Below, piece after piece: positions 1 through 64,000 of a stretch of DNA of 64,000 bases (the stretch's first letter is position 1; every line of letters starts with the position of its first letter). The stretch covers positions 19,180 to 83,179 of the IMG/VR virus record IMGVR_UViG_3300011336_000243; one strand, 5' to 3'. Under the pieces are notes generated by a model. The model was not told the DNA's origin. It did not search any database and saw nothing but the letters and a program-made list of their open reading frames with translations. This stretch comes from a virus (Duplodnaviria > Caudoviricetes). A program made the position numbers and the translations under genes.

Positions 1-1071
1 TATTCTTCTATGAAAGAATTAGAAAATGCTGCTAGTAAGGCAGCAACAATGGAAGACTTAAAGCTAATAGTAGCTGAGTTTAAACCATTACTAGAAGAAA
101 GCTACAAAGAACTTGTAGAAACTGCTAGTCCGTACATTCACGTAAATAAGGATACAAACACTTTCTATTTGAAGTGGAATGATCGTATTCTTAAGTCTAT
201 GCCATTACCTACTAGTTTTGCAACTAAGTTAGTGGAAGTAGTAGAGAAAGGAATAGATACACTTCCTTTAATTAAGTGTTGGGTACGTTATCTTCGTCCA
301 TCAGAAGGAAGACCAGAGTATACTCTTCAAAGAGGTGAATCTTTTGCGTGGTTTATTAATGCTCCTTATGTTAATAGAGCTAAGGTTACAGAGTTAATGA
401 CTAAGCATGGTTTATCTGAGGAGTCTGCTATTAAAAGAGCTACAACTAATCAAGTTGCTATTACGCAAGAAGGTTTAATCGTAGGATATAAAGTTTCCGA
501 AGAAGTGACAGACAAGTTTATTTTAGATGCAGATGGTAACAAGAAAACGGTAAGTCGTTATACTCCTGAAGTAGATGAAGATACTGGTGTTATTACTTAT
601 AACAAACCAGAGTTTGTAGAAGATTTAGTTTTTAAACCTGCTATCATGGGCGATGGTGGTGATGCATTCTATTGTGGTGATAAACTAGGTCATCGTATTC
701 GCGTAGGTGAAAGACACTATTTACCTAAGTGGAGTCAAGTAGGTGCGCCTATGGGCCCTGGTCTTCACTTTGGCGGTCTTTCTTACATTAAGAACTATCA
801 ACACGAAGGAACAGTTACACATAATATCTTTGTTGATCCTGCTGACATTCACAGTGTTAGTATGCAAGGAGATGGTGCAGTAACTTGTAAAAGTTACTTT
901 GTTCACTCTTCTTTTGCAGGCGTAAACAAGTATATCTATCATTCTTCTACGTATAGTCAGTTGAAAGATGCAGAGTTTCAACAAGAGCTTCAAGCACTCC
1001 TTCAAGCACAAGACGAGAAGACAGCAGAGATCCAAGAAGTGAAAGAAGATTTCACTACGTTAAATTCTTAA
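1..1071 (+). CDS. rIIB: rIIB-like protein, probably 5'-truncated by the window edge
   Basis: ITQEGLIVGYKV, GLHFGGLSYIKNY and VDPADIHSV match the T4 rIIB-type pattern (ITxDG..AxK, GLH...Y, VxPxDvvS). The frame is open from base 1. Confidence 0.7.
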   Translation, partial: YSSMKELENAASKAATMEDLKLIVAEFKPLLEESYKELVETASPYIHVNKDTNTFYLKWNDRILKSMPLPTSFATKLVEVVEKGIDTLPLIKCWVRYLRPSEGRPEYTLQRGESFAWFINAPYVNRAKVTELMTKHGLSEESAIKRATTNQVAITQEGLIVGYKVSEEVTDKFILDADGNKKTVSRYTPEVDEDTGVITYNKPEFVEDLVFKPAIMGDGGDAFYCGDKLGHRIRVGERHYLPKWSQVGAPMGPGLHFGGLSYIKNYQHEGTVTHNIFVDPADIHSVSMQGDGAVTCKSYFVHSSFAGVNKYIYHSSTYSQLKDAEFQQELQALLQAQDEKTAEIQEVKEDFTTLNS

Positions 1072-1074
1072 ACA

Positions 1075-1119
1075 TTAAAAAAGGTAGGAGAGTATCAAAA
1101 CTTTCCTACCTTTATTCTT
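1075..1119 (+). terminator. Intrinsic terminator-like hairpin between rIIB and the resolvase gene
   Basis: AAAGGTAGGA-GAG / CTT-TCCTACCTTT stem, followed by a weak T-rich tail. Confidence 0.55.
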
Positions 1120-1563
1120 ATGAACGGAAAAAGAAATAGAACAGCAGGGCATGTATGGGAAAGAGAATGTGCTAAAAACCTTAGGGTTATAGGCTATGAG
1201 CACGTAGTTACATCAAGAAGTGAGAGTAAAAGAAGAGATGATTCAGGTGTAGACTTAATGAACAAAGACGAGTTTATCAATGGAAGACTACCATGGAATT
1301 TCCAGTGTAAGTCTACTATTACTTTAAACTATCTTAAAGTTTTAGAAGCTATGCCTAAAGACTCTCAGATTAATGTAATACTTCATAGACAGTCTAAACG
1401 TGCAGGAACAGTAATACGTACTGAAGCAGAGTATGCTGTCTTAGATGTAAAGCATGCACCTCAATTCTATAACTACGTAGTAATAGAAAAGAAGAACGGA
1501 GCAGTTCTACAAATAGAGTTAAAAGAATTTTACAACCAAATCAAACAAGATGCAAAGAATTAG
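1120..1563 (+). CDS. PD-(D/E)XK nuclease, Holliday junction resolvase-like
   Basis: G..WERECAK, GVDL and FQCKS motifs in a 147-aa protein. Confidence 0.75.
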   Translation: MNGKRNRTAGHVWERECAKNLRVIGYEHVVTSRSESKRRDDSGVDLMNKDEFINGRLPWNFQCKSTITLNYLKVLEAMPKDSQINVILHRQSKRAGTVIRTEAEYAVLDVKHAPQFYNYVVIEKKNGAVLQIELKEFYNQIKQDAKN

Positions 1564-2323
1564 CGTAATAGATGCGGACTCTATGGTCTGGATAATAGGC
1601 TGGGCAGTAAAAGATAATAAGAAAGATGACTTTGGTATAAAAGAAGTGGTGCAGGTAAAGTGTGACAGTCTTTTAAAATCTATTCTTAGTACTACTAACT
1701 CCACTGGTTACATAGGTGTATTCAGTGAAGGAAAGTCCAGTCGTTATACAGACTATAAGATGGCGCCTTATAAAGGCAAGAGACCAGAAAAACCAGAGTG
1801 GATGGTAGAGTGGGAAAGTTTTATTATAGATTTCTTAAAAGAGTCTTATGGTTTCTTTAGTATACCTGACTACGAAGCAGATGATATAGTAGCTATGATA
1901 GCTAAATTTCCTAAAGAAGAAACTGAAGTAGTTATCTGCAGTCCTGATAAGGACATGAAACAAATACCAGGACTTCACTATGATTATAAGAACTCCAACT
2001 TTACAGAAGTAGACGTAGTAAATGCTACGTTGATGAGTAAGTTTCTTATACTTTGTGGTGACTCTGCAGACAACATACTAGGCATACCTGGGACAGGAGA
2101 AGTAAAAGCTAAGAAACTGTTGCAAGAATGTACACATGATACTGAAGTATTATGTCCATGTGTACAGACTGCATACCAAAAACACTTTGGTCCATACTAC
2201 GGAGAAGTTATCTTAAAAGAGACTTATAATGCTGTCAACTTTATAGATTACGAAGATAAAAACTCCTTATGGAAAATACAGACATTAAACAAAAACGACT
2301 TGGAAACAGATCTGTTTTATTAA
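1550..2323 (+). CDS. 5'-3' exonuclease / flap endonuclease (T4 RNase H / T5 D15-like)
   Basis: IDADS, YKGKRPEKP, YEADD, SPDKDMKQIPG and GDSADNILGIPGTG (H3TH) motifs. Confidence 0.92.
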   Translation: MQRISVIDADSMVWIIGWAVKDNKKDDFGIKEVVQVKCDSLLKSILSTTNSTGYIGVFSEGKSSRYTDYKMAPYKGKRPEKPEWMVEWESFIIDFLKESYGFFSIPDYEADDIVAMIAKFPKEETEVVICSPDKDMKQIPGLHYDYKNSNFTEVDVVNATLMSKFLILCGDSADNILGIPGTGEVKAKKLLQECTHDTEVLCPCVQTAYQKHFGPYYGEVILKETYNAVNFIDYEDKNSLWKIQTLNKNDLETDLFY

Positions 2324-2328
2324 CAGCT

Positions 2329-2880
2329 ATGAGAGAACATCCTACAATTACAGCCATTAGAAAAGTATTAGATACGTACAACTTAAGTACCTATTTTCTA
2401 CTTCCTTTAGCAGGTATGAATATGACTACTTTCGGAGGAGATACTAATTATCTCAACTGTTTCTTAGGCTCATCGGGTGAGCTTATAGTAGAAGTGCAGA
2501 ATGTGGAATGGTGTCCTGAGATTACACGTTCTTTAATTAACTGGGAAAATGACAAAGGTACTTACTACATACACGTAGATATTCCTGAGCATTTCCTAGA
2601 AGAGTATGAACTCTATAAAGAAGGTAGGTATTCAGAGTTTAGTCAGAAGGCTAAAGACATTATTTACACTCACAGTGGTTTACTGTGGAAAGGAAAAATT
2701 GGGGGGAAGAAAGTATCAGACGTATCATTGTCAGACTATATTCTTCTTGCTTTTAACAAGTCTAAAGAAGCTAAGAAGTACTTAGAAGATATGATTTATG
2801 AGACTTGTTATGAAAGTAAAATTACAGAAGATATGGAGTTATTATCCAAACCTACAGAGAAAGACTACATAGTCGTTTAA
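2329..2880 (+). CDS. Hypothetical protein
   Basis: ORF 2269-2880. ATG 2329 is preferred because it avoids the overlap with the exonuclease gene. Confidence 0.7.
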   Translation: MREHPTITAIRKVLDTYNLSTYFLLPLAGMNMTTFGGDTNYLNCFLGSSGELIVEVQNVEWCPEITRSLINWENDKGTYYIHVDIPEHFLEEYELYKEGRYSEFSQKAKDIIYTHSGLLWKGKIGGKKVSDVSLSDYILLAFNKSKEAKKYLEDMIYETCYESKITEDMELLSKPTEKDYIVV

Positions 2881-2883
2881 TAG

Positions 2884-2919
2884 AAAAAGCCACAGCAGAA
2901 ATGTTGTGGCTTTTTTTTT
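2884..2919. terminator. Bidirectional intrinsic terminator between the converging replication and virion blocks
   Basis: A5-GCCACAGCA-GAAA-TGTTGTGGC-T9. Confidence 0.9.
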
Positions 2920-2933
2920 AGAATTTGCGTCTA

Positions 2934-3281
2934 CTAGCTTTGATCTGCTTCAATCGGATCTTCTGGTAACGTAGGTAATACTATAGTGTCTGTTGTAGGG
3001 ATTTCAATAGTCTCTCCTTCAGTTACACCCATTTCTTCTAAGACAGGATTAGTGGTTAAATCTTCTTCTGTTACTACGTGTTCGTAGTGACCACCAGCTG
3101 CTTCAATTTGAGGTGCTATTAAGTCTTCAATCTCTTTAGTTACTTCTTCTTGAGTCTTTCTTGAAGTGTTAGGATTGTACACTGCTGCATAAGCATCACT
3201 ATAAGTTTGTTCCCAGTGAAGGCCTACTGATTCTGCTTGTTCTTGTAACCAAGCTAGTTCTTGTTTAATTTCTTGATACAT
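2934..3281 (-). CDS. Acidic hypothetical protein
   Basis: 115-aa ORF, last gene of the minus-strand block, Glu-rich (VTEEDLTTNPVLEEMG). Confidence 0.7.
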   Translation of the reverse strand: MYQEIKQELAWLQEQAESVGLHWEQTYSDAYAAVYNPNTSRKTQEEVTKEIEDLIAPQIEAAGGHYEHVVTEEDLTTNPVLEEMGVTEGETIEIPTTDTIVLPTLPEDPIEADQS

Positions 3282-3307
3282 GTTTCTAAATTTAGGAGTT
3301 AAAGGTA

Positions 3308-3580
3308 CTAATAAAAACTTTCTTCCTCAACTTTTTTCCATTTTCCTTTAGGACATTCTTCTTTTTTATTAGTAGTCTTTGCTGCCAAAGGACAACCACA
3401 GACTTCACACTTAAAAACATTTCCTTGTTGGTTGACGGTAGTTACTACTAGTTTACCTAATGTAGTCAGTTGCTGCTTAAAAGGACAAGTGTCACATATA
3501 GCTAATCTTTCTTTTACTAGTTCTTTGTTAGAAGACGTAGCGTAGTTAAACCAACCTTGTGCTATATTTACTAAGTCCAT
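3308..3580 (-). CDS. Small Cys-rich putative Zn-binding protein
   Basis: R..ICDTCP, CEVCGCP and ECPKGKW pattern. Confidence 0.75.
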   Translation of the reverse strand: MDLVNIAQGWFNYATSSNKELVKERLAICDTCPFKQQLTTLGKLVVTTVNQQGNVFKCEVCGCPLAAKTTNKKEECPKGKWKKVEEESFY

Positions 3581-4821
3581 TATACTTGACGAATTACTCT
3601 ACCACCAGGAAGAATATGTTTTTTAACTACTAAAGAAACATCACACCAAAGTTGTGCACTGACACTTAAATCTAAACTTTCAATTTCACGAGCATTACCT
3701 TTTAAAGTTTCTTTAATATCACTCATATTAGTAATAGCTACAGAACGTCCGTTAAGATAAAACAAAGTAGAAGTATTAATATCTTGTGTAACTGAAGTTT
3801 TCCCAACTATATAAGGAAGTCCAGAAGCAGGATTTACTCCACTAGCAACTGAAACAAAAAATAAACTAGCTCCACCTATAGTAATATCTACACTTCTTAA
3901 TGCTGGTAGTGCTACTGTGTTCTTTATTGTTATCATAACTTCTATATCTAAATGCACAAGTCCTCCTTCTATATTAGCATCATCTGGATAAAGAGGAGTA
4001 AATGGTAAAGTTATAGTAGCAGTTTCTAAAGTACCACCTGCATTACTATATTCTCTAGGTTCTATAAAGTATACTTCTGTTTGATTCACGTTACCCGCAG
4101 GAAGAGCAATAGACTCTGCAGCTATTACCTTACCTACTCTATTAACTTCTATCTTAGGAAACGTAGTAAGTGAACCGTATGTTCCTGCCAAGTCGTTAAT
4201 AACTGTATTAGCTACTACTATTTTAGCAGGTTCTGTAAGTGTAGCCGCTACTGGTGTAACAGTTACATCTCCAGTAGCAGGAACCAATTGTGTAGGTTTA
4301 ACACTAACTATTCCACCTGGCGCTATTGCTCCACCTGTGTTTACTACTACAGGAAGTACAGGTATACCTGTAGGTAATACAACAGATGGATCTCCTGATA
4401 ATACAAAAGGTCTTTCTGGTGTAACTCCAGTAACTCCAGTAACATGTCCTTGTGCATTCACAGTAATCTGAGGTATTACACTTGCACTTCCATAAGTACC
4501 TGCAGTAACTCCAGAGTTAGAGTGTCCTATGACGTGTGTACTATTGTTGATAGTAATTTGCTGTGCAGGAGTATAGAAGTTATTGTACAGTATTTGTAAA
4601 ACATCTGAGGACGTAATTAACGTAGTTCCTCCTAGTAAATCTTGTAGTGTTATGTTTACATCTCCAGTTTGTCCATTTACTGATGATACACTACAACAGT
4701 CAGTATCATTTTGTAAAGGGTTATAGATGTCCATAGAAGAAGGACAGCCACAAGGACTTCCACTCATTGATAAATCGAGGCTATCTCCTAGGATACCTCC
4801 ACATGTAGTACAGTTACTCAT
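3580..4821 (-). CDS. Fibre-like structural protein
   Basis: VSSVNGQTGDV, two AGTYGS..P.I.V...G.V repeats, Val/Thr/Pro-rich, Cys-rich N-terminus. Confidence 0.65.
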   Translation of the reverse strand: MSNCTTCGGILGDSLDLSMSGSPCGCPSSMDIYNPLQNDTDCCSVSSVNGQTGDVNITLQDLLGGTTLITSSDVLQILYNNFYTPAQQITINNSTHVIGHSNSGVTAGTYGSASVIPQITVNAQGHVTGVTGVTPERPFVLSGDPSVVLPTGIPVLPVVVNTGGAIAPGGIVSVKPTQLVPATGDVTVTPVAATLTEPAKIVVANTVINDLAGTYGSLTTFPKIEVNRVGKVIAAESIALPAGNVNQTEVYFIEPREYSNAGGTLETATITLPFTPLYPDDANIEGGLVHLDIEVMITIKNTVALPALRSVDITIGGASLFFVSVASGVNPASGLPYIVGKTSVTQDINTSTLFYLNGRSVAITNMSDIKETLKGNAREIESLDLSVSAQLWCDVSLVVKKHILPGGRVIRQV

Positions 4822-5089
4822 TACAGCAGTTGGTGTTTATACGTTCTAATTTAAGGGTTATAGCATTCAGTTGAGCAGGACTAAGCAAAGACTCTCCATC
4901 TACTTCATGGTTGTCTAGTGCGTAAGAGTAAAGGAAGATGCAGTAAGGATTTACTACGTCTCCGCATTTACTAGAAATAAGAAAAAGCTTTTTAATGTAG
5001 TCACTAATGATAGAGTCTACTACTAGTTCTTTGGCTACGCTTTTAGCTTTGCATATTTCTTCTGGTAAAGTAGTGATTGCGTAACTCAT
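4814..5089 (-). CDS. Small Cys-containing putative virion protein
   Basis: TAATG coupling with the upstream gene at 5087-5091. Ends in NTNCCNE. Confidence 0.65.
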   Translation of the reverse strand: MSYAITTLPEEICKAKSVAKELVVDSIISDYIKKLFLISSKCGDVVNPYCIFLYSYALDNHEVDGESLLSPAQLNAITLKLERINTNCCNE

Positions 5090-5868
5090 TAGCAAGAAGA
5101 ACAGTTAGGTGTTGAAGAAATATTTTTAGAAAGAAGTGCAGTAGCCTGTGCTGCTTTTTGGTAGTTTCCGCAGTTAAAAGCTACTGTAGCAGCAGTCTTT
5201 AAAAGAAGTTTACCCATAATAGCTTTTGCAGTAGGCATGTCACAACTAATCCCATCTAAAGCTTCAGTAAGACTCATTTCTCCTATCTGCTTTACTAAGT
5301 CATTACCAGCTTCGTTTGTAATTAGTACAAACTTTTGTGCTTTGTATACAGTGTAAAGATTAGTAGAGTTTGCAGGAGGAGTAGAAGTTAATAAGATAGT
5401 ATCTGGAGCAGAAACTTCTAATCCTTTGATTACATTAATAGCAGTAGGATCAATACTTTGTGGAGTAGTTGTAGTTATTAAACCATACGCACCACTCATC
5501 CATCCATTAACTATAGTACCTACACCAGCTCCAGTTAAAGTCATAGTGTTCCCACTGACCGTAAAAGTTCCTGAATAAGGCATTAGAAAATACTCTGTAA
5601 ACAAGTGAATACCGTCTTGTAGTGCAAACGTAGTTACTACACTATTTGCGTTTACAGCTGTTGCTGGAGTATAAATTATCTTTTCTACCTCTGTACTTCC
5701 GTACATTTGGTGGTATAAAGATTTAGTCCATGCTTGGTTGTAAGGAGGAGTATTCCCTGGTTGGTTGTAACCAGTTGGGTCAGTAGGCCAAGCCCCTGTA
5801 ACTTCTGCAATTGTCCATTGAGTAGCTAAGGTATTAATGTTCTGGATGGCTATTTTAGGTGTAAACAT
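5089..5868 (-). CDS. Putative virion structural protein (fibre hub / head fibre-like)
   Basis: 259 aa, Thr-rich beta region with a helical Cys-containing C-terminus. Has its own promoter. Confidence 0.6.
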   Translation of the reverse strand: MFTPKIAIQNINTLATQWTIAEVTGAWPTDPTGYNQPGNTPPYNQAWTKSLYHQMYGSTEVEKIIYTPATAVNANSVVTTFALQDGIHLFTEYFLMPYSGTFTVSGNTMTLTGAGVGTIVNGWMSGAYGLITTTTPQSIDPTAINVIKGLEVSAPDTILLTSTPPANSTNLYTVYKAQKFVLITNEAGNDLVKQIGEMSLTEALDGISCDMPTAKAIMGKLLLKTAATVAFNCGNYQKAAQATALLSKNISSTPNCSSC

Positions 5869-5872
5869 AAGG

Positions 5873-5880
5873 CAAATTTA
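5873..5880 (-). promoter_or_regulatory. Bacteroidota -7 promoter box TAAATTTG, 4 nt before ATG
   Basis: Matches the TAnnTTTG consensus. Confidence 0.7.
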
Positions 5881-5919
5881 AGCTGTTTTTAAGTAAGTTT
5901 ATAATTTTTCTGTGTCAAG

Positions 5920-8900
5920 TTATCTTTTTATATCTTCAAGGCTTCTATTAAACATAAAGTCAAACTTGTTTAAGTTATTCACAATAGGAACTACTTTACT
6001 CCATTTCAACAATAAATCATGATATAAGTCTGGATCTTCTTCATAAGTTAGTTTAGCTGTAGCTTTAGTTGCTTTCCAAGCATCTTGTACTAAAGAAGCA
6101 GCAGGAATAAGACTACCTGTAAACTGACTAAACGTACCATAATCTGAATACATACTTACGTCTTGGTAGTTTCTATACAAGATATTAGTCATCATAGAAA
6201 CAAATTTCTTTTCAGCTTCATCGTCATCATCTAATCCTTTTAACATCATTCTGATTAACTGAGTAAGTGCATACAATCCTATACCATAAGATAGTTCTGC
6301 CATATTTCTACGTAAGTTCTCTATCTCAAAGTCACGTATAGGCATCTTCTTTAATATCTTTTCTCCTTTAGCATTAGTAGTCCACTGGTCAGTCATTAAA
6401 CCTTCATAAGGATCTATGCTTTTGTTTATTACGCTAAGCATTTGCTTACCTACAACTTTAAAACTACTAGAACCTAAGTCTATATAAGTACGATAACGTC
6501 CTTTAGTTTTTCTACCTAGTACAACATCTTCTTCTTGAGACTCTCCTCCCCATCTAGCATTAATACCATCATATAACCAAGAATTTCTAAACTGTCCAAT
6601 TAATCTACCTAAGATTTCTTTACGTCCATACTGAGGAGAGTTTTTATCTTGGTTACCAAAAACAATTATAGAAGTGTGACGTACTTTAGTTTTAAACTTA
6701 TTCCAGTCTGTCTGAAGAGTCTTGTCTTTAGAATACCAGTTTTCTGCTTTTCCATTAGCTTCTTCATCCCATTTAGCATCTTGTCCCAAAGCTTCAAATA
6801 AGTTTGTAGCTACTCCATTTACTTCTACTTTAGTATTTAAGGCCATAGCTAATGCCATAGCACCTTTAGATAAGAAGTCACCATTCTTTTGCCATGCCAT
6901 TGGATCAAATGTCTTCTTTAGATTACTACGTTCAAGTTCTGTAAGATTAGATTTACCAGCTTGTGTTTCTAAAAACTGATCTATTAAACCTATTCTGTCT
7001 AAGAAGTTTTTAATCTTTTGTGCTTGGTCCGAACCTTTAGCTCCTCTAATAGACCCTAAAGTTTTTACTATGTTTCCTCGCATCATTTTTAAAGCAGTTC
7101 CATACTGTTTAGAACTAAATTCTCCATTAGTAAAACCATCTTTATCAGCTCTAAAGCCCATAGAGTAGATATGTACTGCCATTAAACCATAAGTTAAGTT
7201 TGCGAATGCAGAGAAAGGACTAAAAGCTAATGCACGTAGTTGATTAATGCCCATAAGAGTATCACCTGCCTTAGATACAGCAAAATAACGCTTCTTATCC
7301 TCCATAGCTTCAAACTCTTTGTTTACTTGTGCTAACTCTTTTTCTAGTAATGCAATCTCTTCTTTTTGAAGTTCTACGTCTAGTGTTTTTAGTTTTTCTA
7401 CAATCTCTTCTTTTTTATCACGTAGTGCTTCATATCTTCTTGTATCTGACTCCCACTTTAAAGGGTTCATAGTGAATATAGGTTTCTTAGAAACACCTTG
7501 TACATTAATCGCTTTCTTACGAACTAGTGCATCATTATAATAATCTACGGCATCCATTAAGTTAGTCAACTCTGGTTTTTCTTTATTATCAGAGTTCTTT
7601 CTTTTTTGAGACTCTTTATTAATCAAAGTCTTCATCGTAGTATATTGAGCTTCCATTGGCGCCATGTAGTGAAAGTGTATAGCCATGTTACCAAACATCT
7701 CAAACATCTTGAATAGATCACGTGAAGCAGTACTTTTATTTCCTTTAGTATACATCAAAGGAATAGAACCATTTCCTACTCTGTTTACTTGTTCTTCTGT
7801 AACACTGAAAGCATGGAATATTTTCTTTCCTACATTAGTGTTTTGCATCCTAGTAAGAAGTCCATAGTTTTCTTCTACATCTGCTGCATTAGTAATAGGC
7901 AAGAAGTTTTCATGTAGTTGATTTTGTACGTTAGGAGGTAAATAACTTCTAAACTCTTTAGACATATTTTTAAACGTCTCATAGATTTTAGATAATCTTT
8001 TATCTCCCATAATAACATTATACTTAGGGTCTATGTTACTACTACTAGCCTTAGGAATAAAAGCAGGTGCGTAGTATCCAGTGTGACGTAAGTTAGGATG
8101 TTCCTCTGGTTTAGCTTGTGTATCTGTAAAAAAGAATGGACTACGTTCTTGCTGATACCTAGTAAACTCTTGAGCAGCTTTATCTTTTAACGCTTCTTCT
8201 CTTCTAGTTTCAATAACAGCATCTAGTTCAGCTTTGTACTCTGCAGTTCCCACAGCATACGTAGAAGTAAAACTTTTTGTAATTGCTAGAACTAATTCTG
8301 CATCTTCACCAGGTGTAAGTTTTACGTTGTCTAAGATATGATTTTTACGTACATTCTTAGAGTCATTAAACCTTTGAATAGTAGCTTGTGTACTACGTAT
8401 AGCGTCGTCTACTATTTCTTTACTACCACAGAAATCTACTAAAGCTTTATACTCTGCAGAATCCTCTCCTAGTTTTCTAGTTCCATCATAGTTAAAGAAT
8501 AAGTTAGGATCTATAATCATCTGGTCTTTTTTAGTTTCCCAGAATCTATCCCAAGCTTTCTTTACTTCAGCAGGAGCGTTACTATTTCTCTTAGCATTCC
8601 AAAGAGTATCTATATGTTTGCCAAGTATTTTAGAGTTGTTAGTATACCATTGTGAGTTTAGTCTTTGCGTAAGTCCAAACATATTAGGGTCCGATGGGTC
8701 ACTTTGAATAAACAAGTCCATTACTTCTTGTTGTGACTTTCCTGTAGCCTGTTGATATTCTTTCATCAAAGCTTTCAAATCTACTAAAGCGTCTCTATGT
8801 TCTAGTTGAGACTCTTGAGCCATATCAGCAGCCATCTTTACTTGGATAGCATAAGACTGTATTGCTCTGTTTAGATCTTTAGCTAATGTTAGTCCCCATT

Positions 8901-11900
8901 TGGTAAGAAGATTAGGGTTTTGTAAGTCATCTGTAAAGTCTTTAGTCTCTACGGTAAATCCTGCTTTAGCACTTACTTTAATTAAAGTGTGACCTGCATA
9001 CTCTTGCATTTGAGGAATAAGTCCGTCTAATTGTTTACGTACATCTCCCATTTGATTATAAACTGTAGGGATTAACTTAGGAGAGTCTGGTGTGTATATA
9101 TCAGTAATACCTTCCCAAAGTTTAAGAAGCGTACTAATCATACTACACTCTTCATGGGTCATTGCCTTACGATTAAGTAAAGTTCTGGCCCAGTCTAGTT
9201 GTTTAGCAGCAATGTCGTTTAAAAGTAACAAGTCTTTTTCTCTGATTACGTTTGACAAGTCTTCAGAGATTTCATCGTATATCTTTTCAGCTATACCTCT
9301 ACGTTCAAACTCTTCAGGAGTATATGCGTTGATAGCAATTACTGTGTTGACTTGATCTAACTGTAGTTCCATCCTTTCACGTAGTATCTCTAACTGTCTA
9401 GCATCCGCTAAAGACTTGCTAGGAGTTACTGGTGCTATAGAATAGTGAGTACCTAAATCTACTACGTCATTTTCTATTCCATAGACTTTCTCTACAACAG
9501 CAGACTGCTCTATGGCATTATACTCAGAAGCAAAGATGTTATCCCCTAGTTCAAACTTACCATCTGCATTACGAGTTAACTCTAATTTGTCTGTACGTTT
9601 AACTATATCATAAGCTAAGGCATAAGCTTCTTTTAGTATAGACTTGTCATTAACTGTTACTCCTATACTTTCTAACATAGAAGTAAGGAAATCTAAGATG
9701 TTGTCAATAAGATTTTGATACCATGCTTTATCTCCTTCTACTGTGTTTAAAAACTTAATTACACTGCCTTCAGTTAATACTCCAGGGATAAACTCTGTTA
9801 CACTAGATAAAGCATACATGATTTGAAACTCTTCATTAGTAGGTCTCATTTCTTTTTCTACTTCACGTAAACGAGCATCTCTATCAGGAGTACTCTCTTC
9901 TTTCATTATCGCTATTAGTCTGTCAGCTATAGCTCTACGTTCTTCACTAAGACCATTTCTAAAAGCACTTAATGCTTGGTAACGTAGTTTATCTAAACGT
10001 GCTGCCTTCTTAAACAAGACTTGATTGTTCTTAATTACTGTAGTATACCCTGGTTTGTTACCAAAGCCTAGTAATGATAAAACTGCTGAGCTATTAACGT
10101 GAGTAAGTTCATGAAGAAGTTTACCAGACATCTTAGCTATAGAAGACTGTCCTCTATTTGTTCCTAAAGTTATTTTGTTATTTCTAATAGAGTAAAGATT
10201 AGCGTTACCATTGTTAACTTCTAAAGACAATTGACCATAAGTATCTCCTAGTAAAGAAGCAAGTTGGTCTTCTCCACGTAAGTCCATCAAACTCATCTGA
10301 TCCGCTAATACGCGTAAGTGCCCAGGTAATTCTACGTTTACACTCATTAAGTCTAAAGCATATTGAATCTCTGTAGTTCCAACTGTAGTCCCTTCTAAGT
10401 TTTTTAAGTAGTTACCGTTTCTATCATGTAACTCTTTTACTTCTCTGTTTAATCTTGCTTTTTCTTCATTAGTAGCAGTACCTGTTTGTTGCATTGAAGT
10501 ATAAGCTCTGTTCTTAGGGAAGACAGACCTCATGTGAGAAGTATTTAAGTCGTACTCTGTTAAAGCGCCTTTACCTAAAGTATCTATACGTTGATACGTA
10601 AGTCCACCTACGTTAGCATACAAAGCAACACCACTAGGAAACTCTACGTGAAAGTAACTAACAGCACCATCATCTGTTTCTAATGGTTCTATTACTTTTC
10701 TATTACTATTATTTAAGTTAAAGACTTCTGGAATACTAAGACCATCATTTATCTTATAAGAAGAGATGTCTCTGTAGTTCATTTTAACTGCATCAGTAGG
10801 GTTATGCTGAAAGTACTGTCTTGTAATATTTCCTACTTTAGCTTCCATGTCTCTTAACTCTTGTGAGAACTCTTTACTAAGTAATAGAGCTGCAGGAACT
10901 TTAGAGATAAAACTATTGGGTCCATTATTAGGAGAAAGAAGTAAAGCGTAAGTAGCTATATCTTTTGCTAGTTGAGCAGTCTTCTTGTCTGTACTATTAA
11001 ACATACTCATAAAAGCATTGATGTTAGCTTCTGTGTCCATCAAGACAGCTTTCCCATTTTCGTAACTAATAGTACTAGGTTCTGCAATAGACTTGCTTCC
11101 TTGTACTTTAATTCTTTCTACAAAGTAGTTACCAGGGTTTTCTTTTCTCCACTCAAATACTCTTTGTGCTAATGAAGTTTCTGTAGCTGTTCCATAAAGT
11201 AGTCTTATTCTTTCTGCATACTTATCTACTCCTAAAGAAAGAGGAGAAGAAAGTACAGCAGCTTTATACGCTCTTTGTAACTTCAATGCTTTTTCATTAG
11301 ACAAAGAAGTTAAACTAGTTTTCATTTGGATAGCTATTTTACTGTTAACTTCTTGCATAGATCTCATAGGCATTAAGTCTGATTGTAAGTCTGTAGCTAA
11401 TCCTATAGTTAAATTAAATAAAGTACTCTTTTCTATGTTGTCTGCTAAAAGAGTATGACCTCCTATAAAAGATCTACCTCCATTTAGTTCAAAAAGATTT
11501 GTTTTATTTTCTGCTTGACTCTGTGCGTAGATAAAGTTTTTACCTGCACCATTAGTATCTTGGTTTATTGTTTTTTGTAGTTTACCTAAGTCTTGTCCTT
11601 TCTCGTAAGCATATCTAAAAGCCTTAAAAGCTTGTAACTCTAAAGCTTTTTGTTCTGGAGTAAGTTCTTTAGTTTTTACTAAATCTTCAAGACTTTTAGA
11701 AGTAATAGGTATCATAGTTTCTTCTACTTTTTTGTAAGAAGCTTCTATCTCGTCAAAAATCTTTTCTGCATTTTTAGGGAACTCACTAATACTATCTTTA
11801 GCATTACTCATCATCTTAGCAAACTTCTTTATTGGAGCTTGTAACATTAAAGCTATTACAAAGTCTACACCTAAAGCTTCTCCTTTACTGTTTCCTAGTT

Positions 11901-14900
11901 GATGAAGAAATTGTATGGCAGGATACGTAGCTAAGTTAATATTTAAGTAGTCTAATAATCTGTCTTTTGCATTATCTACGGCAGCTGATTGATAAACAGT
12001 ATGGTTTTCATGTTTAGACCTTCTGTTAGTAACCATCTCACCTGTCTTTTTATCTTTGTACGTGTACTCAGAATACCCTTCACCAGAAAGTCTATTAAAA
12101 CTCATTCCATTAAGTACTATAACTTCAGGGACTTCATCACCTTTATCATAAGAACCTAATTTTACATTTGCTCCTTGTAAGTCTGAGTTGAAAGTTACAG
12201 CTAATGAAGTACTACCTACTAAAGTCTTTGCATCTTTTCCTGAATCAAACTGTGACATTTGTGTAAAACCACTCCAGTACCAATCTTCATTAGAATCATT
12301 AGGAAACTTTTCATTCATCAAAGTCAAGTCATTTAAGTCTAATGCTTTTGTTACTTTCTCTGCAGAAACTACAGGATCAGTTAAGATAGCCCAGTGTAAA
12401 GCTACATATTGATTTACTATAAAATCTTCAGTTTCTTCCTCTGCCATTCTTAAACCACTTAAATCCTCATTTATAGTAAGTCTGTTATCTAAAGGTTTAA
12501 AAGAGTTAATCTTTTCTGTAGACTTTACGTTGTAAGGAAACTTGTAGGTATAGATTTTATCTACGTCAAAGTCAGAACCCATCTGTCCTGTAATCATGTC
12601 TGGAACAAACATAACGTCTCCCATCCAGTCAGGAACAAAACCTACTATTTCCATAGCAAGCATAGAGTTATGACCTTGGTTTGGAATACGAGCACCTACT
12701 AAACGTAGTAATTCCTGAGGAACTCTTTCCAAATCTAACATAGTTCGACCGTTCTCATCTACTTTCACGTAGTCCTTCACTGACTGTAGTTTACCGTTTA
12801 CGTGGAAGTTAAATGGCGCCAACACTTGTGCAGGTTTAACTACACCATCTTCTATTCTTTGATGCTTAAGTGGTTCAGTCCCATCGTAGCCTTCTACAAA
12901 AACTATCTCCGCTTTTTGTTCAGCAGTCAACTCATTAAACTGTTTTACGTCTTGGAAGTAACCTGTACTAGATGCCTGTACGTAACTCTTACCTGGTATT
13001 TTAGTAGTAGTCACTTTTTTAATCATTGACATAATCAAAGACTCAAACTTTTCTTGCGCATTGTGCAGTAAGAAAGGCACTACAAATTCTTGAGAGTCTA
13101 CTGTGTTTCCATCAGGTAAGACTTTAGTGTCTACAAATAACTTTAGTGCTACTAAATCATTACTTGTATATCCACGTGACTTAGCTTCTTCTTCTAGTTT
13201 AGCTACAAGTAAAGCTTTGTCTAAGTCTCGACTTTCTTCATTAATACCTAAAGCTTTTAAGACTTTAGGATATTCTTTTTGAGCCATTGCAGCTCTTAGT
13301 TTTTCTTTATAACGACGAAGTTCTTTACCTTTTACAGTAGTTCCATCTATTTGAAAGTCTAAAGAGTTAATACCTTCTACTATTAACTTATTCATCTGAG
13401 ACACAATCTTTACTTCTTCTTTTGCTTCATCATAAGGGATGTCTTGTTGAATTTTAAAGTTTGCTCTGTCTACTTGCTGTATAGCTGGTAATAAGTTTTC
13501 ACTAGTCAATTGTGTAAAGTTTGCTAGTTTAGTAGGCTTACCCATTTTAACAGCAGACTCAAACGTAATACGTTGTACTCCTCCATTAATTGTTACTCCA
13601 TCTACTGTTCTTCCTTCAGCTAATTTACGTAGGTTATCCATGTGTTTACTACGTACTGTGAACTGTGGTAATAAAGGATAAGCAGAAGACTTGATATAAT
13701 CTAAGTATCTAATGTTTCCATTGTTTACACTTCTCCATCCTGCTACTACTGGTTTCATAGCCTGCATAGGTTGTAACATCTGCTTTAGTTGGTCGTCTGT
13801 AAACTTATAAAAACCATCTTTGTCTGCATTGTCTACGACACCTTTTAACTCATCAAATAAGTTACTATCTATAAGACCGTAAGCTTTCATTACAGTAAGA
13901 TGCTCCATCACAGTAGTAAACTCTTGAGCATCTGTTCCATTAAAAGAAGTGATACCTCTTAACTCTTTCATGTAATCTTGCTTAAAAGTTTTTCCATCTT
14001 TTACGTCAGAGAAAACTAACTGGTTGTATTGAGTATCTTCAAACTGTCCTTTAGAACCAGGTGCAATGTCTTTAGCGGTACGTTTAGAGTACTCTTTCAT
14101 TGTAGAAACTACATCTTTCTTAAAAGCTAATGCAGGATCTCCAAAGAATAACATAGACATATTCATACTGTGTACAGCGTAGTTAGCAGAGAATTCCATA
14201 ACTACTTGTTCTAAAACTCTTCTTTTGTTTCCAGCAGTATCTTCTGGGTTATACCCTTCTCTTGATGCTATATCTTTACTAATACGTTTAATGACTTTTT
14301 GATCTACGTTGTTTAGTCCTATACCTAAATCTTCTACATTAGCTAAGTCTTTAGCTATTTGCTTTTTAAGATGCTCTGTAATATAAGTAGTACCGTAATC
14401 TTTTAAAAACTGTCTTAACTGTTCTTCACTTAACTTTTTAATAGTGCCGTCTTCGTTCCATAAGACTTTACCCATATCAGCATTGCCAGACTTTCCACCT
14501 ATTTCAGATTTGTTGAATGGTAAGAAGTAAAAGTATTTACCACCTTCCTTAAACTGAGCGTCAGTATGTAGATTGTTTTCAGTCATTCTTTGATGCTCAA
14601 GTACTCTACTGTACTCAGCCATAAATTTCTCTTCTAGTCCTTGTATACACTTGCTAATTTCGTAACGTGGTAATCCTTGAAAAATAGGAGTTTCTGTTTT
14701 ATCTGAGTGAGACAAAGACATCAAAGAGATGGTATCAGGTTGTTGATAGAATAGACCTAGAGCTGTTTGTATTTGTTCACGTAGAGACATATATTGTCTT
14801 ACTACTCCTTTGTCTGTTTCATTATGATTTAGCCCACTTAAAGATGATAGTGCGAATTTGTTTCTGTTCTTAGGTACGCTAAAATAAGATAAAAAGTTTT

Positions 14901-17900
14901 TACACCCATTACGTGCAAGTAATGACTTCTTAGAGTTTTCTGCAAACTTCTGCCAGTTATTCTGCATTAACTGTACTTGGTCAGATAAAGAAGTGTTTAA
15001 CTGATTAAGTGATATAGTCTTTCCTTCTGTACTTCTGTACGTAGAAGTGTTCATGATTGGAGTATGCATCATAGTCAACTTAGCCAACATCTTCATTGTA
15101 GTTGGTTCTGTTAATAAAGGATTGTTTAGCATCACTTTATTCATTCCTTCATCACTTAACTCTTGGTCTTCTTTAAAGATACCTTCACCTGCAGCTTTAG
15201 CAAAGAAGAAAGAGAATGGTCCACCTGGTGTACTTAATGCGTTCATTCCAAAACATCCTTTCCATGAAGTCTTCATGTAATTCTTTATATTGTCTTCACC
15301 ATTAAAACTTCTAGTCATAGTTTCTATAGCACCATCAGGTAAGTCTATACCGTACTCAGCAAACATCTTTTGTAGAATACCTCCTACTATCTTACGCTTT
15401 TGACTAAAGTCTATTGTACCTGGAGTACTAAAACCTTGTTCGTCTACTACAGGTTTAGTAGGAAATTCGTCTTCTATTAACTGTTCTAAAGTACCTTTAA
15501 AGTACTTACGAATACCACTGTTTTCAAACTCATCTTGAATAGCAGCTTTAGCTTCTGCAACTCTTTGACTTTCTGTTTCATTATAAGAAGTTAAAGCAGT
15601 TTGTTTATTACCGCCTAGTTTAGCAAAGTTTGCAGGTTTAAAACGTAGTGTCTCAAGTTTGTTGAAGAACTTAATGATGTTCCAGTGCTTTCTAGATTCT
15701 TCTATGTCTATAACAGCTTTGTTGTTTACTACCTTTACTATAGGACTAAGAGCAAACTCTTCTCTCCATTTGTCAACTAAGTCAGTCTCATTTCCACTAC
15801 GTGCTAAGTCCCTAACTTTTACATCAAGTATTTTACCACCTTCATCTCCTCCAGTTTCTATTAGTTTAGTTCTAACTTCTAGACCCTTTTTGTTCTGTTG
15901 GTACATAGCCTTCATGAACTGATGTTTAATGATAAGTGGAGTCTTATCACTCATTAGTTGATGTCCTACTTTCCAAGTAGATGGGCCACCCATAGTCTTT
16001 AATAAAGTCGCTGCTTTTTCTACAGTTAGTTCAGGTTGCCCTGCTAAGACTAAAGCACATTTACTAAAGATTTCATCAAAGTTTGTCGCGTAGTAAACCG
16101 ACATGCCTATAGAGTTCTTCTTTATATTAGTAGGTTTCTTAGGATTGATAATAGAGTTACCGTTCTCATCTACCATAAAGTTAAAACTTTCTTCTTCTGT
16201 AAACGTAGATAGCCACATTTTTACACGAACTGAAGTAGTGCCTCTTTGATCTTTGGTTACGTTGTCATAGTTTTCTCTATAGACTTGTCCTTCATTCAAA
16301 GCTTCTACTTCACTCTCTTCACTTTCTATATCGTCGTCAGGTGTAGTCACTGCATCTTTTTCTGTAATCTCATCTAACTTTAACTTAGCGTCATCATTTA
16401 ATAAGTCTGGAGAATTTGCTGGTAAGTCTTTTAACTTATAAAACAAGTTCTGTAACTTCATAGAATTCTCTGCACTGATTACGTAACCTAGTGCTTCCAT
16501 GTTATTTAGAACTAACTGTAATATACTTTTACGTTGGTCTACTCCTTTTTGGATAGTTACTTTTCCATCTTTACCTGTAACTTTACTTCCAGCTGGAAAA
16601 CTAAAACTTCTAATGGCTGCTTCTAACTTATCTGCTTCTTCATTCTTACCATCTTTTCTAAATAGATTAACTTGTATCTTTAAAGAGTTTAGTGCACTAC
16701 GTAAAGCAAGTTGAATAGGAGGAGTCTTAGCTGTTGACTGAGTTAACACTTTATACGTAGAGTATAGAGCCATGCCTGCTATTTCTAATTGGAAGTCTTG
16801 GCCAAACTCAGACAAGTATCCTATAGTTTTGTTGTTAGCATCTACTAAAGGTACTTCTGTTTTCATTCTTTGTTCCTTTACAGCTTCTGGATCTAACTTC
16901 AGATTACCTAGTCCCACTGTATCAGGATTTACTGAACTACGTAGAACCTCAGGACTATTGTTCATGTATGCCTCTACGTCTTTACTGAACTTTAAGTTAG
17001 TAGGAAAGGTGTCTTTCATCTCTGCCTTAATCTCTGCAACCATAGTCACATACTCTTGAGCAGTCATACCGTTAGTGTCTCTACGTAAAGCTTCTTTACT
17101 TAGTGGGTTCTTAAGAGGAAGAAGAATAGTGTCTGTAGTGTTTAAAGCAGGAAGTATCCAGTTATCTTTAATCCACTGACGCATTTCATTTACGTCGTCT
17201 ACTGTTACTTCGTAGTATTTACGTGCTTGCTTGAATGGACGTGTAGGTAATGCTGGAGCTGGTATTACTTTAGTTTCTTCTGTAGTGGGAGTAGTTTGTA
17301 AGGGTGCTTTAGGGATTTTCACAAAATCAATTACTACAGAGAAGCTGTTTCTTACATCATCTAGTTTAGTTTGTATATCAGCTTTTAAACTTTCTGAAAT
17401 GTCTGCACTTAAATCGTACTCATAATTCCCTACTACTTCCGTGTACAACTCAACAGTAGGCTCATTAAACAATTCTTGTGCTTTAGGTTCAAACTCTGTA
17501 AGAATAGTGGTAAACGGTACTAGGTTTCTTTTTATACTAACCACTTTAGTTGCGTAGTTTTGATTGAAGTACTCAAGTTCTTTTCCTTGTAACCCTGTGT
17601 ATTGGAATGTAGCGTACTCTGAGTCTCTAGTAGCTAACCCTAAATCTACTAGTTTTAACCAGACTTTAGCTGCTTCTGGTTTAAACCCATCACTGTTGAC
17701 TAGAAATTTTCCCCTTTGTTTAGCTTGTTCTCCTTTTAATATATACAAAGCTACTCCTAGTCCTTTATTTCTATACTCTTTTGGAAGTTGAATATGCTCA
17801 GGCTCTACTGTGTTTTTACCTTCTATAGGTGCAAATATAATCTTACTGGGGTCTAAAGGTTTTTCTTCATCTATAAGTTCATTAGGGTTTTCTCCTATAC

Positions 17901-18219
17901 GTAATAACGTCTCGATGTCGTCTATGGCTTTTAATATTCGTGAGTCTACTGAGTTAGTAGTCTCCTGAGCTAGGTGGATGTCTTGAACAGTCTCTAGGTT
18001 TGGAAATAATCCTTTTACCCACTCAAACGTGGGTTCTTGACTCTCTGCATCTACTGGCATGTTAGGAGCTACTGTCTCCTTAAACTTTCCATGCAGAGTC
18101 TCAAAGTCAGTAGAATACACGTAGTTCATTATACGTGAGGTCTCCTGTTCTCCATAGGCTTGAGTTAGTGCAGTTGCTAATACAGATTTCTTTCCATTCC
18201 AAGAAGTGTAACAATTCAT
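5920..18219 (-). CDS. Virion-packaged multisubunit-type RNA polymerase polyprotein (phi14:2 gp66-like core) with GNAT and zincin domains
   Basis: Catalytic GSDFDVDK (DxDxD at 12559-12573), ARIPNQG, YSKRTAKDIAPG and DAQEFTT. HELTH at 10099-10113. EYRNKGLG at about 17758-17778. Confidence 0.92.
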   Translation of the reverse strand: MNCYTSWNGKKSVLATALTQAYGEQETSRIMNYVYSTDFETLHGKFKETVAPNMPVDAESQEPTFEWVKGLFPNLETVQDIHLAQETTNSVDSRILKAIDDIETLLRIGENPNELIDEEKPLDPSKIIFAPIEGKNTVEPEHIQLPKEYRNKGLGVALYILKGEQAKQRGKFLVNSDGFKPEAAKVWLKLVDLGLATRDSEYATFQYTGLQGKELEYFNQNYATKVVSIKRNLVPFTTILTEFEPKAQELFNEPTVELYTEVVGNYEYDLSADISESLKADIQTKLDDVRNSFSVVIDFVKIPKAPLQTTPTTEETKVIPAPALPTRPFKQARKYYEVTVDDVNEMRQWIKDNWILPALNTTDTILLPLKNPLSKEALRRDTNGMTAQEYVTMVAEIKAEMKDTFPTNLKFSKDVEAYMNNSPEVLRSSVNPDTVGLGNLKLDPEAVKEQRMKTEVPLVDANNKTIGYLSEFGQDFQLEIAGMALYSTYKVLTQSTAKTPPIQLALRSALNSLKIQVNLFRKDGKNEEADKLEAAIRSFSFPAGSKVTGKDGKVTIQKGVDQRKSILQLVLNNMEALGYVISAENSMKLQNLFYKLKDLPANSPDLLNDDAKLKLDEITEKDAVTTPDDDIESEESEVEALNEGQVYRENYDNVTKDQRGTTSVRVKMWLSTFTEEESFNFMVDENGNSIINPKKPTNIKKNSIGMSVYYATNFDEIFSKCALVLAGQPELTVEKAATLLKTMGGPSTWKVGHQLMSDKTPLIIKHQFMKAMYQQNKKGLEVRTKLIETGGDEGGKILDVKVRDLARSGNETDLVDKWREEFALSPIVKVVNNKAVIDIEESRKHWNIIKFFNKLETLRFKPANFAKLGGNKQTALTSYNETESQRVAEAKAAIQDEFENSGIRKYFKGTLEQLIEDEFPTKPVVDEQGFSTPGTIDFSQKRKIVGGILQKMFAEYGIDLPDGAIETMTRSFNGEDNIKNYMKTSWKGCFGMNALSTPGGPFSFFFAKAAGEGIFKEDQELSDEGMNKVMLNNPLLTEPTTMKMLAKLTMMHTPIMNTSTYRSTEGKTISLNQLNTSLSDQVQLMQNNWQKFAENSKKSLLARNGCKNFLSYFSVPKNRNKFALSSLSGLNHNETDKGVVRQYMSLREQIQTALGLFYQQPDTISLMSLSHSDKTETPIFQGLPRYEISKCIQGLEEKFMAEYSRVLEHQRMTENNLHTDAQFKEGGKYFYFLPFNKSEIGGKSGNADMGKVLWNEDGTIKKLSEEQLRQFLKDYGTTYITEHLKKQIAKDLANVEDLGIGLNNVDQKVIKRISKDIASREGYNPEDTAGNKRRVLEQVVMEFSANYAVHSMNMSMLFFGDPALAFKKDVVSTMKEYSKRTAKDIAPGSKGQFEDTQYNQLVFSDVKDGKTFKQDYMKELRGITSFNGTDAQEFTTVMEHLTVMKAYGLIDSNLFDELKGVVDNADKDGFYKFTDDQLKQMLQPMQAMKPVVAGWRSVNNGNIRYLDYIKSSAYPLLPQFTVRSKHMDNLRKLAEGRTVDGVTINGGVQRITFESAVKMGKPTKLANFTQLTSENLLPAIQQVDRANFKIQQDIPYDEAKEEVKIVSQMNKLIVEGINSLDFQIDGTTVKGKELRRYKEKLRAAMAQKEYPKVLKALGINEESRDLDKALLVAKLEEEAKSRGYTSNDLVALKLFVDTKVLPDGNTVDSQEFVVPFLLHNAQEKFESLIMSMIKKVTTTKIPGKSYVQASSTGYFQDVKQFNELTAEQKAEIVFVEGYDGTEPLKHQRIEDGVVKPAQVLAPFNFHVNGKLQSVKDYVKVDENGRTMLDLERVPQELLRLVGARIPNQGHNSMLAMEIVGFVPDWMGDVMFVPDMITGQMGSDFDVDKIYTYKFPYNVKSTEKINSFKPLDNRLTINEDLSGLRMAEEETEDFIVNQYVALHWAILTDPVVSAEKVTKALDLNDLTLMNEKFPNDSNEDWYWSGFTQMSQFDSGKDAKTLVGSTSLAVTFNSDLQGANVKLGSYDKGDEVPEVIVLNGMSFNRLSGEGYSEYTYKDKKTGEMVTNRRSKHENHTVYQSAAVDNAKDRLLDYLNINLATYPAIQFLHQLGNSKGEALGVDFVIALMLQAPIKKFAKMMSNAKDSISEFPKNAEKIFDEIEASYKKVEETMIPITSKSLEDLVKTKELTPEQKALELQAFKAFRYAYEKGQDLGKLQKTINQDTNGAGKNFIYAQSQAENKTNLFELNGGRSFIGGHTLLADNIEKSTLFNLTIGLATDLQSDLMPMRSMQEVNSKIAIQMKTSLTSLSNEKALKLQRAYKAAVLSSPLSLGVDKYAERIRLLYGTATETSLAQRVFEWRKENPGNYFVERIKVQGSKSIAEPSTISYENGKAVLMDTEANINAFMSMFNSTDKKTAQLAKDIATYALLLSPNNGPNSFISKVPAALLLSKEFSQELRDMEAKVGNITRQYFQHNPTDAVKMNYRDISSYKINDGLSIPEVFNLNNSNRKVIEPLETDDGAVSYFHVEFPSGVALYANVGGLTYQRIDTLGKGALTEYDLNTSHMRSVFPKNRAYTSMQQTGTATNEEKARLNREVKELHDRNGNYLKNLEGTTVGTTEIQYALDLMSVNVELPGHLRVLADQMSLMDLRGEDQLASLLGDTYGQLSLEVNNGNANLYSIRNNKITLGTNRGQSSIAKMSGKLLHELTHVNSSAVLSLLGFGNKPGYTTVIKNNQVLFKKAARLDKLRYQALSAFRNGLSEERRAIADRLIAIMKEESTPDRDARLREVEKEMRPTNEEFQIMYALSSVTEFIPGVLTEGSVIKFLNTVEGDKAWYQNLIDNILDFLTSMLESIGVTVNDKSILKEAYALAYDIVKRTDKLELTRNADGKFELGDNIFASEYNAIEQSAVVEKVYGIENDVVDLGTHYSIAPVTPSKSLADARQLEILRERMELQLDQVNTVIAINAYTPEEFERRGIAEKIYDEISEDLSNVIREKDLLLLNDIAAKQLDWARTLLNRKAMTHEECSMISTLLKLWEGITDIYTPDSPKLIPTVYNQMGDVRKQLDGLIPQMQEYAGHTLIKVSAKAGFTVETKDFTDDLQNPNLLTKWGLTLAKDLNRAIQSYAIQVKMAADMAQESQLEHRDALVDLKALMKEYQQATGKSQQEVMDLFIQSDPSDPNMFGLTQRLNSQWYTNNSKILGKHIDTLWNAKRNSNAPAEVKKAWDRFWETKKDQMIIDPNLFFNYDGTRKLGEDSAEYKALVDFCGSKEIVDDAIRSTQATIQRFNDSKNVRKNHILDNVKLTPGEDAELVLAITKSFTSTYAVGTAEYKAELDAVIETRREEALKDKAAQEFTRYQQERSPFFFTDTQAKPEEHPNLRHTGYYAPAFIPKASSSNIDPKYNVIMGDKRLSKIYETFKNMSKEFRSYLPPNVQNQLHENFLPITNAADVEENYGLLTRMQNTNVGKKIFHAFSVTEEQVNRVGNGSIPLMYTKGNKSTASRDLFKMFEMFGNMAIHFHYMAPMEAQYTTMKTLINKESQKRKNSDNKEKPELTNLMDAVDYYNDALVRKKAINVQGVSKKPIFTMNPLKWESDTRRYEALRDKKEEIVEKLKTLDVELQKEEIALLEKELAQVNKEFEAMEDKKRYFAVSKAGDTLMGINQLRALAFSPFSAFANLTYGLMAVHIYSMGFRADKDGFTNGEFSSKQYGTALKMMRGNIVKTLGSIRGAKGSDQAQKIKNFLDRIGLIDQFLETQAGKSNLTELERSNLKKTFDPMAWQKNGDFLSKGAMALAMALNTKVEVNGVATNLFEALGQDAKWDEEANGKAENWYSKDKTLQTDWNKFKTKVRHTSIIVFGNQDKNSPQYGRKEILGRLIGQFRNSWLYDGINARWGGESQEEDVVLGRKTKGRYRTYIDLGSSSFKVVGKQMLSVINKSIDPYEGLMTDQWTTNAKGEKILKKMPIRDFEIENLRRNMAELSYGIGLYALTQLIRMMLKGLDDDDEAEKKFVSMMTNILYRNYQDVSMYSDYGTFSQFTGSLIPAASLVQDAWKATKATAKLTYEEDPDLYHDLLLKWSKVVPIVNNLNKFDFMFNRSLEDIKR

Positions 18220-18238
18220 ACTTTGTAGATTTTGACTA

Positions 18239-18246
18239 CAAATGTA
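18239..18246 (-). promoter_or_regulatory. -7 promoter box TACATTTG for the vRNAP gene
   Basis: TAnnTTTG 19 nt upstream of ATG 18219. Confidence 0.6.
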
Positions 18247-18254
18247 AGACTATC

Positions 18255-21200
18255 TTAGCACTTCTTAAAAGGATTCCAACTAATAGACTTAAAGCCTTGT
18301 GCTTTTAATGCAACTAAAGCTTCATCTACAGTCATTCCATTACGTTCAGACTGTGGTGTACTATACAATAAAGAACTTAAAGCTTCTGGTGTAACTGCTG
18401 TCCCGTTCTCTATATGCGGAGTTGCTGGTTCAAGACTTTCAAACTCATCTGCAAAAGGATTAAACGTGTCATCTATAGCTTCTGTTGCCGTTATTGGTGT
18501 AGTATTAGGAGCAAAGTCTACAAAACCTGTGTTAAACTTAATTACTGGGTTAGATGCATAAAACTTCTCACCTGTTTTAGGCTGACTACGATTAGTACTT
18601 GGAACACTTAAAGGTCTAATGTTAGTAGAAATCTTAGACATGATAAAGTTTCTATAAGTAGGATAACTTTTAGTAACCCACTCACCATTGTTATTCACGT
18701 TTAACTCTATAAAAGGGTCATCTTCTTCAAAAGAAAGTCCTTGTATATTTCCCTTCTGAATGTTGACAAGCTGAGGTCTGTTCTCCAGAAACTCTTTTAA
18801 CATTTCTACTGAGTCACTATCTAGTTCTCCATTCTTGTTGATACTTAACTTCTTTACTACAGAACCTTCTTCAGTTTTCTTACAGATTTCAATAGTAAAC
18901 CCATGGCCGTCTTTACTAAAATCTATAGCGTACCCTTTGTATTTTGGGTCAATTAAGAACTTAGTAATGTCTGTGGTATAAGAAAAGTACTGCGTAAATA
19001 CATTACGTAGGTCTTGCAGTTTGTCTATTCGTTTACCTATAAGGTTTTCTATACGGTCTATATCTTTTTGGTTCTTTTCTGTACTTTGCGCTATTACTAT
19101 CTCAAGTAATCTTTTAACAGCAGGAAAAGTATCATTGTCTAAAAGTGTATTAGGTTTTACAGTCATAGGAATCATAGTACCATTAGCTCCAGGAACTAAA
19201 GCAACTACTTGTCCTTCCATTCCTTTTCTATAGACTACAGAAGGGTCACCACCTGTCATAGAAGTCAAAGTATCAGATACTACGTGAAGTTCTAACTCAC
19301 TAATAAATCTAGCAGCTGGTTCGTATTTATGAGCAAGGTTTACACGTCCTGCACCTTTAGTTTCTACAACACTGTTTAACGTAGCGCCTGTAAGATGTGC
19401 ATTGATAACAGCCTCTCTAATCTTACGAAGCCTGTCCGCTTCTGCTTGTGCGTTTCCACTTATTGTTCCTCCATTACCATCAGATATTAAATCTACCACG
19501 TGGATAAATCTATCATCAGAAGTAGAACCTGGTATTTCTGCCAAGATCCATCCTACTTTATGAATGTACGTAGTGTATCCTGTTGGGTTACCTGCATCGT
19601 CTAACACTTCTACCTTAATAGGAATGTTGTCTATAGCATCTTGTCTTTCAGCTTCATCAGAAGAGTTTAATCCTCTTAAGTAATCTTCTACACTTTTTTC
19701 TCTTTCTAAGTTTAACTTATCTCCTGTATAGTCAGAAGTAGACTCAGGTTTAACAGCTAAACCATCATAGTCCATATCTACAGATATACTAAGTTTAGTA
19801 CCTGGAGGTAATCCTTCTTTACGTAAAACATCTAAGTCTGTTTCTGAAGAGACTTTTCCTGTATTATTCCATACTCTATCTCCTTCTTTTACATCTCCAG
19901 GAGGAGCATCCATTACAGTAGTGTTGTAGGCTACTATATTCTGATGGGCCACAGCATTATGGGGACTGACTTGCTTAGCTCCATGCTGACGTCCTGACTC
20001 ATTAGTACTAGGTATGAATTCAGCAGGCACGAATTCTACTGAGTGTACTTCTTGGTCTATGTCTAAAGTGTCTGTAGTTTCTTCTGTAGTTTCTGTTGTT
20101 GGTTCTTCTATAGGAAGTTCTTCTAATACACTTGCAGACTCTACTACTCTAAAACCTTTCTCTTCTATAGCAGCCTTAGCTATGTTAAAGTAAGGAGCTG
20201 CTTCTCTTACAGTCAATCCGTGAGAAGTAGCAAAAGGAGCAAACGTAATGTCATCATGAACTACCTCTTCCATGTGTTTAGCTGTTGCTTCTTCTACGTA
20301 GGTTGCTAAGTCATCTGCTAGTTGTACAGTTGCATCACTTCTACGTAAGTTATCAAGAGTTTCTTCAAATACAGTTTTAGTAGGAAGGACTTCTTCGGAC
20401 GCAAGGGGTGGAGAGACTGGATCCATTGTAGTTTCTTCTGGAACTTCTTCTTCTGTTACTGGTTCAGCCTCAGCTTCTGGTAGTGGGTTCTTTTGGTTCT
20501 CATCTACTTCTTCAGTACTTTGTAACTCAACCATAGTTGCTTCAATTAAAGCTTGGTTTTCTTTTAAAAACTGACTAAGTTGCGTAGGTAGTGATTCTAG
20601 TGAAGCTAAGATTCTTGCACGTTGTACTTCTTTCTGTCTAAACTGTTGTAAGATTTTATTGTACAACTCTTTTCTTTCTTCAAGTAAGTTAGCTAATGCA
20701 GGATTCTTTGTAGCTTCATCAATTAAGTTGCGTAGGTTTTCTAAGTCTGCTAAGTTGTTACGCATAGTGGCAACTACTTTTCTTAACTCTTTCTCATTTT
20801 CTTTTTGCAGTCTTTCATACTGTTTACGTACTAAGTCTTCTCTAGTCTTTAAATTCTCAACCCTTCCTCTCAAAGCTTTTTGAGTTGCAAGGGTTTCTTT
20901 TTCCATTTTAGCATTCAACTCTTTGTAGTAGTTGCTAGTAATCTTCATTACAGAAGAAAGACTTTTAGCCGTAGACAATTCCTTTAAGTGCTCATCATGT
21001 CCTTTAATCATATCATCAAGTCTAGATGCTACGTTGGATAATCTACGATAATTAGCTGCTATAGGAAGTCTTTCGTTTACATCTTTATAGTAGTCTGATA
21101 TAGTTTTATTAGGGTTGTTTTCTAACCACGTTGCGTAAACAGTAGAAGCTGCTAAAGTCTCTGCGTGTTTATCTAAATCCTTTTCTAAAGAAGCTTTACG

Positions 21201-23552
21201 TATCTTTAATCTTTTGATTCCTTTACTAATGCCTTTTGTACGCATAGGAGGAACAGGAACAGTGGCGCCAGTTTCTGTAAGTACTTCATCTACATCTTCT
21301 TCTTTTGCTTTTATGTCTTCTAGTATACCAAGTTTTCTTTCTACTTCTGCTAGAGATGTAGTAAGTTCATGATTACGTTTAAGCATGTTTTGCTCTTCAT
21401 CTAAGTTGTTAGCAATGCCACTATCAAAAGCATTCATTTCTTTTAACTCTTTATCTACTAACTTCTTTCTTTCTTCTAATAAGTACTTCTGTGCTTTCTT
21501 ATGGAAGACCCATTGCTTAAGAGGCATCTCTGCGCCTTCTACATGTTTGTCACCGATAGTTTCGTAATCAAACTCATTTTGCTCATAGATTTTTTGAATA
21601 GCATCTAAGTCTTTCATAGCTTTCTCTGCTTTCTCCTTGTACGTAGTATCACCTACTTTTGTAGCAAAGCCAAGTCTAGTGGCTGCTGTATGTCCTTGTG
21701 CTTTACTACGTGCATCCTGTAATACCGCTAAGTTCTGTGCTAGTTGAGTCTTTTCATCTGCGTCTTGAGAAGCGGCTATTTGTGTTTGTGTAGCTGCTAT
21801 CTTTTCATCTAATTCTTCTGTATCTACTTTAGTGTTGTCTATGTTAGCAATAGACTGAAAAGTGTTCTTAAGACTATCTCCCATACCAAGAGCCACAGAG
21901 TTACGAACACTAAGATTAAGCATTTCGTCTCTAAGAAGTTGAGCTTCTTCTGGTCTACCATTCTTAATGGCATCCTCCATCTTCTTTGTAGTGTTGTAAT
22001 AGTATTCTGCATCATTTTGTACTCTTCCTTTAATAGCGTCAAAAAAGTCTACTCCTTGTATTCTAGCCATTTCTTTTTTAGACACTCTACCATTGATAGG
22101 TATGATTCCAAGTATCTTACTTGAGTGATATTCTTTAGCAGCATCTTCTGGATTAGTTACTGGTTTTCCCTCTGCATCTACTAAGTTGTTTTCTCCATCT
22201 ACTCTACTTTGCTTTTCTACTTTAAATAGTGGATTGTTCTGTGTAATGCTTTGTTGTCCAGGGCCTGCTATAGCTCCTAAGATAAAGTTGAATGCACCCT
22301 CATCATCATTTACTCTATTGATGTAGTTTTTTAATTGCCCAAACTGTCCTAAGAAACTGTAAGTATTTCCTTTCTTTCCCTCTTCTATACCTGTACGTTC
22401 AGCAAACTGATTAGTTAATTCTTCAAGACCTTCTGCTCCCATTTCTCTTAACGTAGAAAGTGAAAGTAATCCTTCTTTTTTTCCTAACTCTTTAGCGTAT
22501 TTACTACCAGTTTCTCCCGCTAATCTTTCCATATACTTAGCTAATCCTTTTTCACCTAAAGCAGCTTCTGCACTTGACATACCAAGTACTCTTCTAGCCA
22601 CTTCTACAGTTTCATCTACATCGTGTCTAAAGAACTGAGAAACTCCTCCCATCATGTTTAGACCTGTATTGATTACAGTGTTAAGTTGTACTGTAGTCTG
22701 AGCTGATTCACCTGCTATTCTACGTGCCTCTGCATCTGCTTCTTCTTCAGAATAACCTTCAGCTTGTAATTTAATAAATTGGTGTTGGTATACTTCATCG
22801 TAAACATGTTTACCTGACATAGCACCTTCTGTGTATGCCATCATACCAGCAGTCATCCACTGTTCTCCTGCTCTAGCTAATTTCATGCCTCCTTGAAGTG
22901 CACTTCTACCAGTTTTAGCTATTCCAGTAACTTTCCCTACTTCTGCTAAACCTCTAGTAGCTATTTTTCCTAAAGTCATTCCTTTTCCTGCTATAGATCC
23001 TACTTTGCCTATTTCTCCTAGTACTTTAGCAAATCCTGCACCATCTAAAGCAAAAGCAGCCAATGTAGTTATTAACCCTTCCCCAGTCTCTAATACAGAA
23101 CTTAAATCTGTAAAGTCAAAAAGTTTATCTGATTTTCTATACAAAGGAAAGTTAGCATCTAACCAAGAGTTAGCATCATCCATAGCATTAGTTAAACCAT
23201 TTTGATAATCATTAGCTGAATCGAACAACTCAGGAATATAACCTACACTTTGCACAAGGTTAGTACCTATTTTAAGAAAAGTACGAGGTACAAAATTTCT
23301 CCACTTTTCTAATGCCGATTGCTGTTCTCCTAGTATATGTTCTAAGTTTCCTTGTGCTGGAGAATAACTAGCTCCAGAATATTTAGGAAGTGCTTCTAAA
23401 TTTAAGTCTACAGCTGGATTACTTTTAAACGTGGAAGGTATAGAAGGAAGATAAAAAGAATTTGGGTCTTGTTTTCCTACTTTTTGTGCTTCTGGTTTTT
23501 CTGTTCCCCATCCTACTCCATCATACTCGTTGTTTAAATCTTCTAATGCCAT
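18255..23552 (-). CDS. Large ejected (cargo) virion protein adjacent to the vRNAP
   Basis: 1765 aa, Gly/Ala amphipathic N-terminal region, EGLEELTNQFAE motif, coiled-coil middle, and the position expected in Crassvirales. Confidence 0.75.
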   Translation of the reverse strand: MALEDLNNEYDGVGWGTEKPEAQKVGKQDPNSFYLPSIPSTFKSNPAVDLNLEALPKYSGASYSPAQGNLEHILGEQQSALEKWRNFVPRTFLKIGTNLVQSVGYIPELFDSANDYQNGLTNAMDDANSWLDANFPLYRKSDKLFDFTDLSSVLETGEGLITTLAAFALDGAGFAKVLGEIGKVGSIAGKGMTLGKIATRGLAEVGKVTGIAKTGRSALQGGMKLARAGEQWMTAGMMAYTEGAMSGKHVYDEVYQHQFIKLQAEGYSEEEADAEARRIAGESAQTTVQLNTVINTGLNMMGGVSQFFRHDVDETVEVARRVLGMSSAEAALGEKGLAKYMERLAGETGSKYAKELGKKEGLLSLSTLREMGAEGLEELTNQFAERTGIEEGKKGNTYSFLGQFGQLKNYINRVNDDEGAFNFILGAIAGPGQQSITQNNPLFKVEKQSRVDGENNLVDAEGKPVTNPEDAAKEYHSSKILGIIPINGRVSKKEMARIQGVDFFDAIKGRVQNDAEYYYNTTKKMEDAIKNGRPEEAQLLRDEMLNLSVRNSVALGMGDSLKNTFQSIANIDNTKVDTEELDEKIAATQTQIAASQDADEKTQLAQNLAVLQDARSKAQGHTAATRLGFATKVGDTTYKEKAEKAMKDLDAIQKIYEQNEFDYETIGDKHVEGAEMPLKQWVFHKKAQKYLLEERKKLVDKELKEMNAFDSGIANNLDEEQNMLKRNHELTTSLAEVERKLGILEDIKAKEEDVDEVLTETGATVPVPPMRTKGISKGIKRLKIRKASLEKDLDKHAETLAASTVYATWLENNPNKTISDYYKDVNERLPIAANYRRLSNVASRLDDMIKGHDEHLKELSTAKSLSSVMKITSNYYKELNAKMEKETLATQKALRGRVENLKTREDLVRKQYERLQKENEKELRKVVATMRNNLADLENLRNLIDEATKNPALANLLEERKELYNKILQQFRQKEVQRARILASLESLPTQLSQFLKENQALIEATMVELQSTEEVDENQKNPLPEAEAEPVTEEEVPEETTMDPVSPPLASEEVLPTKTVFEETLDNLRRSDATVQLADDLATYVEEATAKHMEEVVHDDITFAPFATSHGLTVREAAPYFNIAKAAIEEKGFRVVESASVLEELPIEEPTTETTEETTDTLDIDQEVHSVEFVPAEFIPSTNESGRQHGAKQVSPHNAVAHQNIVAYNTTVMDAPPGDVKEGDRVWNNTGKVSSETDLDVLRKEGLPPGTKLSISVDMDYDGLAVKPESTSDYTGDKLNLEREKSVEDYLRGLNSSDEAERQDAIDNIPIKVEVLDDAGNPTGYTTYIHKVGWILAEIPGSTSDDRFIHVVDLISDGNGGTISGNAQAEADRLRKIREAVINAHLTGATLNSVVETKGAGRVNLAHKYEPAARFISELELHVVSDTLTSMTGGDPSVVYRKGMEGQVVALVPGANGTMIPMTVKPNTLLDNDTFPAVKRLLEIVIAQSTEKNQKDIDRIENLIGKRIDKLQDLRNVFTQYFSYTTDITKFLIDPKYKGYAIDFSKDGHGFTIEICKKTEEGSVVKKLSINKNGELDSDSVEMLKEFLENRPQLVNIQKGNIQGLSFEEDDPFIELNVNNNGEWVTKSYPTYRNFIMSKISTNIRPLSVPSTNRSQPKTGEKFYASNPVIKFNTGFVDFAPNTTPITATEAIDDTFNPFADEFESLEPATPHIENGTAVTPEALSSLLYSTPQSERNGMTVDEALVALKAQGFKSISWNPFKKC

Positions 23553-23553
23553 C

Positions 23554-25896
23554 CTAATTATTTGTGTAGTTTAAAAATGTTTCCCAATCTGTTTTGCTAC
23601 TATTAAGTTTTTTAGTTACTCCATTAGGTATAATAGTACCGTCTTCTTTATGTACGCTAAAAGTATTACCGTCCTTGTGAATGTTTACAACTATTTTTGT
23701 AGGTTTTCCATTAAGAGTAATCATTAAAGGTTCTCCATTTCTATTAGTAGTTATTCTTTTTCCTGCTATAAATGGTAACTCACTTCCTACGTCTCCTCTT
23801 TGAGCTGTTTTTTGTAAGTCTATTACTCCTGTTATGTCATCAGCATTAGACATTAAATAAGGTAACATTTTTTGCATGTTAGGTACTTTTATATAAACAG
23901 TTCTATTAAATTCTTTAGTCTTAGCATCATACAAATTTAACTGTGTAAGATTACGTCCTGGTATAATGTTTACTTCTTTATCGTTAATAGTAAGACCTTC
24001 ATCCTTCATCAAATCTAGTAAATTACCTTCTTGTGCTCCTCCTATGTTGTTTAAGTATGCAAAGTTTCCAGGTGAAGAAAGAATAGCAGATTTAAACTTC
24101 TTGTGATTAGGAGTAACATCATCTAAAGCTGCAGTAGGTGTAGTCATCTTCATATTTTTAAAAGATTCTTTAGCTCCTGGAGTTTCTCCAAAGTGTAAAG
24201 AATTTAACTTGTCCCTATAATTAAGACCTCTACCAGTTGAATATATTTGTCCTTCAGATTCAAGCCAGTTAAATAACTCTGGGTTTTTAGCTTTAGTTAC
24301 TACATAGTCTTTTCCATTAGCTTTTACTTTGAATCCTACCCAAGTTCCGCCACTAGTAAATAACTGACCTAGAACAGAAGTTGGTGCATTTTCTACTATT
24401 GGCTCTAACTCTCTTCCATTAACTAAAGAGTTTAGTATAGCTTCTTTAACTCCTGGTGCATAAGTTAATTTAGGTAAACTTTTTTCATACTCTTGTCTAG
24501 CTTTTCCTTGAATAGTTCTATAATCTTCTCCATAAGCTTTTTTAGCTACTGGATCTAATGAAGACTGTAAGAAAGTTTTATAATAAGAAAGTTCATTTTG
24601 TGCAGCGGCTACTGCTCCAGAATACTTTTCAACATCAGCTTTAGCTTTTTCAACTTGTTCTTTAGAGTACTTTGTAGGATTACTAAGAATGTTATTAGCT
24701 ATCTTAAGTTGGTAGTTACTCATTTCTAGTTCTTTTTCAAGTGGTTCAATTCCTTTAGATTGCATATCAGACAAGGATTCAAAAGGTGCACTTAAAAGTG
24801 CTACGTTACCTACTAAAGCAGGTAATGCATTATTTTCTTCTGCTTTTGCGGCTTTAGCTCTTTCTTCTTTTTTCTTTTCAAATACTTCAGCTAGAGTTGC
24901 TAATTGATATGGACTAGGTTCAGTCTTTATTTCCTTAGTTATACTAGAAATTTGTTTAGTAGCAGCGTAGTTAAATATATCACCGTAAAGAGTATTATAG
25001 ACATCTTTAGTTGTTAGTTGTTGTAAAGCATTAGTTGGAGTTATTTCTCCTTTTAAGACTTTATCTTTTAATAACTGTTCTGAAGCTATTTCATCTTCGT
25101 TAACTCCTGTAGGAACAAATTTGTTTTGGAAGAAGTCATAAGCAGCTTTATCATCTACGCCATTAGTGTTGGCAAAAGTTTGTAGTCTAGACTGTTTGTC
25201 CAAATATTGAAAAAGTTTAGTACCTGGAGTTTTAGCAGCTGAATCAAAAGCTTGTCTAATTTTATCTACTCCTATAGTTTCATAAATACTACCGTTTTTA
25301 TATTTTTCATATAAAGTCCCTATATCTTCAGTTACACCATACTTATCAGGACCTAACATAGATAATACTTCACGTGTAGCCTCATCAGGATCAGGTAAGT
25401 CTCCCCAGTTCTCACCACTTTTAAAGCCACCTACTTTTCTTCCCATCTCATCAAACTGTAATGGTTTAGAACCAGCTAAAGCTTTAGCTTTCATATCATT
25501 CTTTTGAGACTCTGTCCAACCTTTATACTTATCTATTTCATCATAGTACGTAGCTTCTTGTTTAGCATCATTAGCTATAGCTCCTAGTTTACTATGTACG
25601 TTTCTTCCTAAAGACATTAAAGGACGAGTGTAGTGTTCATAGTCTCCTTTCTTAGCTATTTCATCTAACTTTTGTGTAGTCTCCATAGCTATCTTGTCTA
25701 ACTCTGGTTTACCCATTGTCCCTGCTGGAGCTTGAGCAATCAAGTCTCTAGTAGTTGCATCTATCTGCACACCTACTTCAAACTTCTTGTCAAGTTCTTC
25801 ACGTAGTCCTTTAATATCAGCGGCCATACCTGGGATGTACTTTGGTATGGCATTCTCACTTGTGTTTACTAGTCTAAAATTATCTGATGCTGCCAT
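23554..25896 (-). CDS. Ejected (cargo) virion protein
   Basis: 780-aa helical protein inside the translationally coupled cargo operon. Confidence 0.7.
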   Translation of the reverse strand: MAASDNFRLVNTSENAIPKYIPGMAADIKGLREELDKKFEVGVQIDATTRDLIAQAPAGTMGKPELDKIAMETTQKLDEIAKKGDYEHYTRPLMSLGRNVHSKLGAIANDAKQEATYYDEIDKYKGWTESQKNDMKAKALAGSKPLQFDEMGRKVGGFKSGENWGDLPDPDEATREVLSMLGPDKYGVTEDIGTLYEKYKNGSIYETIGVDKIRQAFDSAAKTPGTKLFQYLDKQSRLQTFANTNGVDDKAAYDFFQNKFVPTGVNEDEIASEQLLKDKVLKGEITPTNALQQLTTKDVYNTLYGDIFNYAATKQISSITKEIKTEPSPYQLATLAEVFEKKKEERAKAAKAEENNALPALVGNVALLSAPFESLSDMQSKGIEPLEKELEMSNYQLKIANNILSNPTKYSKEQVEKAKADVEKYSGAVAAAQNELSYYKTFLQSSLDPVAKKAYGEDYRTIQGKARQEYEKSLPKLTYAPGVKEAILNSLVNGRELEPIVENAPTSVLGQLFTSGGTWVGFKVKANGKDYVVTKAKNPELFNWLESEGQIYSTGRGLNYRDKLNSLHFGETPGAKESFKNMKMTTPTAALDDVTPNHKKFKSAILSSPGNFAYLNNIGGAQEGNLLDLMKDEGLTINDKEVNIIPGRNLTQLNLYDAKTKEFNRTVYIKVPNMQKMLPYLMSNADDITGVIDLQKTAQRGDVGSELPFIAGKRITTNRNGEPLMITLNGKPTKIVVNIHKDGNTFSVHKEDGTIIPNGVTKKLNSSKTDWETFLNYTNN

Positions 25897-27524
25897 TATA
25901 TTATCGGTTTTAAGTTCATACGTTTAATCATTCTTCCTGCTGTGTAACCTCCCCACTTCTTTTCAGTTAACTCTCCAGGTTTCTTAGCTTTTAGTTTGTC
26001 TAAAAAAGTTTCTGAAAAAGTTTTTGAATTTTTTTCAGCTTTCTTAAGTTCTTCATCTAGAATAGATCTTTTTAAAGTCCCATACTCATCTTTACCAAAC
26101 TCTAACTGAGCTTTAAAGTTTTCCATGTTGTACGCATTCTTCTGGTCTTGCATTCCCATATACTTACCAACTGCATTAGCTATGTTTTCACTTCGTGCAC
26201 TTGTCAAAGCATTCTTTCTAGCAGCTTGCTCAGCATTAAAAGCTGCTAGTCTGTCTGCATTAGAACTATTTACTTGTCTGTTAATAGTAGCTTCTTGATT
26301 AGCGATTCCTATGTTAGTGTTACGTTCATTCTGGTTGATAGATGACAACTGATTTACACTTTGTCCTAATGCCCCTAGTTTCATTAAACCTGCAGTTTGT
26401 GCATCCATAGAGTTATCTAAACTTCTAAAAGTTGTGTTCATTCCTCTACGTACTTCATTACGGTCACTATCCATATTCTGTCTTTCAAGTTGTATTTGAT
26501 TTTCGTAGATAGGAGAAGGCACTGCTGCTGGTTGTCTAAAAGAGTTTAGTATATTAGACAAGTAAGGAACTCCAGAAGTTCTATAAGGCGGAAGTTGTGG
26601 AGTTTGTTTAGTTGCTACTGTTGGTGTTGTAGGAGTGGTAGGATTTACTACTGTATCTCCAAAAGGAGTTTGAGGAGAATACCTATCATCTTTAACTATT
26701 GTTTGTGGTTTTACTCCATACATCTCATTTCCACTCATAATAGGTTGTTGAGGTATAGGAGTATTAAAAGTTTTAGCAGGTTCAGGCAATCTTAAAGACT
26801 GATCTTGCATAGGTTTAACAGGAGGTGCAACTGGTTTAGGAGTTGGTGGAACTGTTCCAGTTACAGAGGGTCCAAGTATTCCGTTTACAGATTGTCTAGT
26901 GAATTCAGGTAAGCCTTGTTTATTTACTGGAGTACCTACACTAGGTGGTGTAGGTAAAGACCTTGTTGTTTGTGGTGTAGTAGTTTGTGCTGTAGTTGTA
27001 GCTCTTGGTCTAGTTACACCTCTGCTTCTAGCCATTTCTCTATACTTTTCAAAAGTAGTACCCTTTCCTTTTTCATTCCCATCTTCCCAATTTTTTAAAG
27101 TTCCAGATTTTAAAGCAGCTTGAAAACTTTCACTATCACCCGCTTGGTGATATACTCCAAATCTTTCTTCTTTAGTAAAGTCTGGAAGTTGTTTAGAAAC
27201 TTCTTTTCCATAAAGTTTTTCCATTCTATTATACTCAGGTACCTGGTATTGTTCAAAGAATTTGTCTTGTATACGTTCATCATTTACGTAAAGTTTTTTA
27301 GCTTCTTCTAAAGTTTTAGCTTTAGTTACTTTCATTAAAGCTTTAGCATACGTTGGACTTGTTTCAAATCCTGTTTGATACTTACCTATGTATTTAGCAT
27401 TAGGGTTTATAGCTCTTGGGTCTTCCCCAAAGCTAGACTCTACTGAAGATATATACTTTTTAAGCCACTCTTTATCTATAGAAGGGACTGTTACTTTTCT
27501 TTGTGGTACTTTTTTCTTTGCCAT
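25896..27524 (-). CDS. Cargo protein with an N-terminal lysozyme-like / lytic transglycosylase domain
   Basis: ISSVES...AINP...YIGKYQ (catalytic ES plus GxYQ motif), Pro/Thr linker, Asn/Gln/Ala-rich helical C-terminus. Confidence 0.7.
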   Translation of the reverse strand: MAKKKVPQRKVTVPSIDKEWLKKYISSVESSFGEDPRAINPNAKYIGKYQTGFETSPTYAKALMKVTKAKTLEEAKKLYVNDERIQDKFFEQYQVPEYNRMEKLYGKEVSKQLPDFTKEERFGVYHQAGDSESFQAALKSGTLKNWEDGNEKGKGTTFEKYREMARSRGVTRPRATTTAQTTTPQTTRSLPTPPSVGTPVNKQGLPEFTRQSVNGILGPSVTGTVPPTPKPVAPPVKPMQDQSLRLPEPAKTFNTPIPQQPIMSGNEMYGVKPQTIVKDDRYSPQTPFGDTVVNPTTPTTPTVATKQTPQLPPYRTSGVPYLSNILNSFRQPAAVPSPIYENQIQLERQNMDSDRNEVRRGMNTTFRSLDNSMDAQTAGLMKLGALGQSVNQLSSINQNERNTNIGIANQEATINRQVNSSNADRLAAFNAEQAARKNALTSARSENIANAVGKYMGMQDQKNAYNMENFKAQLEFGKDEYGTLKRSILDEELKKAEKNSKTFSETFLDKLKAKKPGELTEKKWGGYTAGRMIKRMNLKPII

Positions 27525-30442
27525 TACGCTAGATTTAATTGTTTACGTACTTGTTCTTGTTGTGCTTTAAGCATTTCTACTTTTCCTTGGAGTAAACGTA
27601 GTGCATTCACTCTATCAGGAGTCATAGGTTTCTTTTCTATCTTACCCATAGCTCTTGCTAATGGTCTATGTAAGTCTGCAAAACCTAGTTTCTTAGAGAA
27701 GACATAACTACCCTCTGTAGTTTCTCCTGCTTCTACTTCAGCTCCTAAGTCTGGAAGTGCTTCTCCTCCTTCTGCATGAGACCTACCTTTTACTTCTGTA
27801 GCATTCTCAGACATAGGTTTCATGTTAGAATTCTGTCTGTTCATCATAGCAGCTGCTAAAGGTCTCTTCATTAATCCTCCATCAGCGTACATAGCTGTAT
27901 TATCTACGCCTACGTTGTTGTTGAAGTTTAAAGTTGAAGCTGCTCTATCTTGATAAGCTGCTTGGTCTTTAGCTACTTGCTTAGCCTTATCCCTTTCTCT
28001 TTTCTTAGCCATTACTACTCCTGCAACTCCTCCTACAACTGCGCCAACTACTGCTCCAGCTGGACCAAGTTTTGCTCCCATAGAAGCTCCTTGCAATGCA
28101 CTACTAATTCCCATTTTCCCTCTGTCTGTTGCATCATATCTACCATACTGTCCAGCATCACTAAGTGGCATTACACTAGAAGCAAGAGAAGCAGCCATTC
28201 CTAAACCATCACTTAGTTGACCATTAGTAGTGTCTTTAAAAAGATTGTTCTTATCTTTTTGTTCACCATTGTCTTCACCACTATTTTGTGCAAATCCATT
28301 AATGTTATCTCTAAAGTCTTTTTCTTCTTCTCCTTCTGTATCTCCTCCAATACCAAACTTTACGTTACCAGCACTTACGCCATACACATCTACGCCCATA
28401 CTCTTTTTATTAGAAACTGGTGGAGCCTTAGGAGCTAACCAGTTTCTTTCGTCGTTTATGATACCTAGGTTTCTCACGTAGCCTCCCAACTCTCTTTTAT
28501 TCATTCCTGTTGCTACTTTGTAACCTGTGTCACTAAACATATCTGCAACTCTGTTAGAAGGCATAGGCATTACGTTTCCTGCATTCCTAGCTCCTTCAAA
28601 CCCATTGTACTTTAGTCCACTAGGAGTCATGTTAATCGTTGGGTACACTACAGGATTACCTCCAGTCTTATCTAGATCGTAAGCCATATAGTGTGTAGAT
28701 CTTTGTGAGTTTGGTAGATTCTGTAGTCTAGGTTCTCCCATAGTGTTTGATTGTAAAGAAGGCTGGTTAGGATCCATAGCTCTCTGCATAGCTTCTCTAC
28801 TTCTATTACGAAAAGCTAGTACTTTAGAAATAGCTGCGTCTGAAGGGTCTAGTGCTCCTCCGTCTTCACACTTACGAAGTCCACCTCCGTTTTTATATTT
28901 TCTCATTGTATAGTCGTTTATGTTTGTATTTTTTAGTGAAGTAACTTTTCCACCATACTCTAGTTTAACTGGTTTAGTGTAAGGAATTAAGGTATCTCTT
29001 TCAGGTAATATATAAACTTTACTATTATCTTTTAACGTAGAAAATCCACAACTTGTTCCATCAAGATTAATACAACCATTACTCATGTTACGTGAAGTCT
29101 TGTTAGTAGTATCTTTTAAAGCTGCTATTCTGTTCATGTATCCAGTTCCATGTATAGCTTTACTACTTTCTTTTCCTTCTTCATCTGTAAGTGTTAAAAG
29201 TTGTCCTGTTGGTCCGTAACTTTCTATTCTATGGTTCTTAGCTTCTTGCCATGCATCTTTGTCTATTATCTTCTTTATTTTGTTTTTTAACCCTATAGGT
29301 TCAGTATAGTTAGTTATTAACTTTGTAGAGAATACTCCTGCAGGTGTAATCTTTTGTTTAATTTGGTCTAAGTAATCGTAATAATCTTTGTACTTATCTT
29401 TTAAGTCACTCTTATAATATTCTTGTTGACTTGGTGCTGTAGTTACATCTCCTGAATCTACTCCAGTAATAATAGGTTCATTCTTTATACGTTTTCCATT
29501 TCTGTCTACGTAAACAATGTTATTACTGTTCTTATCTATTACTGCGTAGTTAAGTGTATCATTCTTACTCTTATTAGCTTGTACGTATTTGATTTGTGCG
29601 TCAATCAAAGAGTCTCTTCTTTTAACTTGCGGTTTAGTACTAATCCTCATAGGAGAAGGTGGGGGTGTAGTCAATCTAGGAGCTGCTTGTCTTACACTAT
29701 TTGCATCTACTGCTGTAACCGTGTATGGAGTAGGAGGTATTACGACTTTTTTATTTATAGGTCCACCGTTTCCAAACTTCTGCTCTCCTTTAGTATTTGG
29801 TTGATACTCTTGATTCTGAACTTTCTTTTGTAACTCATCTCTAAGACTATCACTGTATAACTGTTGATTTTTATACATCTCTGTACTGTCACTATAGTCT
29901 TTAGCCTTTTTAAAAGAGTATACAGCTTCTGCCGCATCAATACCTCTACCTAAAGGAAGCATCTTTTTAACAACAGAAGGTTTACTAAATATGTCTGAAG
30001 CAGGTATAGTCTTAGTTCCAAAAGGTATTTTTAAATAACCTGATAAAGCATCTACAGGAACTTGTGCGTACTCTTTTCTATTTAAGTCATTAACAATATC
30101 TAGTGCTGCTAAACTTGTTCCTAATACAGGAGGTCCAACAGCTTGAAGAGTATTAGATAAACCATTTTCAAAGTACTCATTAGCTTTTCTACCGTAGTTT
30201 AAAACTTTTTCAGAGTATCCTTTTTTTCTTAAAGCATCTGTATTCTTTTTAGCAATAGCTTCTGGTGTATTAGAAGCTGTAACTGAAGGTTTTAGATTAA
30301 TGTCATAGTTAGGTAACTGTAGTTTTCTTTTAACTGTAGGCGTAGAGGGATAAGTCGCTTGTCCACGATTATCTACTTGCGTAACTGTGTAAGAAGGATT
30401 AGCTACTATAGGTTTCTTTAATCTTGTTTTACTTTTAGCCAT
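27524..30442 (-). CDS. Modular cargo protein with an L,D-transpeptidase (YkuD-like) domain and a Gly/Ala transmembrane-like segment
   Basis: YAVIDK, ITG, TPAGVF, IHGT and SNGCINL motifs. GPAGAVVGAVVGGVAGVVM segment. GRSHAEGG..AEVEAGE motif. ATG 30442 follows the upstream stop directly (ORF track start is 30466). Confidence 0.75.
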   Translation of the reverse strand: MAKSKTRLKKPIVANPSYTVTQVDNRGQATYPSTPTVKRKLQLPNYDINLKPSVTASNTPEAIAKKNTDALRKKGYSEKVLNYGRKANEYFENGLSNTLQAVGPPVLGTSLAALDIVNDLNRKEYAQVPVDALSGYLKIPFGTKTIPASDIFSKPSVVKKMLPLGRGIDAAEAVYSFKKAKDYSDSTEMYKNQQLYSDSLRDELQKKVQNQEYQPNTKGEQKFGNGGPINKKVVIPPTPYTVTAVDANSVRQAAPRLTTPPPSPMRISTKPQVKRRDSLIDAQIKYVQANKSKNDTLNYAVIDKNSNNIVYVDRNGKRIKNEPIITGVDSGDVTTAPSQQEYYKSDLKDKYKDYYDYLDQIKQKITPAGVFSTKLITNYTEPIGLKNKIKKIIDKDAWQEAKNHRIESYGPTGQLLTLTDEEGKESSKAIHGTGYMNRIAALKDTTNKTSRNMSNGCINLDGTSCGFSTLKDNSKVYILPERDTLIPYTKPVKLEYGGKVTSLKNTNINDYTMRKYKNGGGLRKCEDGGALDPSDAAISKVLAFRNRSREAMQRAMDPNQPSLQSNTMGEPRLQNLPNSQRSTHYMAYDLDKTGGNPVVYPTINMTPSGLKYNGFEGARNAGNVMPMPSNRVADMFSDTGYKVATGMNKRELGGYVRNLGIINDERNWLAPKAPPVSNKKSMGVDVYGVSAGNVKFGIGGDTEGEEEKDFRDNINGFAQNSGEDNGEQKDKNNLFKDTTNGQLSDGLGMAASLASSVMPLSDAGQYGRYDATDRGKMGISSALQGASMGAKLGPAGAVVGAVVGGVAGVVMAKKRERDKAKQVAKDQAAYQDRAASTLNFNNNVGVDNTAMYADGGLMKRPLAAAMMNRQNSNMKPMSENATEVKGRSHAEGGEALPDLGAEVEAGETTEGSYVFSKKLGFADLHRPLARAMGKIEKKPMTPDRVNALRLLQGKVEMLKAQQEQVRKQLNLA

Positions 30443-30443
30443 G

Positions 30444-31253
30444 TTATCTATTTGCTTTTTTAGCATCCCCTGATACTTCGTGTAAAATTAGTTGTTTTTG
30501 CTGAGAATTATCGAACTCTAATCTAACAATTGCGTACTTGTCTTGTATAAACTCTTTTTCATACCAGTCTTTAGCTCCTACTGCTGTAATGTCTAAAGCG
30601 TAGTTATCAAAAAGGTCTTTCAAGAATGTTATTCCTTTCTCCTTAACCACATCTCTAAAGTCATTAAAACTCCACACTCCCTGAGTTTGTCTATTACGTT
30701 GATACTGCAAGTCTGCAAACTCCTGTACAGTATTTAAAGGAATACGTCCTGTGTGCTGTGTACTATTCCAGATAGAGATATGAGTCAACGTATTCCACTC
30801 AGCCTCTTTACTAGAGTAGTCTGGAGTATCAGTCTTTACTGTAGTAACCCAGTTTAAAGCGTAAAGCATAAACTCTGTATCTGATTTGAATACTACGTCT
30901 ATGAAGAAAGGCTTTGTTTCTGGCTCAGCAGTAAAACTTTGGTTGTGGTATTGACCGTACTTACCTGCGTTATGTTCGTAGTGATACACTAGTCCATCTT
31001 GTTTTAAGTTAAACAACTTATCTCTAGTATGGAAATAAAAGTCAGGAATAAAGTCGTGGAAGAATACCCACTCATTACTCTGTGGTGCGTAAGAAATAGT
31101 AAAAGATTTATCCTTTAAGTCTACGACATCTTCAAACAGAAGACAGAACGTGCCTTTAGAGGTTACTACTTTTTTAAGGTATTTGCAACTATAGTCCCAA
31201 GTAGTAGCTGAAGGGTTAAAGTTATATGCTGAAAGTTGTGTACATCCGTTCAT
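30444..31253 (-). CDS. C-terminal part of the tail stabilization (muzzle) protein, encoded as a separate gene
   Basis: KSFTISY...WVFFHDFIPDFYF resembles the C-terminal crAss-like stabilization protein motif. The N-terminus has a GCT..A.N.NP.AT.D.SC.Y motif. Confidence 0.65.
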   Translation of the reverse strand: MNGCTQLSAYNFNPSATTWDYSCKYLKKVVTSKGTFCLLFEDVVDLKDKSFTISYAPQSNEWVFFHDFIPDFYFHTRDKLFNLKQDGLVYHYEHNAGKYGQYHNQSFTAEPETKPFFIDVVFKSDTEFMLYALNWVTTVKTDTPDYSSKEAEWNTLTHISIWNSTQHTGRIPLNTVQEFADLQYQRNRQTQGVWSFNDFRDVVKEKGITFLKDLFDNYALDITAVGAKDWYEKEFIQDKYAIVRLEFDNSQQKQLILHEVSGDAKKANR

Positions 31254-31255
31254 GT

Positions 31256-34200
31256 CTAAATTGGTTTATAGCCTAGTAAAAGTATTCCGTGATCATCGCC
31301 TGCACTTGCAAATCCTCCTGGCAGTTGTTGCGCTGATAGTTTAGTATATGGAGTTGTGCCTAGTATTCCGTTTCCATAGAACCATCCTTTATTTTGAAGT
31401 GTCCATCTATAGTAACTTACTATAGGTTGTCCATTCTTATTTATTCCAGAATAAACAGTATTAGGGTCTGGAGTAAAAGCTGTTATATTATGATCAGTTA
31501 AAGTTGCTATAGAATTATATGGGGCAGGTACGTCTGTTAAAGGATTAGTAACAGTTAGAATATTAGAAGTATTACTGGCTTGAGTAGCTAATCCTTCTAC
31601 TCCATATTGTCCTGTCATACTATAACCTGCGTCTCCTGGGAATAATACTGTTCCTACTACTCCTGATGTTATAGGGTCTGTCTCACAACTAGCAATAGAA
31701 GAACTACAAGTTCTAGCTACAAAACTAATATTTCCTATTTGCATTCCAAACTCTACTTCTATAGTAGCATTGTTTCCTGGAAGGTTTGCGTAAATATGTT
31801 GTAATCTAGGTAATGGACCAAACCCACTAGAAATAACAGACCAAGGACCTCCATTAGTTCTAACTCTATATAAAGCAGGCATTTCTCTTGTTATAACGTA
31901 GGTGTCTATTCTTTCACCTGGAGTAGGAACACTCACCACTGTTGCTTCACTTACGTTTAAACTAAACTGAATTATAGAAGGGTTAGAGTACACTTGTTGG
32001 TCTGTTCCTGGTTCACAAACTCTTTGTACTTCTAACTCGTAGTAAGCTTGTTCAGTAAGATGAAAGTCTAAAAAACTTCCAGTAGTAACTCCACTTATAA
32101 GAACTCCGTTTATAGTAACAGGTACTCTAGTTAGTGTACCCCCTAAGTTTTCTAACTTCCATAAAGTGTACACAAAAGTATTAAAAGCAGCAGAAGTCCA
32201 AGCGACATGGTAGTCATTAGGACCAATCCAAGAACCTGTTAAAGATAAAACTGGATTACAAGTAATTGCATTAGGCTCACACTGATCAGGAGAGTTTGTT
32301 GGATTTAGTCCTTTGTACTTTAAATACTTTCCATCCATAAAGACTATATCTTCAGGATAAACAAACTGTCCATTACCCACTACTAAAGAATTACTTACGG
32401 GTTGTCCGTTTAGAATAAGAGTTTGTACAGACGTAATAGAATCTGAAGAAAACGGTATACCTCTTATAGGACTAGTAGGTTCTAAGTTCTTTACAGAAAC
32501 AAATAGTCTTTTATAGAACTGATCCCAGCCTATAGTTATAGAGTTATTACTGTTAAAAGAATTTGCTCCTCTTACTTTTAAGTACTCGTTTAAGAACCTA
32601 CCAATATCTCCGTTAATAGCAGATAGTTTCTTGTCACTGAATATGTACATCTCTCCTACTTTAGCATCAGGGAAAACGTAGCCAATTGGAGTGTTTACAC
32701 AGCATAAGTCGCTTTGAGTTCCTCCGTATCCTAGATTAGACTGTATTGCTTCTTGTGGTTCAAACTGGAAGATGTCTCCAGATCCTAAAGTTACTCCTAG
32801 TAACCCTGTTTCTAACTTTACTTTATCACGTGTAAGGAATAAAGCGTGAAGATGATGTATAAGTAAACTGTCTGAGATAGCAGATAAGTTGACGATTGGT
32901 CCTCTATCTTTTTGGCAGTCATAGTAGTCTGCAGCTAAGAAAGTTCTCCAACTACGTGTGTTCTGTCTAGACAACTTACCACCTCTAGCTATCCTATGAG
33001 GAAACTCTGTAATGTATTCACGTAAAGGACTATATATGTCCTGAGCAACTAAGTCATTGATTCCCTCTGCACCTTTGTAGTATCCAAACTTATTAGGGTC
33101 TAAAGTAGCATCCCAGAATGCAGGATAACTACCAGGGAACGTAGGAGATGAAGAAGTTTCTATTTGACTTTTAGGATAGAACTTTCCTTGAGGTGTATTC
33201 TGTTCAAACAGTGACCAAGTGTTTACTACGGACTCACATAAAAGTCTGTAAACAAATCTTTCTGTTTTCATGTACGGATAAGAAGTAGGTCTGTCTGCTC
33301 CAGAACCATCATCTGTAGGTACGTCATAATCTTGTTTTACTCCGTGAGTATGAAATGTGTACGGCCCTAAGAAACAATCTCCGCCAAAGAATGCATCTGT
33401 GTTACCTATATACTTGTGTCCACCTGCAGATACTAAGTTTTGATTGTAGTATTCTTTATACATATCGTCTTTAACTTCACATAGTTCAGTAAAGCTAAGT
33501 TGATTAGTAGTAAGATTAGGTATAGTAGTACCAGACCCAACTGTAGTAGCTACAAGAGAAGGAGGAGTAGTCCCTAAAAGATTTCCTATTAAAGCTTCTT
33601 CTATGTATACGTTATTTGTCTCTGTCGTAATACTATGGTTCTTTATCCATTTAGCTTTGTCTACTCCTGATATTTTATAAGCTGAAGGAAATAACGTAGC
33701 GGTAGTAATAGACTTAGTGCAGTCTACCATATACACGTTACAAGGTTTTCCACTTGCCACTGTTCCTGGATTAGAAAAAGTCCATTTAACATACTTCTGT
33801 TCTACTTTACCGTTTAAGTTTAACTCACGTGCTATGAAGTTAGGTTCTATAGTAGGATGAAAGATATTTAAGTCTGGACTAAGAAACCTGAACTTGTTCC
33901 AAGTAATCTGCCAGTCATTTACGCCACTACCTGTTCTAGTAATGTTACATCCTGTAGAGAAAGTCCTAAGTGGGTCTTTAACTGTATTAGTAGCTCCTTG
34001 GATTAATACGCTTTGTGCGTACACTGACATATTAGAGATAGTTCTCTTAGCATAGAAAAGCTCGTAACCTATAATGTCTCCTTGATACTTTAATGGTATC
34101 TGTATGTTTGTTAGTCTAATACCTAGTACATCTAACTTAGAAGTACCGTAAGAAGTTTCACTACTATAAAGATTTTCTTTACACCAACCTATAGAAGGCA

Positions 34201-35506
34201 TTTTATGATGTCTTACTTTCTTACCTCTTAAGTCTAGACCTCCTAAGGCAACACTATTAAAGTTAGGAGTGTTAGGATAAGTCTCGTTTTGGTTTTCATG
34301 CACACCTAATCTTCCTATTTTGTTTGTACTACTAAACGTAGTAATAGTATCTTCTACTTGGAACTTAGGTCTAGTTACTCCTCCTGTAGTTCCTACAGTT
34401 GATGTAAGATAGTTTGCAGCAGTTGCTGGTACTCCTGGTATTGTGAAAGCTATAGTCTTAGTACCGTTAGCACGCAGATACTTTACGTATAATGCATAAA
34501 CTTCTCTATGCTTAAAAGTTTTCTTAGCGCCACTAGATAACTCTTCTTGGTCAGAAATATCTTTTAACTCACTAGTCCATTCAGGAATAATCAAGTTAGC
34601 ATACTGTTGCATATCTAAAAGGTCGTCTTCTCTAGTAAGATTACCTATGTAAAGAGCATCATTTAGTTGCGTCATAGTACCTACTTTATTGTAGCGTACT
34701 TGTCCTACTAAAACTTCTGTAATGTCTATACTATCTCCATCAGGACTATCCGATACTATACTCATACTACTGCCTCCTATTAACTGTTTAGGAAGTACAT
34801 AACATGCAGTTACTCCTTTAGTCTTAGCAATCACTACTAACTCTAAGTACTGATAACTAGTGTCTACGTTCTCTAGTTTAAAGTTTAAACCTGCTACGTC
34901 TTCAGTATTAATAATACAACCTCCGTAAACAGAAGAGTACGGTGTACTAGTACCGTCTTTTTTGTAGTAACGTAAAGCAGTATAGTATGAACCTTCTTTG
35001 TAGTATCCAGCTGCTGAGGAAGTCATGGTTATTGTAGGAAGGATAAAGTTTGGAAATAAACTCCAACTACCCAGTTTAGTAGTGTCAGGATTAGACAAGT
35101 TTAAGAACTTAGGAAAAGTTCTTTTATCTGTAAAAGCTACTATTAGTTCATTCTTGTAGTTTCGTTGTACTTCTCCAGTAATATAGTATTCTATGTTAAA
35201 CCCTAAAAAGTAACCTACGTTAATATCATTCCAAGAAAACTCTATTATGTTAGAAGTTAAATCTACTAGTTGAACAGCAGAGTTAATATTATTTGTAGAG
35301 AATACTACTACTTTACCAGAGTCTGCTTCTAAAAGTCCATTAATTCTCCAGCCACTTGGGCATAAAGACTGTAGTCTTTTAAACCCTGGCTCATTAACTA
35401 TAGTACCTTTTAAGTCATACTGAATACCGTTCTTGCCAAAACGATAGTGCCCTTCTTCTGTCTCTAATGGAGTAGAGTCTAAACTTATTCCTTTTATAGG
35501 TTTCAT
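31256..35506 (-). CDS. Tail stabilization / muzzle protein (N-terminal part) with appended FN3-like domain(s)
   Basis: MKPIKGISLDSTP...YRFGKN start, FKHREVYALYV, FFGGDCFL, HHLHALF and IGWDQFYKRLFVS. Located upstream of the cargo genes. Confidence 0.8.
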   Translation of the reverse strand: MKPIKGISLDSTPLETEEGHYRFGKNGIQYDLKGTIVNEPGFKRLQSLCPSGWRINGLLEADSGKVVVFSTNNINSAVQLVDLTSNIIEFSWNDINVGYFLGFNIEYYITGEVQRNYKNELIVAFTDKRTFPKFLNLSNPDTTKLGSWSLFPNFILPTITMTSSAAGYYKEGSYYTALRYYKKDGTSTPYSSVYGGCIINTEDVAGLNFKLENVDTSYQYLELVVIAKTKGVTACYVLPKQLIGGSSMSIVSDSPDGDSIDITEVLVGQVRYNKVGTMTQLNDALYIGNLTREDDLLDMQQYANLIIPEWTSELKDISDQEELSSGAKKTFKHREVYALYVKYLRANGTKTIAFTIPGVPATAANYLTSTVGTTGGVTRPKFQVEDTITTFSSTNKIGRLGVHENQNETYPNTPNFNSVALGGLDLRGKKVRHHKMPSIGWCKENLYSSETSYGTSKLDVLGIRLTNIQIPLKYQGDIIGYELFYAKRTISNMSVYAQSVLIQGATNTVKDPLRTFSTGCNITRTGSGVNDWQITWNKFRFLSPDLNIFHPTIEPNFIARELNLNGKVEQKYVKWTFSNPGTVASGKPCNVYMVDCTKSITTATLFPSAYKISGVDKAKWIKNHSITTETNNVYIEEALIGNLLGTTPPSLVATTVGSGTTIPNLTTNQLSFTELCEVKDDMYKEYYNQNLVSAGGHKYIGNTDAFFGGDCFLGPYTFHTHGVKQDYDVPTDDGSGADRPTSYPYMKTERFVYRLLCESVVNTWSLFEQNTPQGKFYPKSQIETSSSPTFPGSYPAFWDATLDPNKFGYYKGAEGINDLVAQDIYSPLREYITEFPHRIARGGKLSRQNTRSWRTFLAADYYDCQKDRGPIVNLSAISDSLLIHHLHALFLTRDKVKLETGLLGVTLGSGDIFQFEPQEAIQSNLGYGGTQSDLCCVNTPIGYVFPDAKVGEMYIFSDKKLSAINGDIGRFLNEYLKVRGANSFNSNNSITIGWDQFYKRLFVSVKNLEPTSPIRGIPFSSDSITSVQTLILNGQPVSNSLVVGNGQFVYPEDIVFMDGKYLKYKGLNPTNSPDQCEPNAITCNPVLSLTGSWIGPNDYHVAWTSAAFNTFVYTLWKLENLGGTLTRVPVTINGVLISGVTTGSFLDFHLTEQAYYELEVQRVCEPGTDQQVYSNPSIIQFSLNVSEATVVSVPTPGERIDTYVITREMPALYRVRTNGGPWSVISSGFGPLPRLQHIYANLPGNNATIEVEFGMQIGNISFVARTCSSSIASCETDPITSGVVGTVLFPGDAGYSMTGQYGVEGLATQASNTSNILTVTNPLTDVPAPYNSIATLTDHNITAFTPDPNTVYSGINKNGQPIVSYYRWTLQNKGWFYGNGILGTTPYTKLSAQQLPGGFASAGDDHGILLLGYKPI

Positions 35507-35510
35507 ACTA

Positions 35511-35518
35511 CAAAGGTA
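35511..35518 (-). promoter_or_regulatory. -7 promoter box TACCTTTG, 4 nt before the muzzle ATG
   Basis: Matches the TAnnTTTG consensus. Confidence 0.7.
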
Positions 35519-35525
35519 AGTTATT

Positions 35526-35993
35526 CTATAATACAGCCAACTGGAAATGCATACCGTCTTTTACACTAGTCCAATTTCCTCCCCACTCTAATCCTTCGGT
35601 AGTAAAACACTTTACAAACTTAGCAGAAAGTTTAGGAATTTTACCTAAACCATTCTCAGCAGCATTTACGTCAATAGCTATAGCCCAGCTATGAAGGCTC
35701 ATAGAACTGTTAGTCATCTTTTTACGTATCATGAAACAACCGTCCCAAGTCTTTAACTCTTTGGCTAATCCTGCCGTTATAAGATTACGTAGTGATGCTT
35801 CAAGTTTATCTTTTAAGTCTTTGTTTACAAAGATTCTTTTAGGAAAACCTATAGTTCCTACAGCTGAAAAACGTACATGACTTAATGCGGCTTGTATGTC
35901 TGCTGGGACTTCCCAAGTTACAAACCATTTGTTCTGTGTTGCTAGTAAGTTTGGGTCTCCGTACTTAGCGAAGCATTGTCTTGATGTTATCAT
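35526..35993 (-). CDS. Endolysin, M15 family peptidase (L-Ala-D-Glu peptidase-like)
   Basis: GCF..R, SLHSWAIAIDVN (SxHxxxxAxD), WGGNW and DGMHFQL. Confidence 0.9.
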   Translation of the reverse strand: MITSRQCFAKYGDPNLLATQNKWFVTWEVPADIQAALSHVRFSAVGTIGFPKRIFVNKDLKDKLEASLRNLITAGLAKELKTWDGCFMIRKKMTNSSMSLHSWAIAIDVNAAENGLGKIPKLSAKFVKCFTTEGLEWGGNWTSVKDGMHFQLAVL

Positions 35994-36498
35994 AAGTTTG
36001 CATTTTAAAAAGTATATAAAGTATTATAGCCAAAGCTGTAATGATGAGTATGCGTAAATAGTTAAAAGACCTTTGCTTGTACAGTTTTCTTTCAACTTCT
36101 AATTGAGTGTTTTTCTCTTTAAGGACAACGATAGAGTCTATAAACATGTTTACTTTTCTAGTATCCTCATAGTAGTTGAATGTTTTATTGACTACTGTGT
36201 CTACTCTAATAATAGAAGGAGGACATTTAGCTCTAACTATGTAAGGGACTTTTACTGTGTCTAATAATGAAGGAGGACATTCAACATCTATGTAGTTTTC
36301 TACTGTGTCTGTCTTCCCAGGTAGAAACTTCTCCACGTAGGCAATTGAGTCTTTTGTAGGATAGTAAGACAAGCATGCTTTAGCTACTACACTAGGATAG
36401 GAAGTCTGTGCTTTAACTATGTCTTTAGTTGCTTTCTTACTAGTGTAACATGAAGTTAGACTAAGTATTATTAGAAGGATCGGTAAGTGTTTCATCAT
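35965..36498 (-). CDS. Lipoprotein with a C-terminal transmembrane helix, unimolecular spanin-like
   Basis: Lipobox LTSC after a hydrophobic signal, C-terminal LRILIITALAIILYILF, located between holin and endolysin. Confidence 0.7.
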   Translation of the reverse strand: MMKHLPILLIILSLTSCYTSKKATKDIVKAQTSYPSVVAKACLSYYPTKDSIAYVEKFLPGKTDTVENYIDVECPPSLLDTVKVPYIVRAKCPPSIIRVDTVVNKTFNYYEDTRKVNMFIDSIVVLKEKNTQLEVERKLYKQRSFNYLRILIITALAIILYILFKMQTYDNIKTMLR

Positions 36499-36925
36499 TC
36501 TCAGTTTGGTTATTTTGCAAATCTACGGACTTTGTTTCGTTATTATCTACATCTATTCCCGTAAACTTTTGGATTCCTTTGTTAAATTTTGCAGGATAAG
36601 TCTTTTCTATGTATCTCATAATACTCTCAGCTAGAAACGCAGATGCCATTACTATAGGTATACGTGGTAACGTAGACTTATAGAATAGAAGTAAGTAGTT
36701 AGTCATAAACCCTACAGCTAAAGCTAAGAATACTATTATAGTTATGTCAGACTTAGACACAATCTCTTTATCCCTTACGCGTAAGGCTACACGTACACCA
36801 CTTCCTAATACTACTGCACATAAGAATAGTGCTCCTTCCATAATTAAACCTTTTGGGTTATTTATGTCAGGCTGTATTAGTATCTGTAGTATACAGATTA
36901 AAATAAGGGTAGGATTGCTTATCAT
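36461..36925 (-). CDS. Putative holin
   Basis: Three to four hydrophobic helices and a charged C-terminal tail, inside the lysis cassette. Confidence 0.65.
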   Translation of the reverse strand: MISNPTLILICILQILIQPDINNPKGLIMEGALFLCAVVLGSGVRVALRVRDKEIVSKSDITIIVFLALAVGFMTNYLLLFYKSTLPRIPIVMASAFLAESIMRYIEKTYPAKFNKGIQKFTGIDVDNNETKSVDLQNNQTENDETLTDPSNNT

Positions 36926-37545
36926 TACCTTATACAGATTATTTTGATTTTACAGTCTTCTTCCGTAACAAATTGGTGAACTTGCTTTCTGTCTATCTTT
37001 ATCATATCACCACTTTTTAGAGTACGAGTAATTCCTCCTTTATACTTTAACTTTAGTATTCCTTGGTTAATCAGTATTATAGTGTCAAAAGTATTGTAGT
37101 GCATCTGTCTAAACGTAGGGTGATTAACTATTAGAGTGAATATGATAGTGGTTTCTGAAGCATCTTTCTGTAGAGGGATTACGTTTTTATAGCTTTCTAC
37201 ATCAACAAGTCTATTGTAAACTAAGTCTCCCCAAGTAATCCTGTAGTACTTTCTATACACGAATTTGTGAAAGACATCTACATTGTAGTAGTCTAGGATC
37301 TTCTGTCCTCCTACTAATATTGTGGTTAAAAACAAAAGGCTGTAAAAGACTGGCATTTCTACGAACTCACGTTGCAGAATGTCAAATCTGTTTACAGCAA
37401 AGAATAAACTTAAAAGATAAGTTATATATCCGTATTTTTCTATAGATCCTAGTTGTTTAATACTAGCAAAAGCTATCAAAGCAGTTACTAGTATAGTACA
37501 TAGACTAGCGTACATAAGTAGGTCGACTGTATTGGTATACTCCAT
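36925..37545 (-). CDS. Membrane protein with a C-terminal cupin domain
   Basis: Three N-terminal hydrophobic segments, then MHYNTFDTIILINQG and GDMIKIDRKQVHQF (cupin motifs 1 and 2). Confidence 0.65.
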   Translation of the reverse strand: MEYTNTVDLLMYASLCTILVTALIAFASIKQLGSIEKYGYITYLLSLFFAVNRFDILQREFVEMPVFYSLLFLTTILVGGQKILDYYNVDVFHKFVYRKYYRITWGDLVYNRLVDVESYKNVIPLQKDASETTIIFTLIVNHPTFRQMHYNTFDTIILINQGILKLKYKGGITRTLKSGDMIKIDRKQVHQFVTEEDCKIKIICIR

Positions 37546-37571
37546 TTTAGTTAGTGATTCTTTTTGGCTAA

Positions 37572-37579
37572 CAAAGATA
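37572..37579 (-). promoter_or_regulatory. -7 promoter box TATCTTTG for the lysis cassette
   Basis: TAnnTTTG 26 nt upstream of ATG 37545. Confidence 0.65.
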
Positions 37580-37645
37580 GGAAGTAAACCGAAAAAGCTT
37601 GCTATAAGTGCTGTACAGTTTTCTTAATCAACGTAGTATTAAAAC

Positions 37646-37924
37646 CTAAAGTCCTAGTACTCTTTTATCTTCTTCAGATAATAAAGACAGTGCTCTAACT
37701 CGGATTAACTCGTTTATATCTAATTCATCTTTTTGGTAAAGCTCTTTAGTATAGTAATCCGTATTTTCACCAACTTCTAGTTTATTATCCAAATATGCCT
37801 TATAAGATATAGCGTTGTCATAATCTACGAATGACTTTTCTGTATCATCATTGTAAACTTTTAAAAACTGGTTAGTTGTAGTGTCTATTACGTTCTTGTA
37901 CTTTATTATTGTATGTAGTTCCAT
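37646..37924 (-). CDS. Hypothetical protein (possible fibre chaperone)
   Basis: 92-aa ORF directly after the fibre genes. Confidence 0.6.
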   Translation of the reverse strand: MELHTIIKYKNVIDTTTNQFLKVYNDDTEKSFVDYDNAISYKAYLDNKLEVGENTDYYTKELYQKDELDINELIRVRALSLLSEEDKRVLGL

Positions 37925-37934
37925 ATTGTCTATT

Positions 37935-39590
37935 TTATCTTGTTAGCATTAGTTGTAAAAAGTCTATGTTACCTCCCATTGGTTTAGGTGTGTTATAGAA
38001 TGCAATCTTGTCATTACCATCTTGATACACAGTAGTAAATGCAAAGTTGCCATAAAATGCTGAAGTACTACCTGAACCTTGTTTAGGGCCACCAATTGCT
38101 TCAATCATTCCACTTTGCAAGTCTATTCTAAAACATGGTCTTTGCGATGTTGTAGATGTACTATTAGCTAATGAAAAATAATAGGCATATTTACCACTTT
38201 GCGTATGTGGATTATAAGCAAAGTATCCATAGTCATTGTTCATAGTCCATACATTATACCCTGTACTTAAGTTAAGAGGTGCTAAAGTATTAGTCCATGT
38301 TCCTGTTGCAGCACCTGTGATGTCAAACAAATCATAGTTTGTTGTACTTCTTATAGAGTATATTTGACAAGGTTTTATAACTCCATTAGAATCATAAGGT
38401 GTTCCAAATTGAGCCCATGTAATACCACCTGACCCCATTGCAGATGTTCTAGCACCCCATGTAGTACCTGCATCCCATGTGTTAGCAGTTCCACCACAAT
38501 AGTTAGTAATCTTGTAGTTGTATGTAACCGTTGCACCACCCATAAAACCTATTAAGTTATCAGTACAATTCTCTATTACAAACTTACAAGTAGCAGAAGG
38601 TGTTACAGTCCAAGTAGCAACCGTATAAACATTTCCTGTATTAGCTGTGATTAATCTACGTTGCCCTACTGCTGTCGGTATTGCAGTATCTTCTACTATT
38701 CTTATTTGGAAGTTTCTAAAGTAGTTATTTTTTACTAACACATCTCCTCCACTAGTTTGACCTGTTATAGACGTTGCAGATATTGCCGTTGCAGTTAAAC
38801 ACTTTTTTACAAAATCCCCTGCTGTATCGTAAGTTGCAGTACCTACTACATAACCTTCACCTACATTCCTATCACTAGGTACATACTGTTCATCCATACT
38901 TATTAGTTGGTTGTGTGTAGCGGCTACTGTTGCAATTAAGTTAGTTGTACTTAAACTACTAAATGAGTTAGTAAGTAAATCGTATCTTCTAAACTGATTG
39001 GCTGCTAATGCACCATTATTTAAAAATACAACTGAACCGCTTAAAAACTCGTATCTATCACCTGAAACTGGAGTAAAACTTAAAGGTTTATCTAAGTAAA
39101 TAGTTGGTGTAGTGCCTGATGTATTAGCTATTACTCTACGTTCTTCTATCTTACCACTACTACCTGTAGCATTTCCAATTACTCTAACAATGAAACCTTT
39201 ACCATCTCCTCTATTTGCCAACTGATTAGCATTTACAGATGCTGGTAGTGCAGTAGTTAGTGCAAATGATGAAGTGGTTGCACTTGCTGCTATTGTTCCT
39301 GTTGGTGATAAGCTAGGACAAAACGTAGCTGTTGCACCTGACGAAAAAGTACCACCCATACCCATAGCCGAATTAATATGAAACCATGCGTCATTTTTTA
39401 TGTGATAAGCACTAAGTTGATTAGTAAATCCTTGCATATAAAATAGTGGATGTGCGTAGTCTCTATTTCTGTAATCATCTGCAATAACTATACCGTTTGC
39501 GTTTGCAAAAGTGGCATTACTAGTAGTTATCATTTGGCTAAGACTACGCCACTCCATTAAGTCTAAGATGTCTTTGTGATTAATTGTCAT
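37935..39590 (-). CDS. Tail fibre / receptor-binding protein
   Basis: 551 aa, Thr/Gly/Ser/Ala-rich beta structure, in the fibre cluster. Confidence 0.65.
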   Translation of the reverse strand: MTINHKDILDLMEWRSLSQMITTSNATFANANGIVIADDYRNRDYAHPLFYMQGFTNQLSAYHIKNDAWFHINSAMGMGGTFSSGATATFCPSLSPTGTIAASATTSSFALTTALPASVNANQLANRGDGKGFIVRVIGNATGSSGKIEERRVIANTSGTTPTIYLDKPLSFTPVSGDRYEFLSGSVVFLNNGALAANQFRRYDLLTNSFSSLSTTNLIATVAATHNQLISMDEQYVPSDRNVGEGYVVGTATYDTAGDFVKKCLTATAISATSITGQTSGGDVLVKNNYFRNFQIRIVEDTAIPTAVGQRRLITANTGNVYTVATWTVTPSATCKFVIENCTDNLIGFMGGATVTYNYKITNYCGGTANTWDAGTTWGARTSAMGSGGITWAQFGTPYDSNGVIKPCQIYSIRSTTNYDLFDITGAATGTWTNTLAPLNLSTGYNVWTMNNDYGYFAYNPHTQSGKYAYYFSLANSTSTTSQRPCFRIDLQSGMIEAIGGPKQGSGSTSAFYGNFAFTTVYQDGNDKIAFYNTPKPMGGNIDFLQLMLTR

Positions 39591-39592
39591 AA

Positions 39593-40120
39593 TTATGCGA
39601 TTGTGTTTTTTCTAAAGTTATTAAAGTTATCTCTCATTTGGATATGTATAGTAAAAGGTACAAACTGGTCGTTTTGACTTCCATAATATGTTAGTTGTGT
39701 AACAGTTGATACGGAAGTAGGTATTACAGAATTGCTATCATTTCTTACCATCACATTTTTACCTTGAATAGTATCGTTCTCTATTCTTCTCAACATAGAT
39801 AAATCTCTCCTAGTTATTAAGCTATCTATCTCACTTAGTGTTACACCTTGTGGTGCTTCACTCCAATAGAATATCTGTAAGTTGTCAGTATCTTCAAAAC
39901 CTACTACATTTGTGTTATAGTCTAACAATAATCTGTTATCTGATGTTACTTCTCCACCTTTTGTGGGGTCGTTAAACTGATAGATAATAGTGTTGTTAGT
40001 TACATCAGTTACCATAAGTAACCCATCTAGTGAGCATTTAAACCCACTAAATGTGATAGTCCTATTTTGGTAATCAAAGGTGTAACCACCTAAATCTCTG
40101 CCTATTAATACTTTTGCCAT
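39593..40120 (-). CDS. Tail fibre-associated protein
   Basis: YTFD...TITF...LLMVTDVTNNTIIYQF pattern typical of phage fibre/baseplate N-terminal domains. Confidence 0.6.
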   Translation of the reverse strand: MAKVLIGRDLGGYTFDYQNRTITFSGFKCSLDGLLMVTDVTNNTIIYQFNDPTKGGEVTSDNRLLLDYNTNVVGFEDTDNLQIFYWSEAPQGVTLSEIDSLITRRDLSMLRRIENDTIQGKNVMVRNDSNSVIPTSVSTVTQLTYYGSQNDQFVPFTIHIQMRDNFNNFRKNTIA

Positions 40121-40131
40121 GTTCTTTTTAT

Positions 40132-41709
40132 TTAGCCTAGTGCGATTGCGTATGCTATTGCGTCATTTGTAGTTACTCCTCCACCACCGCCACCACTTGC
40201 GCTTATCACGTAAGGAGATGCAGTAGTACCACTTCCTGTTATTGTTACATTTGTGCCCTGCGAAATTAAGGCATTTATGTTAGAAATGTAACCACTTGGA
40301 TTAGTTGCATCATATTTTAGTCCAATTGCTGTTGCCTGAGCTGTGCTTACTGGCTTATTAGCATCAGATGTATTATCTACGTTACTAAGTCCTACAAAAG
40401 TTTTATCTATAGTTTTATTCTTCCAAAGAGAAGAAGAACTTTCGTAAACTAAAGCTTGATTGTTAGTTGGAGTATTTGTAAGTACGTCTACATCATGTAT
40501 CTCTTTTAGTTCAAATCCGTTTTGCACCTTTACAAATATTTCTCCATTGCTAGAGTTTACACGAGTTACTACTCCGATAAAAACTAAGTGAGCTGGAGCG
40601 TAAGGTTTATTAACTAAACCATAGATTAAGTCACCGTTAGTTCCAAGCCAAACTGGATCTCCAACAACTGCAGTAGATGTATTTAACCCAGTAAGTAATC
40701 CTTCTGTAACTACGTTTACTAGTGCATTTGTACTTCCGCCTGTCTCAAGTAAACCCATTGTCTTACTACTAGTGGCTTCACTAGTATTACTAGCTTTGCT
40801 AACAATCATGTTAGTACCATCAGCAGATGATACATACACTGCTTGCCCTTTAGCAATAGCTAAACCTAATTTTACCTTATGCTTTATTGTCGATGTAAAA
40901 GACGCTGCAGGTGCTTCATCAATCCACTGAGTGTTATAGTTAGTAGAGTCTATTTTAGAAAGTATTTGTCCAGCAGTTCCTCCTATTGGGACACCTTGAG
41001 CAGATGTACTAGCAATGTTTCCATTTAACTTTTGGATAGCACTTAGTATCGTGTCTGCTGAAGTCACCGTACCTGCTCCACTTACGTAGCCAGTTAATAC
41101 TTTTCCTATTACTGCTGATGTAAGTAAAGAAGGATTTGGGTAAGTTCCACTTAATTCTCCACCTGCAGTTATACTACTTATGTTAGAGATATATCCACTA
41201 GGGTTAGTAGCGTCGTACTTTAAAGCTAATGCTGATGCAGTAGCAGTACTAATAGGTTTGTTTAAGTCACTAGTATCATCTACGTTACCTAGACCAACTT
41301 GTGATTTAGTTGTACTATGAGGATTACTAGTGTTAGATAGATGCGCTAATATGTTTGCACCATTAGTACTAACCCAACTTACTACAGAGTCATAAGAATT
41401 CTTTAAAGCTGTAGTAAAGATTTCAGTAATAGAAGTTAGTTTAGTTTTTTCTGCTGGCGCCATTAGTCCTGCATTAGTTCCTGAAGCAAGAGGCAACGTA
41501 GCATCTGCTCCTGTGCTACTAGTTACTATTCCATTTGTAGGAGAAGGAGTGTAGCCTAAATCAGTAAAAGTATTCCCTGCGTTTATGATAGCTTGATTTA
41601 CACTACGTTTATTCATAGCGTCCATGTCATCTACGGCATCCATCATGTTCTTGATAGGATTGCCTAACATGTCAAAACCATGCGGGGTCTTTTTTAGTGT
41701 ATCTGACAT
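40132..41709 (-). CDS. Tail fibre protein with an internal duplication
   Basis: Two copies of VGL.NVD.TSD.NKP.STA...LKYDATNPSGYISNI. Confidence 0.8.
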   Translation of the reverse strand: MSDTLKKTPHGFDMLGNPIKNMMDAVDDMDAMNKRSVNQAIINAGNTFTDLGYTPSPTNGIVTSSTGADATLPLASGTNAGLMAPAEKTKLTSITEIFTTALKNSYDSVVSWVSTNGANILAHLSNTSNPHSTTKSQVGLGNVDDTSDLNKPISTATASALALKYDATNPSGYISNISSITAGGELSGTYPNPSLLTSAVIGKVLTGYVSGAGTVTSADTILSAIQKLNGNIASTSAQGVPIGGTAGQILSKIDSTNYNTQWIDEAPAASFTSTIKHKVKLGLAIAKGQAVYVSSADGTNMIVSKASNTSEATSSKTMGLLETGGSTNALVNVVTEGLLTGLNTSTAVVGDPVWLGTNGDLIYGLVNKPYAPAHLVFIGVVTRVNSSNGEIFVKVQNGFELKEIHDVDVLTNTPTNNQALVYESSSSLWKNKTIDKTFVGLSNVDNTSDANKPVSTAQATAIGLKYDATNPSGYISNINALISQGTNVTITGSGTTASPYVISASGGGGGGVTTNDAIAYAIALG

Positions 41710-42719
41710 TACTTATCTATCTCAACTTTACCAGATTGAGCAGGGTTAAATTGTATAGTGATATGGTCTGGATCTGTTGCAGTGATTACTCCTGAAATCT
41801 CTACTCCATTTAAGTCGTAGATAGTAACAATTGGAGTAAGCGTCTTAAGATTATGTTCAATAGTAAGACTTGTTTTGTTATAGAACATAAAGATTTTAGG
41901 ACTGCCCATTATCTCTGTAACTAAGTCATTAGCTGTAGGAGTTGTGTCTATGCCTGTGCTGTCTGTCTCGAAGTATCTTTCGTAGTAGTTTGCAGGAGGT
42001 ATAAAGCGAGTCATTGCTTGAAGTTGTGCTTCTCTCATATCTACAGTAGGATATGTAATCTCGTTCATAGCTCTAGCACCATAAAGTTCAAATCTTCCTA
42101 ATAGTTCAGTCTCTCTATAAACTTTATCTTGGTAACCTGCTCCAATCATCTTCATTCTCACGTAGTAGTATAAAGCTTCTTTGTAGTTCTGGTTATCTGG
42201 AATAAGTGGAAGTCCGTTCTCGTCTAAAGGTCTTTGTAAGTAGTATATTCTTAAGTATCCTTCTTGAATGTTTGTAGTCAAATAGTCCATTTCTATTTTA
42301 TACCAGTCTGAAGTATTCTGAGGAGTACTAGGGATGTTATTAGTGTTGTTTTGTTGTGCTGGCATAAAGTTGCCTGTCACAGGATTAATACCACCTAGTA
42401 CAGATGAGTTTACACCTGCTATCTTATAGAGATTAGCTAAACTGCCTGTCGCGTAGTGTTTAGCACTTGTTGAACTACGTAGTCTATTTCCTTTGTACTC
42501 TATTGCTTTAATAGAGATTAAGCCACAAGGAAGTTTTACTTTATGAAAGTCTATTAAACAGTCTGCATATTGTTCTGAACAAACTGTATTTGTATGAAGA
42601 AGACTCATAGCTTCAGGAATCCACTCTACCATATCTTCTATGTACGTGGCATCGTAAAGTCTTGTGTTTCTAATTACACTGGCTATTACCTCATCTATGG
42701 AGCAGGTCTTGTAAATCAT
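41709..42719 (-). CDS. Tail tubular / ring protein (P22 gp4-like) with a C-terminal extension
   Basis: SIDEVIA..IR..EDMVEWI.EAM, DENGLPLIPDN..YKEALYYY and YERYF, in the expected position. Confidence 0.75.
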   Translation of the reverse strand: MIYKTCSIDEVIASVIRNTRLYDATYIEDMVEWIPEAMSLLHTNTVCSEQYADCLIDFHKVKLPCGLISIKAIEYKGNRLRSSTSAKHYATGSLANLYKIAGVNSSVLGGINPVTGNFMPAQQNNTNNIPSTPQNTSDWYKIEMDYLTTNIQEGYLRIYYLQRPLDENGLPLIPDNQNYKEALYYYVRMKMIGAGYQDKVYRETELLGRFELYGARAMNEITYPTVDMREAQLQAMTRFIPPANYYERYFETDSTGIDTTPTANDLVTEIMGSPKIFMFYNKTSLTIEHNLKTLTPIVTIYDLNGVEISGVITATDPDHITIQFNPAQSGKVEIDK

Positions 42720-43309
42720 TTGTGGTCTTTTTTGTTTTTAAAGTAAGGGTATCTATAGCGTAGTGCTTTATTCTCAGTTAAGGCTTTATCTAGCATTTGA
42801 TTGAAGCCTTTTCCATTCCTTAGGTTCTTAGTAGGCTTAAACTCGTATAGGGCTTTGTTGGCTACTATAGCAGGTTTATACCATGATATCCTACACCAGT
42901 CATCTGAAGTGTAGTAGATTATTTTAGCACGTTTAAAACTACCATCTTCTTGTTCTACTAAAGGTTGTTGACTTGTAGCTTTAAAGTTAACTGCTTTGTT
43001 CTTAAAGTTCCTTTCTACTCTACGTGCATAAATCTTTCCTAGATGTCCAAACATATTAATAGACTTTCCTTGTATGATTTCTTCTTTAGCTCTTTCAAAG
43101 TAAAGTCGAATTACTTCTGAGAAAGTCCCATAGTCTAGTACGTTTAAGACACAAAGTTTTCCTTTAGCATCTGTGTACTTTCTATAAAGATTATAAGCAG
43201 GCATACCATGTTTAGCTCTGCCCCACCACTCTGGGTTTTGACTAAGCAACTTCATGGAATAAGCATTCCAGATGTCTTTAATATGATATGTCTGTGTTCC
43301 TTTTTTCAT
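42716..43309 (-). CDS. IHF/HU-like DNA-binding protein (crAss-type)
   Basis: FSEVIRLYFERAKEEIIQGKSINMFGHLGKIYAR, basic protein. Confidence 0.6.
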   Translation of the reverse strand: MKKGTQTYHIKDIWNAYSMKLLSQNPEWWGRAKHGMPAYNLYRKYTDAKGKLCVLNVLDYGTFSEVIRLYFERAKEEIIQGKSINMFGHLGKIYARRVERNFKNKAVNFKATSQQPLVEQEDGSFKRAKIIYYTSDDWCRISWYKPAIVANKALYEFKPTKNLRNGKGFNQMLDKALTENKALRYRYPYFKNKKDHK

Positions 43310-43950
43310 TATTGTTTGATGTCAGTTAAAGCGTTAGGAGATACACTTACTTCAGGAGCTATTCCTCCTCCCTTTAAATCTGCTTCTACCTTTTCTATGC
43401 ATAGTTGAAGTATCTCATCTTTACAAGGATAAGGGGCATCCCAGAAATCACATGTAGGTTCTGTCTCACAAGTATATGCGTAAATACTATAAGGGTCATT
43501 AAAGATAGCATCTACTCTTACCATAGGTAAGTCAGGATACTCATGTACTACTATTTTATTGTTTAACCAAGTAAACAAGACTTTGTTTTTAGAGTACTTA
43601 CCTTTTTTAGCGTATCTCATAGTCCCAGGAGAAGTATAAGAAAATGCTAGTTGTCCATCAACAGAACCAACGTAGTCAAATACAACATTGTTCGCTCTGA
43701 TGACTTCTATTGGTGCAGACATTGCTACGTCACAAAGTTGTGGTAAGCAGTTCATCTCTTTAGACTTTTCTAAAGGAAGAAATAAAGTCTGCATAAAAAA
43801 TCTTCTTTCTTGAGGAGTCTTTTCTAAAGTCTGTCTAGTGAAGCGTTCTCTATAAATCTTTATTCTTTCCATTACGCTAAGTTTGAAAGGAAGATCAAAA
43901 GTCTTATTAAACTTTTCTGCTATTAAAGTTGATATTTCGTTTGGTGTCAT
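43309..43950 (-). CDS. Tail ring / structural protein
   Basis: 213 aa ending DAPYPC...LQLC, located between the auxiliary capsid and IHF-like genes. Confidence 0.55.
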   Translation of the reverse strand: MTPNEISTLIAEKFNKTFDLPFKLSVMERIKIYRERFTRQTLEKTPQERRFFMQTLFLPLEKSKEMNCLPQLCDVAMSAPIEVIRANNVVFDYVGSVDGQLAFSYTSPGTMRYAKKGKYSKNKVLFTWLNNKIVVHEYPDLPMVRVDAIFNDPYSIYAYTCETEPTCDFWDAPYPCKDEILQLCIEKVEADLKGGGIAPEVSVSPNALTDIKQ

Positions 43951-43957
43951 GACTCTA

Positions 43958-43965
43958 CAAAATTA
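43958..43965 (-). promoter_or_regulatory. -7 promoter box TAATTTTG
   Basis: 7 nt upstream of ATG 43950, just after the terminator. Confidence 0.6.
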
Positions 43966-43968
43966 AGT

Positions 43969-44001
43969 AAAAAAAGCTTCCCTTTTACGAGAAGCTTTTT
44001 T
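43969..44001 (-). terminator. Intrinsic terminator after the auxiliary capsid gene
   Basis: GCTTCTC-GTAAAA-GGGAAGC-T7 on the minus strand. Confidence 0.85.
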
Positions 44002-44024
44002 AATTTATGCTAAGGAAGAAAAGC

Positions 44025-44996
44025 TTATGCGAATAAAGCAGCCAAAGCAGCACCAGTACCTGCAGTACAAGCTACTATGATTGTTTTTCTATACTCTTGT
44101 TGATGCATAGGAGTTGGACTAGCTTCAAAGTCTAAAACTTCAAAAGTTACTAAGTCAAATGTGCTTGAAGAAGTTACAAATGAAGGTAAACTTACAGTAC
44201 CGTAATCAGAACCATTAGTTAAACCACCGTCATTGCTATATTGCATTACACCTCTACGAGTGTTAAACTCAGTAAATAAGTCAACTACTTGCTCATAAGT
44301 ACCGTTACCTTGAAAAGGAGTAGTACTTACTAAATAAGTGTAAACAACTGGAGAAGGATCAGGGTTTGCTTTACTTACGTTACTTACTACAGCTAACTTG
44401 AAAGTACGTCTGTAATCTGTACTAGTAATAACAGCACCTGCAGTTAATGCAGAAGCACTAAAGAATTCACCTTCTTTTTTAGCATTGATACGTGCTACGA
44501 TAGCTGTCCAAGCTGCGGTTTCACCTGCTGCTAAAGACTCTGTGTAATCCCACGTAGGTAATGGAATAGAACCTGGAGTTGTTTCAATTACTTTAAATAC
44601 TAAAGTGTGTGAAGTTACTGCAGTACCTGTTCCACTTACTTGAGCTACTTGAGCTCTTGGAGCAGCATATACTTTGTTAGTAACTTTTACTGAAGTACCG
44701 TCAAAACCAGTAGAGGTTTTTAAGTTTCTTACAGAACCAACAATGTTGTCTATGTAAGCTAAGTTAAGACGATTTTTTCTAGTAGCAGCTGCGATAGGAG
44801 TAGTAGCAGTGTCTAAAGACACAGAACCGTTGTTATCAGCTTCCGCTTTAAAAATCATTGATACACCAACTGCTAATGCAGAAGATGAAGCAGAGTCGTA
44901 ACTGTGAGTTACGCCACTTGCTGTTAAGGCGTTACTGAACATTAGTTCAAAAGGTAAGCCTTGTGTGGTCTTGAAGTATGGATTTCTTATTGCCAT
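44025..44996 (-). CDS. Abundant structural protein, probably the auxiliary capsid protein
   Basis: 323 aa, Ala/Thr/Ser-rich, optimised codons (GCT/ACT/GGT), followed by a strong terminator. Confidence 0.6.
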   Translation of the reverse strand: MAIRNPYFKTTQGLPFELMFSNALTASGVTHSYDSASSSALAVGVSMIFKAEADNNGSVSLDTATTPIAAATRKNRLNLAYIDNIVGSVRNLKTSTGFDGTSVKVTNKVYAAPRAQVAQVSGTGTAVTSHTLVFKVIETTPGSIPLPTWDYTESLAAGETAAWTAIVARINAKKEGEFFSASALTAGAVITSTDYRRTFKLAVVSNVSKANPDPSPVVYTYLVSTTPFQGNGTYEQVVDLFTEFNTRRGVMQYSNDGGLTNGSDYGTVSLPSFVTSSSTFDLVTFEVLDFEASPTPMHQQEYRKTIIVACTAGTGAALAALFA

Positions 44997-45015
44997 CGTT
45001 TAAGTGTTTAAGTGT

Positions 45016-46101
45016 TTAAAAGTTTATTTTATCATCTGTTCTTGTTAGTTCCAGTCCTTCCTTATCTCCTATTCTAATCTGTATATATTCTACAGCTAAA
45101 TCGCAAATAGTTTGATGTGTTTCTTCTGGTAACTCACAATCACTCCCCAAAAGTAGATAGATTGGTTTAGGCCTCCTAATATATTTTCCTAGCACTTTAC
45201 TTACTGTGAAGTTATCTTGGTGTACTATTAAGTTTTGACGTCTAATTTCAGTAATAGGACTAAGAGATTGTGTCTTATGAAAGGCAGTTTGGTTTATAAC
45301 TCCTGTGTTCCCATACTCTTGTTGTCTGTTTAATTTATACTTTCCTGTAGTACTTGTTTTAGGATACCTACGTGTTACTCCTATAGACTTTCCAGTAGCT
45401 ACAGAACCAGTTCCTTGTAAAGTATCTGACGTAGTAGTTATAGAAGTTACGTCTTCAATCATGATAGCATTAGCTTTATACAAACCTTGATACTCTCCAA
45501 AGAAAGCCTCAACTCCTTGTTGTCTTAAAGACCATAATAAAGCAGGTAAGTGAAACTGAATATCACTTGTCTTTTGGAAGTTAAAGTTTATAGAACCATT
45601 ACCATTAAAGAAGTTATTAGCTCCAAGCATATTTTGTATATCAGCAAGGATTGGGTTACTAGGGTTATCTATAGGACTTACTGATATAACACAAGAGTTG
45701 TAATAAGGAGCAGGACTAGAAGCATCTATCATCTGCAATTGTTGGAAGATTACTTTTTTCTCTACAGAAGTAAACTCTTTAGGTACTTCACAATGCACCA
45801 TAGATTGACTTTCTATTAAGTGTAAATAGTCTGGAGGAAGTATTACTTGAACCATACTAGAGTTCATGTATAAAGCAGGTTTCTCAAACTCTTTTTCTAA
45901 GTTACGTAGTCTATCTACAGACATTTGGTCTGAGACTAGAGTTCCTGACTTTGCACTAGGACGTAAAAGGTTTTCTACGAAACGTAGTTGCATCTTATTA
46001 AGTACCCAGTCTATTTCTGAAGGTTGGAATTTTAAAGTCTTGTTAGCCGCCATCTTTTGTAGGGACTGGTTGACTTCTATGTGCATTTCTTTTACTGTCA
46101 T
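45016..46101 (-). CDS. Tail ring / neck protein
   Basis: MTVKEMHIEVNQ..QK...F.PSEIDWVLNK.Q.RFV and CELPEETHQTICDLAV. ATG 46101 is preferred over GTG 46122, which overlaps a promoter box. Confidence 0.7.
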   Translation of the reverse strand: MTVKEMHIEVNQSLQKMAANKTLKFQPSEIDWVLNKMQLRFVENLLRPSAKSGTLVSDQMSVDRLRNLEKEFEKPALYMNSSMVQVILPPDYLHLIESQSMVHCEVPKEFTSVEKKVIFQQLQMIDASSPAPYYNSCVISVSPIDNPSNPILADIQNMLGANNFFNGNGSINFNFQKTSDIQFHLPALLWSLRQQGVEAFFGEYQGLYKANAIMIEDVTSITTTSDTLQGTGSVATGKSIGVTRRYPKTSTTGKYKLNRQQEYGNTGVINQTAFHKTQSLSPITEIRRQNLIVHQDNFTVSKVLGKYIRRPKPIYLLLGSDCELPEETHQTICDLAVEYIQIRIGDKEGLELTRTDDKINF

Positions 46102-46121
46102 GATAAAACTAAAAGTTTCCA

Positions 46122-46129
46122 CAAAGCTA
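46122..46129 (-). promoter_or_regulatory. -7 promoter box TAGCTTTG
   Basis: 20 nt upstream of ATG 46101. Confidence 0.6.
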
Positions 46130-46190
46130 AGAATAATTCCGCAATGTAGAAACTTTTAAGATTTCAGTAGTTTGTTCTGTAGTTCTAATA

Positions 46191-47093
46191 CTACTTTCTT
46201 TTTTCTTGAAGTCTATCTTTGTACGCTAATACAACATCTGAATTCTCAGGGTCGTTTAACCAGCATACAACTTCATCTTTACTATTACCTATTAGTTGTT
46301 TAGTCTCTGCGTCAATGTATCTCCCAGCTAAGGCGTTTACAATCTTATATAAGACAAGTTTAGTTAGTAAGTATTCTGCTTCAAGCATAGGAGAGTTTAC
46401 TTTATCAATAAATTCTTGAGGCTTTTTAGCTGATAACTTACGAAGATCTGTTTGCATCTCTGCTTCTTTAGTCTCACCCGCGTAGCGTCTAATATCTTCA
46501 CCCATCAACACCATGATTTGTTCTACTTTCATAGCGTCGTCTTTCAAGTCTAAGTAAACTTTCATGGCATCATCTTTCAACTTGTTAGTTGCTTTAGCCT
46601 TAGAAGCTGCTGCATTCTTGTCAAAGATATAGAACTCAATGATTTGGTCAGAGTCTGCTATTTCTTTTGTTGCTGCTACTTTAGGATTAGCTAATGCATG
46701 TCTGTAGCGTATATAATCCATAGGGTCTAAAGGACGGTTCTCTTGTGAAAGAAATCCTTCGTTATCTATAGTAAGTCCTATTTGTAAAGTCCTACCTGTT
46801 TGATGCGGAACATCTGTAGATAAGTCATTAAAGAAGTTCTCTACTTGTTTGTGGTAATCACGTTCGCCAGGTAAGGCATCTAAGAAAGGAGCTACTATCA
46901 ACTCTATCTCAGTAACTGAAAGTCCTTTACCTACTTTACGTGTATCATCCCAAAAAGAACCAATGCTTCTTTTAGAAGTTGAAAAGTAGTCGTCGATTTG
47001 TGGGCCTTGCGCTCTAGATAGAAATGAACCTGCTCTGTAGATTGTAATGAACCTACTGTTTTTGTGCTCTTGTGTATGTTTGTCTTTTATCAT
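46191..47093 (-). CDS. Conserved morphogenesis protein downstream of the MCP
   Basis: 300 aa with DPMDYIRYRHAL, in the typical crAss-like position. Confidence 0.6.
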   Translation of the reverse strand: MIKDKHTQEHKNSRFITIYRAGSFLSRAQGPQIDDYFSTSKRSIGSFWDDTRKVGKGLSVTEIELIVAPFLDALPGERDYHKQVENFFNDLSTDVPHQTGRTLQIGLTIDNEGFLSQENRPLDPMDYIRYRHALANPKVAATKEIADSDQIIEFYIFDKNAAASKAKATNKLKDDAMKVYLDLKDDAMKVEQIMVLMGEDIRRYAGETKEAEMQTDLRKLSAKKPQEFIDKVNSPMLEAEYLLTKLVLYKIVNALAGRYIDAETKQLIGNSKDEVVCWLNDPENSDVVLAYKDRLQEKRK

Positions 47094-47110
47094 TATGTGT
47101 AGTTATTGTT

Positions 47111-47141
47111 CAAAGGTAAAGAAGAAAACTAGACTAACAAA
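47111..47141 (-). promoter_or_regulatory. Bacteroidota promoter: TTTG (-33), 19 nt, TACCTTTG (-7)
   Basis: Both boxes are present at canonical spacing, 17 nt before ATG 47093. Confidence 0.75.
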
Positions 47142-47173
47142 AAAAGTCTCACATTTCTGCAAGACTTTTTTTT
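47139..47173 (-). terminator. Intrinsic terminator after the major capsid gene
   Basis: AGTCTTGCA-GAAA-TGTGAGACT-T7 on the minus strand. Confidence 0.88.
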
Positions 47174-47200
47174 ATTTATGAACAAACTATTGAAGCTATA

Positions 47201-48709
47201 CTATGAAGCTATACACTGCAAATCAAAGCAACGATTAGCTCTACGAATCTGAATACCTACACTAGCTAAACGTACGTAACTAGACTCATCCATATCTGTA
47301 GATAAGAACTTGCTACCTTCTAAACCAGTTGTACCACCCATGATTTGTAAACCTTTTGGTACGTTAGTCAAACCTTTTACGATACCATCGATATAAGGAC
47401 GACCTTTTTGACTTACACGGATAATGTTTGCTTCACCATCTTGCATTGAGTCATCAATGAAGACCATACGATAAGACTCTAAAGGCAAACCTGATTCAGG
47501 ATGCTTAGGAGAGTTCATCGCTACTGCACCTGTATCAAACATAGAGTTGTACTTGAACTTAATCGTGTAACCGTCAATGTGATAGAAACCAGTGAAGTAA
47601 CCGCCTAACATTAATTCGTTGTTAGAACCAGTGATAAACTTGTCAGCAGCGCCTTGATAGTTACCTAAGAAGATACCACCTGCTTCACGAATACAACGGT
47701 CTAATTCTCTACGAGCACCAGTACCACCCATTAAAGTAATACTCATGTCTTCTGTATCGTTCATACCGAACAATGCATCACCCACTTTGTTTACTAATGT
47801 ATTCCAGTTTAATTTAGCGTAAGTTGATTTGTTAGTGATTTGCTCTAACACACCAGAACCACGTGTAATAGCCTTACCAGTGAATGCATCTTTCAATGAC
47901 ACTGTACCATCAGCAGAACGGTTATACTTAGAGTACCAGAAATAGTTCTCTTGAGCTTCCATCCATTGCTTTTCCATTTGCCACAAAGCCATATCCATCC
48001 AGATATTAGAAGTTTTACCTTCTTGGTTTGTAGCTACTACTTTCATGATTTTCTCAGTAGCATTACCTGCCCAACTGATACCAGTACGTAAGAAACCTAA
48101 TTGGTTTTTGAACATACCTGGAGCAACCATGTTAGATTCAGTAGTACGAGATTGAGACTCTGCAACTTGAGAGTTAATCATTACCCACGTAGAACCTACA
48201 GCGCACTCAGCGATTGGTAAAAAGTCTGTTGGACCAGCTGGATCTAATACACACTTATAACGGAAACCGTTAATTACTGGGTCTGGATCACCAACTACGT
48301 AAGCTTGATACTGATTTTGAGATTGGATAATGTAGTAACGTTTAATCCAATTGTCAGCAAATGTTAAATAGAACTCTCCGTTTTGGATACCAGGTTTATC
48401 AGAACCTGAGTAAGGAGTTTCAGAAATAGTTGAAACCTTGATTTGGTGACCCATAACTGGATAGTTATATTGCACATCTTGGATTTCCTTCGTTGTTCCT
48501 TTCATACCGTAAGCGCTACCGCCTAAAGTCATTGTAGTTAAAGGATAACGGTTAGATTTTGAACCTATCAAATAAGTAATCTTGTCTGTTAGGTTTTCAG
48601 GACCACCTTGTCTTTGGTGATAAAAGTTTTGCTCGTCTAACATACTTTTACTATCATAGATAGTTTCTTGTAGTTTAAACTGCATGCCTGGATAAATACT
48701 GCTTGCCAT
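47201..48709 (-). CDS. Major capsid protein
   Basis: 502 aa, optimised codons, after scaffold and portal. ESQSRTTES, FKNQLGFLR, WYSKYN and GSGVLEQI resemble crAss-like MCPs. Confidence 0.88.
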   Translation of the reverse strand: MASSIYPGMQFKLQETIYDSKSMLDEQNFYHQRQGGPENLTDKITYLIGSKSNRYPLTTMTLGGSAYGMKGTTKEIQDVQYNYPVMGHQIKVSTISETPYSGSDKPGIQNGEFYLTFADNWIKRYYIIQSQNQYQAYVVGDPDPVINGFRYKCVLDPAGPTDFLPIAECAVGSTWVMINSQVAESQSRTTESNMVAPGMFKNQLGFLRTGISWAGNATEKIMKVVATNQEGKTSNIWMDMALWQMEKQWMEAQENYFWYSKYNRSADGTVSLKDAFTGKAITRGSGVLEQITNKSTYAKLNWNTLVNKVGDALFGMNDTEDMSITLMGGTGARRELDRCIREAGGIFLGNYQGAADKFITGSNNELMLGGYFTGFYHIDGYTIKFKYNSMFDTGAVAMNSPKHPESGLPLESYRMVFIDDSMQDGEANIIRVSQKGRPYIDGIVKGLTNVPKGLQIMGGTTGLEGSKFLSTDMDESSYVRLASVGIQIRRANRCFDLQCIAS

Positions 48710-48728
48710 TTTATATTCTTTTTAAAGT

Positions 48729-49838
48729 TTAAAGTTGAGACAAAGGTACTTCATTAGTATCTACATTAGTACGTCCTGTAGCACCATTATTTTTAGATTT
48801 GTCTTGACCTACACGATACTTCAAAGTCTGTACAGTTTGTGTTTTAGCTTTTCTTTCAACTAAAGACTTTAAATCTCCTTTAGAGTAATTAAAGTATAAA
48901 GCTTCTAATACAGACTTCATCTCGTTAGGGTTCTTACCAATAGGTTGTACTACGTAGAAACCAGTATCGTCGCTTCTTAGCGTCTGTCCTACAAAGTCTA
49001 AAAATCCTTGCTTCTTATTATCAGGAATGATAAACTTTAAGTCTTGCATTGCTTCTCCGATATTTCTAAACGTATTCTGTTCTTCTATCTTAATAGCCGC
49101 TTCTCTTTCTGCTGCTTGTCTTCTCATATCTTCAATAGCTCTTTTGTTTTCTTCTTGAGCATTGTTGAATATGCGTAAAGCCTCATTCTCTAACTTGTTG
49201 TCTTTAATGTACGCTTCTACTGTTGCCTTGGCTACTGCTTCAGGTACGCCTCTGCGCATTAAGTCTTCTTGAACTAATGCCTCTTGTGTATTAACAGAAG
49301 AAGTTATTTGGTCCGCTGTTGAAGGGATACCTATACCATTCTCTCTAAAGAAATCTGTAGGGTTTCCTCCTTGTTGTAAATGAAGAAAGTATCTGTAAGC
49401 TTCAGGGTAAGCATCTTCTAAGTTTTTATCAAACTCGTCTAAAGCTTGTTGACGTATAGCTGTCTCACGAATAGCCGCCCCTTCTGGTGTCAGTGGGTCT
49501 AAACCTCCGTAATCTACTTCTACGTTTAATCCTGTGATAGCCTGTACTCTTTCAAAGAAAGCATTTACATCGGCTTCATCTTCTTCCCCTTCAGAAGAAT
49601 TCTCTTCTTCTTTTACTACGTTACCTTCTTCGTCTTTCACGTAGCCAGGTAAAGGTTCTCCATTCTCATCTATTCCTTCTGAGACTTCTGTAGTCTTTTC
49701 AGTGGTAGTGTCTTGGGGAACCTTTGCAGGGTCTTGGTAATTCATTAAGTCCGCAAAAGGAACTATTACATCATCTGGTGGTGTCCCACCTCCTCCGTCT
49801 GCTGCTCCAGCATCGAAGAATCTTCTTGGTTTGTACAT
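48729..49838 (-). CDS. Putative capsid scaffolding protein
   Basis: Acidic, FFDAGAADGGGG N-terminus, coiled coil, located between portal and MCP. Confidence 0.7.
   Translation of the reverse strand: MYKPRRFFDAGAADGGGGTPPDDVIVPFADLMNYQDPAKVPQDTTTEKTTEVSEGIDENGEPLPGYVKDEEGNVVKEEENSSEGEEDEADVNAFFERVQAITGLNVEVDYGGLDPLTPEGAAIRETAIRQQALDEFDKNLEDAYPEAYRYFLHLQQGGNPTDFFRENGIGIPSTADQITSSVNTQEALVQEDLMRRGVPEAVAKATVEAYIKDNKLENEALRIFNNAQEENKRAIEDMRRQAAEREAAIKIEEQNTFRNIGEAMQDLKFIIPDNKKQGFLDFVGQTLRSDDTGFYVVQPIGKNPNEMKSVLEALYFNYSKGDLKSLVERKAKTQTVQTLKYRVGQDKSKNNGATGRTNVDTNEVPLSQL
48741..48748 (-). promoter_or_regulatory. -7 promoter box TACCTTTG inside the end of the scaffold gene, candidate MCP promoter
   Basis: 31 nt upstream of ATG 48709. 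Confidence 0.5.
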
Positions 49839-49839
49839 A

Positions 49840-52206
49840 TTACTTCTTTTTAGTTGTTTGCTTTGTTTTAGCTAGTTTTAGTTTAGCGTCTAGCTCTTGT
49901 TTTCTTTGTTCTCTATCTTTATTCTTTTGCATTCTAGCATCTTCAAACTTCTCTCTTTCTAGTTGATGCTTCTGAACTTCCATAGCATCAGGCTCGTTGT
50001 TCATGTTTGAATCACCATCTTTAAAAGTGTAAGTATTAAAATCTCCGCGAATATACTCAATATCTTCTTTACGATTATATTCTTCGTGCATAAATTCTGT
50101 TTTTAGTAAAAGTTCGTACTCCATGTGTTCTTTACGTAACTCTTCCATTTGTTGTTCTTGTTCTCCTTTAGCCTTGTCAGACTGTTGCGCCATCTGTGCT
50201 TCTTTCTCTTCTATATTGCGTAGTTCCTGCATAATAGCTGCTACGTTCTCTGCTTGTATGATAGTAGCTACAGTAGAAGCCTTGGCTCCATTCTGTATTA
50301 AAGCTTGAATAGATTGTTCTAGTTTATTCTTCTTAGCTATAGCATCTGCAGAAGATTCTACGAATACACCAAAAGAAGATGAACAATAATCTTCAGGGTT
50401 AACTTCAAAGATAACCGCTTCACCATCAGGATTGTTCCATAACTTACGTTTACCTTCTAACTCTGTAAACTTAGATAAGTCTAACATACCGTTTAACTCT
50501 GTTTCTATAAACTGCTCAAAACTATTAAAGATAGAGTCAGTCATGATAGTAGATTGGAATGTAGCTCTCTCATTTACTCCCACTAAGTCTGAAGCATAAG
50601 TCTGTCCTTTACGTTGACGGTTAATACCTAAGATGTCATCCCACTCATTCTTGTAGTGTTGTTGTAGTTCTATTAGTTTAGCAATGTGGTCAAACAATCC
50701 CATGTCTAATACTGAATACTGATTCCAAGACTTGTCTACTCCTATTTGGTTTCTGTCCAACAAAGCGTAACCAACTCCTTCTGCATAGTAAAAGAACTTT
50801 TCTTCATCCCATCCTTCTTTCTTAGGTATAGCGTTTTGGTCTAATAGCATTATCTTTCCTTTAGACTTAGCTATAGTCATTTCTAACTTGTAAGTAAGAA
50901 TGATATACATAATAGCATAAGGAAGTCCCATCTCTAATACAGAAATGTTTACAGAGTGTGTGTCTGAAAAGCGTTTACCGTTGTATGGACCTTTAGAAGC
51001 AGAGAAGTTGTTCATTACATTTCTCTGGAAACGTACTGGTCTGCATCTTACCCAGTGGGCAGTATCTGTAGTACTATCATCTATTGATGAGTTGTTACCA
51101 AGTAACGTAGCTTCATACCATTCAGTTACCCATTCTTCTGTTGCCATTTCTGTAGCTTTGTCTACTACGTAGTCTTCATCTACTTCAAGTTCTTCAGGGG
51201 CGCCATCTTCTCCTATTCTAGTTATTATCTTTATCTTCTTATACCCTTTCCACGTAGCATGTATAACAGGTACTGTGTCGTTCTTTACTCTATCTGTAAG
51301 TAAGTTGTAGTAAGACTGCGGGTTATGTTGTATTTGTAAAGCTCTGATTACATCCTCAGTTAAGTCTTCATAGTAATCCTTTACTACGTCCGCCACAGTT
51401 AGCCATTCTTTGTGCACTACCCATGACCCATCTTCTATGTATGTCTCACGCTCAGACTTAGAGTAGTCTAGATTAAAAGGACTAACTCTTCTGTAAACTA
51501 AGGTATCGTTTTCTACAGACTTATAAGTATATACTTCTCCTGCTATCAACCAATCCTTAAACAACTTCATAAAAGTCTCTTTGATTTTATGTTCTGCTAT
51601 TGCACGAGTTAACCACTTCTGTCCTTTGATAGCTTGTAAGTCTCTGTACTTAGTAGAGTAAGTTTTAGCTACTTCTTCAGGAGTAGGCATGTTCTGTATC
51701 TGTTGTTCTATCTCTTGTATAGCTTCCTCTGAACTTGGTTTACCTTCTGGAGTTAATAAACCAGAGGCAATCATCTCTTGTTGAAGAAAAAGTTGCAGTC
51801 TTTTAGTAATGTTAGCTTTGTATTGATTAGTAAGTCCTTCTTCGTAATGACTGTAAGCATTAGAAGAAAGATTGTTTACTTGATACACAAAAGGACGTCT
51901 AGGATATTCTGAAGCTAACAAGTCTATGTTTGTACGTAAAATAGAAACAGGTCTGATCTTAGCAGGAAATGCTTTGTTCTCTTCTTTCTCAGCAGATAGC
52001 GGATTTACTATATGATTAAACCAAGCAGTAGGAAACTGATTGTTGTATACATTATATAACTTAGTCAGTCTATCTGTACTACTTTGTGAGTTGTAACCAA
52101 GCGCAAATCTAGACGTACTAATAAAGTACGCAGCGCTTTCTTTAAACCATTTGTTGTTATTTTTAGTCTTTTCGGTCCAACTCACTAACTGATTAGGTGC
52201 ATTCAT
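49840..52206 (-). CDS. Portal protein
   Basis: 788 aa between TerL and scaffold. FPAKIRPVSILR, DWLIAGE, EKFFYY and GINRQRKGQ motifs. Confidence 0.88.
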   Translation of the reverse strand: MNAPNQLVSWTEKTKNNNKWFKESAAYFISTSRFALGYNSQSSTDRLTKLYNVYNNQFPTAWFNHIVNPLSAEKEENKAFPAKIRPVSILRTNIDLLASEYPRRPFVYQVNNLSSNAYSHYEEGLTNQYKANITKRLQLFLQQEMIASGLLTPEGKPSSEEAIQEIEQQIQNMPTPEEVAKTYSTKYRDLQAIKGQKWLTRAIAEHKIKETFMKLFKDWLIAGEVYTYKSVENDTLVYRRVSPFNLDYSKSERETYIEDGSWVVHKEWLTVADVVKDYYEDLTEDVIRALQIQHNPQSYYNLLTDRVKNDTVPVIHATWKGYKKIKIITRIGEDGAPEELEVDEDYVVDKATEMATEEWVTEWYEATLLGNNSSIDDSTTDTAHWVRCRPVRFQRNVMNNFSASKGPYNGKRFSDTHSVNISVLEMGLPYAIMYIILTYKLEMTIAKSKGKIMLLDQNAIPKKEGWDEEKFFYYAEGVGYALLDRNQIGVDKSWNQYSVLDMGLFDHIAKLIELQQHYKNEWDDILGINRQRKGQTYASDLVGVNERATFQSTIMTDSIFNSFEQFIETELNGMLDLSKFTELEGKRKLWNNPDGEAVIFEVNPEDYCSSSFGVFVESSADAIAKKNKLEQSIQALIQNGAKASTVATIIQAENVAAIMQELRNIEEKEAQMAQQSDKAKGEQEQQMEELRKEHMEYELLLKTEFMHEEYNRKEDIEYIRGDFNTYTFKDGDSNMNNEPDAMEVQKHQLEREKFEDARMQKNKDREQRKQELDAKLKLAKTKQTTKKK

Positions 52207-52222
52207 AATTCTAAGTTTGTAG

Positions 52223-52230
52223 CAAAGATA
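52223..52230 (-). promoter_or_regulatory. -7 promoter box TATCTTTG for the portal gene
   Basis: 16 nt upstream of ATG 52206. Confidence 0.65.
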
Positions 52231-52236
52231 AGAAGT

Positions 52237-54378
52237 TTACGTAAAGGAAGTGTATTCTTGTGTATTAATAGCTGTACTACCTGTATTACTACTTCCACTA
52301 AAGAGTACTCGTTTAAAGAAATTACTTTGTTCTCTGCTAGTGTTTACTGCTTTAATCACGTTTTCTTTTAGTTCAAACATGGCGATAATAGCTGAAGATA
52401 TACGGTCCGCATTCATAGAGCCACCTTTAATCATCTCACGTAACATTCCTGCTTTATAAAGTCTGTGGGTATTTAAAATGTTGTTACCTTGGTCATCTAC
52501 TCCACGTATCTCAGTATGCCACTGTTCTAAGTAAGTCATCCCTAAAGTCTTTCTGTCTGTAGTCATGTTCATTAGATAACTTCTGTTCTTTTGTTTTCCT
52601 GCTATCTCCTGGTTGTGTAACATCTCTGGTTCAAAGGATAACTTATGTAAGAACCTCTTCTCTTTAGCGTAGTTAATCACACCCGTTCCTCCTCCTGCTA
52701 TCTCTCCTTGAGCTAAGCAGTTATAGTAGTCACAGAAAGCAAATAGAGTTTCGTAACATCTTTCCAGTCTGTTTGGTCTTCCAGTATACCAGGCAACAGG
52801 CATCCCTGTCATAGATTGGTCATACTGATTAGGTTGTTTCCATACTGTAATATCAAAGAGAGAAGTCTTATCTAAAGCATCTTCTTTATAGTAAGGATCG
52901 AATACAACAAAGTACATACCTTCAGGAACTTTACCGTTGTTATGTATATAAGGTTTTTCACAGATAGTTACGCATCCTGCTAAGTCTACAAAGTCTTTCT
53001 TCTCATCATCTCCTTTTCTAAAGGTATGTGGGTAATGGTTAATTGGTTTAGCCTCAGGGTCTATTACAAACTCTACACCGTTTAAAGCGTAAGGACTAGT
53101 AGAGTTACGTACAAACTTTCCATCTCTAAGCATAGACTTAATAGCTTGCGTCGACTCTATATACTTCAATTGCGTAGTACATAAATCTGTGTTGAAACCA
53201 TTGTCTACAAGTCTATTAAACATCTCAGAAGGTTTGTGCGGATACTCTGCTTTTCTTCTGTCTAGAGACTTAGGGTCCTTAGATAACTTCTTTTTGTTTC
53301 TTTCGTAGTTGTCAGACTCTAGTGAGGACACGTAGTCCATGTTACCATCTTTATCTGCATGTACGAAGTTACATCTCCAGCTGGGAATAAAGAACCCACA
53401 CTCTCCTTGTTGTCCATCTTCGTATACGTCAGGGAAAGCTAGCATATCCCACGCTTCAGGATGATAGAATACATCTTCTAATCCTTCTAGAGAAGTTCCT
53501 TCCTCACCACCCGTTCCAAATAGTTTAACTTGTCCTACCCATAAGTCATTATCACGCATAGAACCCATAGTTACCTCTAGTGTCTGCTTAAGATTCTTAA
53601 AAGAACCTGCTTCCTCAAATACTACTTTCCTTCCACGTTTACCACGACCTTTGTTTGGGTCATTAATAGTTACGCCCATTATCTCAGACTTAGAGCCCAT
53701 CTCTTCTCCGCGGTAGTCAATGAAGCTAGCCTTCTGGTGCATAGTAGAATACTTCTTCTGTCTTTGTTGCGCCCAATACGGAATAGTGTTGTTAATCCAA
53801 TCTAAACCTTCTTGTACTTTGTTTAAGATACCATCTTTAGTAAGATACTCTTCTACAGAAGCAAAGTAGTAAGACTTAGAACCTGGAATAAAGTTAAAGT
53901 TGTATACTCCATCTGCAGCTTCCATGTAAGACATACCTGCTCCACGAGTTTTACCACAACACATGTGTTTACCACCTGGAGAAGAGATACCCATGAACTG
54001 TCCACCATTCCAAGCTATGTGAGAGAACATGTGCCATTCATACTGCATCTCATGAAACCTAGGGAAGTCTAATATCTTTTCAGACGTACGTTTGGACACT
54101 TGTCCTGTTACTTTACTCCTTCTGTCCTCATAAGCTTGTAAACCTACATCATCAGGTACTTTCCACATAGGAAAGAAGTTTAAGTAGAAGTAGTATCTAC
54201 CTGGAATCCATAAGTCACCAACCTTATATCCGTACTGACATCTCTCTTCTTGTACTCTCCAAAAGTCTAGGTAGTCTTTAGAACCTCTAGGTGCTCTAGT
54301 ATACCTGCCTCCATTCTTTACGTAACCGATTGCTGCTTCTCTAAAGTATTGTGTGTTTACTAAGTTGTGGAATCCCAT
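52237..54378 (-). CDS. terL: Terminase large subunit
   Basis: KTRGAGMSY (Walker A-type), VVFEEAGSF (Walker B), FGTGG coupling motif, nuclease FDPY and NADRISS. Confidence 0.93.
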   Translation of the reverse strand: MGFHNLVNTQYFREAAIGYVKNGGRYTRAPRGSKDYLDFWRVQEERCQYGYKVGDLWIPGRYYFYLNFFPMWKVPDDVGLQAYEDRRSKVTGQVSKRTSEKILDFPRFHEMQYEWHMFSHIAWNGGQFMGISSPGGKHMCCGKTRGAGMSYMEAADGVYNFNFIPGSKSYYFASVEEYLTKDGILNKVQEGLDWINNTIPYWAQQRQKKYSTMHQKASFIDYRGEEMGSKSEIMGVTINDPNKGRGKRGRKVVFEEAGSFKNLKQTLEVTMGSMRDNDLWVGQVKLFGTGGEEGTSLEGLEDVFYHPEAWDMLAFPDVYEDGQQGECGFFIPSWRCNFVHADKDGNMDYVSSLESDNYERNKKKLSKDPKSLDRRKAEYPHKPSEMFNRLVDNGFNTDLCTTQLKYIESTQAIKSMLRDGKFVRNSTSPYALNGVEFVIDPEAKPINHYPHTFRKGDDEKKDFVDLAGCVTICEKPYIHNNGKVPEGMYFVVFDPYYKEDALDKTSLFDITVWKQPNQYDQSMTGMPVAWYTGRPNRLERCYETLFAFCDYYNCLAQGEIAGGGTGVINYAKEKRFLHKLSFEPEMLHNQEIAGKQKNRSYLMNMTTDRKTLGMTYLEQWHTEIRGVDDQGNNILNTHRLYKAGMLREMIKGGSMNADRISSAIIAMFELKENVIKAVNTSREQSNFFKRVLFSGSSNTGSTAINTQEYTSFT

Positions 54379-54617
54379 TCTTCTATTTTCTTTATTACTT
54401 CTTCAAAAGTGTTGTTAACAATATAATCTAATCCTCCAGAGTTTACACAAGCAAAACATAAGTCAGATGTTACGTCTAAATAAGGCATTACGTTATCTAT
54501 CCTTAGAAAGTAAAAAAGTTTAATGTCTTCTTCTAGTATAGAGTACTCTATTCCTAGTATCCTTTTATCCTCATTCTCTTCTGCTTCCCAAAAGACTTCT
54601 AAGTAAATACCTTTCAT
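54360..54617 (-). CDS. Hypothetical protein
   Basis: 85-aa ORF overlapping both neighbours by a few bases. Confidence 0.65.
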   Translation of the reverse strand: MKGIYLEVFWEAEENEDKRILGIEYSILEEDIKLFYFLRIDNVMPYLDVTSDLCFACVNSGGLDYIVNNTFEEVIKKIEEWDSTT

Positions 54618-55291
54618 CGTTTATCTTTATAAGTAGTTAAATCTCTGATTGCTGTAAACTGTGGTGCTTTATCTATCTCAGTTGCGGACTCTTCCCAAGT
54701 TTTAACTCCAGGGTCTTCTTGTTTAGTATAGCGTAGTTCCTTATCACCAAGTGTGTGGTTACCTCGGACTACGGCTTGTTTAGTCAAGTCTGCTTCGATC
54801 TGTTTCTCTAAGTCTGATAGGTTATCGTATGCTTTCTTAATGAGGGCAACAGTCTCAACGTAAGATTTAGTAGTGGTCAAGAGTTTACCTTGTTTGTCTA
54901 CGGCATCAAAGTCTACAGTCTCAAAGTACTTGTCCATGGCGTCCAGTCCTTTTAAGGCAGCCCTGTGGGAGCGTAGTGGTCTACATGCTTTCTCTTGTAA
55001 CTCTTTATATGCTTTTAGTGCAGTCTGTACTGCTTCTAACTTAGCTTCTTCTATTGTAATGCCAGCAAAGCGGATAGCTTCAGCATTCTTTTCGTCTGCT
55101 TCGTAGTCCCTTATAGGTGAAGCAAAGTCAGTCATGAAGTAAATGTAAGTCAAGTACTTAACTGCATCTTCCTTATGTCTCTTTACTTTTCCTCCTGCAC
55201 GTGATCTGAATAACTCAGCAAGTTCAGGTACTATCTTAATCCAAGGTTCGTTTACTACGACCTCGTTATTCTCCATTGTTAATAGTTTCAT
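54614..55291 (-). CDS. Conserved protein upstream of TerL, possibly the terminase small subunit
   Basis: Helical protein with YLTYIYFMTDFASP. The TerS call rests on position only. Confidence 0.5.
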   Translation of the reverse strand: MKLLTMENNEVVVNEPWIKIVPELAELFRSRAGGKVKRHKEDAVKYLTYIYFMTDFASPIRDYEADEKNAEAIRFAGITIEEAKLEAVQTALKAYKELQEKACRPLRSHRAALKGLDAMDKYFETVDFDAVDKQGKLLTTTKSYVETVALIKKAYDNLSDLEKQIEADLTKQAVVRGNHTLGDKELRYTKQEDPGVKTWEESATEIDKAPQFTAIRDLTTYKDKR

Positions 55292-55550
55292 CTCTTCTTA
55301 GTTTGTGTCTTATTTGTTCTACTCTAGTTACAGTTTTAGGTTTAATCTTAAACTTACCAAAGTTAGGAATCATCACAGACTCATAAGCTCCACGCTTAAT
55401 AATATCAGCAGTAAACTGTCCTACAAACTTAACCATCTCATCTACCATAGAGGGAGATACCTTTAGTTTATCAGCAACTTCAGCATAGAGAGTTTCGTTA
55501 GCAACTTCTAGAGTCTGTACTTTGATATTGTTTCCTAGAATAATACTCAT
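55266..55550 (-). CDS. HU/IHF-family DNA-binding protein
   Basis: LYAEVADKL.VS...V...V......I......V.IPNFGKFKIK signature. Confidence 0.8.
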   Translation of the reverse strand: MSIILGNNIKVQTLEVANETLYAEVADKLKVSPSMVDEMVKFVGQFTADIIKRGAYESVMIPNFGKFKIKPKTVTRVEQIRHKLRRDETINNGE

Positions 55551-55554
55551 AGGA

Positions 55555-55562
55555 CAAAGGTA
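55555..55562 (-). promoter_or_regulatory. -7 promoter box TACCTTTG, 4 nt before ATG, at the head of the packaging operon
   Basis: Consensus match with an A/T tract upstream (55575-55599). Confidence 0.7.
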
Positions 55563-55833
55563 GAGAAAGTTCTAAGAAAAAAAAATATATATAAGAAAAG
55601 GTGTGAGTGTCTGGGGTTGAGTAGCAGATAGGTCTAACATCCCCCATGCAATTTGGGTATGGAAAGTACCGTAGGGTTTGAAAACTCTACTCCAACTTCG
55701 GGCGAAATGCTGTGGTTGTCACTTTCACTACTATCTAGTCTACATCATCAAGTGTGTAGAGAGATTGCAGTTGACTCACATTGAGTTGACACTAGACGAC
55801 TTCAACAGTCCACAACAAACCTTGAGATCTACG

Positions 55834-56322
55834 ATGAGAAACATCAATCTAACAATCAGCAACGTGACTACTACTAATGCAGGCGATATCGCTATCGTTA
55901 CTAACAGTTGCAAAGAGAACGCTAAAGGTTCTTGGGTATTAACTCCTAAGCAAGCTACACGTTTATTGGCTAGCGCAGGTTTAACTCTTGCTACTAAGCA
56001 TGAACTTGCAGGCGGTACATTGACTGTAAAAGGTCAAGACGTTAAGGCAGGTGATACTTGGACTAACGAGCAAAGCGGTGAAACAGGTTTCTACGAGAAA
56101 GACCATTTCCGTAACCAAATCAGTGACATGACTATCGAGTTAACACCTCAAGCAGCTATGCGCGTAAGTGTAAGCAAAGAGATTGCTAACCAAATGGCAG
56201 TTATGTTCGGCTTCGGTACTCAAGCACCTGCACAAAGCCTAAGCTCTATTCCTGCAACAGCTATCGCTGAAGACGTGAGAGTAGGCGAAAGCATCACTAC
56301 AGAAGAGACAGCTAAGGCTTAA
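55834..56322 (+). CDS. Highly expressed hypothetical protein (162 aa)
   Basis: Optimised codons begin at ATG 55834, and a strong terminator follows. The ORF-track extension to 55678 looks non-coding. Confidence 0.75.
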   Translation: MRNINLTISNVTTTNAGDIAIVTNSCKENAKGSWVLTPKQATRLLASAGLTLATKHELAGGTLTVKGQDVKAGDTWTNEQSGETGFYEKDHFRNQISDMTIELTPQAAMRVSVSKEIANQMAVMFGFGTQAPAQSLSSIPATAIAEDVRVGESITTEETAKA

Positions 56323-56351
56323 TCTCTGTACTCGACTACGTCGGGACTAAC

Positions 56352-56390
56352 ACAGTCGGCATTCCTACGGGAGTGTCGGCTGTCTTTTTG
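56352..56390 (+). terminator. Intrinsic terminator with a cUACGg tetraloop
   Basis: ACAGTCGGCATTCC-TACG-GGAGTGTCGGCTGT-CTTTTTG. Confidence 0.85.
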
Positions 56391-56423
56391 TTGGATTGAA
56401 ACTGGTAGCATTTTGCGTAGGAT

Positions 56424-56969
56424 TTAGTTTACTAGATTTTTGCTGAACATTTCTATTTCTCCTTCAGAGAGTAATGGAGTATATTCTTTTACAGTCTTGT
56501 AACTAGTAATATGTCCAGGCAATACTTTCTTCACATCTTGGAGCATTTTAGCTGTTGAGTATATGACAGAGATAGTATCTCCTCTACGTATATACTTAGG
56601 ATTGACTAAGTAGACATTGGTAGTTTCGGTCTTGATGAGAACATTCTTCTCTATAAGGCTCCTAATCGCTCTTCTATTAGCCGAGTTAGTTTTAACAATG
56701 TCAGTGCAACTCCATAAAGCGCATTGGTACTTTAGCTCAGAGCCTATGCGTCCTATCATATACCACTCATGAGGAGTGCATTGGGCCCATAGTTCAGAAG
56801 CATTCATGTAGAAGTCCTCAGTAGTGATTAGCTTCTCTACTTCAGTAGACTCTGTACGAAAGGTCATGCCTTCCATGAATGTACGCTTCATCTTATGAGA
56901 AATAGCGTTAGTTTTGAATAGTATGTCCAGTAATGCGACATAAGTGGGCGAATATCTAGGTAAACTCAT
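56424..56969 (-). CDS. RepL-like winged-helix replication/regulatory protein
   Basis: RRAIRSLIEKNVLIK....VYLVNPKYIRRG matches the RepL-type wHTH C-terminal signature. Confidence 0.65.
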   Translation of the reverse strand: MSLPRYSPTYVALLDILFKTNAISHKMKRTFMEGMTFRTESTEVEKLITTEDFYMNASELWAQCTPHEWYMIGRIGSELKYQCALWSCTDIVKTNSANRRAIRSLIEKNVLIKTETTNVYLVNPKYIRRGDTISVIYSTAKMLQDVKKVLPGHITSYKTVKEYTPLLSEGEIEMFSKNLVN

Positions 56970-56973
56970 AGCG

Positions 56974-57005
56974 CAAAAGTACAGAACTACGTTGAAACTG
57001 CCAAA
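56974..57005 (-). promoter_or_regulatory. Bacteroidota promoter: TTTG (-33), 20 nt, TACTTTTG (-7), 4 nt before ATG 56969
   Basis: Both boxes are present at canonical spacing. Confidence 0.75.
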
Positions 57006-57023
57006 TCTTTTCTAAACTTTCTC

Positions 57024-57067
57024 CGCCCGATGCAGGCTTTTTTCTTCTTTAAACGCCCGAATCGGGC
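57024..57067. repeat. CGCCCGA direct repeats 30 bp apart and the palindrome GCCCGA-A-TCGGGC
   Basis: Copies at 57024-57030 and 57054-57060, inverted arm at 57062-57067, and another inverted copy at 55698-55704. Confidence 0.8.
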
Positions 57068-57375
57068 AGTAGAATTTCCAGCAAACCTGCGTCAATACTG
57101 ACTTCCTAAAAATTCCCTCTTAGAGTAGTCAGATTGGGGCTGTCTCTTGCGCTAACGCGCAGCACTCCACAAACCCTTCCTCACCTCCTCAGACCCTCTC
57201 TTAGACCTAACCTCACTCCTTACTTAATTCTGTACAGTTTCCACCACTACTACACCTCCTCCTCAACCCTATTTTAGCCACTAAACTGCTACCCTGAACC
57301 ACACCTACAGACCTAACTTTTTACCTGACTTGAGCTTATTAGCCCTAAAGTCTCACCTATATAACGTAAAATCAC

Positions 57376-57412
57376 AACTAAAAGACTGGCTTACTTTACA
57401 AGCTGATATACT
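57376..57412 (+). promoter_or_regulatory. Early-gene 12-mer + hairpin element, copy 1
   Basis: AACTAAAAGACT / GGCTT-ACTTTAC-AAGCT / 8 nt / ATG. Confidence 0.75.
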
Positions 57413-57640
57413 ATGATTGATACACTATTACAGTACTTTACAGCTCCTTTGCCTCGCTTTAAACCAGAAGATGAGTATTTCCTAGCTTATTCCTCAGATA
57501 CCTTAGTTATCATAGAAGGTAACAGAATAGTTGAAGAGATTGTTAAGGGTAAAGACAACAATGCTACCTTATGTAGTACTAATAACCTTGATGAGTTCTT
57601 AGATGCTATACTAATCCTAAAGGAAAGATTACAACCTTAA
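57413..57640 (+). CDS. Small early hypothetical protein
   Basis: 75-aa ORF preceded by the early element. Confidence 0.75.
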   Translation: MIDTLLQYFTAPLPRFKPEDEYFLAYSSDTLVIIEGNRIVEEIVKGKDNNATLCSTNNLDEFLDAILILKERLQP

Positions 57641-57827
57641 TTTCAGACAGTCCAGAACATCAACGACTTTAAACTTATACGTGCAGAAATGTACGACATG
57701 TAGCTGCCTTGAACAAGCAGGAACTAGTTCTCATAATACTAGTTTTTGTCTACATGAATGAGTGTTCAGCTTGACCTTAACTTCTTTACTAGATAATATG
57801 CATTAGGTTTAGAAGAAAGGTGCTAAA

Positions 57828-57865
57828 ACCTTAAAGACTGGTCAACTATACTGACTATTATAAAT
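57828..57865 (+). promoter_or_regulatory. Early-gene 12-mer + hairpin element, copy 2
   Basis: ACCTTAAAGACT / GGTCA-ACTATAC-TGACT / 9 nt / ATG. Confidence 0.75.
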
Positions 57866-58192
57866 ATGCGTACAGAACAAAAAGAAAACTTTATCTTCCT
57901 AGCTTTTGTGCTAGTGACAATGCTAGTGTTAGCTTTTATCCTAGCTCCAGACAGAACTAAACTTCCACAACCTACAGTATCTACGCCACAGATTTCAGAC
58001 TCTACACTAAACCCTGAAGATAAGCTTATAGCTAAAGGTACTTGGTTGTGTGGAGACAGTAATGACACCTTAATCTTTACTAACAACAACCACAATGCTA
58101 TGCAGTTACTTAAAGAAAACTGGAAAATAGTACAAGAAGATGGCCAAGTAATATGGTTAAGCAGACCACAACCTTATACAAGATTAGACTAG
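57866..58192 (+). CDS. Early protein with an N-terminal transmembrane helix
   Basis: FIFLAFVLVTMLVLAFILA segment. Confidence 0.75.
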   Translation: MRTEQKENFIFLAFVLVTMLVLAFILAPDRTKLPQPTVSTPQISDSTLNPEDKLIAKGTWLCGDSNDTLIFTNNNHNAMQLLKENWKIVQEDGQVIWLSRPQPYTRLD

Positions 58193-58202
58193 GCTTTTAA
58201 AC

Positions 58203-58472
58203 ATGATGCAGTTATACAGATACAGTGAAGTCTTAGAACTTTATTACAAAGCTAAGACTCACATGCACAGGACTAAGAAAGTTCCTGATTTCCTAAAAGC
58301 TAGTCCATATTGGCAAAGAGAGTTTGCTCCTACACTACGTTACGTAGGTAGTCCTGACTTAACTGTTGCAGGATGTCAAGTAGTAGAGATGGAAGCAGAG
58401 TACAAGTTGTACAGCACATTGTGCAAACGAATCCAAGTACTCAGTAAAGAGTACGATTTATTAACCCTTTAA
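58203..58472 (+). CDS. Small early hypothetical protein
   Basis: 89-aa ORF in the operon. Confidence 0.7.
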   Translation: MMQLYRYSEVLELYYKAKTHMHRTKKVPDFLKASPYWQREFAPTLRYVGSPDLTVAGCQVVEMEAEYKLYSTLCKRIQVLSKEYDLLTL

Positions 58473-58509
58473 CTTAAAAGCGTAGTTCCCTTAAAGAACC
58501 TAAATAACT
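58471..58509 (+). promoter_or_regulatory. Early-gene 12-mer + hairpin element, copy 3
   Basis: AACTTAAAAGCG / TAGTTC-CCTTAAA-GAAC(C)TA / 7 nt / ATG. Confidence 0.65.
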
Positions 58510-58644
58510 ATGGTAGTTTTAAACATCAACAACAAAAAGACAGTAGCTCATTTGATAGTAGCAACTGCAAAGTATGTAATAGTAGAGATAAAAGGCTTAA
58601 GAAAGTCTTTTACTACTGCTGAATTTTATGACGCTTGTCGTTAA
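58510..58644 (+). CDS. 44-aa early protein, below the ORF-track cutoff
   Basis: MVVLNINNKKTVAHLIVATAKYVIVEIKGLRKSFTTAEFYDACR, preceded by the early element. Confidence 0.6.
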   Translation: MVVLNINNKKTVAHLIVATAKYVIVEIKGLRKSFTTAEFYDACR

Positions 58645-58688
58645 ACCTTCACCCTTCCTGGACATGAAGTCAAACTGTCCATTTTTAC

Positions 58689-59087
58689 ATGACTTTAACA
58701 GCATTACGAAAAGAACTTTACTTTAAAGCCTACGTTTCCTCTGATTGCGGTAAAGAAGCTGCTAGAAAACTAGGCATTAGTGAAGATACCTTTAATAAAA
58801 ACAAGTATAAGCAACTAGTAAATCCTTTTACTCCTTTGGTAACTCTCTACAAGAAATGGCTGAGACACCCTCAAAGAATAAGGGGAGATGCTAACTGCGG
58901 ACTAATAGTCTGGTATACAGAGAATTGTGGTATAGCTACAGATGCTATGAAAACACACTTTAAGCCAAGATTTTGTCATGGTCCAATCGCTAGTCCTTAT
59001 ATTAGCAGAGAACAGTCTCTTCTTATACTTAAGACTAGACTACAATTTATTTACACTTTAAAGACTGACTCCCTATACGAGTTATAA
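58689..59087 (+). CDS. Early protein with a putative HTH
   Basis: KEAARKLGISEDTFNK. Confidence 0.6.
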   Translation: MTLTALRKELYFKAYVSSDCGKEAARKLGISEDTFNKNKYKQLVNPFTPLVTLYKKWLRHPQRIRGDANCGLIVWYTENCGIATDAMKTHFKPRFCHGPIASPYISREQSLLILKTRLQFIYTLKTDSLYEL

Positions 59088-59092
59088 CTATT

Positions 59093-59656
59093 ATGTACTA
59101 CGTACAACTAACAAACGGGATTGAAATAATCTCAGACAAGCCTTTTGATTACGCACCAGATGGTACTCTTATGAAAGGTAACGCTATGTTTTGGAAAGGT
59201 AATGAGCCTGTCCAATATCTTAGTTTTAAAAAGGACAATGTACTTTTGTCTTGGGCTACAGGTATAAAAGAAATTAACGACTTCCCTGAAGCGATTCGTG
59301 AAGAAGAGGTCAAAGAAATTGTCAAAGAAAATTCTTTGTTCCCTTCTAGTACTAATGGATGGAGTCACGTAAGTCCTAATCCTGGTGAAAAATTCCTCTT
59401 TTATAAATCTACTAAAGACGTAGATTGGAAAGGACACAAACTAGAAGATTATAAGCATGATCCTAATGTAGCTTATTATTGTAGTATCAGACTGTTTAAT
59501 AATCCATATAGAGACAAACATGGACTTCCACCTATTACAAATGAAGATAAGAAAAAGTATACTCCTTACGCAGATATGCCAGCAGACTATGCAAAGAATA
59601 CTACAGTAAAGTATGCTAAAGCTCCTGTCATTAAAGACCACAACTTTCCTTTCTAA
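59093..59656 (+). CDS. Early hypothetical protein
   Basis: 187-aa ORF. Confidence 0.7.
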   Translation: MYYVQLTNGIEIISDKPFDYAPDGTLMKGNAMFWKGNEPVQYLSFKKDNVLLSWATGIKEINDFPEAIREEEVKEIVKENSLFPSSTNGWSHVSPNPGEKFLFYKSTKDVDWKGHKLEDYKHDPNVAYYCSIRLFNNPYRDKHGLPPITNEDKKKYTPYADMPADYAKNTTVKYAKAPVIKDHNFPF

Positions 59657-59976
59657 TGGGAAGACCACGTTTAGATGATACTACAGTATCAATCTGTACA
59701 GAACTAAGGAAGAATCAAGAAGGTAGAAAATTCTACTCTCATTCTTCTTGGTTTGATGAATGTGACTACTACTCTGTTGTTTACAAACAAGAAGATCAGC
59801 AGTTACTCATCAAAAAACACAGATTAGACATACCAAGATCTGCAAAAAAGATTTGTAGGTCTGTCAGCTGTTCTAGTTTGTACATAGCGCATTGCGTAGT
59901 ACCTGTAGGACGGTATGAAATTGAAGGTGACGAGGACACCCTAATCCTTGATATAACAAACAACTTAAAAGCTTAG
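59656..59976 (+). CDS. Early hypothetical protein
   Basis: 106 aa, TAATG-coupled to the upstream gene. Confidence 0.7.
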   Translation: MGRPRLDDTTVSICTELRKNQEGRKFYSHSSWFDECDYYSVVYKQEDQQLLIKKHRLDIPRSAKKICRSVSCSSLYIAHCVVPVGRYEIEGDEDTLILDITNNLKA

Positions 59977-60000
59977 TCTGCTATATGGACTACAAAATAT
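59962..60000 (+). promoter_or_regulatory. Early-gene 12-mer + hairpin element, copy 4
   Basis: AACTTAAAAGCT / TAGTCT-GCTATAT-GGACTA / 8 nt / ATG. Confidence 0.75.
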
Positions 60001-60282
60001 ATGAAAGCAACCACACTTGCGCTTAGTCGCATCGGATCACTAGCAGTTTTACTGTTATCTTTTATCTTAATCGCAGAAGCTATTACTTTTTGCTGTACTG
60101 GAACTATTAGTACAATAGGGCCTACTACTATGTGTGTTCTAATATCTTTAACTTTAATCTCTGATTGGGGAGCTAGAGAAGTTATTCGTGATAAGGCTAA
60201 AGAAAGAAAAGAAGTTAATACTTCACCACTTAAAGAAAAAGAGATAACTTACATACCAACAAACCCAATAGACAGATTATAA
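60001..60282 (+). CDS. Early membrane protein (two TM helices)
   Basis: Two hydrophobic segments followed by a basic tail. Confidence 0.7.
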   Translation: MKATTLALSRIGSLAVLLLSFILIAEAITFCCTGTISTIGPTTMCVLISLTLISDWGAREVIRDKAKERKEVNTSPLKEKEITYIPTNPIDRL

Positions 60283-60660
60283 ATGAAGTTAAGCAATAGT
60301 CATAAAAAACAGATAAAGGTGTTAGCAGGTAGATTGCCTGCTAATGCTATTTCTGCTCGTGGGAGAGAAATAGAAGTTTTAGACTCTAAAGGAGAAACAA
60401 TAGGAAATCATGTTATAAATCATGAACGTAGGATGAGAAAAGCCTACGAAACACACGGTGAGTCAGGTTATTTAATCTACTACGCTGGCTTCATTAAACC
60501 TAGTCCACACAAACTAGAAGTTTGGCAGTTAATTAGCCAACTAACTGGTTTATTATTACCAGCTGAATTTGTTCAAGCTATAAAAGGAGAGACCCCTACA
60601 GAGTCTGAAAAAGAAAATGCAGAAATACAGGAATTATCAGATGGAAACGCATCTGAATAG
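60283..60660 (+). CDS. Early hypothetical protein
   Basis: 125-aa ORF. Confidence 0.7.
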   Translation: MKLSNSHKKQIKVLAGRLPANAISARGREIEVLDSKGETIGNHVINHERRMRKAYETHGESGYLIYYAGFIKPSPHKLEVWQLISQLTGLLLPAEFVQAIKGETPTESEKENAEIQELSDGNASE

Positions 60661-60955
60661 AGAAGTGACAAACCAAGCAGAGTTCTTAGAACTTGCTAAG
60701 GAGCTTAAAGATGATATAGATAGTTTATATACTTTATTACGTGATACAGATGACGTAGATTTACGTAAACAACTTAGAGAAGAACTAACTAATGCAAAGA
60801 CACTTCAAGGTGGTCTTTTGTTTTTAGCTAGAAGAGTTTCTAAATATCAGCAAAGATTTAAACATACTTTCTTCAAAGTGTCTAAACAGTGGGTACCACA
60901 ACCATTGTTACAAGAGTTGATTAAAGAGTCTAAACGTAGGTTATGTACTGCTTAG
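60641..60955 (+). CDS. Early coiled-coil hypothetical protein
   Basis: ORF 60617-60955, ATG 60641 preferred. Confidence 0.65.
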   Translation: METHLNREVTNQAEFLELAKELKDDIDSLYTLLRDTDDVDLRKQLREELTNAKTLQGGLLFLARRVSKYQQRFKHTFFKVSKQWVPQPLLQELIKESKRRLCTA

Positions 60956-61056
60956 CTGCTTTGGTTGCAGGAGTATTATTAGGAGTTGTGGTAACTATAT
61001 ATATAATAACTAAAGTGCTAACCATTATAAACGAAGATTCGTTTGAGAGAGATTAA
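60943..61056 (+). CDS. 37-aa single-TM protein, below the ORF-track cutoff
   Basis: MYCLAALVAGVLLGVVVTIYIITKVLTIINEDSFERD. Confidence 0.55.
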   Translation: MYCLAALVAGVLLGVVVTIYIITKVLTIINEDSFERD

Positions 61057-61180
61057 AGAACCCATACTTGTTATAGAGTCGACCATTACTGCTTCAATGT
61101 CGTTAAACGTAGAAGAGATTTAAACTACCATTCTTATTTCCAAAGGATAAGCAGCAAGAAGCTGAGTAGTGATGGGATCA

Positions 61181-61220
61181 ACCTTAAAGGCTGGAAGACC
61201 TTAATCTTCCATATTTATTT
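61181..61220 (+). promoter_or_regulatory. Early-gene 12-mer + hairpin element, copy 5
   Basis: ACCTTAAAGGCT / GGAAGA-CCTTAA-TCTTCC / 10 nt / ATG. Confidence 0.75.
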
Positions 61221-61433
61221 ATGAATACAAGACATTTTGTAGGAGCTGTACTTTTCTTAGCTATGCTAGGATTATCAGTTTCTACTACTTACAAGTCATG
61301 GATAGAACCAGACTTAGTAGAGCAAGAGTCTACGTACGGTAGTAAAGACTACCCAAATTATAAGCAAGCAGATTCCTTGTTAGGAATGGAAGCTAGAGGA
61401 ACTAAAGAATGGTTAAACATAGCTAAAAAGTAA
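61221..61433 (+). CDS. Small protein with an N-terminal signal/TM segment
   Basis: FVGAVLFLAMLGLSVS. Confidence 0.7.
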   Translation: MNTRHFVGAVLFLAMLGLSVSTTYKSWIEPDLVEQESTYGSKDYPNYKQADSLLGMEARGTKEWLNIAKK

Positions 61434-61436
61434 AGT

Positions 61437-62648
61437 ATGATATTAGAAACATTATATAAAAGAAGTAAGACTGGTAAAATAGTCTATTATAAAGTAGAAG
61501 TAACAGAATACGCTAACAACTTTGTAATTAGAAAAGAGTCAGGACAGTTAGAAACGCAAAATCCTATAGTACACGAAGAAGAAGTGTATCAAGGTAAAAA
61601 CATTGGTAAGTCTAATGAGACTACGCCACAACAGCAAGCAGAGAGTCAAGCTCAGTCTGATTGGTTAGCTAAAAAAGACACTGGCTATAAATCTTTAGCA
61701 GACTTAGGTATAGGACATCAAAACGGAGGGGTACATCATGGAGTTTTTACTATTCATGGGGTAGTTCAAGTTCCAGCTTTAAGTTTTGAAGAAATACTTA
61801 ATAAAACTTTACCTAAAGAAAACACCGACAGTGCAGGAAATACAAAACCTATGCTAGCTACTGATTGGGCTAAAGTAAAATCTATTCCTTATCCAGTCTT
61901 TGTACAGCCTAAACTAGATGGCGTAAGATGTCTAATGATATGTAGTGTTACAGATACTACGTGCAATGTTAGATTCTTAAGTCGTAGTGGTAAAGACTAC
62001 AGTACTGTAAACCACATTATAGATAATACTACGTTTCCACGTGGTAACTATATTGTTGATGGAGAGTTGTATAGTGACGAGTTAACTTTTCAAGAGATTA
62101 TTCAAGCTGTAAAGAAGCAGTGTAATAACTCTAATAAGATAAAGTTTAATGCTTACGATTTAGTTAATGAAAATGAGCAAAATCATAGACTAGTATCTCT
62201 TGAGTTTTTAATCTCTACACTTAATAGTCCTTACATTACCTTAGTACCTACTGTAACAGCTAATAACAAAGAAGAAGTAGAAACTTTTCAATCTAACTAT
62301 TTAAACGAAGGATACGAAGGTGCAATGATACGTTTTACTAATGCTATGTATGAAGCAGGAGCTAGAAGTCGTAGTCTATTAAAAGTTAAAACCTTTGATG
62401 ATACAGAGTTCACGTTCCATGGCTTTAACATAGGTCAACGAGAAGAAGACTTGATAGCTGTATGTAAGACAGAAGCTGGTGATGAATTTAGAGCTAAGCT
62501 TGTTGGTACAGTGGCAGAGAAGGAAGAACTACGTAAAAAAGAAATGGAGTATTTAGGTAAACAACTTACAGTAAAACACTTTGGTTGGACTGACTCTGTT
62601 AATCCTTTACCTAGATTTCCTGTAGCAAAAGCTTTTAGAGAAGATTAA
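61437..62648 (+). CDS. lig: ATP-dependent DNA ligase
   Basis: KPMLA, QPKLDGVRC (KxDG), DGELY, AYDL, EGAMIR and LLKVK motifs. Confidence 0.95.
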   Translation: MILETLYKRSKTGKIVYYKVEVTEYANNFVIRKESGQLETQNPIVHEEEVYQGKNIGKSNETTPQQQAESQAQSDWLAKKDTGYKSLADLGIGHQNGGVHHGVFTIHGVVQVPALSFEEILNKTLPKENTDSAGNTKPMLATDWAKVKSIPYPVFVQPKLDGVRCLMICSVTDTTCNVRFLSRSGKDYSTVNHIIDNTTFPRGNYIVDGELYSDELTFQEIIQAVKKQCNNSNKIKFNAYDLVNENEQNHRLVSLEFLISTLNSPYITLVPTVTANNKEEVETFQSNYLNEGYEGAMIRFTNAMYEAGARSRSLLKVKTFDDTEFTFHGFNIGQREEDLIAVCKTEAGDEFRAKLVGTVAEKEELRKKEMEYLGKQLTVKHFGWTDSVNPLPRFPVAKAFRED

Positions 62649-62700
62649 CCTCTTGACTGCAAAAGATGTCTTAAAAGTAAACTTATTAGAAAAGTTGTGC

Positions 62701-62708
62701 TAATTTTG
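62701..62708 (+). promoter_or_regulatory. -7 promoter box TAATTTTG
   Basis: 35 nt upstream of ATG 62744. Confidence 0.5.
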
Positions 62709-62743
62709 AACACGGTATATTCATCTCACTATAAAGTAATAAA

Positions 62744-63904
62744 ATGGCAAGTAAATGGACTTCATTAAACAACGACATTATCTCTGTAATCGAAGCAAAC
62801 AAAGAAATAAGTAATCATCTTTGCGCACAGACTATTCTAAAGACAAAAGAGTCTAAAAACGAGAACGCAGATGTACATAGTTTAAGTACTTACATTAGAA
62901 GAAACCGAGCAGAATTACTAGATAGAAATGAAGGAATATATGATGCAACAGAAGAACTTGACGTACCTAATACAAAAGTTAAGCACCTATGGCTAAAGAA
63001 TAAGTCTGCATCTTTATTTGTAAAGAATCCAAACTACAAAGACAACGAAGAGACTGATTACGAAGCATTAAGAACTAGTTTACTAAAAGAGATAAAAGGA
63101 TATGCTCCTCCTATTGATAAGATAGAAAGAGTATATAACGTAGACGAACATTTACTAATAGTAGATCCAGCCGACATCCACATTGGTAAACTATGTTCTT
63201 CTTTTGAGACAGGAGAAAAGTACAACTCACAAATAGCAGTGAAGAGAGTAAAAGAAGGAGTCCATGGACTTATACAGAAAGCACGTTCTTGGAATATAGG
63301 TAAGATAATACTTGTTGGTGGGAATGATATACTTCACGTAGATAATCCAAAGAGCACTACAACAAGTGGAACGCATCAAGACGTAGATGGTATGTGGTAT
63401 GATAACTTTGTTATAGCAAAGAAGTTGTACATAGACATACTGACTACACTTATGCAAGTAGCAGATGTACACTTTACGTATAATCCTTCTAATCACGATT
63501 TCTCTAATGGCTTTTTTCTTTGTCAGGCTATAGAAGCTTACTTTTCTAATTGTAAGAACATTACTTTTAGTATAGACATGAGTCACAGAAAGTATAGTGT
63601 CTACGGTTCAAACTTAATAGGCACTACACATGGAGACGGAGCTAAAGTTACAGACTTACCACTATTAATGGCGCATGAAAGTCCTGAGTGGAGTACTTGT
63701 AAGCACAGATACATTTATACTCATCATATTCATCACAAGATGAGTAAAGATTATATGAGTGTTTGCGTAGAGAGTTTAAGAAGCCCAAGCGGAACTGATG
63801 GGTGGCATCATAGAAAAGGTTATCAGCATGCACCTAAAGCTATAGAAGCTTTTATACACCATAAAGAACATGGCCAAGTAGCTAAACTAATCCACTTATT
63901 TTAA
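62744..63904 (+). CDS. Calcineurin-like metallophosphoesterase
   Basis: ADIHIG, GNDILH, SNHD, THGD and HHIHH motifs. Confidence 0.88.
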   Translation: MASKWTSLNNDIISVIEANKEISNHLCAQTILKTKESKNENADVHSLSTYIRRNRAELLDRNEGIYDATEELDVPNTKVKHLWLKNKSASLFVKNPNYKDNEETDYEALRTSLLKEIKGYAPPIDKIERVYNVDEHLLIVDPADIHIGKLCSSFETGEKYNSQIAVKRVKEGVHGLIQKARSWNIGKIILVGGNDILHVDNPKSTTTSGTHQDVDGMWYDNFVIAKKLYIDILTTLMQVADVHFTYNPSNHDFSNGFFLCQAIEAYFSNCKNITFSIDMSHRKYSVYGSNLIGTTHGDGAKVTDLPLLMAHESPEWSTCKHRYIYTHHIHHKMSKDYMSVCVESLRSPSGTDGWHHRKGYQHAPKAIEAFIHHKEHGQVAKLIHLF

Positions 63905-63905
63905 C

Positions 63906-64000
63906 ATGATAAAGATGACATTTACAACAGATTGCAAAGATGAAGCTAAGGTACTTTTACACGCAGTAGAAAAGGCAATAGCTGTATCTGAACTAAAACA
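63906..64000 (+). CDS. Partial ORF running off the window
   Basis: MIKMTFTTDCKDEAKVLLHAVEKAIAVSELK, starting 1 nt after the upstream stop. Confidence 0.55.
   Translation, partial: MIKMTFTTDCKDEAKVLLHAVEKAIAVSELK

Follow-up and report, generated by a model that had tools for sequence, protein, structure and literature searches.

What is the repeated signal at the head of the early genes of a crAss-like phage, and what reads it? In an uncultured crAss-like phage, six of the first small genes are each preceded by a signal of ~45 bases, which consists of a conserved short box, a small hairpin conserved in shape and a short spacer of fixed length. We found six canonical copies and, 7.7 kb downstream, a decayed one, all on the sense strand and at the head of the early/replication arm, which bears out the proposal of an earlier note that this is a genuine strand-specific signal heading that arm. 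The element probably starts separate early messages and forms their leaders, and its reader is perhaps an RNA polymerase injected by the phage; judged from the sequence alone, a promoter and an RNA-level translation switch look alike. Positions are those of the window, a stretch of 64,000 nucleotides of the 83-kb genome, unless genome positions are indicated.

Copies and anatomy of the element

Anchoring on an invariant G aligned the copies without gaps. Described from this G, the layout comprises a 9-nt box, 3 nt of which the last is an invariant T, and a stem of 5-7 bp, followed by a loop of 6-7 nt, an A/T spacer of 8-10 nt and the ATG at G+29 to G+32 (G+29, 30, 30, 30, 30 and 32 in the canonical copies, 31 in the seventh). 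In each of the seven copies, two purines come after the T at G+3, and a T at -1 of the ATG is likewise invariant. The spacer is constrained in length and free in sequence.

The earlier note had reported five copies, and all five were confirmed with their stems and loops as described. Its total was too low, since there is a sixth full copy (59054), overlooked at the time, whose box and hairpin lie within the last 12 codons of a 132-aa gene, as well as the decayed seventh (Table 1). The genes behind the elements are small ORFans, the one behind element 1 being the first of the + strand arm. Gaps of 187 nt, containing a terminator-like hairpin, and of 123 nt precede elements 2 and 6, respectively, while at element 5 the stop codon of the upstream gene falls at G+3 to G+5. 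The strongest hairpin is that of element 6 (6-7 bp, 6-nt loop); element 3 is the weakest member, and its stem either ends in an A.C at its base or, paired differently, has 6 bp and a bulged C. The seventh copy retains box and loop with a stem reduced to 4 bp, and energy prediction returned no fold for it. The possible diverged relative of the element ends 7 nt 5' of the ATG of the 132-aa gene and is without the canonical box.

Table 1. Positions of the element copies and of associated features.
Feature	Position	Strand	Description	Score (bits)
Element 1	57375..57415	+	box, hairpin, 8-nt spacer, ATG of 75-aa gene	38.2
Element 1 stem	57388-57392 / 57400-57404	+
Element 2	57827..57868	+	box, hairpin, 9-nt spacer, ATG of 108-aa membrane-type gene	42.3
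Element 3	58471..58512	+	box, weaker hairpin, ATG of 44-aa ORF	36.4
Element 4	59054..59095	+	box, hairpin, then ATG of 187-aa gene	40.1
Element 5	59962..60003	+	box, hairpin, ATG of 93-aa membrane-type gene	35.7
Element 6	61180..61223	+	box, hairpin, 10-nt spacer, ATG of 70-aa gene	32.6
Seventh, decayed copy	genome 5252-5293 (L001)		precedes 116-aa gene
Possible diverged relative of the element	58659..58691	+	6-bp hairpin, same T-G-G foot, 11-nt loop
Terminator-like hairpin with T-run	57712..57752	+	between gene 1 and element 2
crAss-type virion RNA polymerase gene	5920..18219	-	4099 aa; candidate box reader

The pairing of the stems is conserved beyond their sequence. Stem cells were paired in 93% of cases compared with 67% in shuffles (0 of 500 reached 93%) and with 30-53% when the partner was slid, and four of the five pairs were altered on both sides. 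RNAalifold recovered the same helix and a sixth pair. As in N4-type promoters, variable stem positions covary while conserved positions stay. The hairpins are reasonably stable as RNA (-3.1 to -8.8 kcal/mol) and marginal as DNA (-0.9 to -1.9 kcal/mol in five of six copies, on either strand), and total folding energies show no preference for either strand. In 13 of 15 natural variants of the 132-aa protein, whose gene overlaps element 4, a C-terminal Leu is replaced by Ser, which we interpret, from the protein sequences alone, as the result of one base substitution by which the basal G.U of element 4 would become G-C. An asymmetry of wobble pairs between the strands (five sense against one) had appeared to support action at the RNA level; this argument was dropped because the energies favour neither strand and because most relatives apparently have a Watson-Crick pair at the element 4 foot, as deduced from protein.

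Specificity of the element and distribution of the box

The 12-mer consensus has six matches in the window compared with 1.39 expected, and five of them fall within 3.8 kb on the + strand. The whole-genome covariance-model scan proposed in the earlier note, run with filters off over 83 kb, placed the six copies on top (32-42 bits), well separated from the next best match (19.9 bits), and revealed no further copy. When each copy was withheld in turn, five of the six ranked above every non-member, the copy at 58480 being the weakest. The curated covariance models of Rfam gave no match to positions 56400-62000 at E-values up to 1.

The box alone is not private to the element genes. It contains the TAAAA core of the start-proximal motif of Flavobacterium (TAAAAA), which lies about 7 nt 5' of starts. 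Box-like motifs precede 11 of 68 ordinary genes of the phage at a distance of 0-18 nt, compared with 4.4 expected, among them late genes that already have host promoters, and an extended box occurs in the leaders of such genes, e.g., that of the major capsid protein. By eye, no box was seen before the tRNA-like RNA genes of the phage in the stretches read. TAAA[AG]/TTAAA peaks 7-12 nt before ordinary ATGs but 28-32 nt before those of element genes, a shift equal to the hairpin plus 3 nt; the A-rich core is thus further from the start than the about 7-9 nt of the Bacteroidota non-Shine-Dalgarno signal. In relatives and in phi14:2, a box-like motif lies 6-14 nt before ATGs and no hairpin is present, including at a homologue of the 187-aa gene.

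Promoters, terminators and gene coupling around the element

Host-type Bacteroidota boxes (TAnnTTTG) were found ahead of at least 12 late or virion genes and of the exonuclease gene. In six late genes this box lies exactly 4 nt before the ATG, which we read as putative leaderless starts. No intergenic TAnnTTTG was found within 57.0-61.4 kb, and none lies in or adjoining any copy, in line with the earlier note; this block therefore needs another start signal. Element 3 comes after a second hairpin with a T-rich tail, and no clear terminator lies ahead of elements 3-6, four of the six canonical copies. The long non-coding stretches 5' of elements 1, 2 and 6 share no second motif. Block genes without an element are translationally coupled to the preceding gene.

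The element hairpins were also considered as intrinsic terminators. This was judged unlikely because they are without U-tracts, apart from a weak one in element 6, the only hairpin to pass a terminator-like scan; the others have no T-run. A terminator-then-box order in relatives was set aside as anecdotal, the terminator count in L007 being at chance.

The virion RNA polymerase

The phage encodes a crAss-type virion RNA polymerase. The ORF carries DFDVD at residue 1883 and matches PDB 6VR4 (phi14:2 gp66; E = 5e-16), and the gene has a host-type promoter box of its own near 18246. It is the sole giant virion protein and is of the two-barrel gp66 type, not of the T7-like gp50 family that reads N4 promoters; a search for the latter with PF00940 gave no match, but its control was silent too, so that this search says nothing by itself. 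No sigma factor was detected in the genome. The gp66 of phi14:2 transcribes early genes and is active in vitro solely on single-stranded or denatured DNA, and in the phi14:2 study no motif emerged that was shared by the regions preceding early 5' ends. In the literature searched, no promoter or early-promoter consensus is defined for an injected crAss-type RNA polymerase.

Relatives

Among the relatives and collections searched, the exact element was seen only in this phage and one 1-kb relative, a contig (L014) that was the only closer relative in a JGI scan. With TerL and the 187-aa protein as queries, no close relative was found among IMG/VR or GTDB genomes; at the protein level, 30 variants were found. 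The covariance model (R1) gave no real match on 12 ligase-linked loci, phi14:2 and 21 pattern-selected IMG/VR contigs, a match in L022 being discarded as a single copy apparently within coding sequence. A fixed-spacing pattern scan of IMG/VR returned 21 single matches, roughly chance by our estimate.

Discussion

Our preferred account, put forward tentatively, is that each of the seven copies is a cassette of promoter plus leader that opens an early expression unit of its own. On DNA, the 9-nt box with the next 3 nt would act as a compact start signal, most plausibly read by the injected crAss-type RNA polymerase. Transcription would start at the purine pair after the invariant T, the first base of the stem, and the hairpin would fold in the RNA as a 5'-terminal stem-loop that protects the message. 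Its conserved loop may bind a factor, and the A/U spacer would present the AUG.

Several observations speak for such cassettes. All copies stand at the head of the early arm, oriented in the sense direction, and the 83 kb contain none elsewhere; element 1 heads the arm, elements 2 and 3 come after terminator-like or T-tailed hairpins, and no other motif is common to the stretches 5' of elements 1, 2 and 6. The T-purine-purine step corresponds to the pyrimidine(-1)/purine(+1) signature usual at starts, the covarying stem is more stable as RNA than as DNA, and the phage encodes a gp66-type polymerase and no detectable sigma factor. The gp66 of phi14:2 likewise serves early genes, with no consensus found for them. 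The Thermus phage P23-45 offers a precedent: its virion RNAP gp96, also two-barrelled and virion-delivered, uses AT-rich pre-early promoters (bioRxiv 10.1101/2022.12.01.518664), and, compared by description, both phages have many copies of a private A/T-rich motif 5' of the first genes, although in P23-45 the starts were mapped experimentally and no hairpin is involved. Against the cassettes, the box core is a Flavobacterium-type start-proximal motif and box-likes precede ordinary genes, including late ones with host promoters; the hairpin-less box near ATGs elsewhere would fit an RNA-level initiation signal at least equally well. The fixed hairpin-ATG spacing and the invariant T point to translation or a leaderless start, elements 3-6 have no clear terminator ahead, a merely protective hairpin leaves the conserved loop unexplained, and, in the searches made, the exact element turned up only in this phage and one 1-kb relative. 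A more specific version, which we regard as doubtful, is that the box (roughly 12 nt, directly 5' of the T/purine-purine start) is the promoter of the injected two-barrel polymerase in this lineage, that the same signal class includes the box-likes of relatives and those within the first 3.6 kb of phi14:2, and that the conserved-loop hairpin is a lineage-specific 5' leader in the position of a Shine-Dalgarno helix, in a host not using one.

A close rival, quite possible in its own right, is that the element acts purely at the RNA level, as a translation operator or split initiation site in a polycistronic early mRNA. The box would then be the ordinary non-Shine-Dalgarno start motif of the phage, with a regulatory hairpin inserted before the AUG that, folded or protein-bound, restores the normal motif-AUG distance, serves as operator for a translational repressor or activator, or is a nuclease site timing host-takeover proteins. 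The match of the core to the Flavobacterium RBS-like consensus, the shift of the motif by exactly the hairpin and 3 nt, the extended box in late-gene leaders with host promoters and the hairpin-less box close to ATGs in relatives and phi14:2 all agree with this, as do a spacer fixed in length only and the coupling of element-less block genes to the gene before; moreover, protein-bound RNA hairpins typically show a conserved loop on a covarying stem. Yet this account calls for a further promoter 5' of 57375 and for transcription through the terminator-like hairpin at 57712-57752, a candidate for an RNA-binding regulator was not found, the invariant G and the T-purine-purine are absent from the ordinary motif, and the seventh copy keeps box and loop despite losing most of its stem. 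Hairpin-bridged (split) ribosome-binding sites occur at T4 genes 38 and 25, where an initiation motif more than 20 nt from the AUG is likewise brought near by an intervening hairpin; these are single genes with Shine-Dalgarno motifs, whereas the present family has seven members with a common conserved loop, in a host system that does without Shine-Dalgarno pairing. The start-associated sequences (SAS/ESAS) of Cluster K mycobacteriophages (PMC3203893) resemble the element as short asymmetric repeats in one orientation, confined to non-structural genes, tied to ATG starts and built on a host-type ribosome-binding core that is sometimes extended by inverted repeats. However, the distance to the start codon is 3-7 bp for SAS and 29-32 nt for the present box, and covariation, clear here in the stem between box and start codon, is absent from the ESAS arms.

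One reading in the earlier note had made the element the promoter of the injected RNA polymerase, with the hairpin promoters of N4 as a model. The polymerase part holds in so far as a crAss-type virion RNAP is encoded; the N4-style hairpin is not supported. It would require an extruded DNA hairpin recognised together with box and loop bases and a leaderless start at the ATG, which we consider unlikely. In its favour, gp66 of phi14:2 needs single-stranded or denatured DNA in vitro, a first transcribed base at the A of the ATG would agree with the constant ATG distance and the T at -1, and the six late genes with the host box at 4 nt would provide leaderless examples. The N4 early promoters P1-P3, read by the injected vRNAP (PMC4496689), also cluster in several copies at the head of the early region, combine conserved bases with an inverted repeat of 5-7 bp in which the variable positions need only pair, and have a giant virion-borne polymerase as reader, here a candidate one. 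But the hairpins of N4, unusually stable and formed on the template strand, have a GC-rich core with a 3-nt loop centred at -11 (PMC4496689), whereas here no GC-rich heptamer with a 3-nt loop exists, the stems and the 6-7 nt loops are A/T-rich, and extrusion from duplex DNA is predicted to be unfavourable given the marginal DNA energies in five of six copies. In addition, N4 gp50 is no relative of this polymerase, a promoter of this kind would need to cover about -38 to -10, and the seventh copy does not fold. With the N4-style reading unsupported and the box not gene-specific, a start at the stem that yields a 5' hairpin, or an RNA operator, both also raised in the earlier note, fits better. 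Less probable still, and very unlikely in our view, is a cassette linker or host-polymerase signal akin to the PeSL (promoter-early stem-loop) cassettes of T4-type phages (PMC2839356), i.e., a promoter for modified host RNAP with an attenuating stem-loop whose main evolutionary role would be homologous recombination shuffling small accessory genes. Both are composites of a repeated start signal and a stem-loop directly 5' of small early ORFan genes; in both, the stem-loop lies between or adjoining conserved boxes and tolerates G-T pairs, and in PeSLs it is placed between or over the promoter boxes. Gene mosaicism may be a further likeness: in a region of ORFans, the gene after element 4 is mosaic among relatives, its first ~19 codons being nearly identical at a whole-gene identity of 51-96%. 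The crossover does not appear to be tied to element 4, however, because conservation there spans the whole upstream gene. PeSL promoters are of the host sigma-70 type with GC-rich terminator stem-loops, in contrast to the weak stems and conserved loop sequence here; the copies have no Bacteroidota -33/-7 elements, the genome encodes no detectable sigma factor, and the hairpins are without a U-tract, except weakly that of element 6.

CrAss-like phages rank among the most abundant viruses of the gut and of aquatic habitats. Being compact, present in seven copies and equipped with built-in compensatory controls, the element offers a ready set of templates for tests. It is suited to asking whether the enzyme recognises sequence, structure or both, and how non-Shine-Dalgarno Bacteroidota ribosomes handle a helix 8-10 nt before the AUG. 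Even if it were only an RNA operator, the element would still mark a set of host-takeover genes under common regulation.

The element is a covarying hairpin behind a conserved box

The five copies of a box and hairpin that the earlier note had located in front of early genes were all recovered at the same positions, and a sixth complete copy as well as a seventh, decayed one were found. When anchored on the invariant G that ends the box, the copies align without gaps. The seventh copy precedes a 116-aa gene, after which a 719-aa ORF comes next; no fold is predicted for it, though the box and the loop are retained. Pairing was found in 93% of the stem cells as compared to 67% in shuffles, none of 500 of which reached 93%, while slid partners used as a control paired in 30 to 53% of the cells. 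Both sides changed in four of the five pairs, and RNAalifold predicts the same helix, which upholds the claim that pairing is preserved despite differing stem sequences. The covariance-model scan that had been proposed was performed without filters on the whole genome: the six copies scored 32 to 42 bits and the rest of the genome at most 19.9 bits. When each copy was left out in turn, five of the six ranked above all non-members. No Rfam family matches the element.

Features of the element and its surroundings (window coordinates unless indicated; G+n, position counted from the invariant G of the box)
Feature	Position	Strand	Description
Box	ends in invariant G		consensus AMYTWAAAG
Three bases	after box		last one an invariant T
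Stem			5-7 bp, starts with two purines
Loop	between stem arms		consensus nCTWTAm
Spacer	3' of stem		8-10 nt, A/T-rich, sequence free
ATG	G+29 to G+32		T before ATG in every copy
Element 4 (sixth complete copy)	59054-59095	+	before 187-aa gene
Seventh copy	genome 5252-5293		decayed
Virion genes	3580-56969	-	
Early/replication arm	from 57413, beyond the window's end, into the record's first 22 kb	+	ligase, exonuclease, replication genes
RNA polymerase ORF	5920-18219	-	4099 aa
End repeat	genome 1-365 and 82815-83179 (window 63636-64000)		direct repeat
G-poor stretch	57160-57375		directly upstream of element 1
Terminator-like hairpin and T-run	57712-57752		in gap before element 2
37-aa ORF	60943-61056		overlaps end of 112-aa gene
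Tandem box-like motifs	44997-45030	-	three, directly before ATG of 323-aa late gene
Capsid gene leader	∼48710-48745		two box-like motifs
Host box close to ATG	56981, 55562, 35518, 5880, 43965; 2442 in the record outside the window (L001)	-	five late/virion-block genes, one ORF of L001

The elements head the early arm of a distant crAss-like phage

The window comprises the final 64 kb of an 83,179-nt IMG/VR virus record, which CheckV estimates to be 92% complete. The source is a distant crAss-like phage: its major capsid protein is ∼31% identical to those of gut crAss-like phages, portal and terminase match PHROG families, and the 4099-aa ORF has the motif DFDVD at residue 1883 and a match to the structure of the phi14:2 RNA polymerase gp66 (6VR4, E = 5e-16). 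IMG/VR classes the record as linear; its ends are 96% identical with 13 mismatches and therefore qualify neither as a clean terminal repeat nor as a clean circular overlap.

Element 1 stands before the first gene of the plus-strand arm. A gap of 187 nt precedes element 2, and a hairpin with a T-rich tail lies before element 3. No further motif is common to the three long non-coding stretches upstream of elements 1, 2, and 6. The genes headed by an element are small ORFans, and several are of the membrane type. Those of the block that lack an element overlap or abut the gene before them, so translational coupling is possible. The host box TAnnTTTG, the Bacteroidota -7 box, was identified upstream of at least 12 late or virion genes and of the exonuclease gene. 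From 57.0 to 61.4 kb, none is intergenic, in agreement with the earlier report that the elements have no host box.

With 13 G per 200 nt vs. a mean of 34 ± 6, the stretch upstream of element 1 has the lowest G content in the window; it is C/T/A-rich on the plus strand. By eye, a similar pyrimidine-rich, G-poor stretch is seen at the same divergent junction of a ligase-linked relative (L002, ∼4860-5110). The stretch upstream of element 1 may encode an early non-coding RNA like that of phi14:2, or may serve as an entry or origin region. The previously unlisted 37-aa ORF encodes a single hydrophobic helix and is separated from element 6 by a 123-nt gap.

The box resembles a motif at ordinary gene starts

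In Flavobacterium, GeneMarkS-2 reports a non-Shine-Dalgarno core, TAAAAA, ∼7 nt before starts. The box can be tied to this host-type start-proximal motif in four ways, and it is not private to the element genes. The same core peaks 7 to 12 nt before ordinary ATGs of this phage vs. 28 to 32 nt before the element genes, an offset equal to the hairpin plus three bases. Of 68 ordinary genes, 11 have the extended box within the 30 nt upstream (4.4 expected); among them are late genes equipped with host promoters of their own, e.g., the capsid gene. In seven relatives with ∼50% ligase identity (L002-L008), the hairpin element was not found; box-like motifs lie 8 to 14 nt before many plus-strand ATGs, and a similar A-rich motif immediately precedes the ATG of a distant homologue of the 187-aa gene found there. 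The first 3.6 kb of phi14:2 (266-3590) contain seven box-like sites with the pattern AAC..TAAAAC, each 6 to 11 nt before an ATG, those of g002-g004 included, as against ∼14 such motifs on both strands of the other 96 kb. The end of a tRNA-type T-arm sequence in L002 (11390-11470) is followed, after ∼40 nt, by a box-like motif and ATG; therefore, RNA genes appear to be interleaved with box-led genes there.

Relatives offer little evidence on the element itself. DNA of a close relative was available for a single 1-kb contig (L014), in which element 4 is retained and differs at one degenerate position of the box. Because the last codons of the 132-aa gene lie within element 4, variants of this protein are informative: 13 of 15 end in Ser instead of the Leu of this phage. 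Judging from the protein only, we take this to reflect a single nucleotide substitution by which the basal G.U of element 4 would become G-C. The following 187-aa gene is mosaic between relatives (window 59093-59656 vs. L014:394-897 and the protein variants P0001-P0006). The first ∼19 codons hardly vary, and in L014 they are nearly identical at the DNA level as well; over the whole gene, identity is 51 to 96%, compared to at least 90% for the upstream 132-aa gene.

Discussion

Any model must explain six features: the conserved box, the covarying stem, the conserved loop, the spacer with its fixed length but free sequence, the confinement to where the early arm begins, and the absence of host promoters there. 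We tentatively favor, at somewhat less than even odds, a promoter-leader cassette, in which a polymerase, probably the injected one, would recognize the box on DNA, transcription would start at the purines that follow the invariant T, and the hairpin would form the 5' end of the message. Almost as good, and a serious possibility at about one chance in three, is a function in RNA only, where the box would act as the usual initiation motif and the hairpin would have been inserted as an operator or bridge; the kinship of the box to motifs at ordinary gene starts and the constraint on spacing speak for it.

An N4-like DNA hairpin with a leaderless start is unlikely. N4 promoters have a GC-rich core and a 3-nt loop centered at -11, and their unusually stable hairpins form on the template strand and are read by a T7-like enzyme (PMC4496689). 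In contrast, the loops here are 6 to 7 nt long and A/T-rich, the DNA hairpins are marginal (only -0.9 to -1.9 kcal/mol in five of six copies, on either strand), and the seventh copy keeps box and loop without folding. The predicted RNA hairpins reach -3.1 to -8.8 kcal/mol. A PeSL-like linker or a host-polymerase signal is more improbable still. The phi14:2 study reported no motif shared by the sequences upstream of early 5' ends, and our literature search found no later paper that defines a crAss early promoter.

Outside the elements, the ATG of six genes follows the end of the host box at a distance of 4 nt (7 nt in one case). From this spacing, we read the messages of these genes as leaderless, which, if so, would be noteworthy in a Bacteroidota phage.
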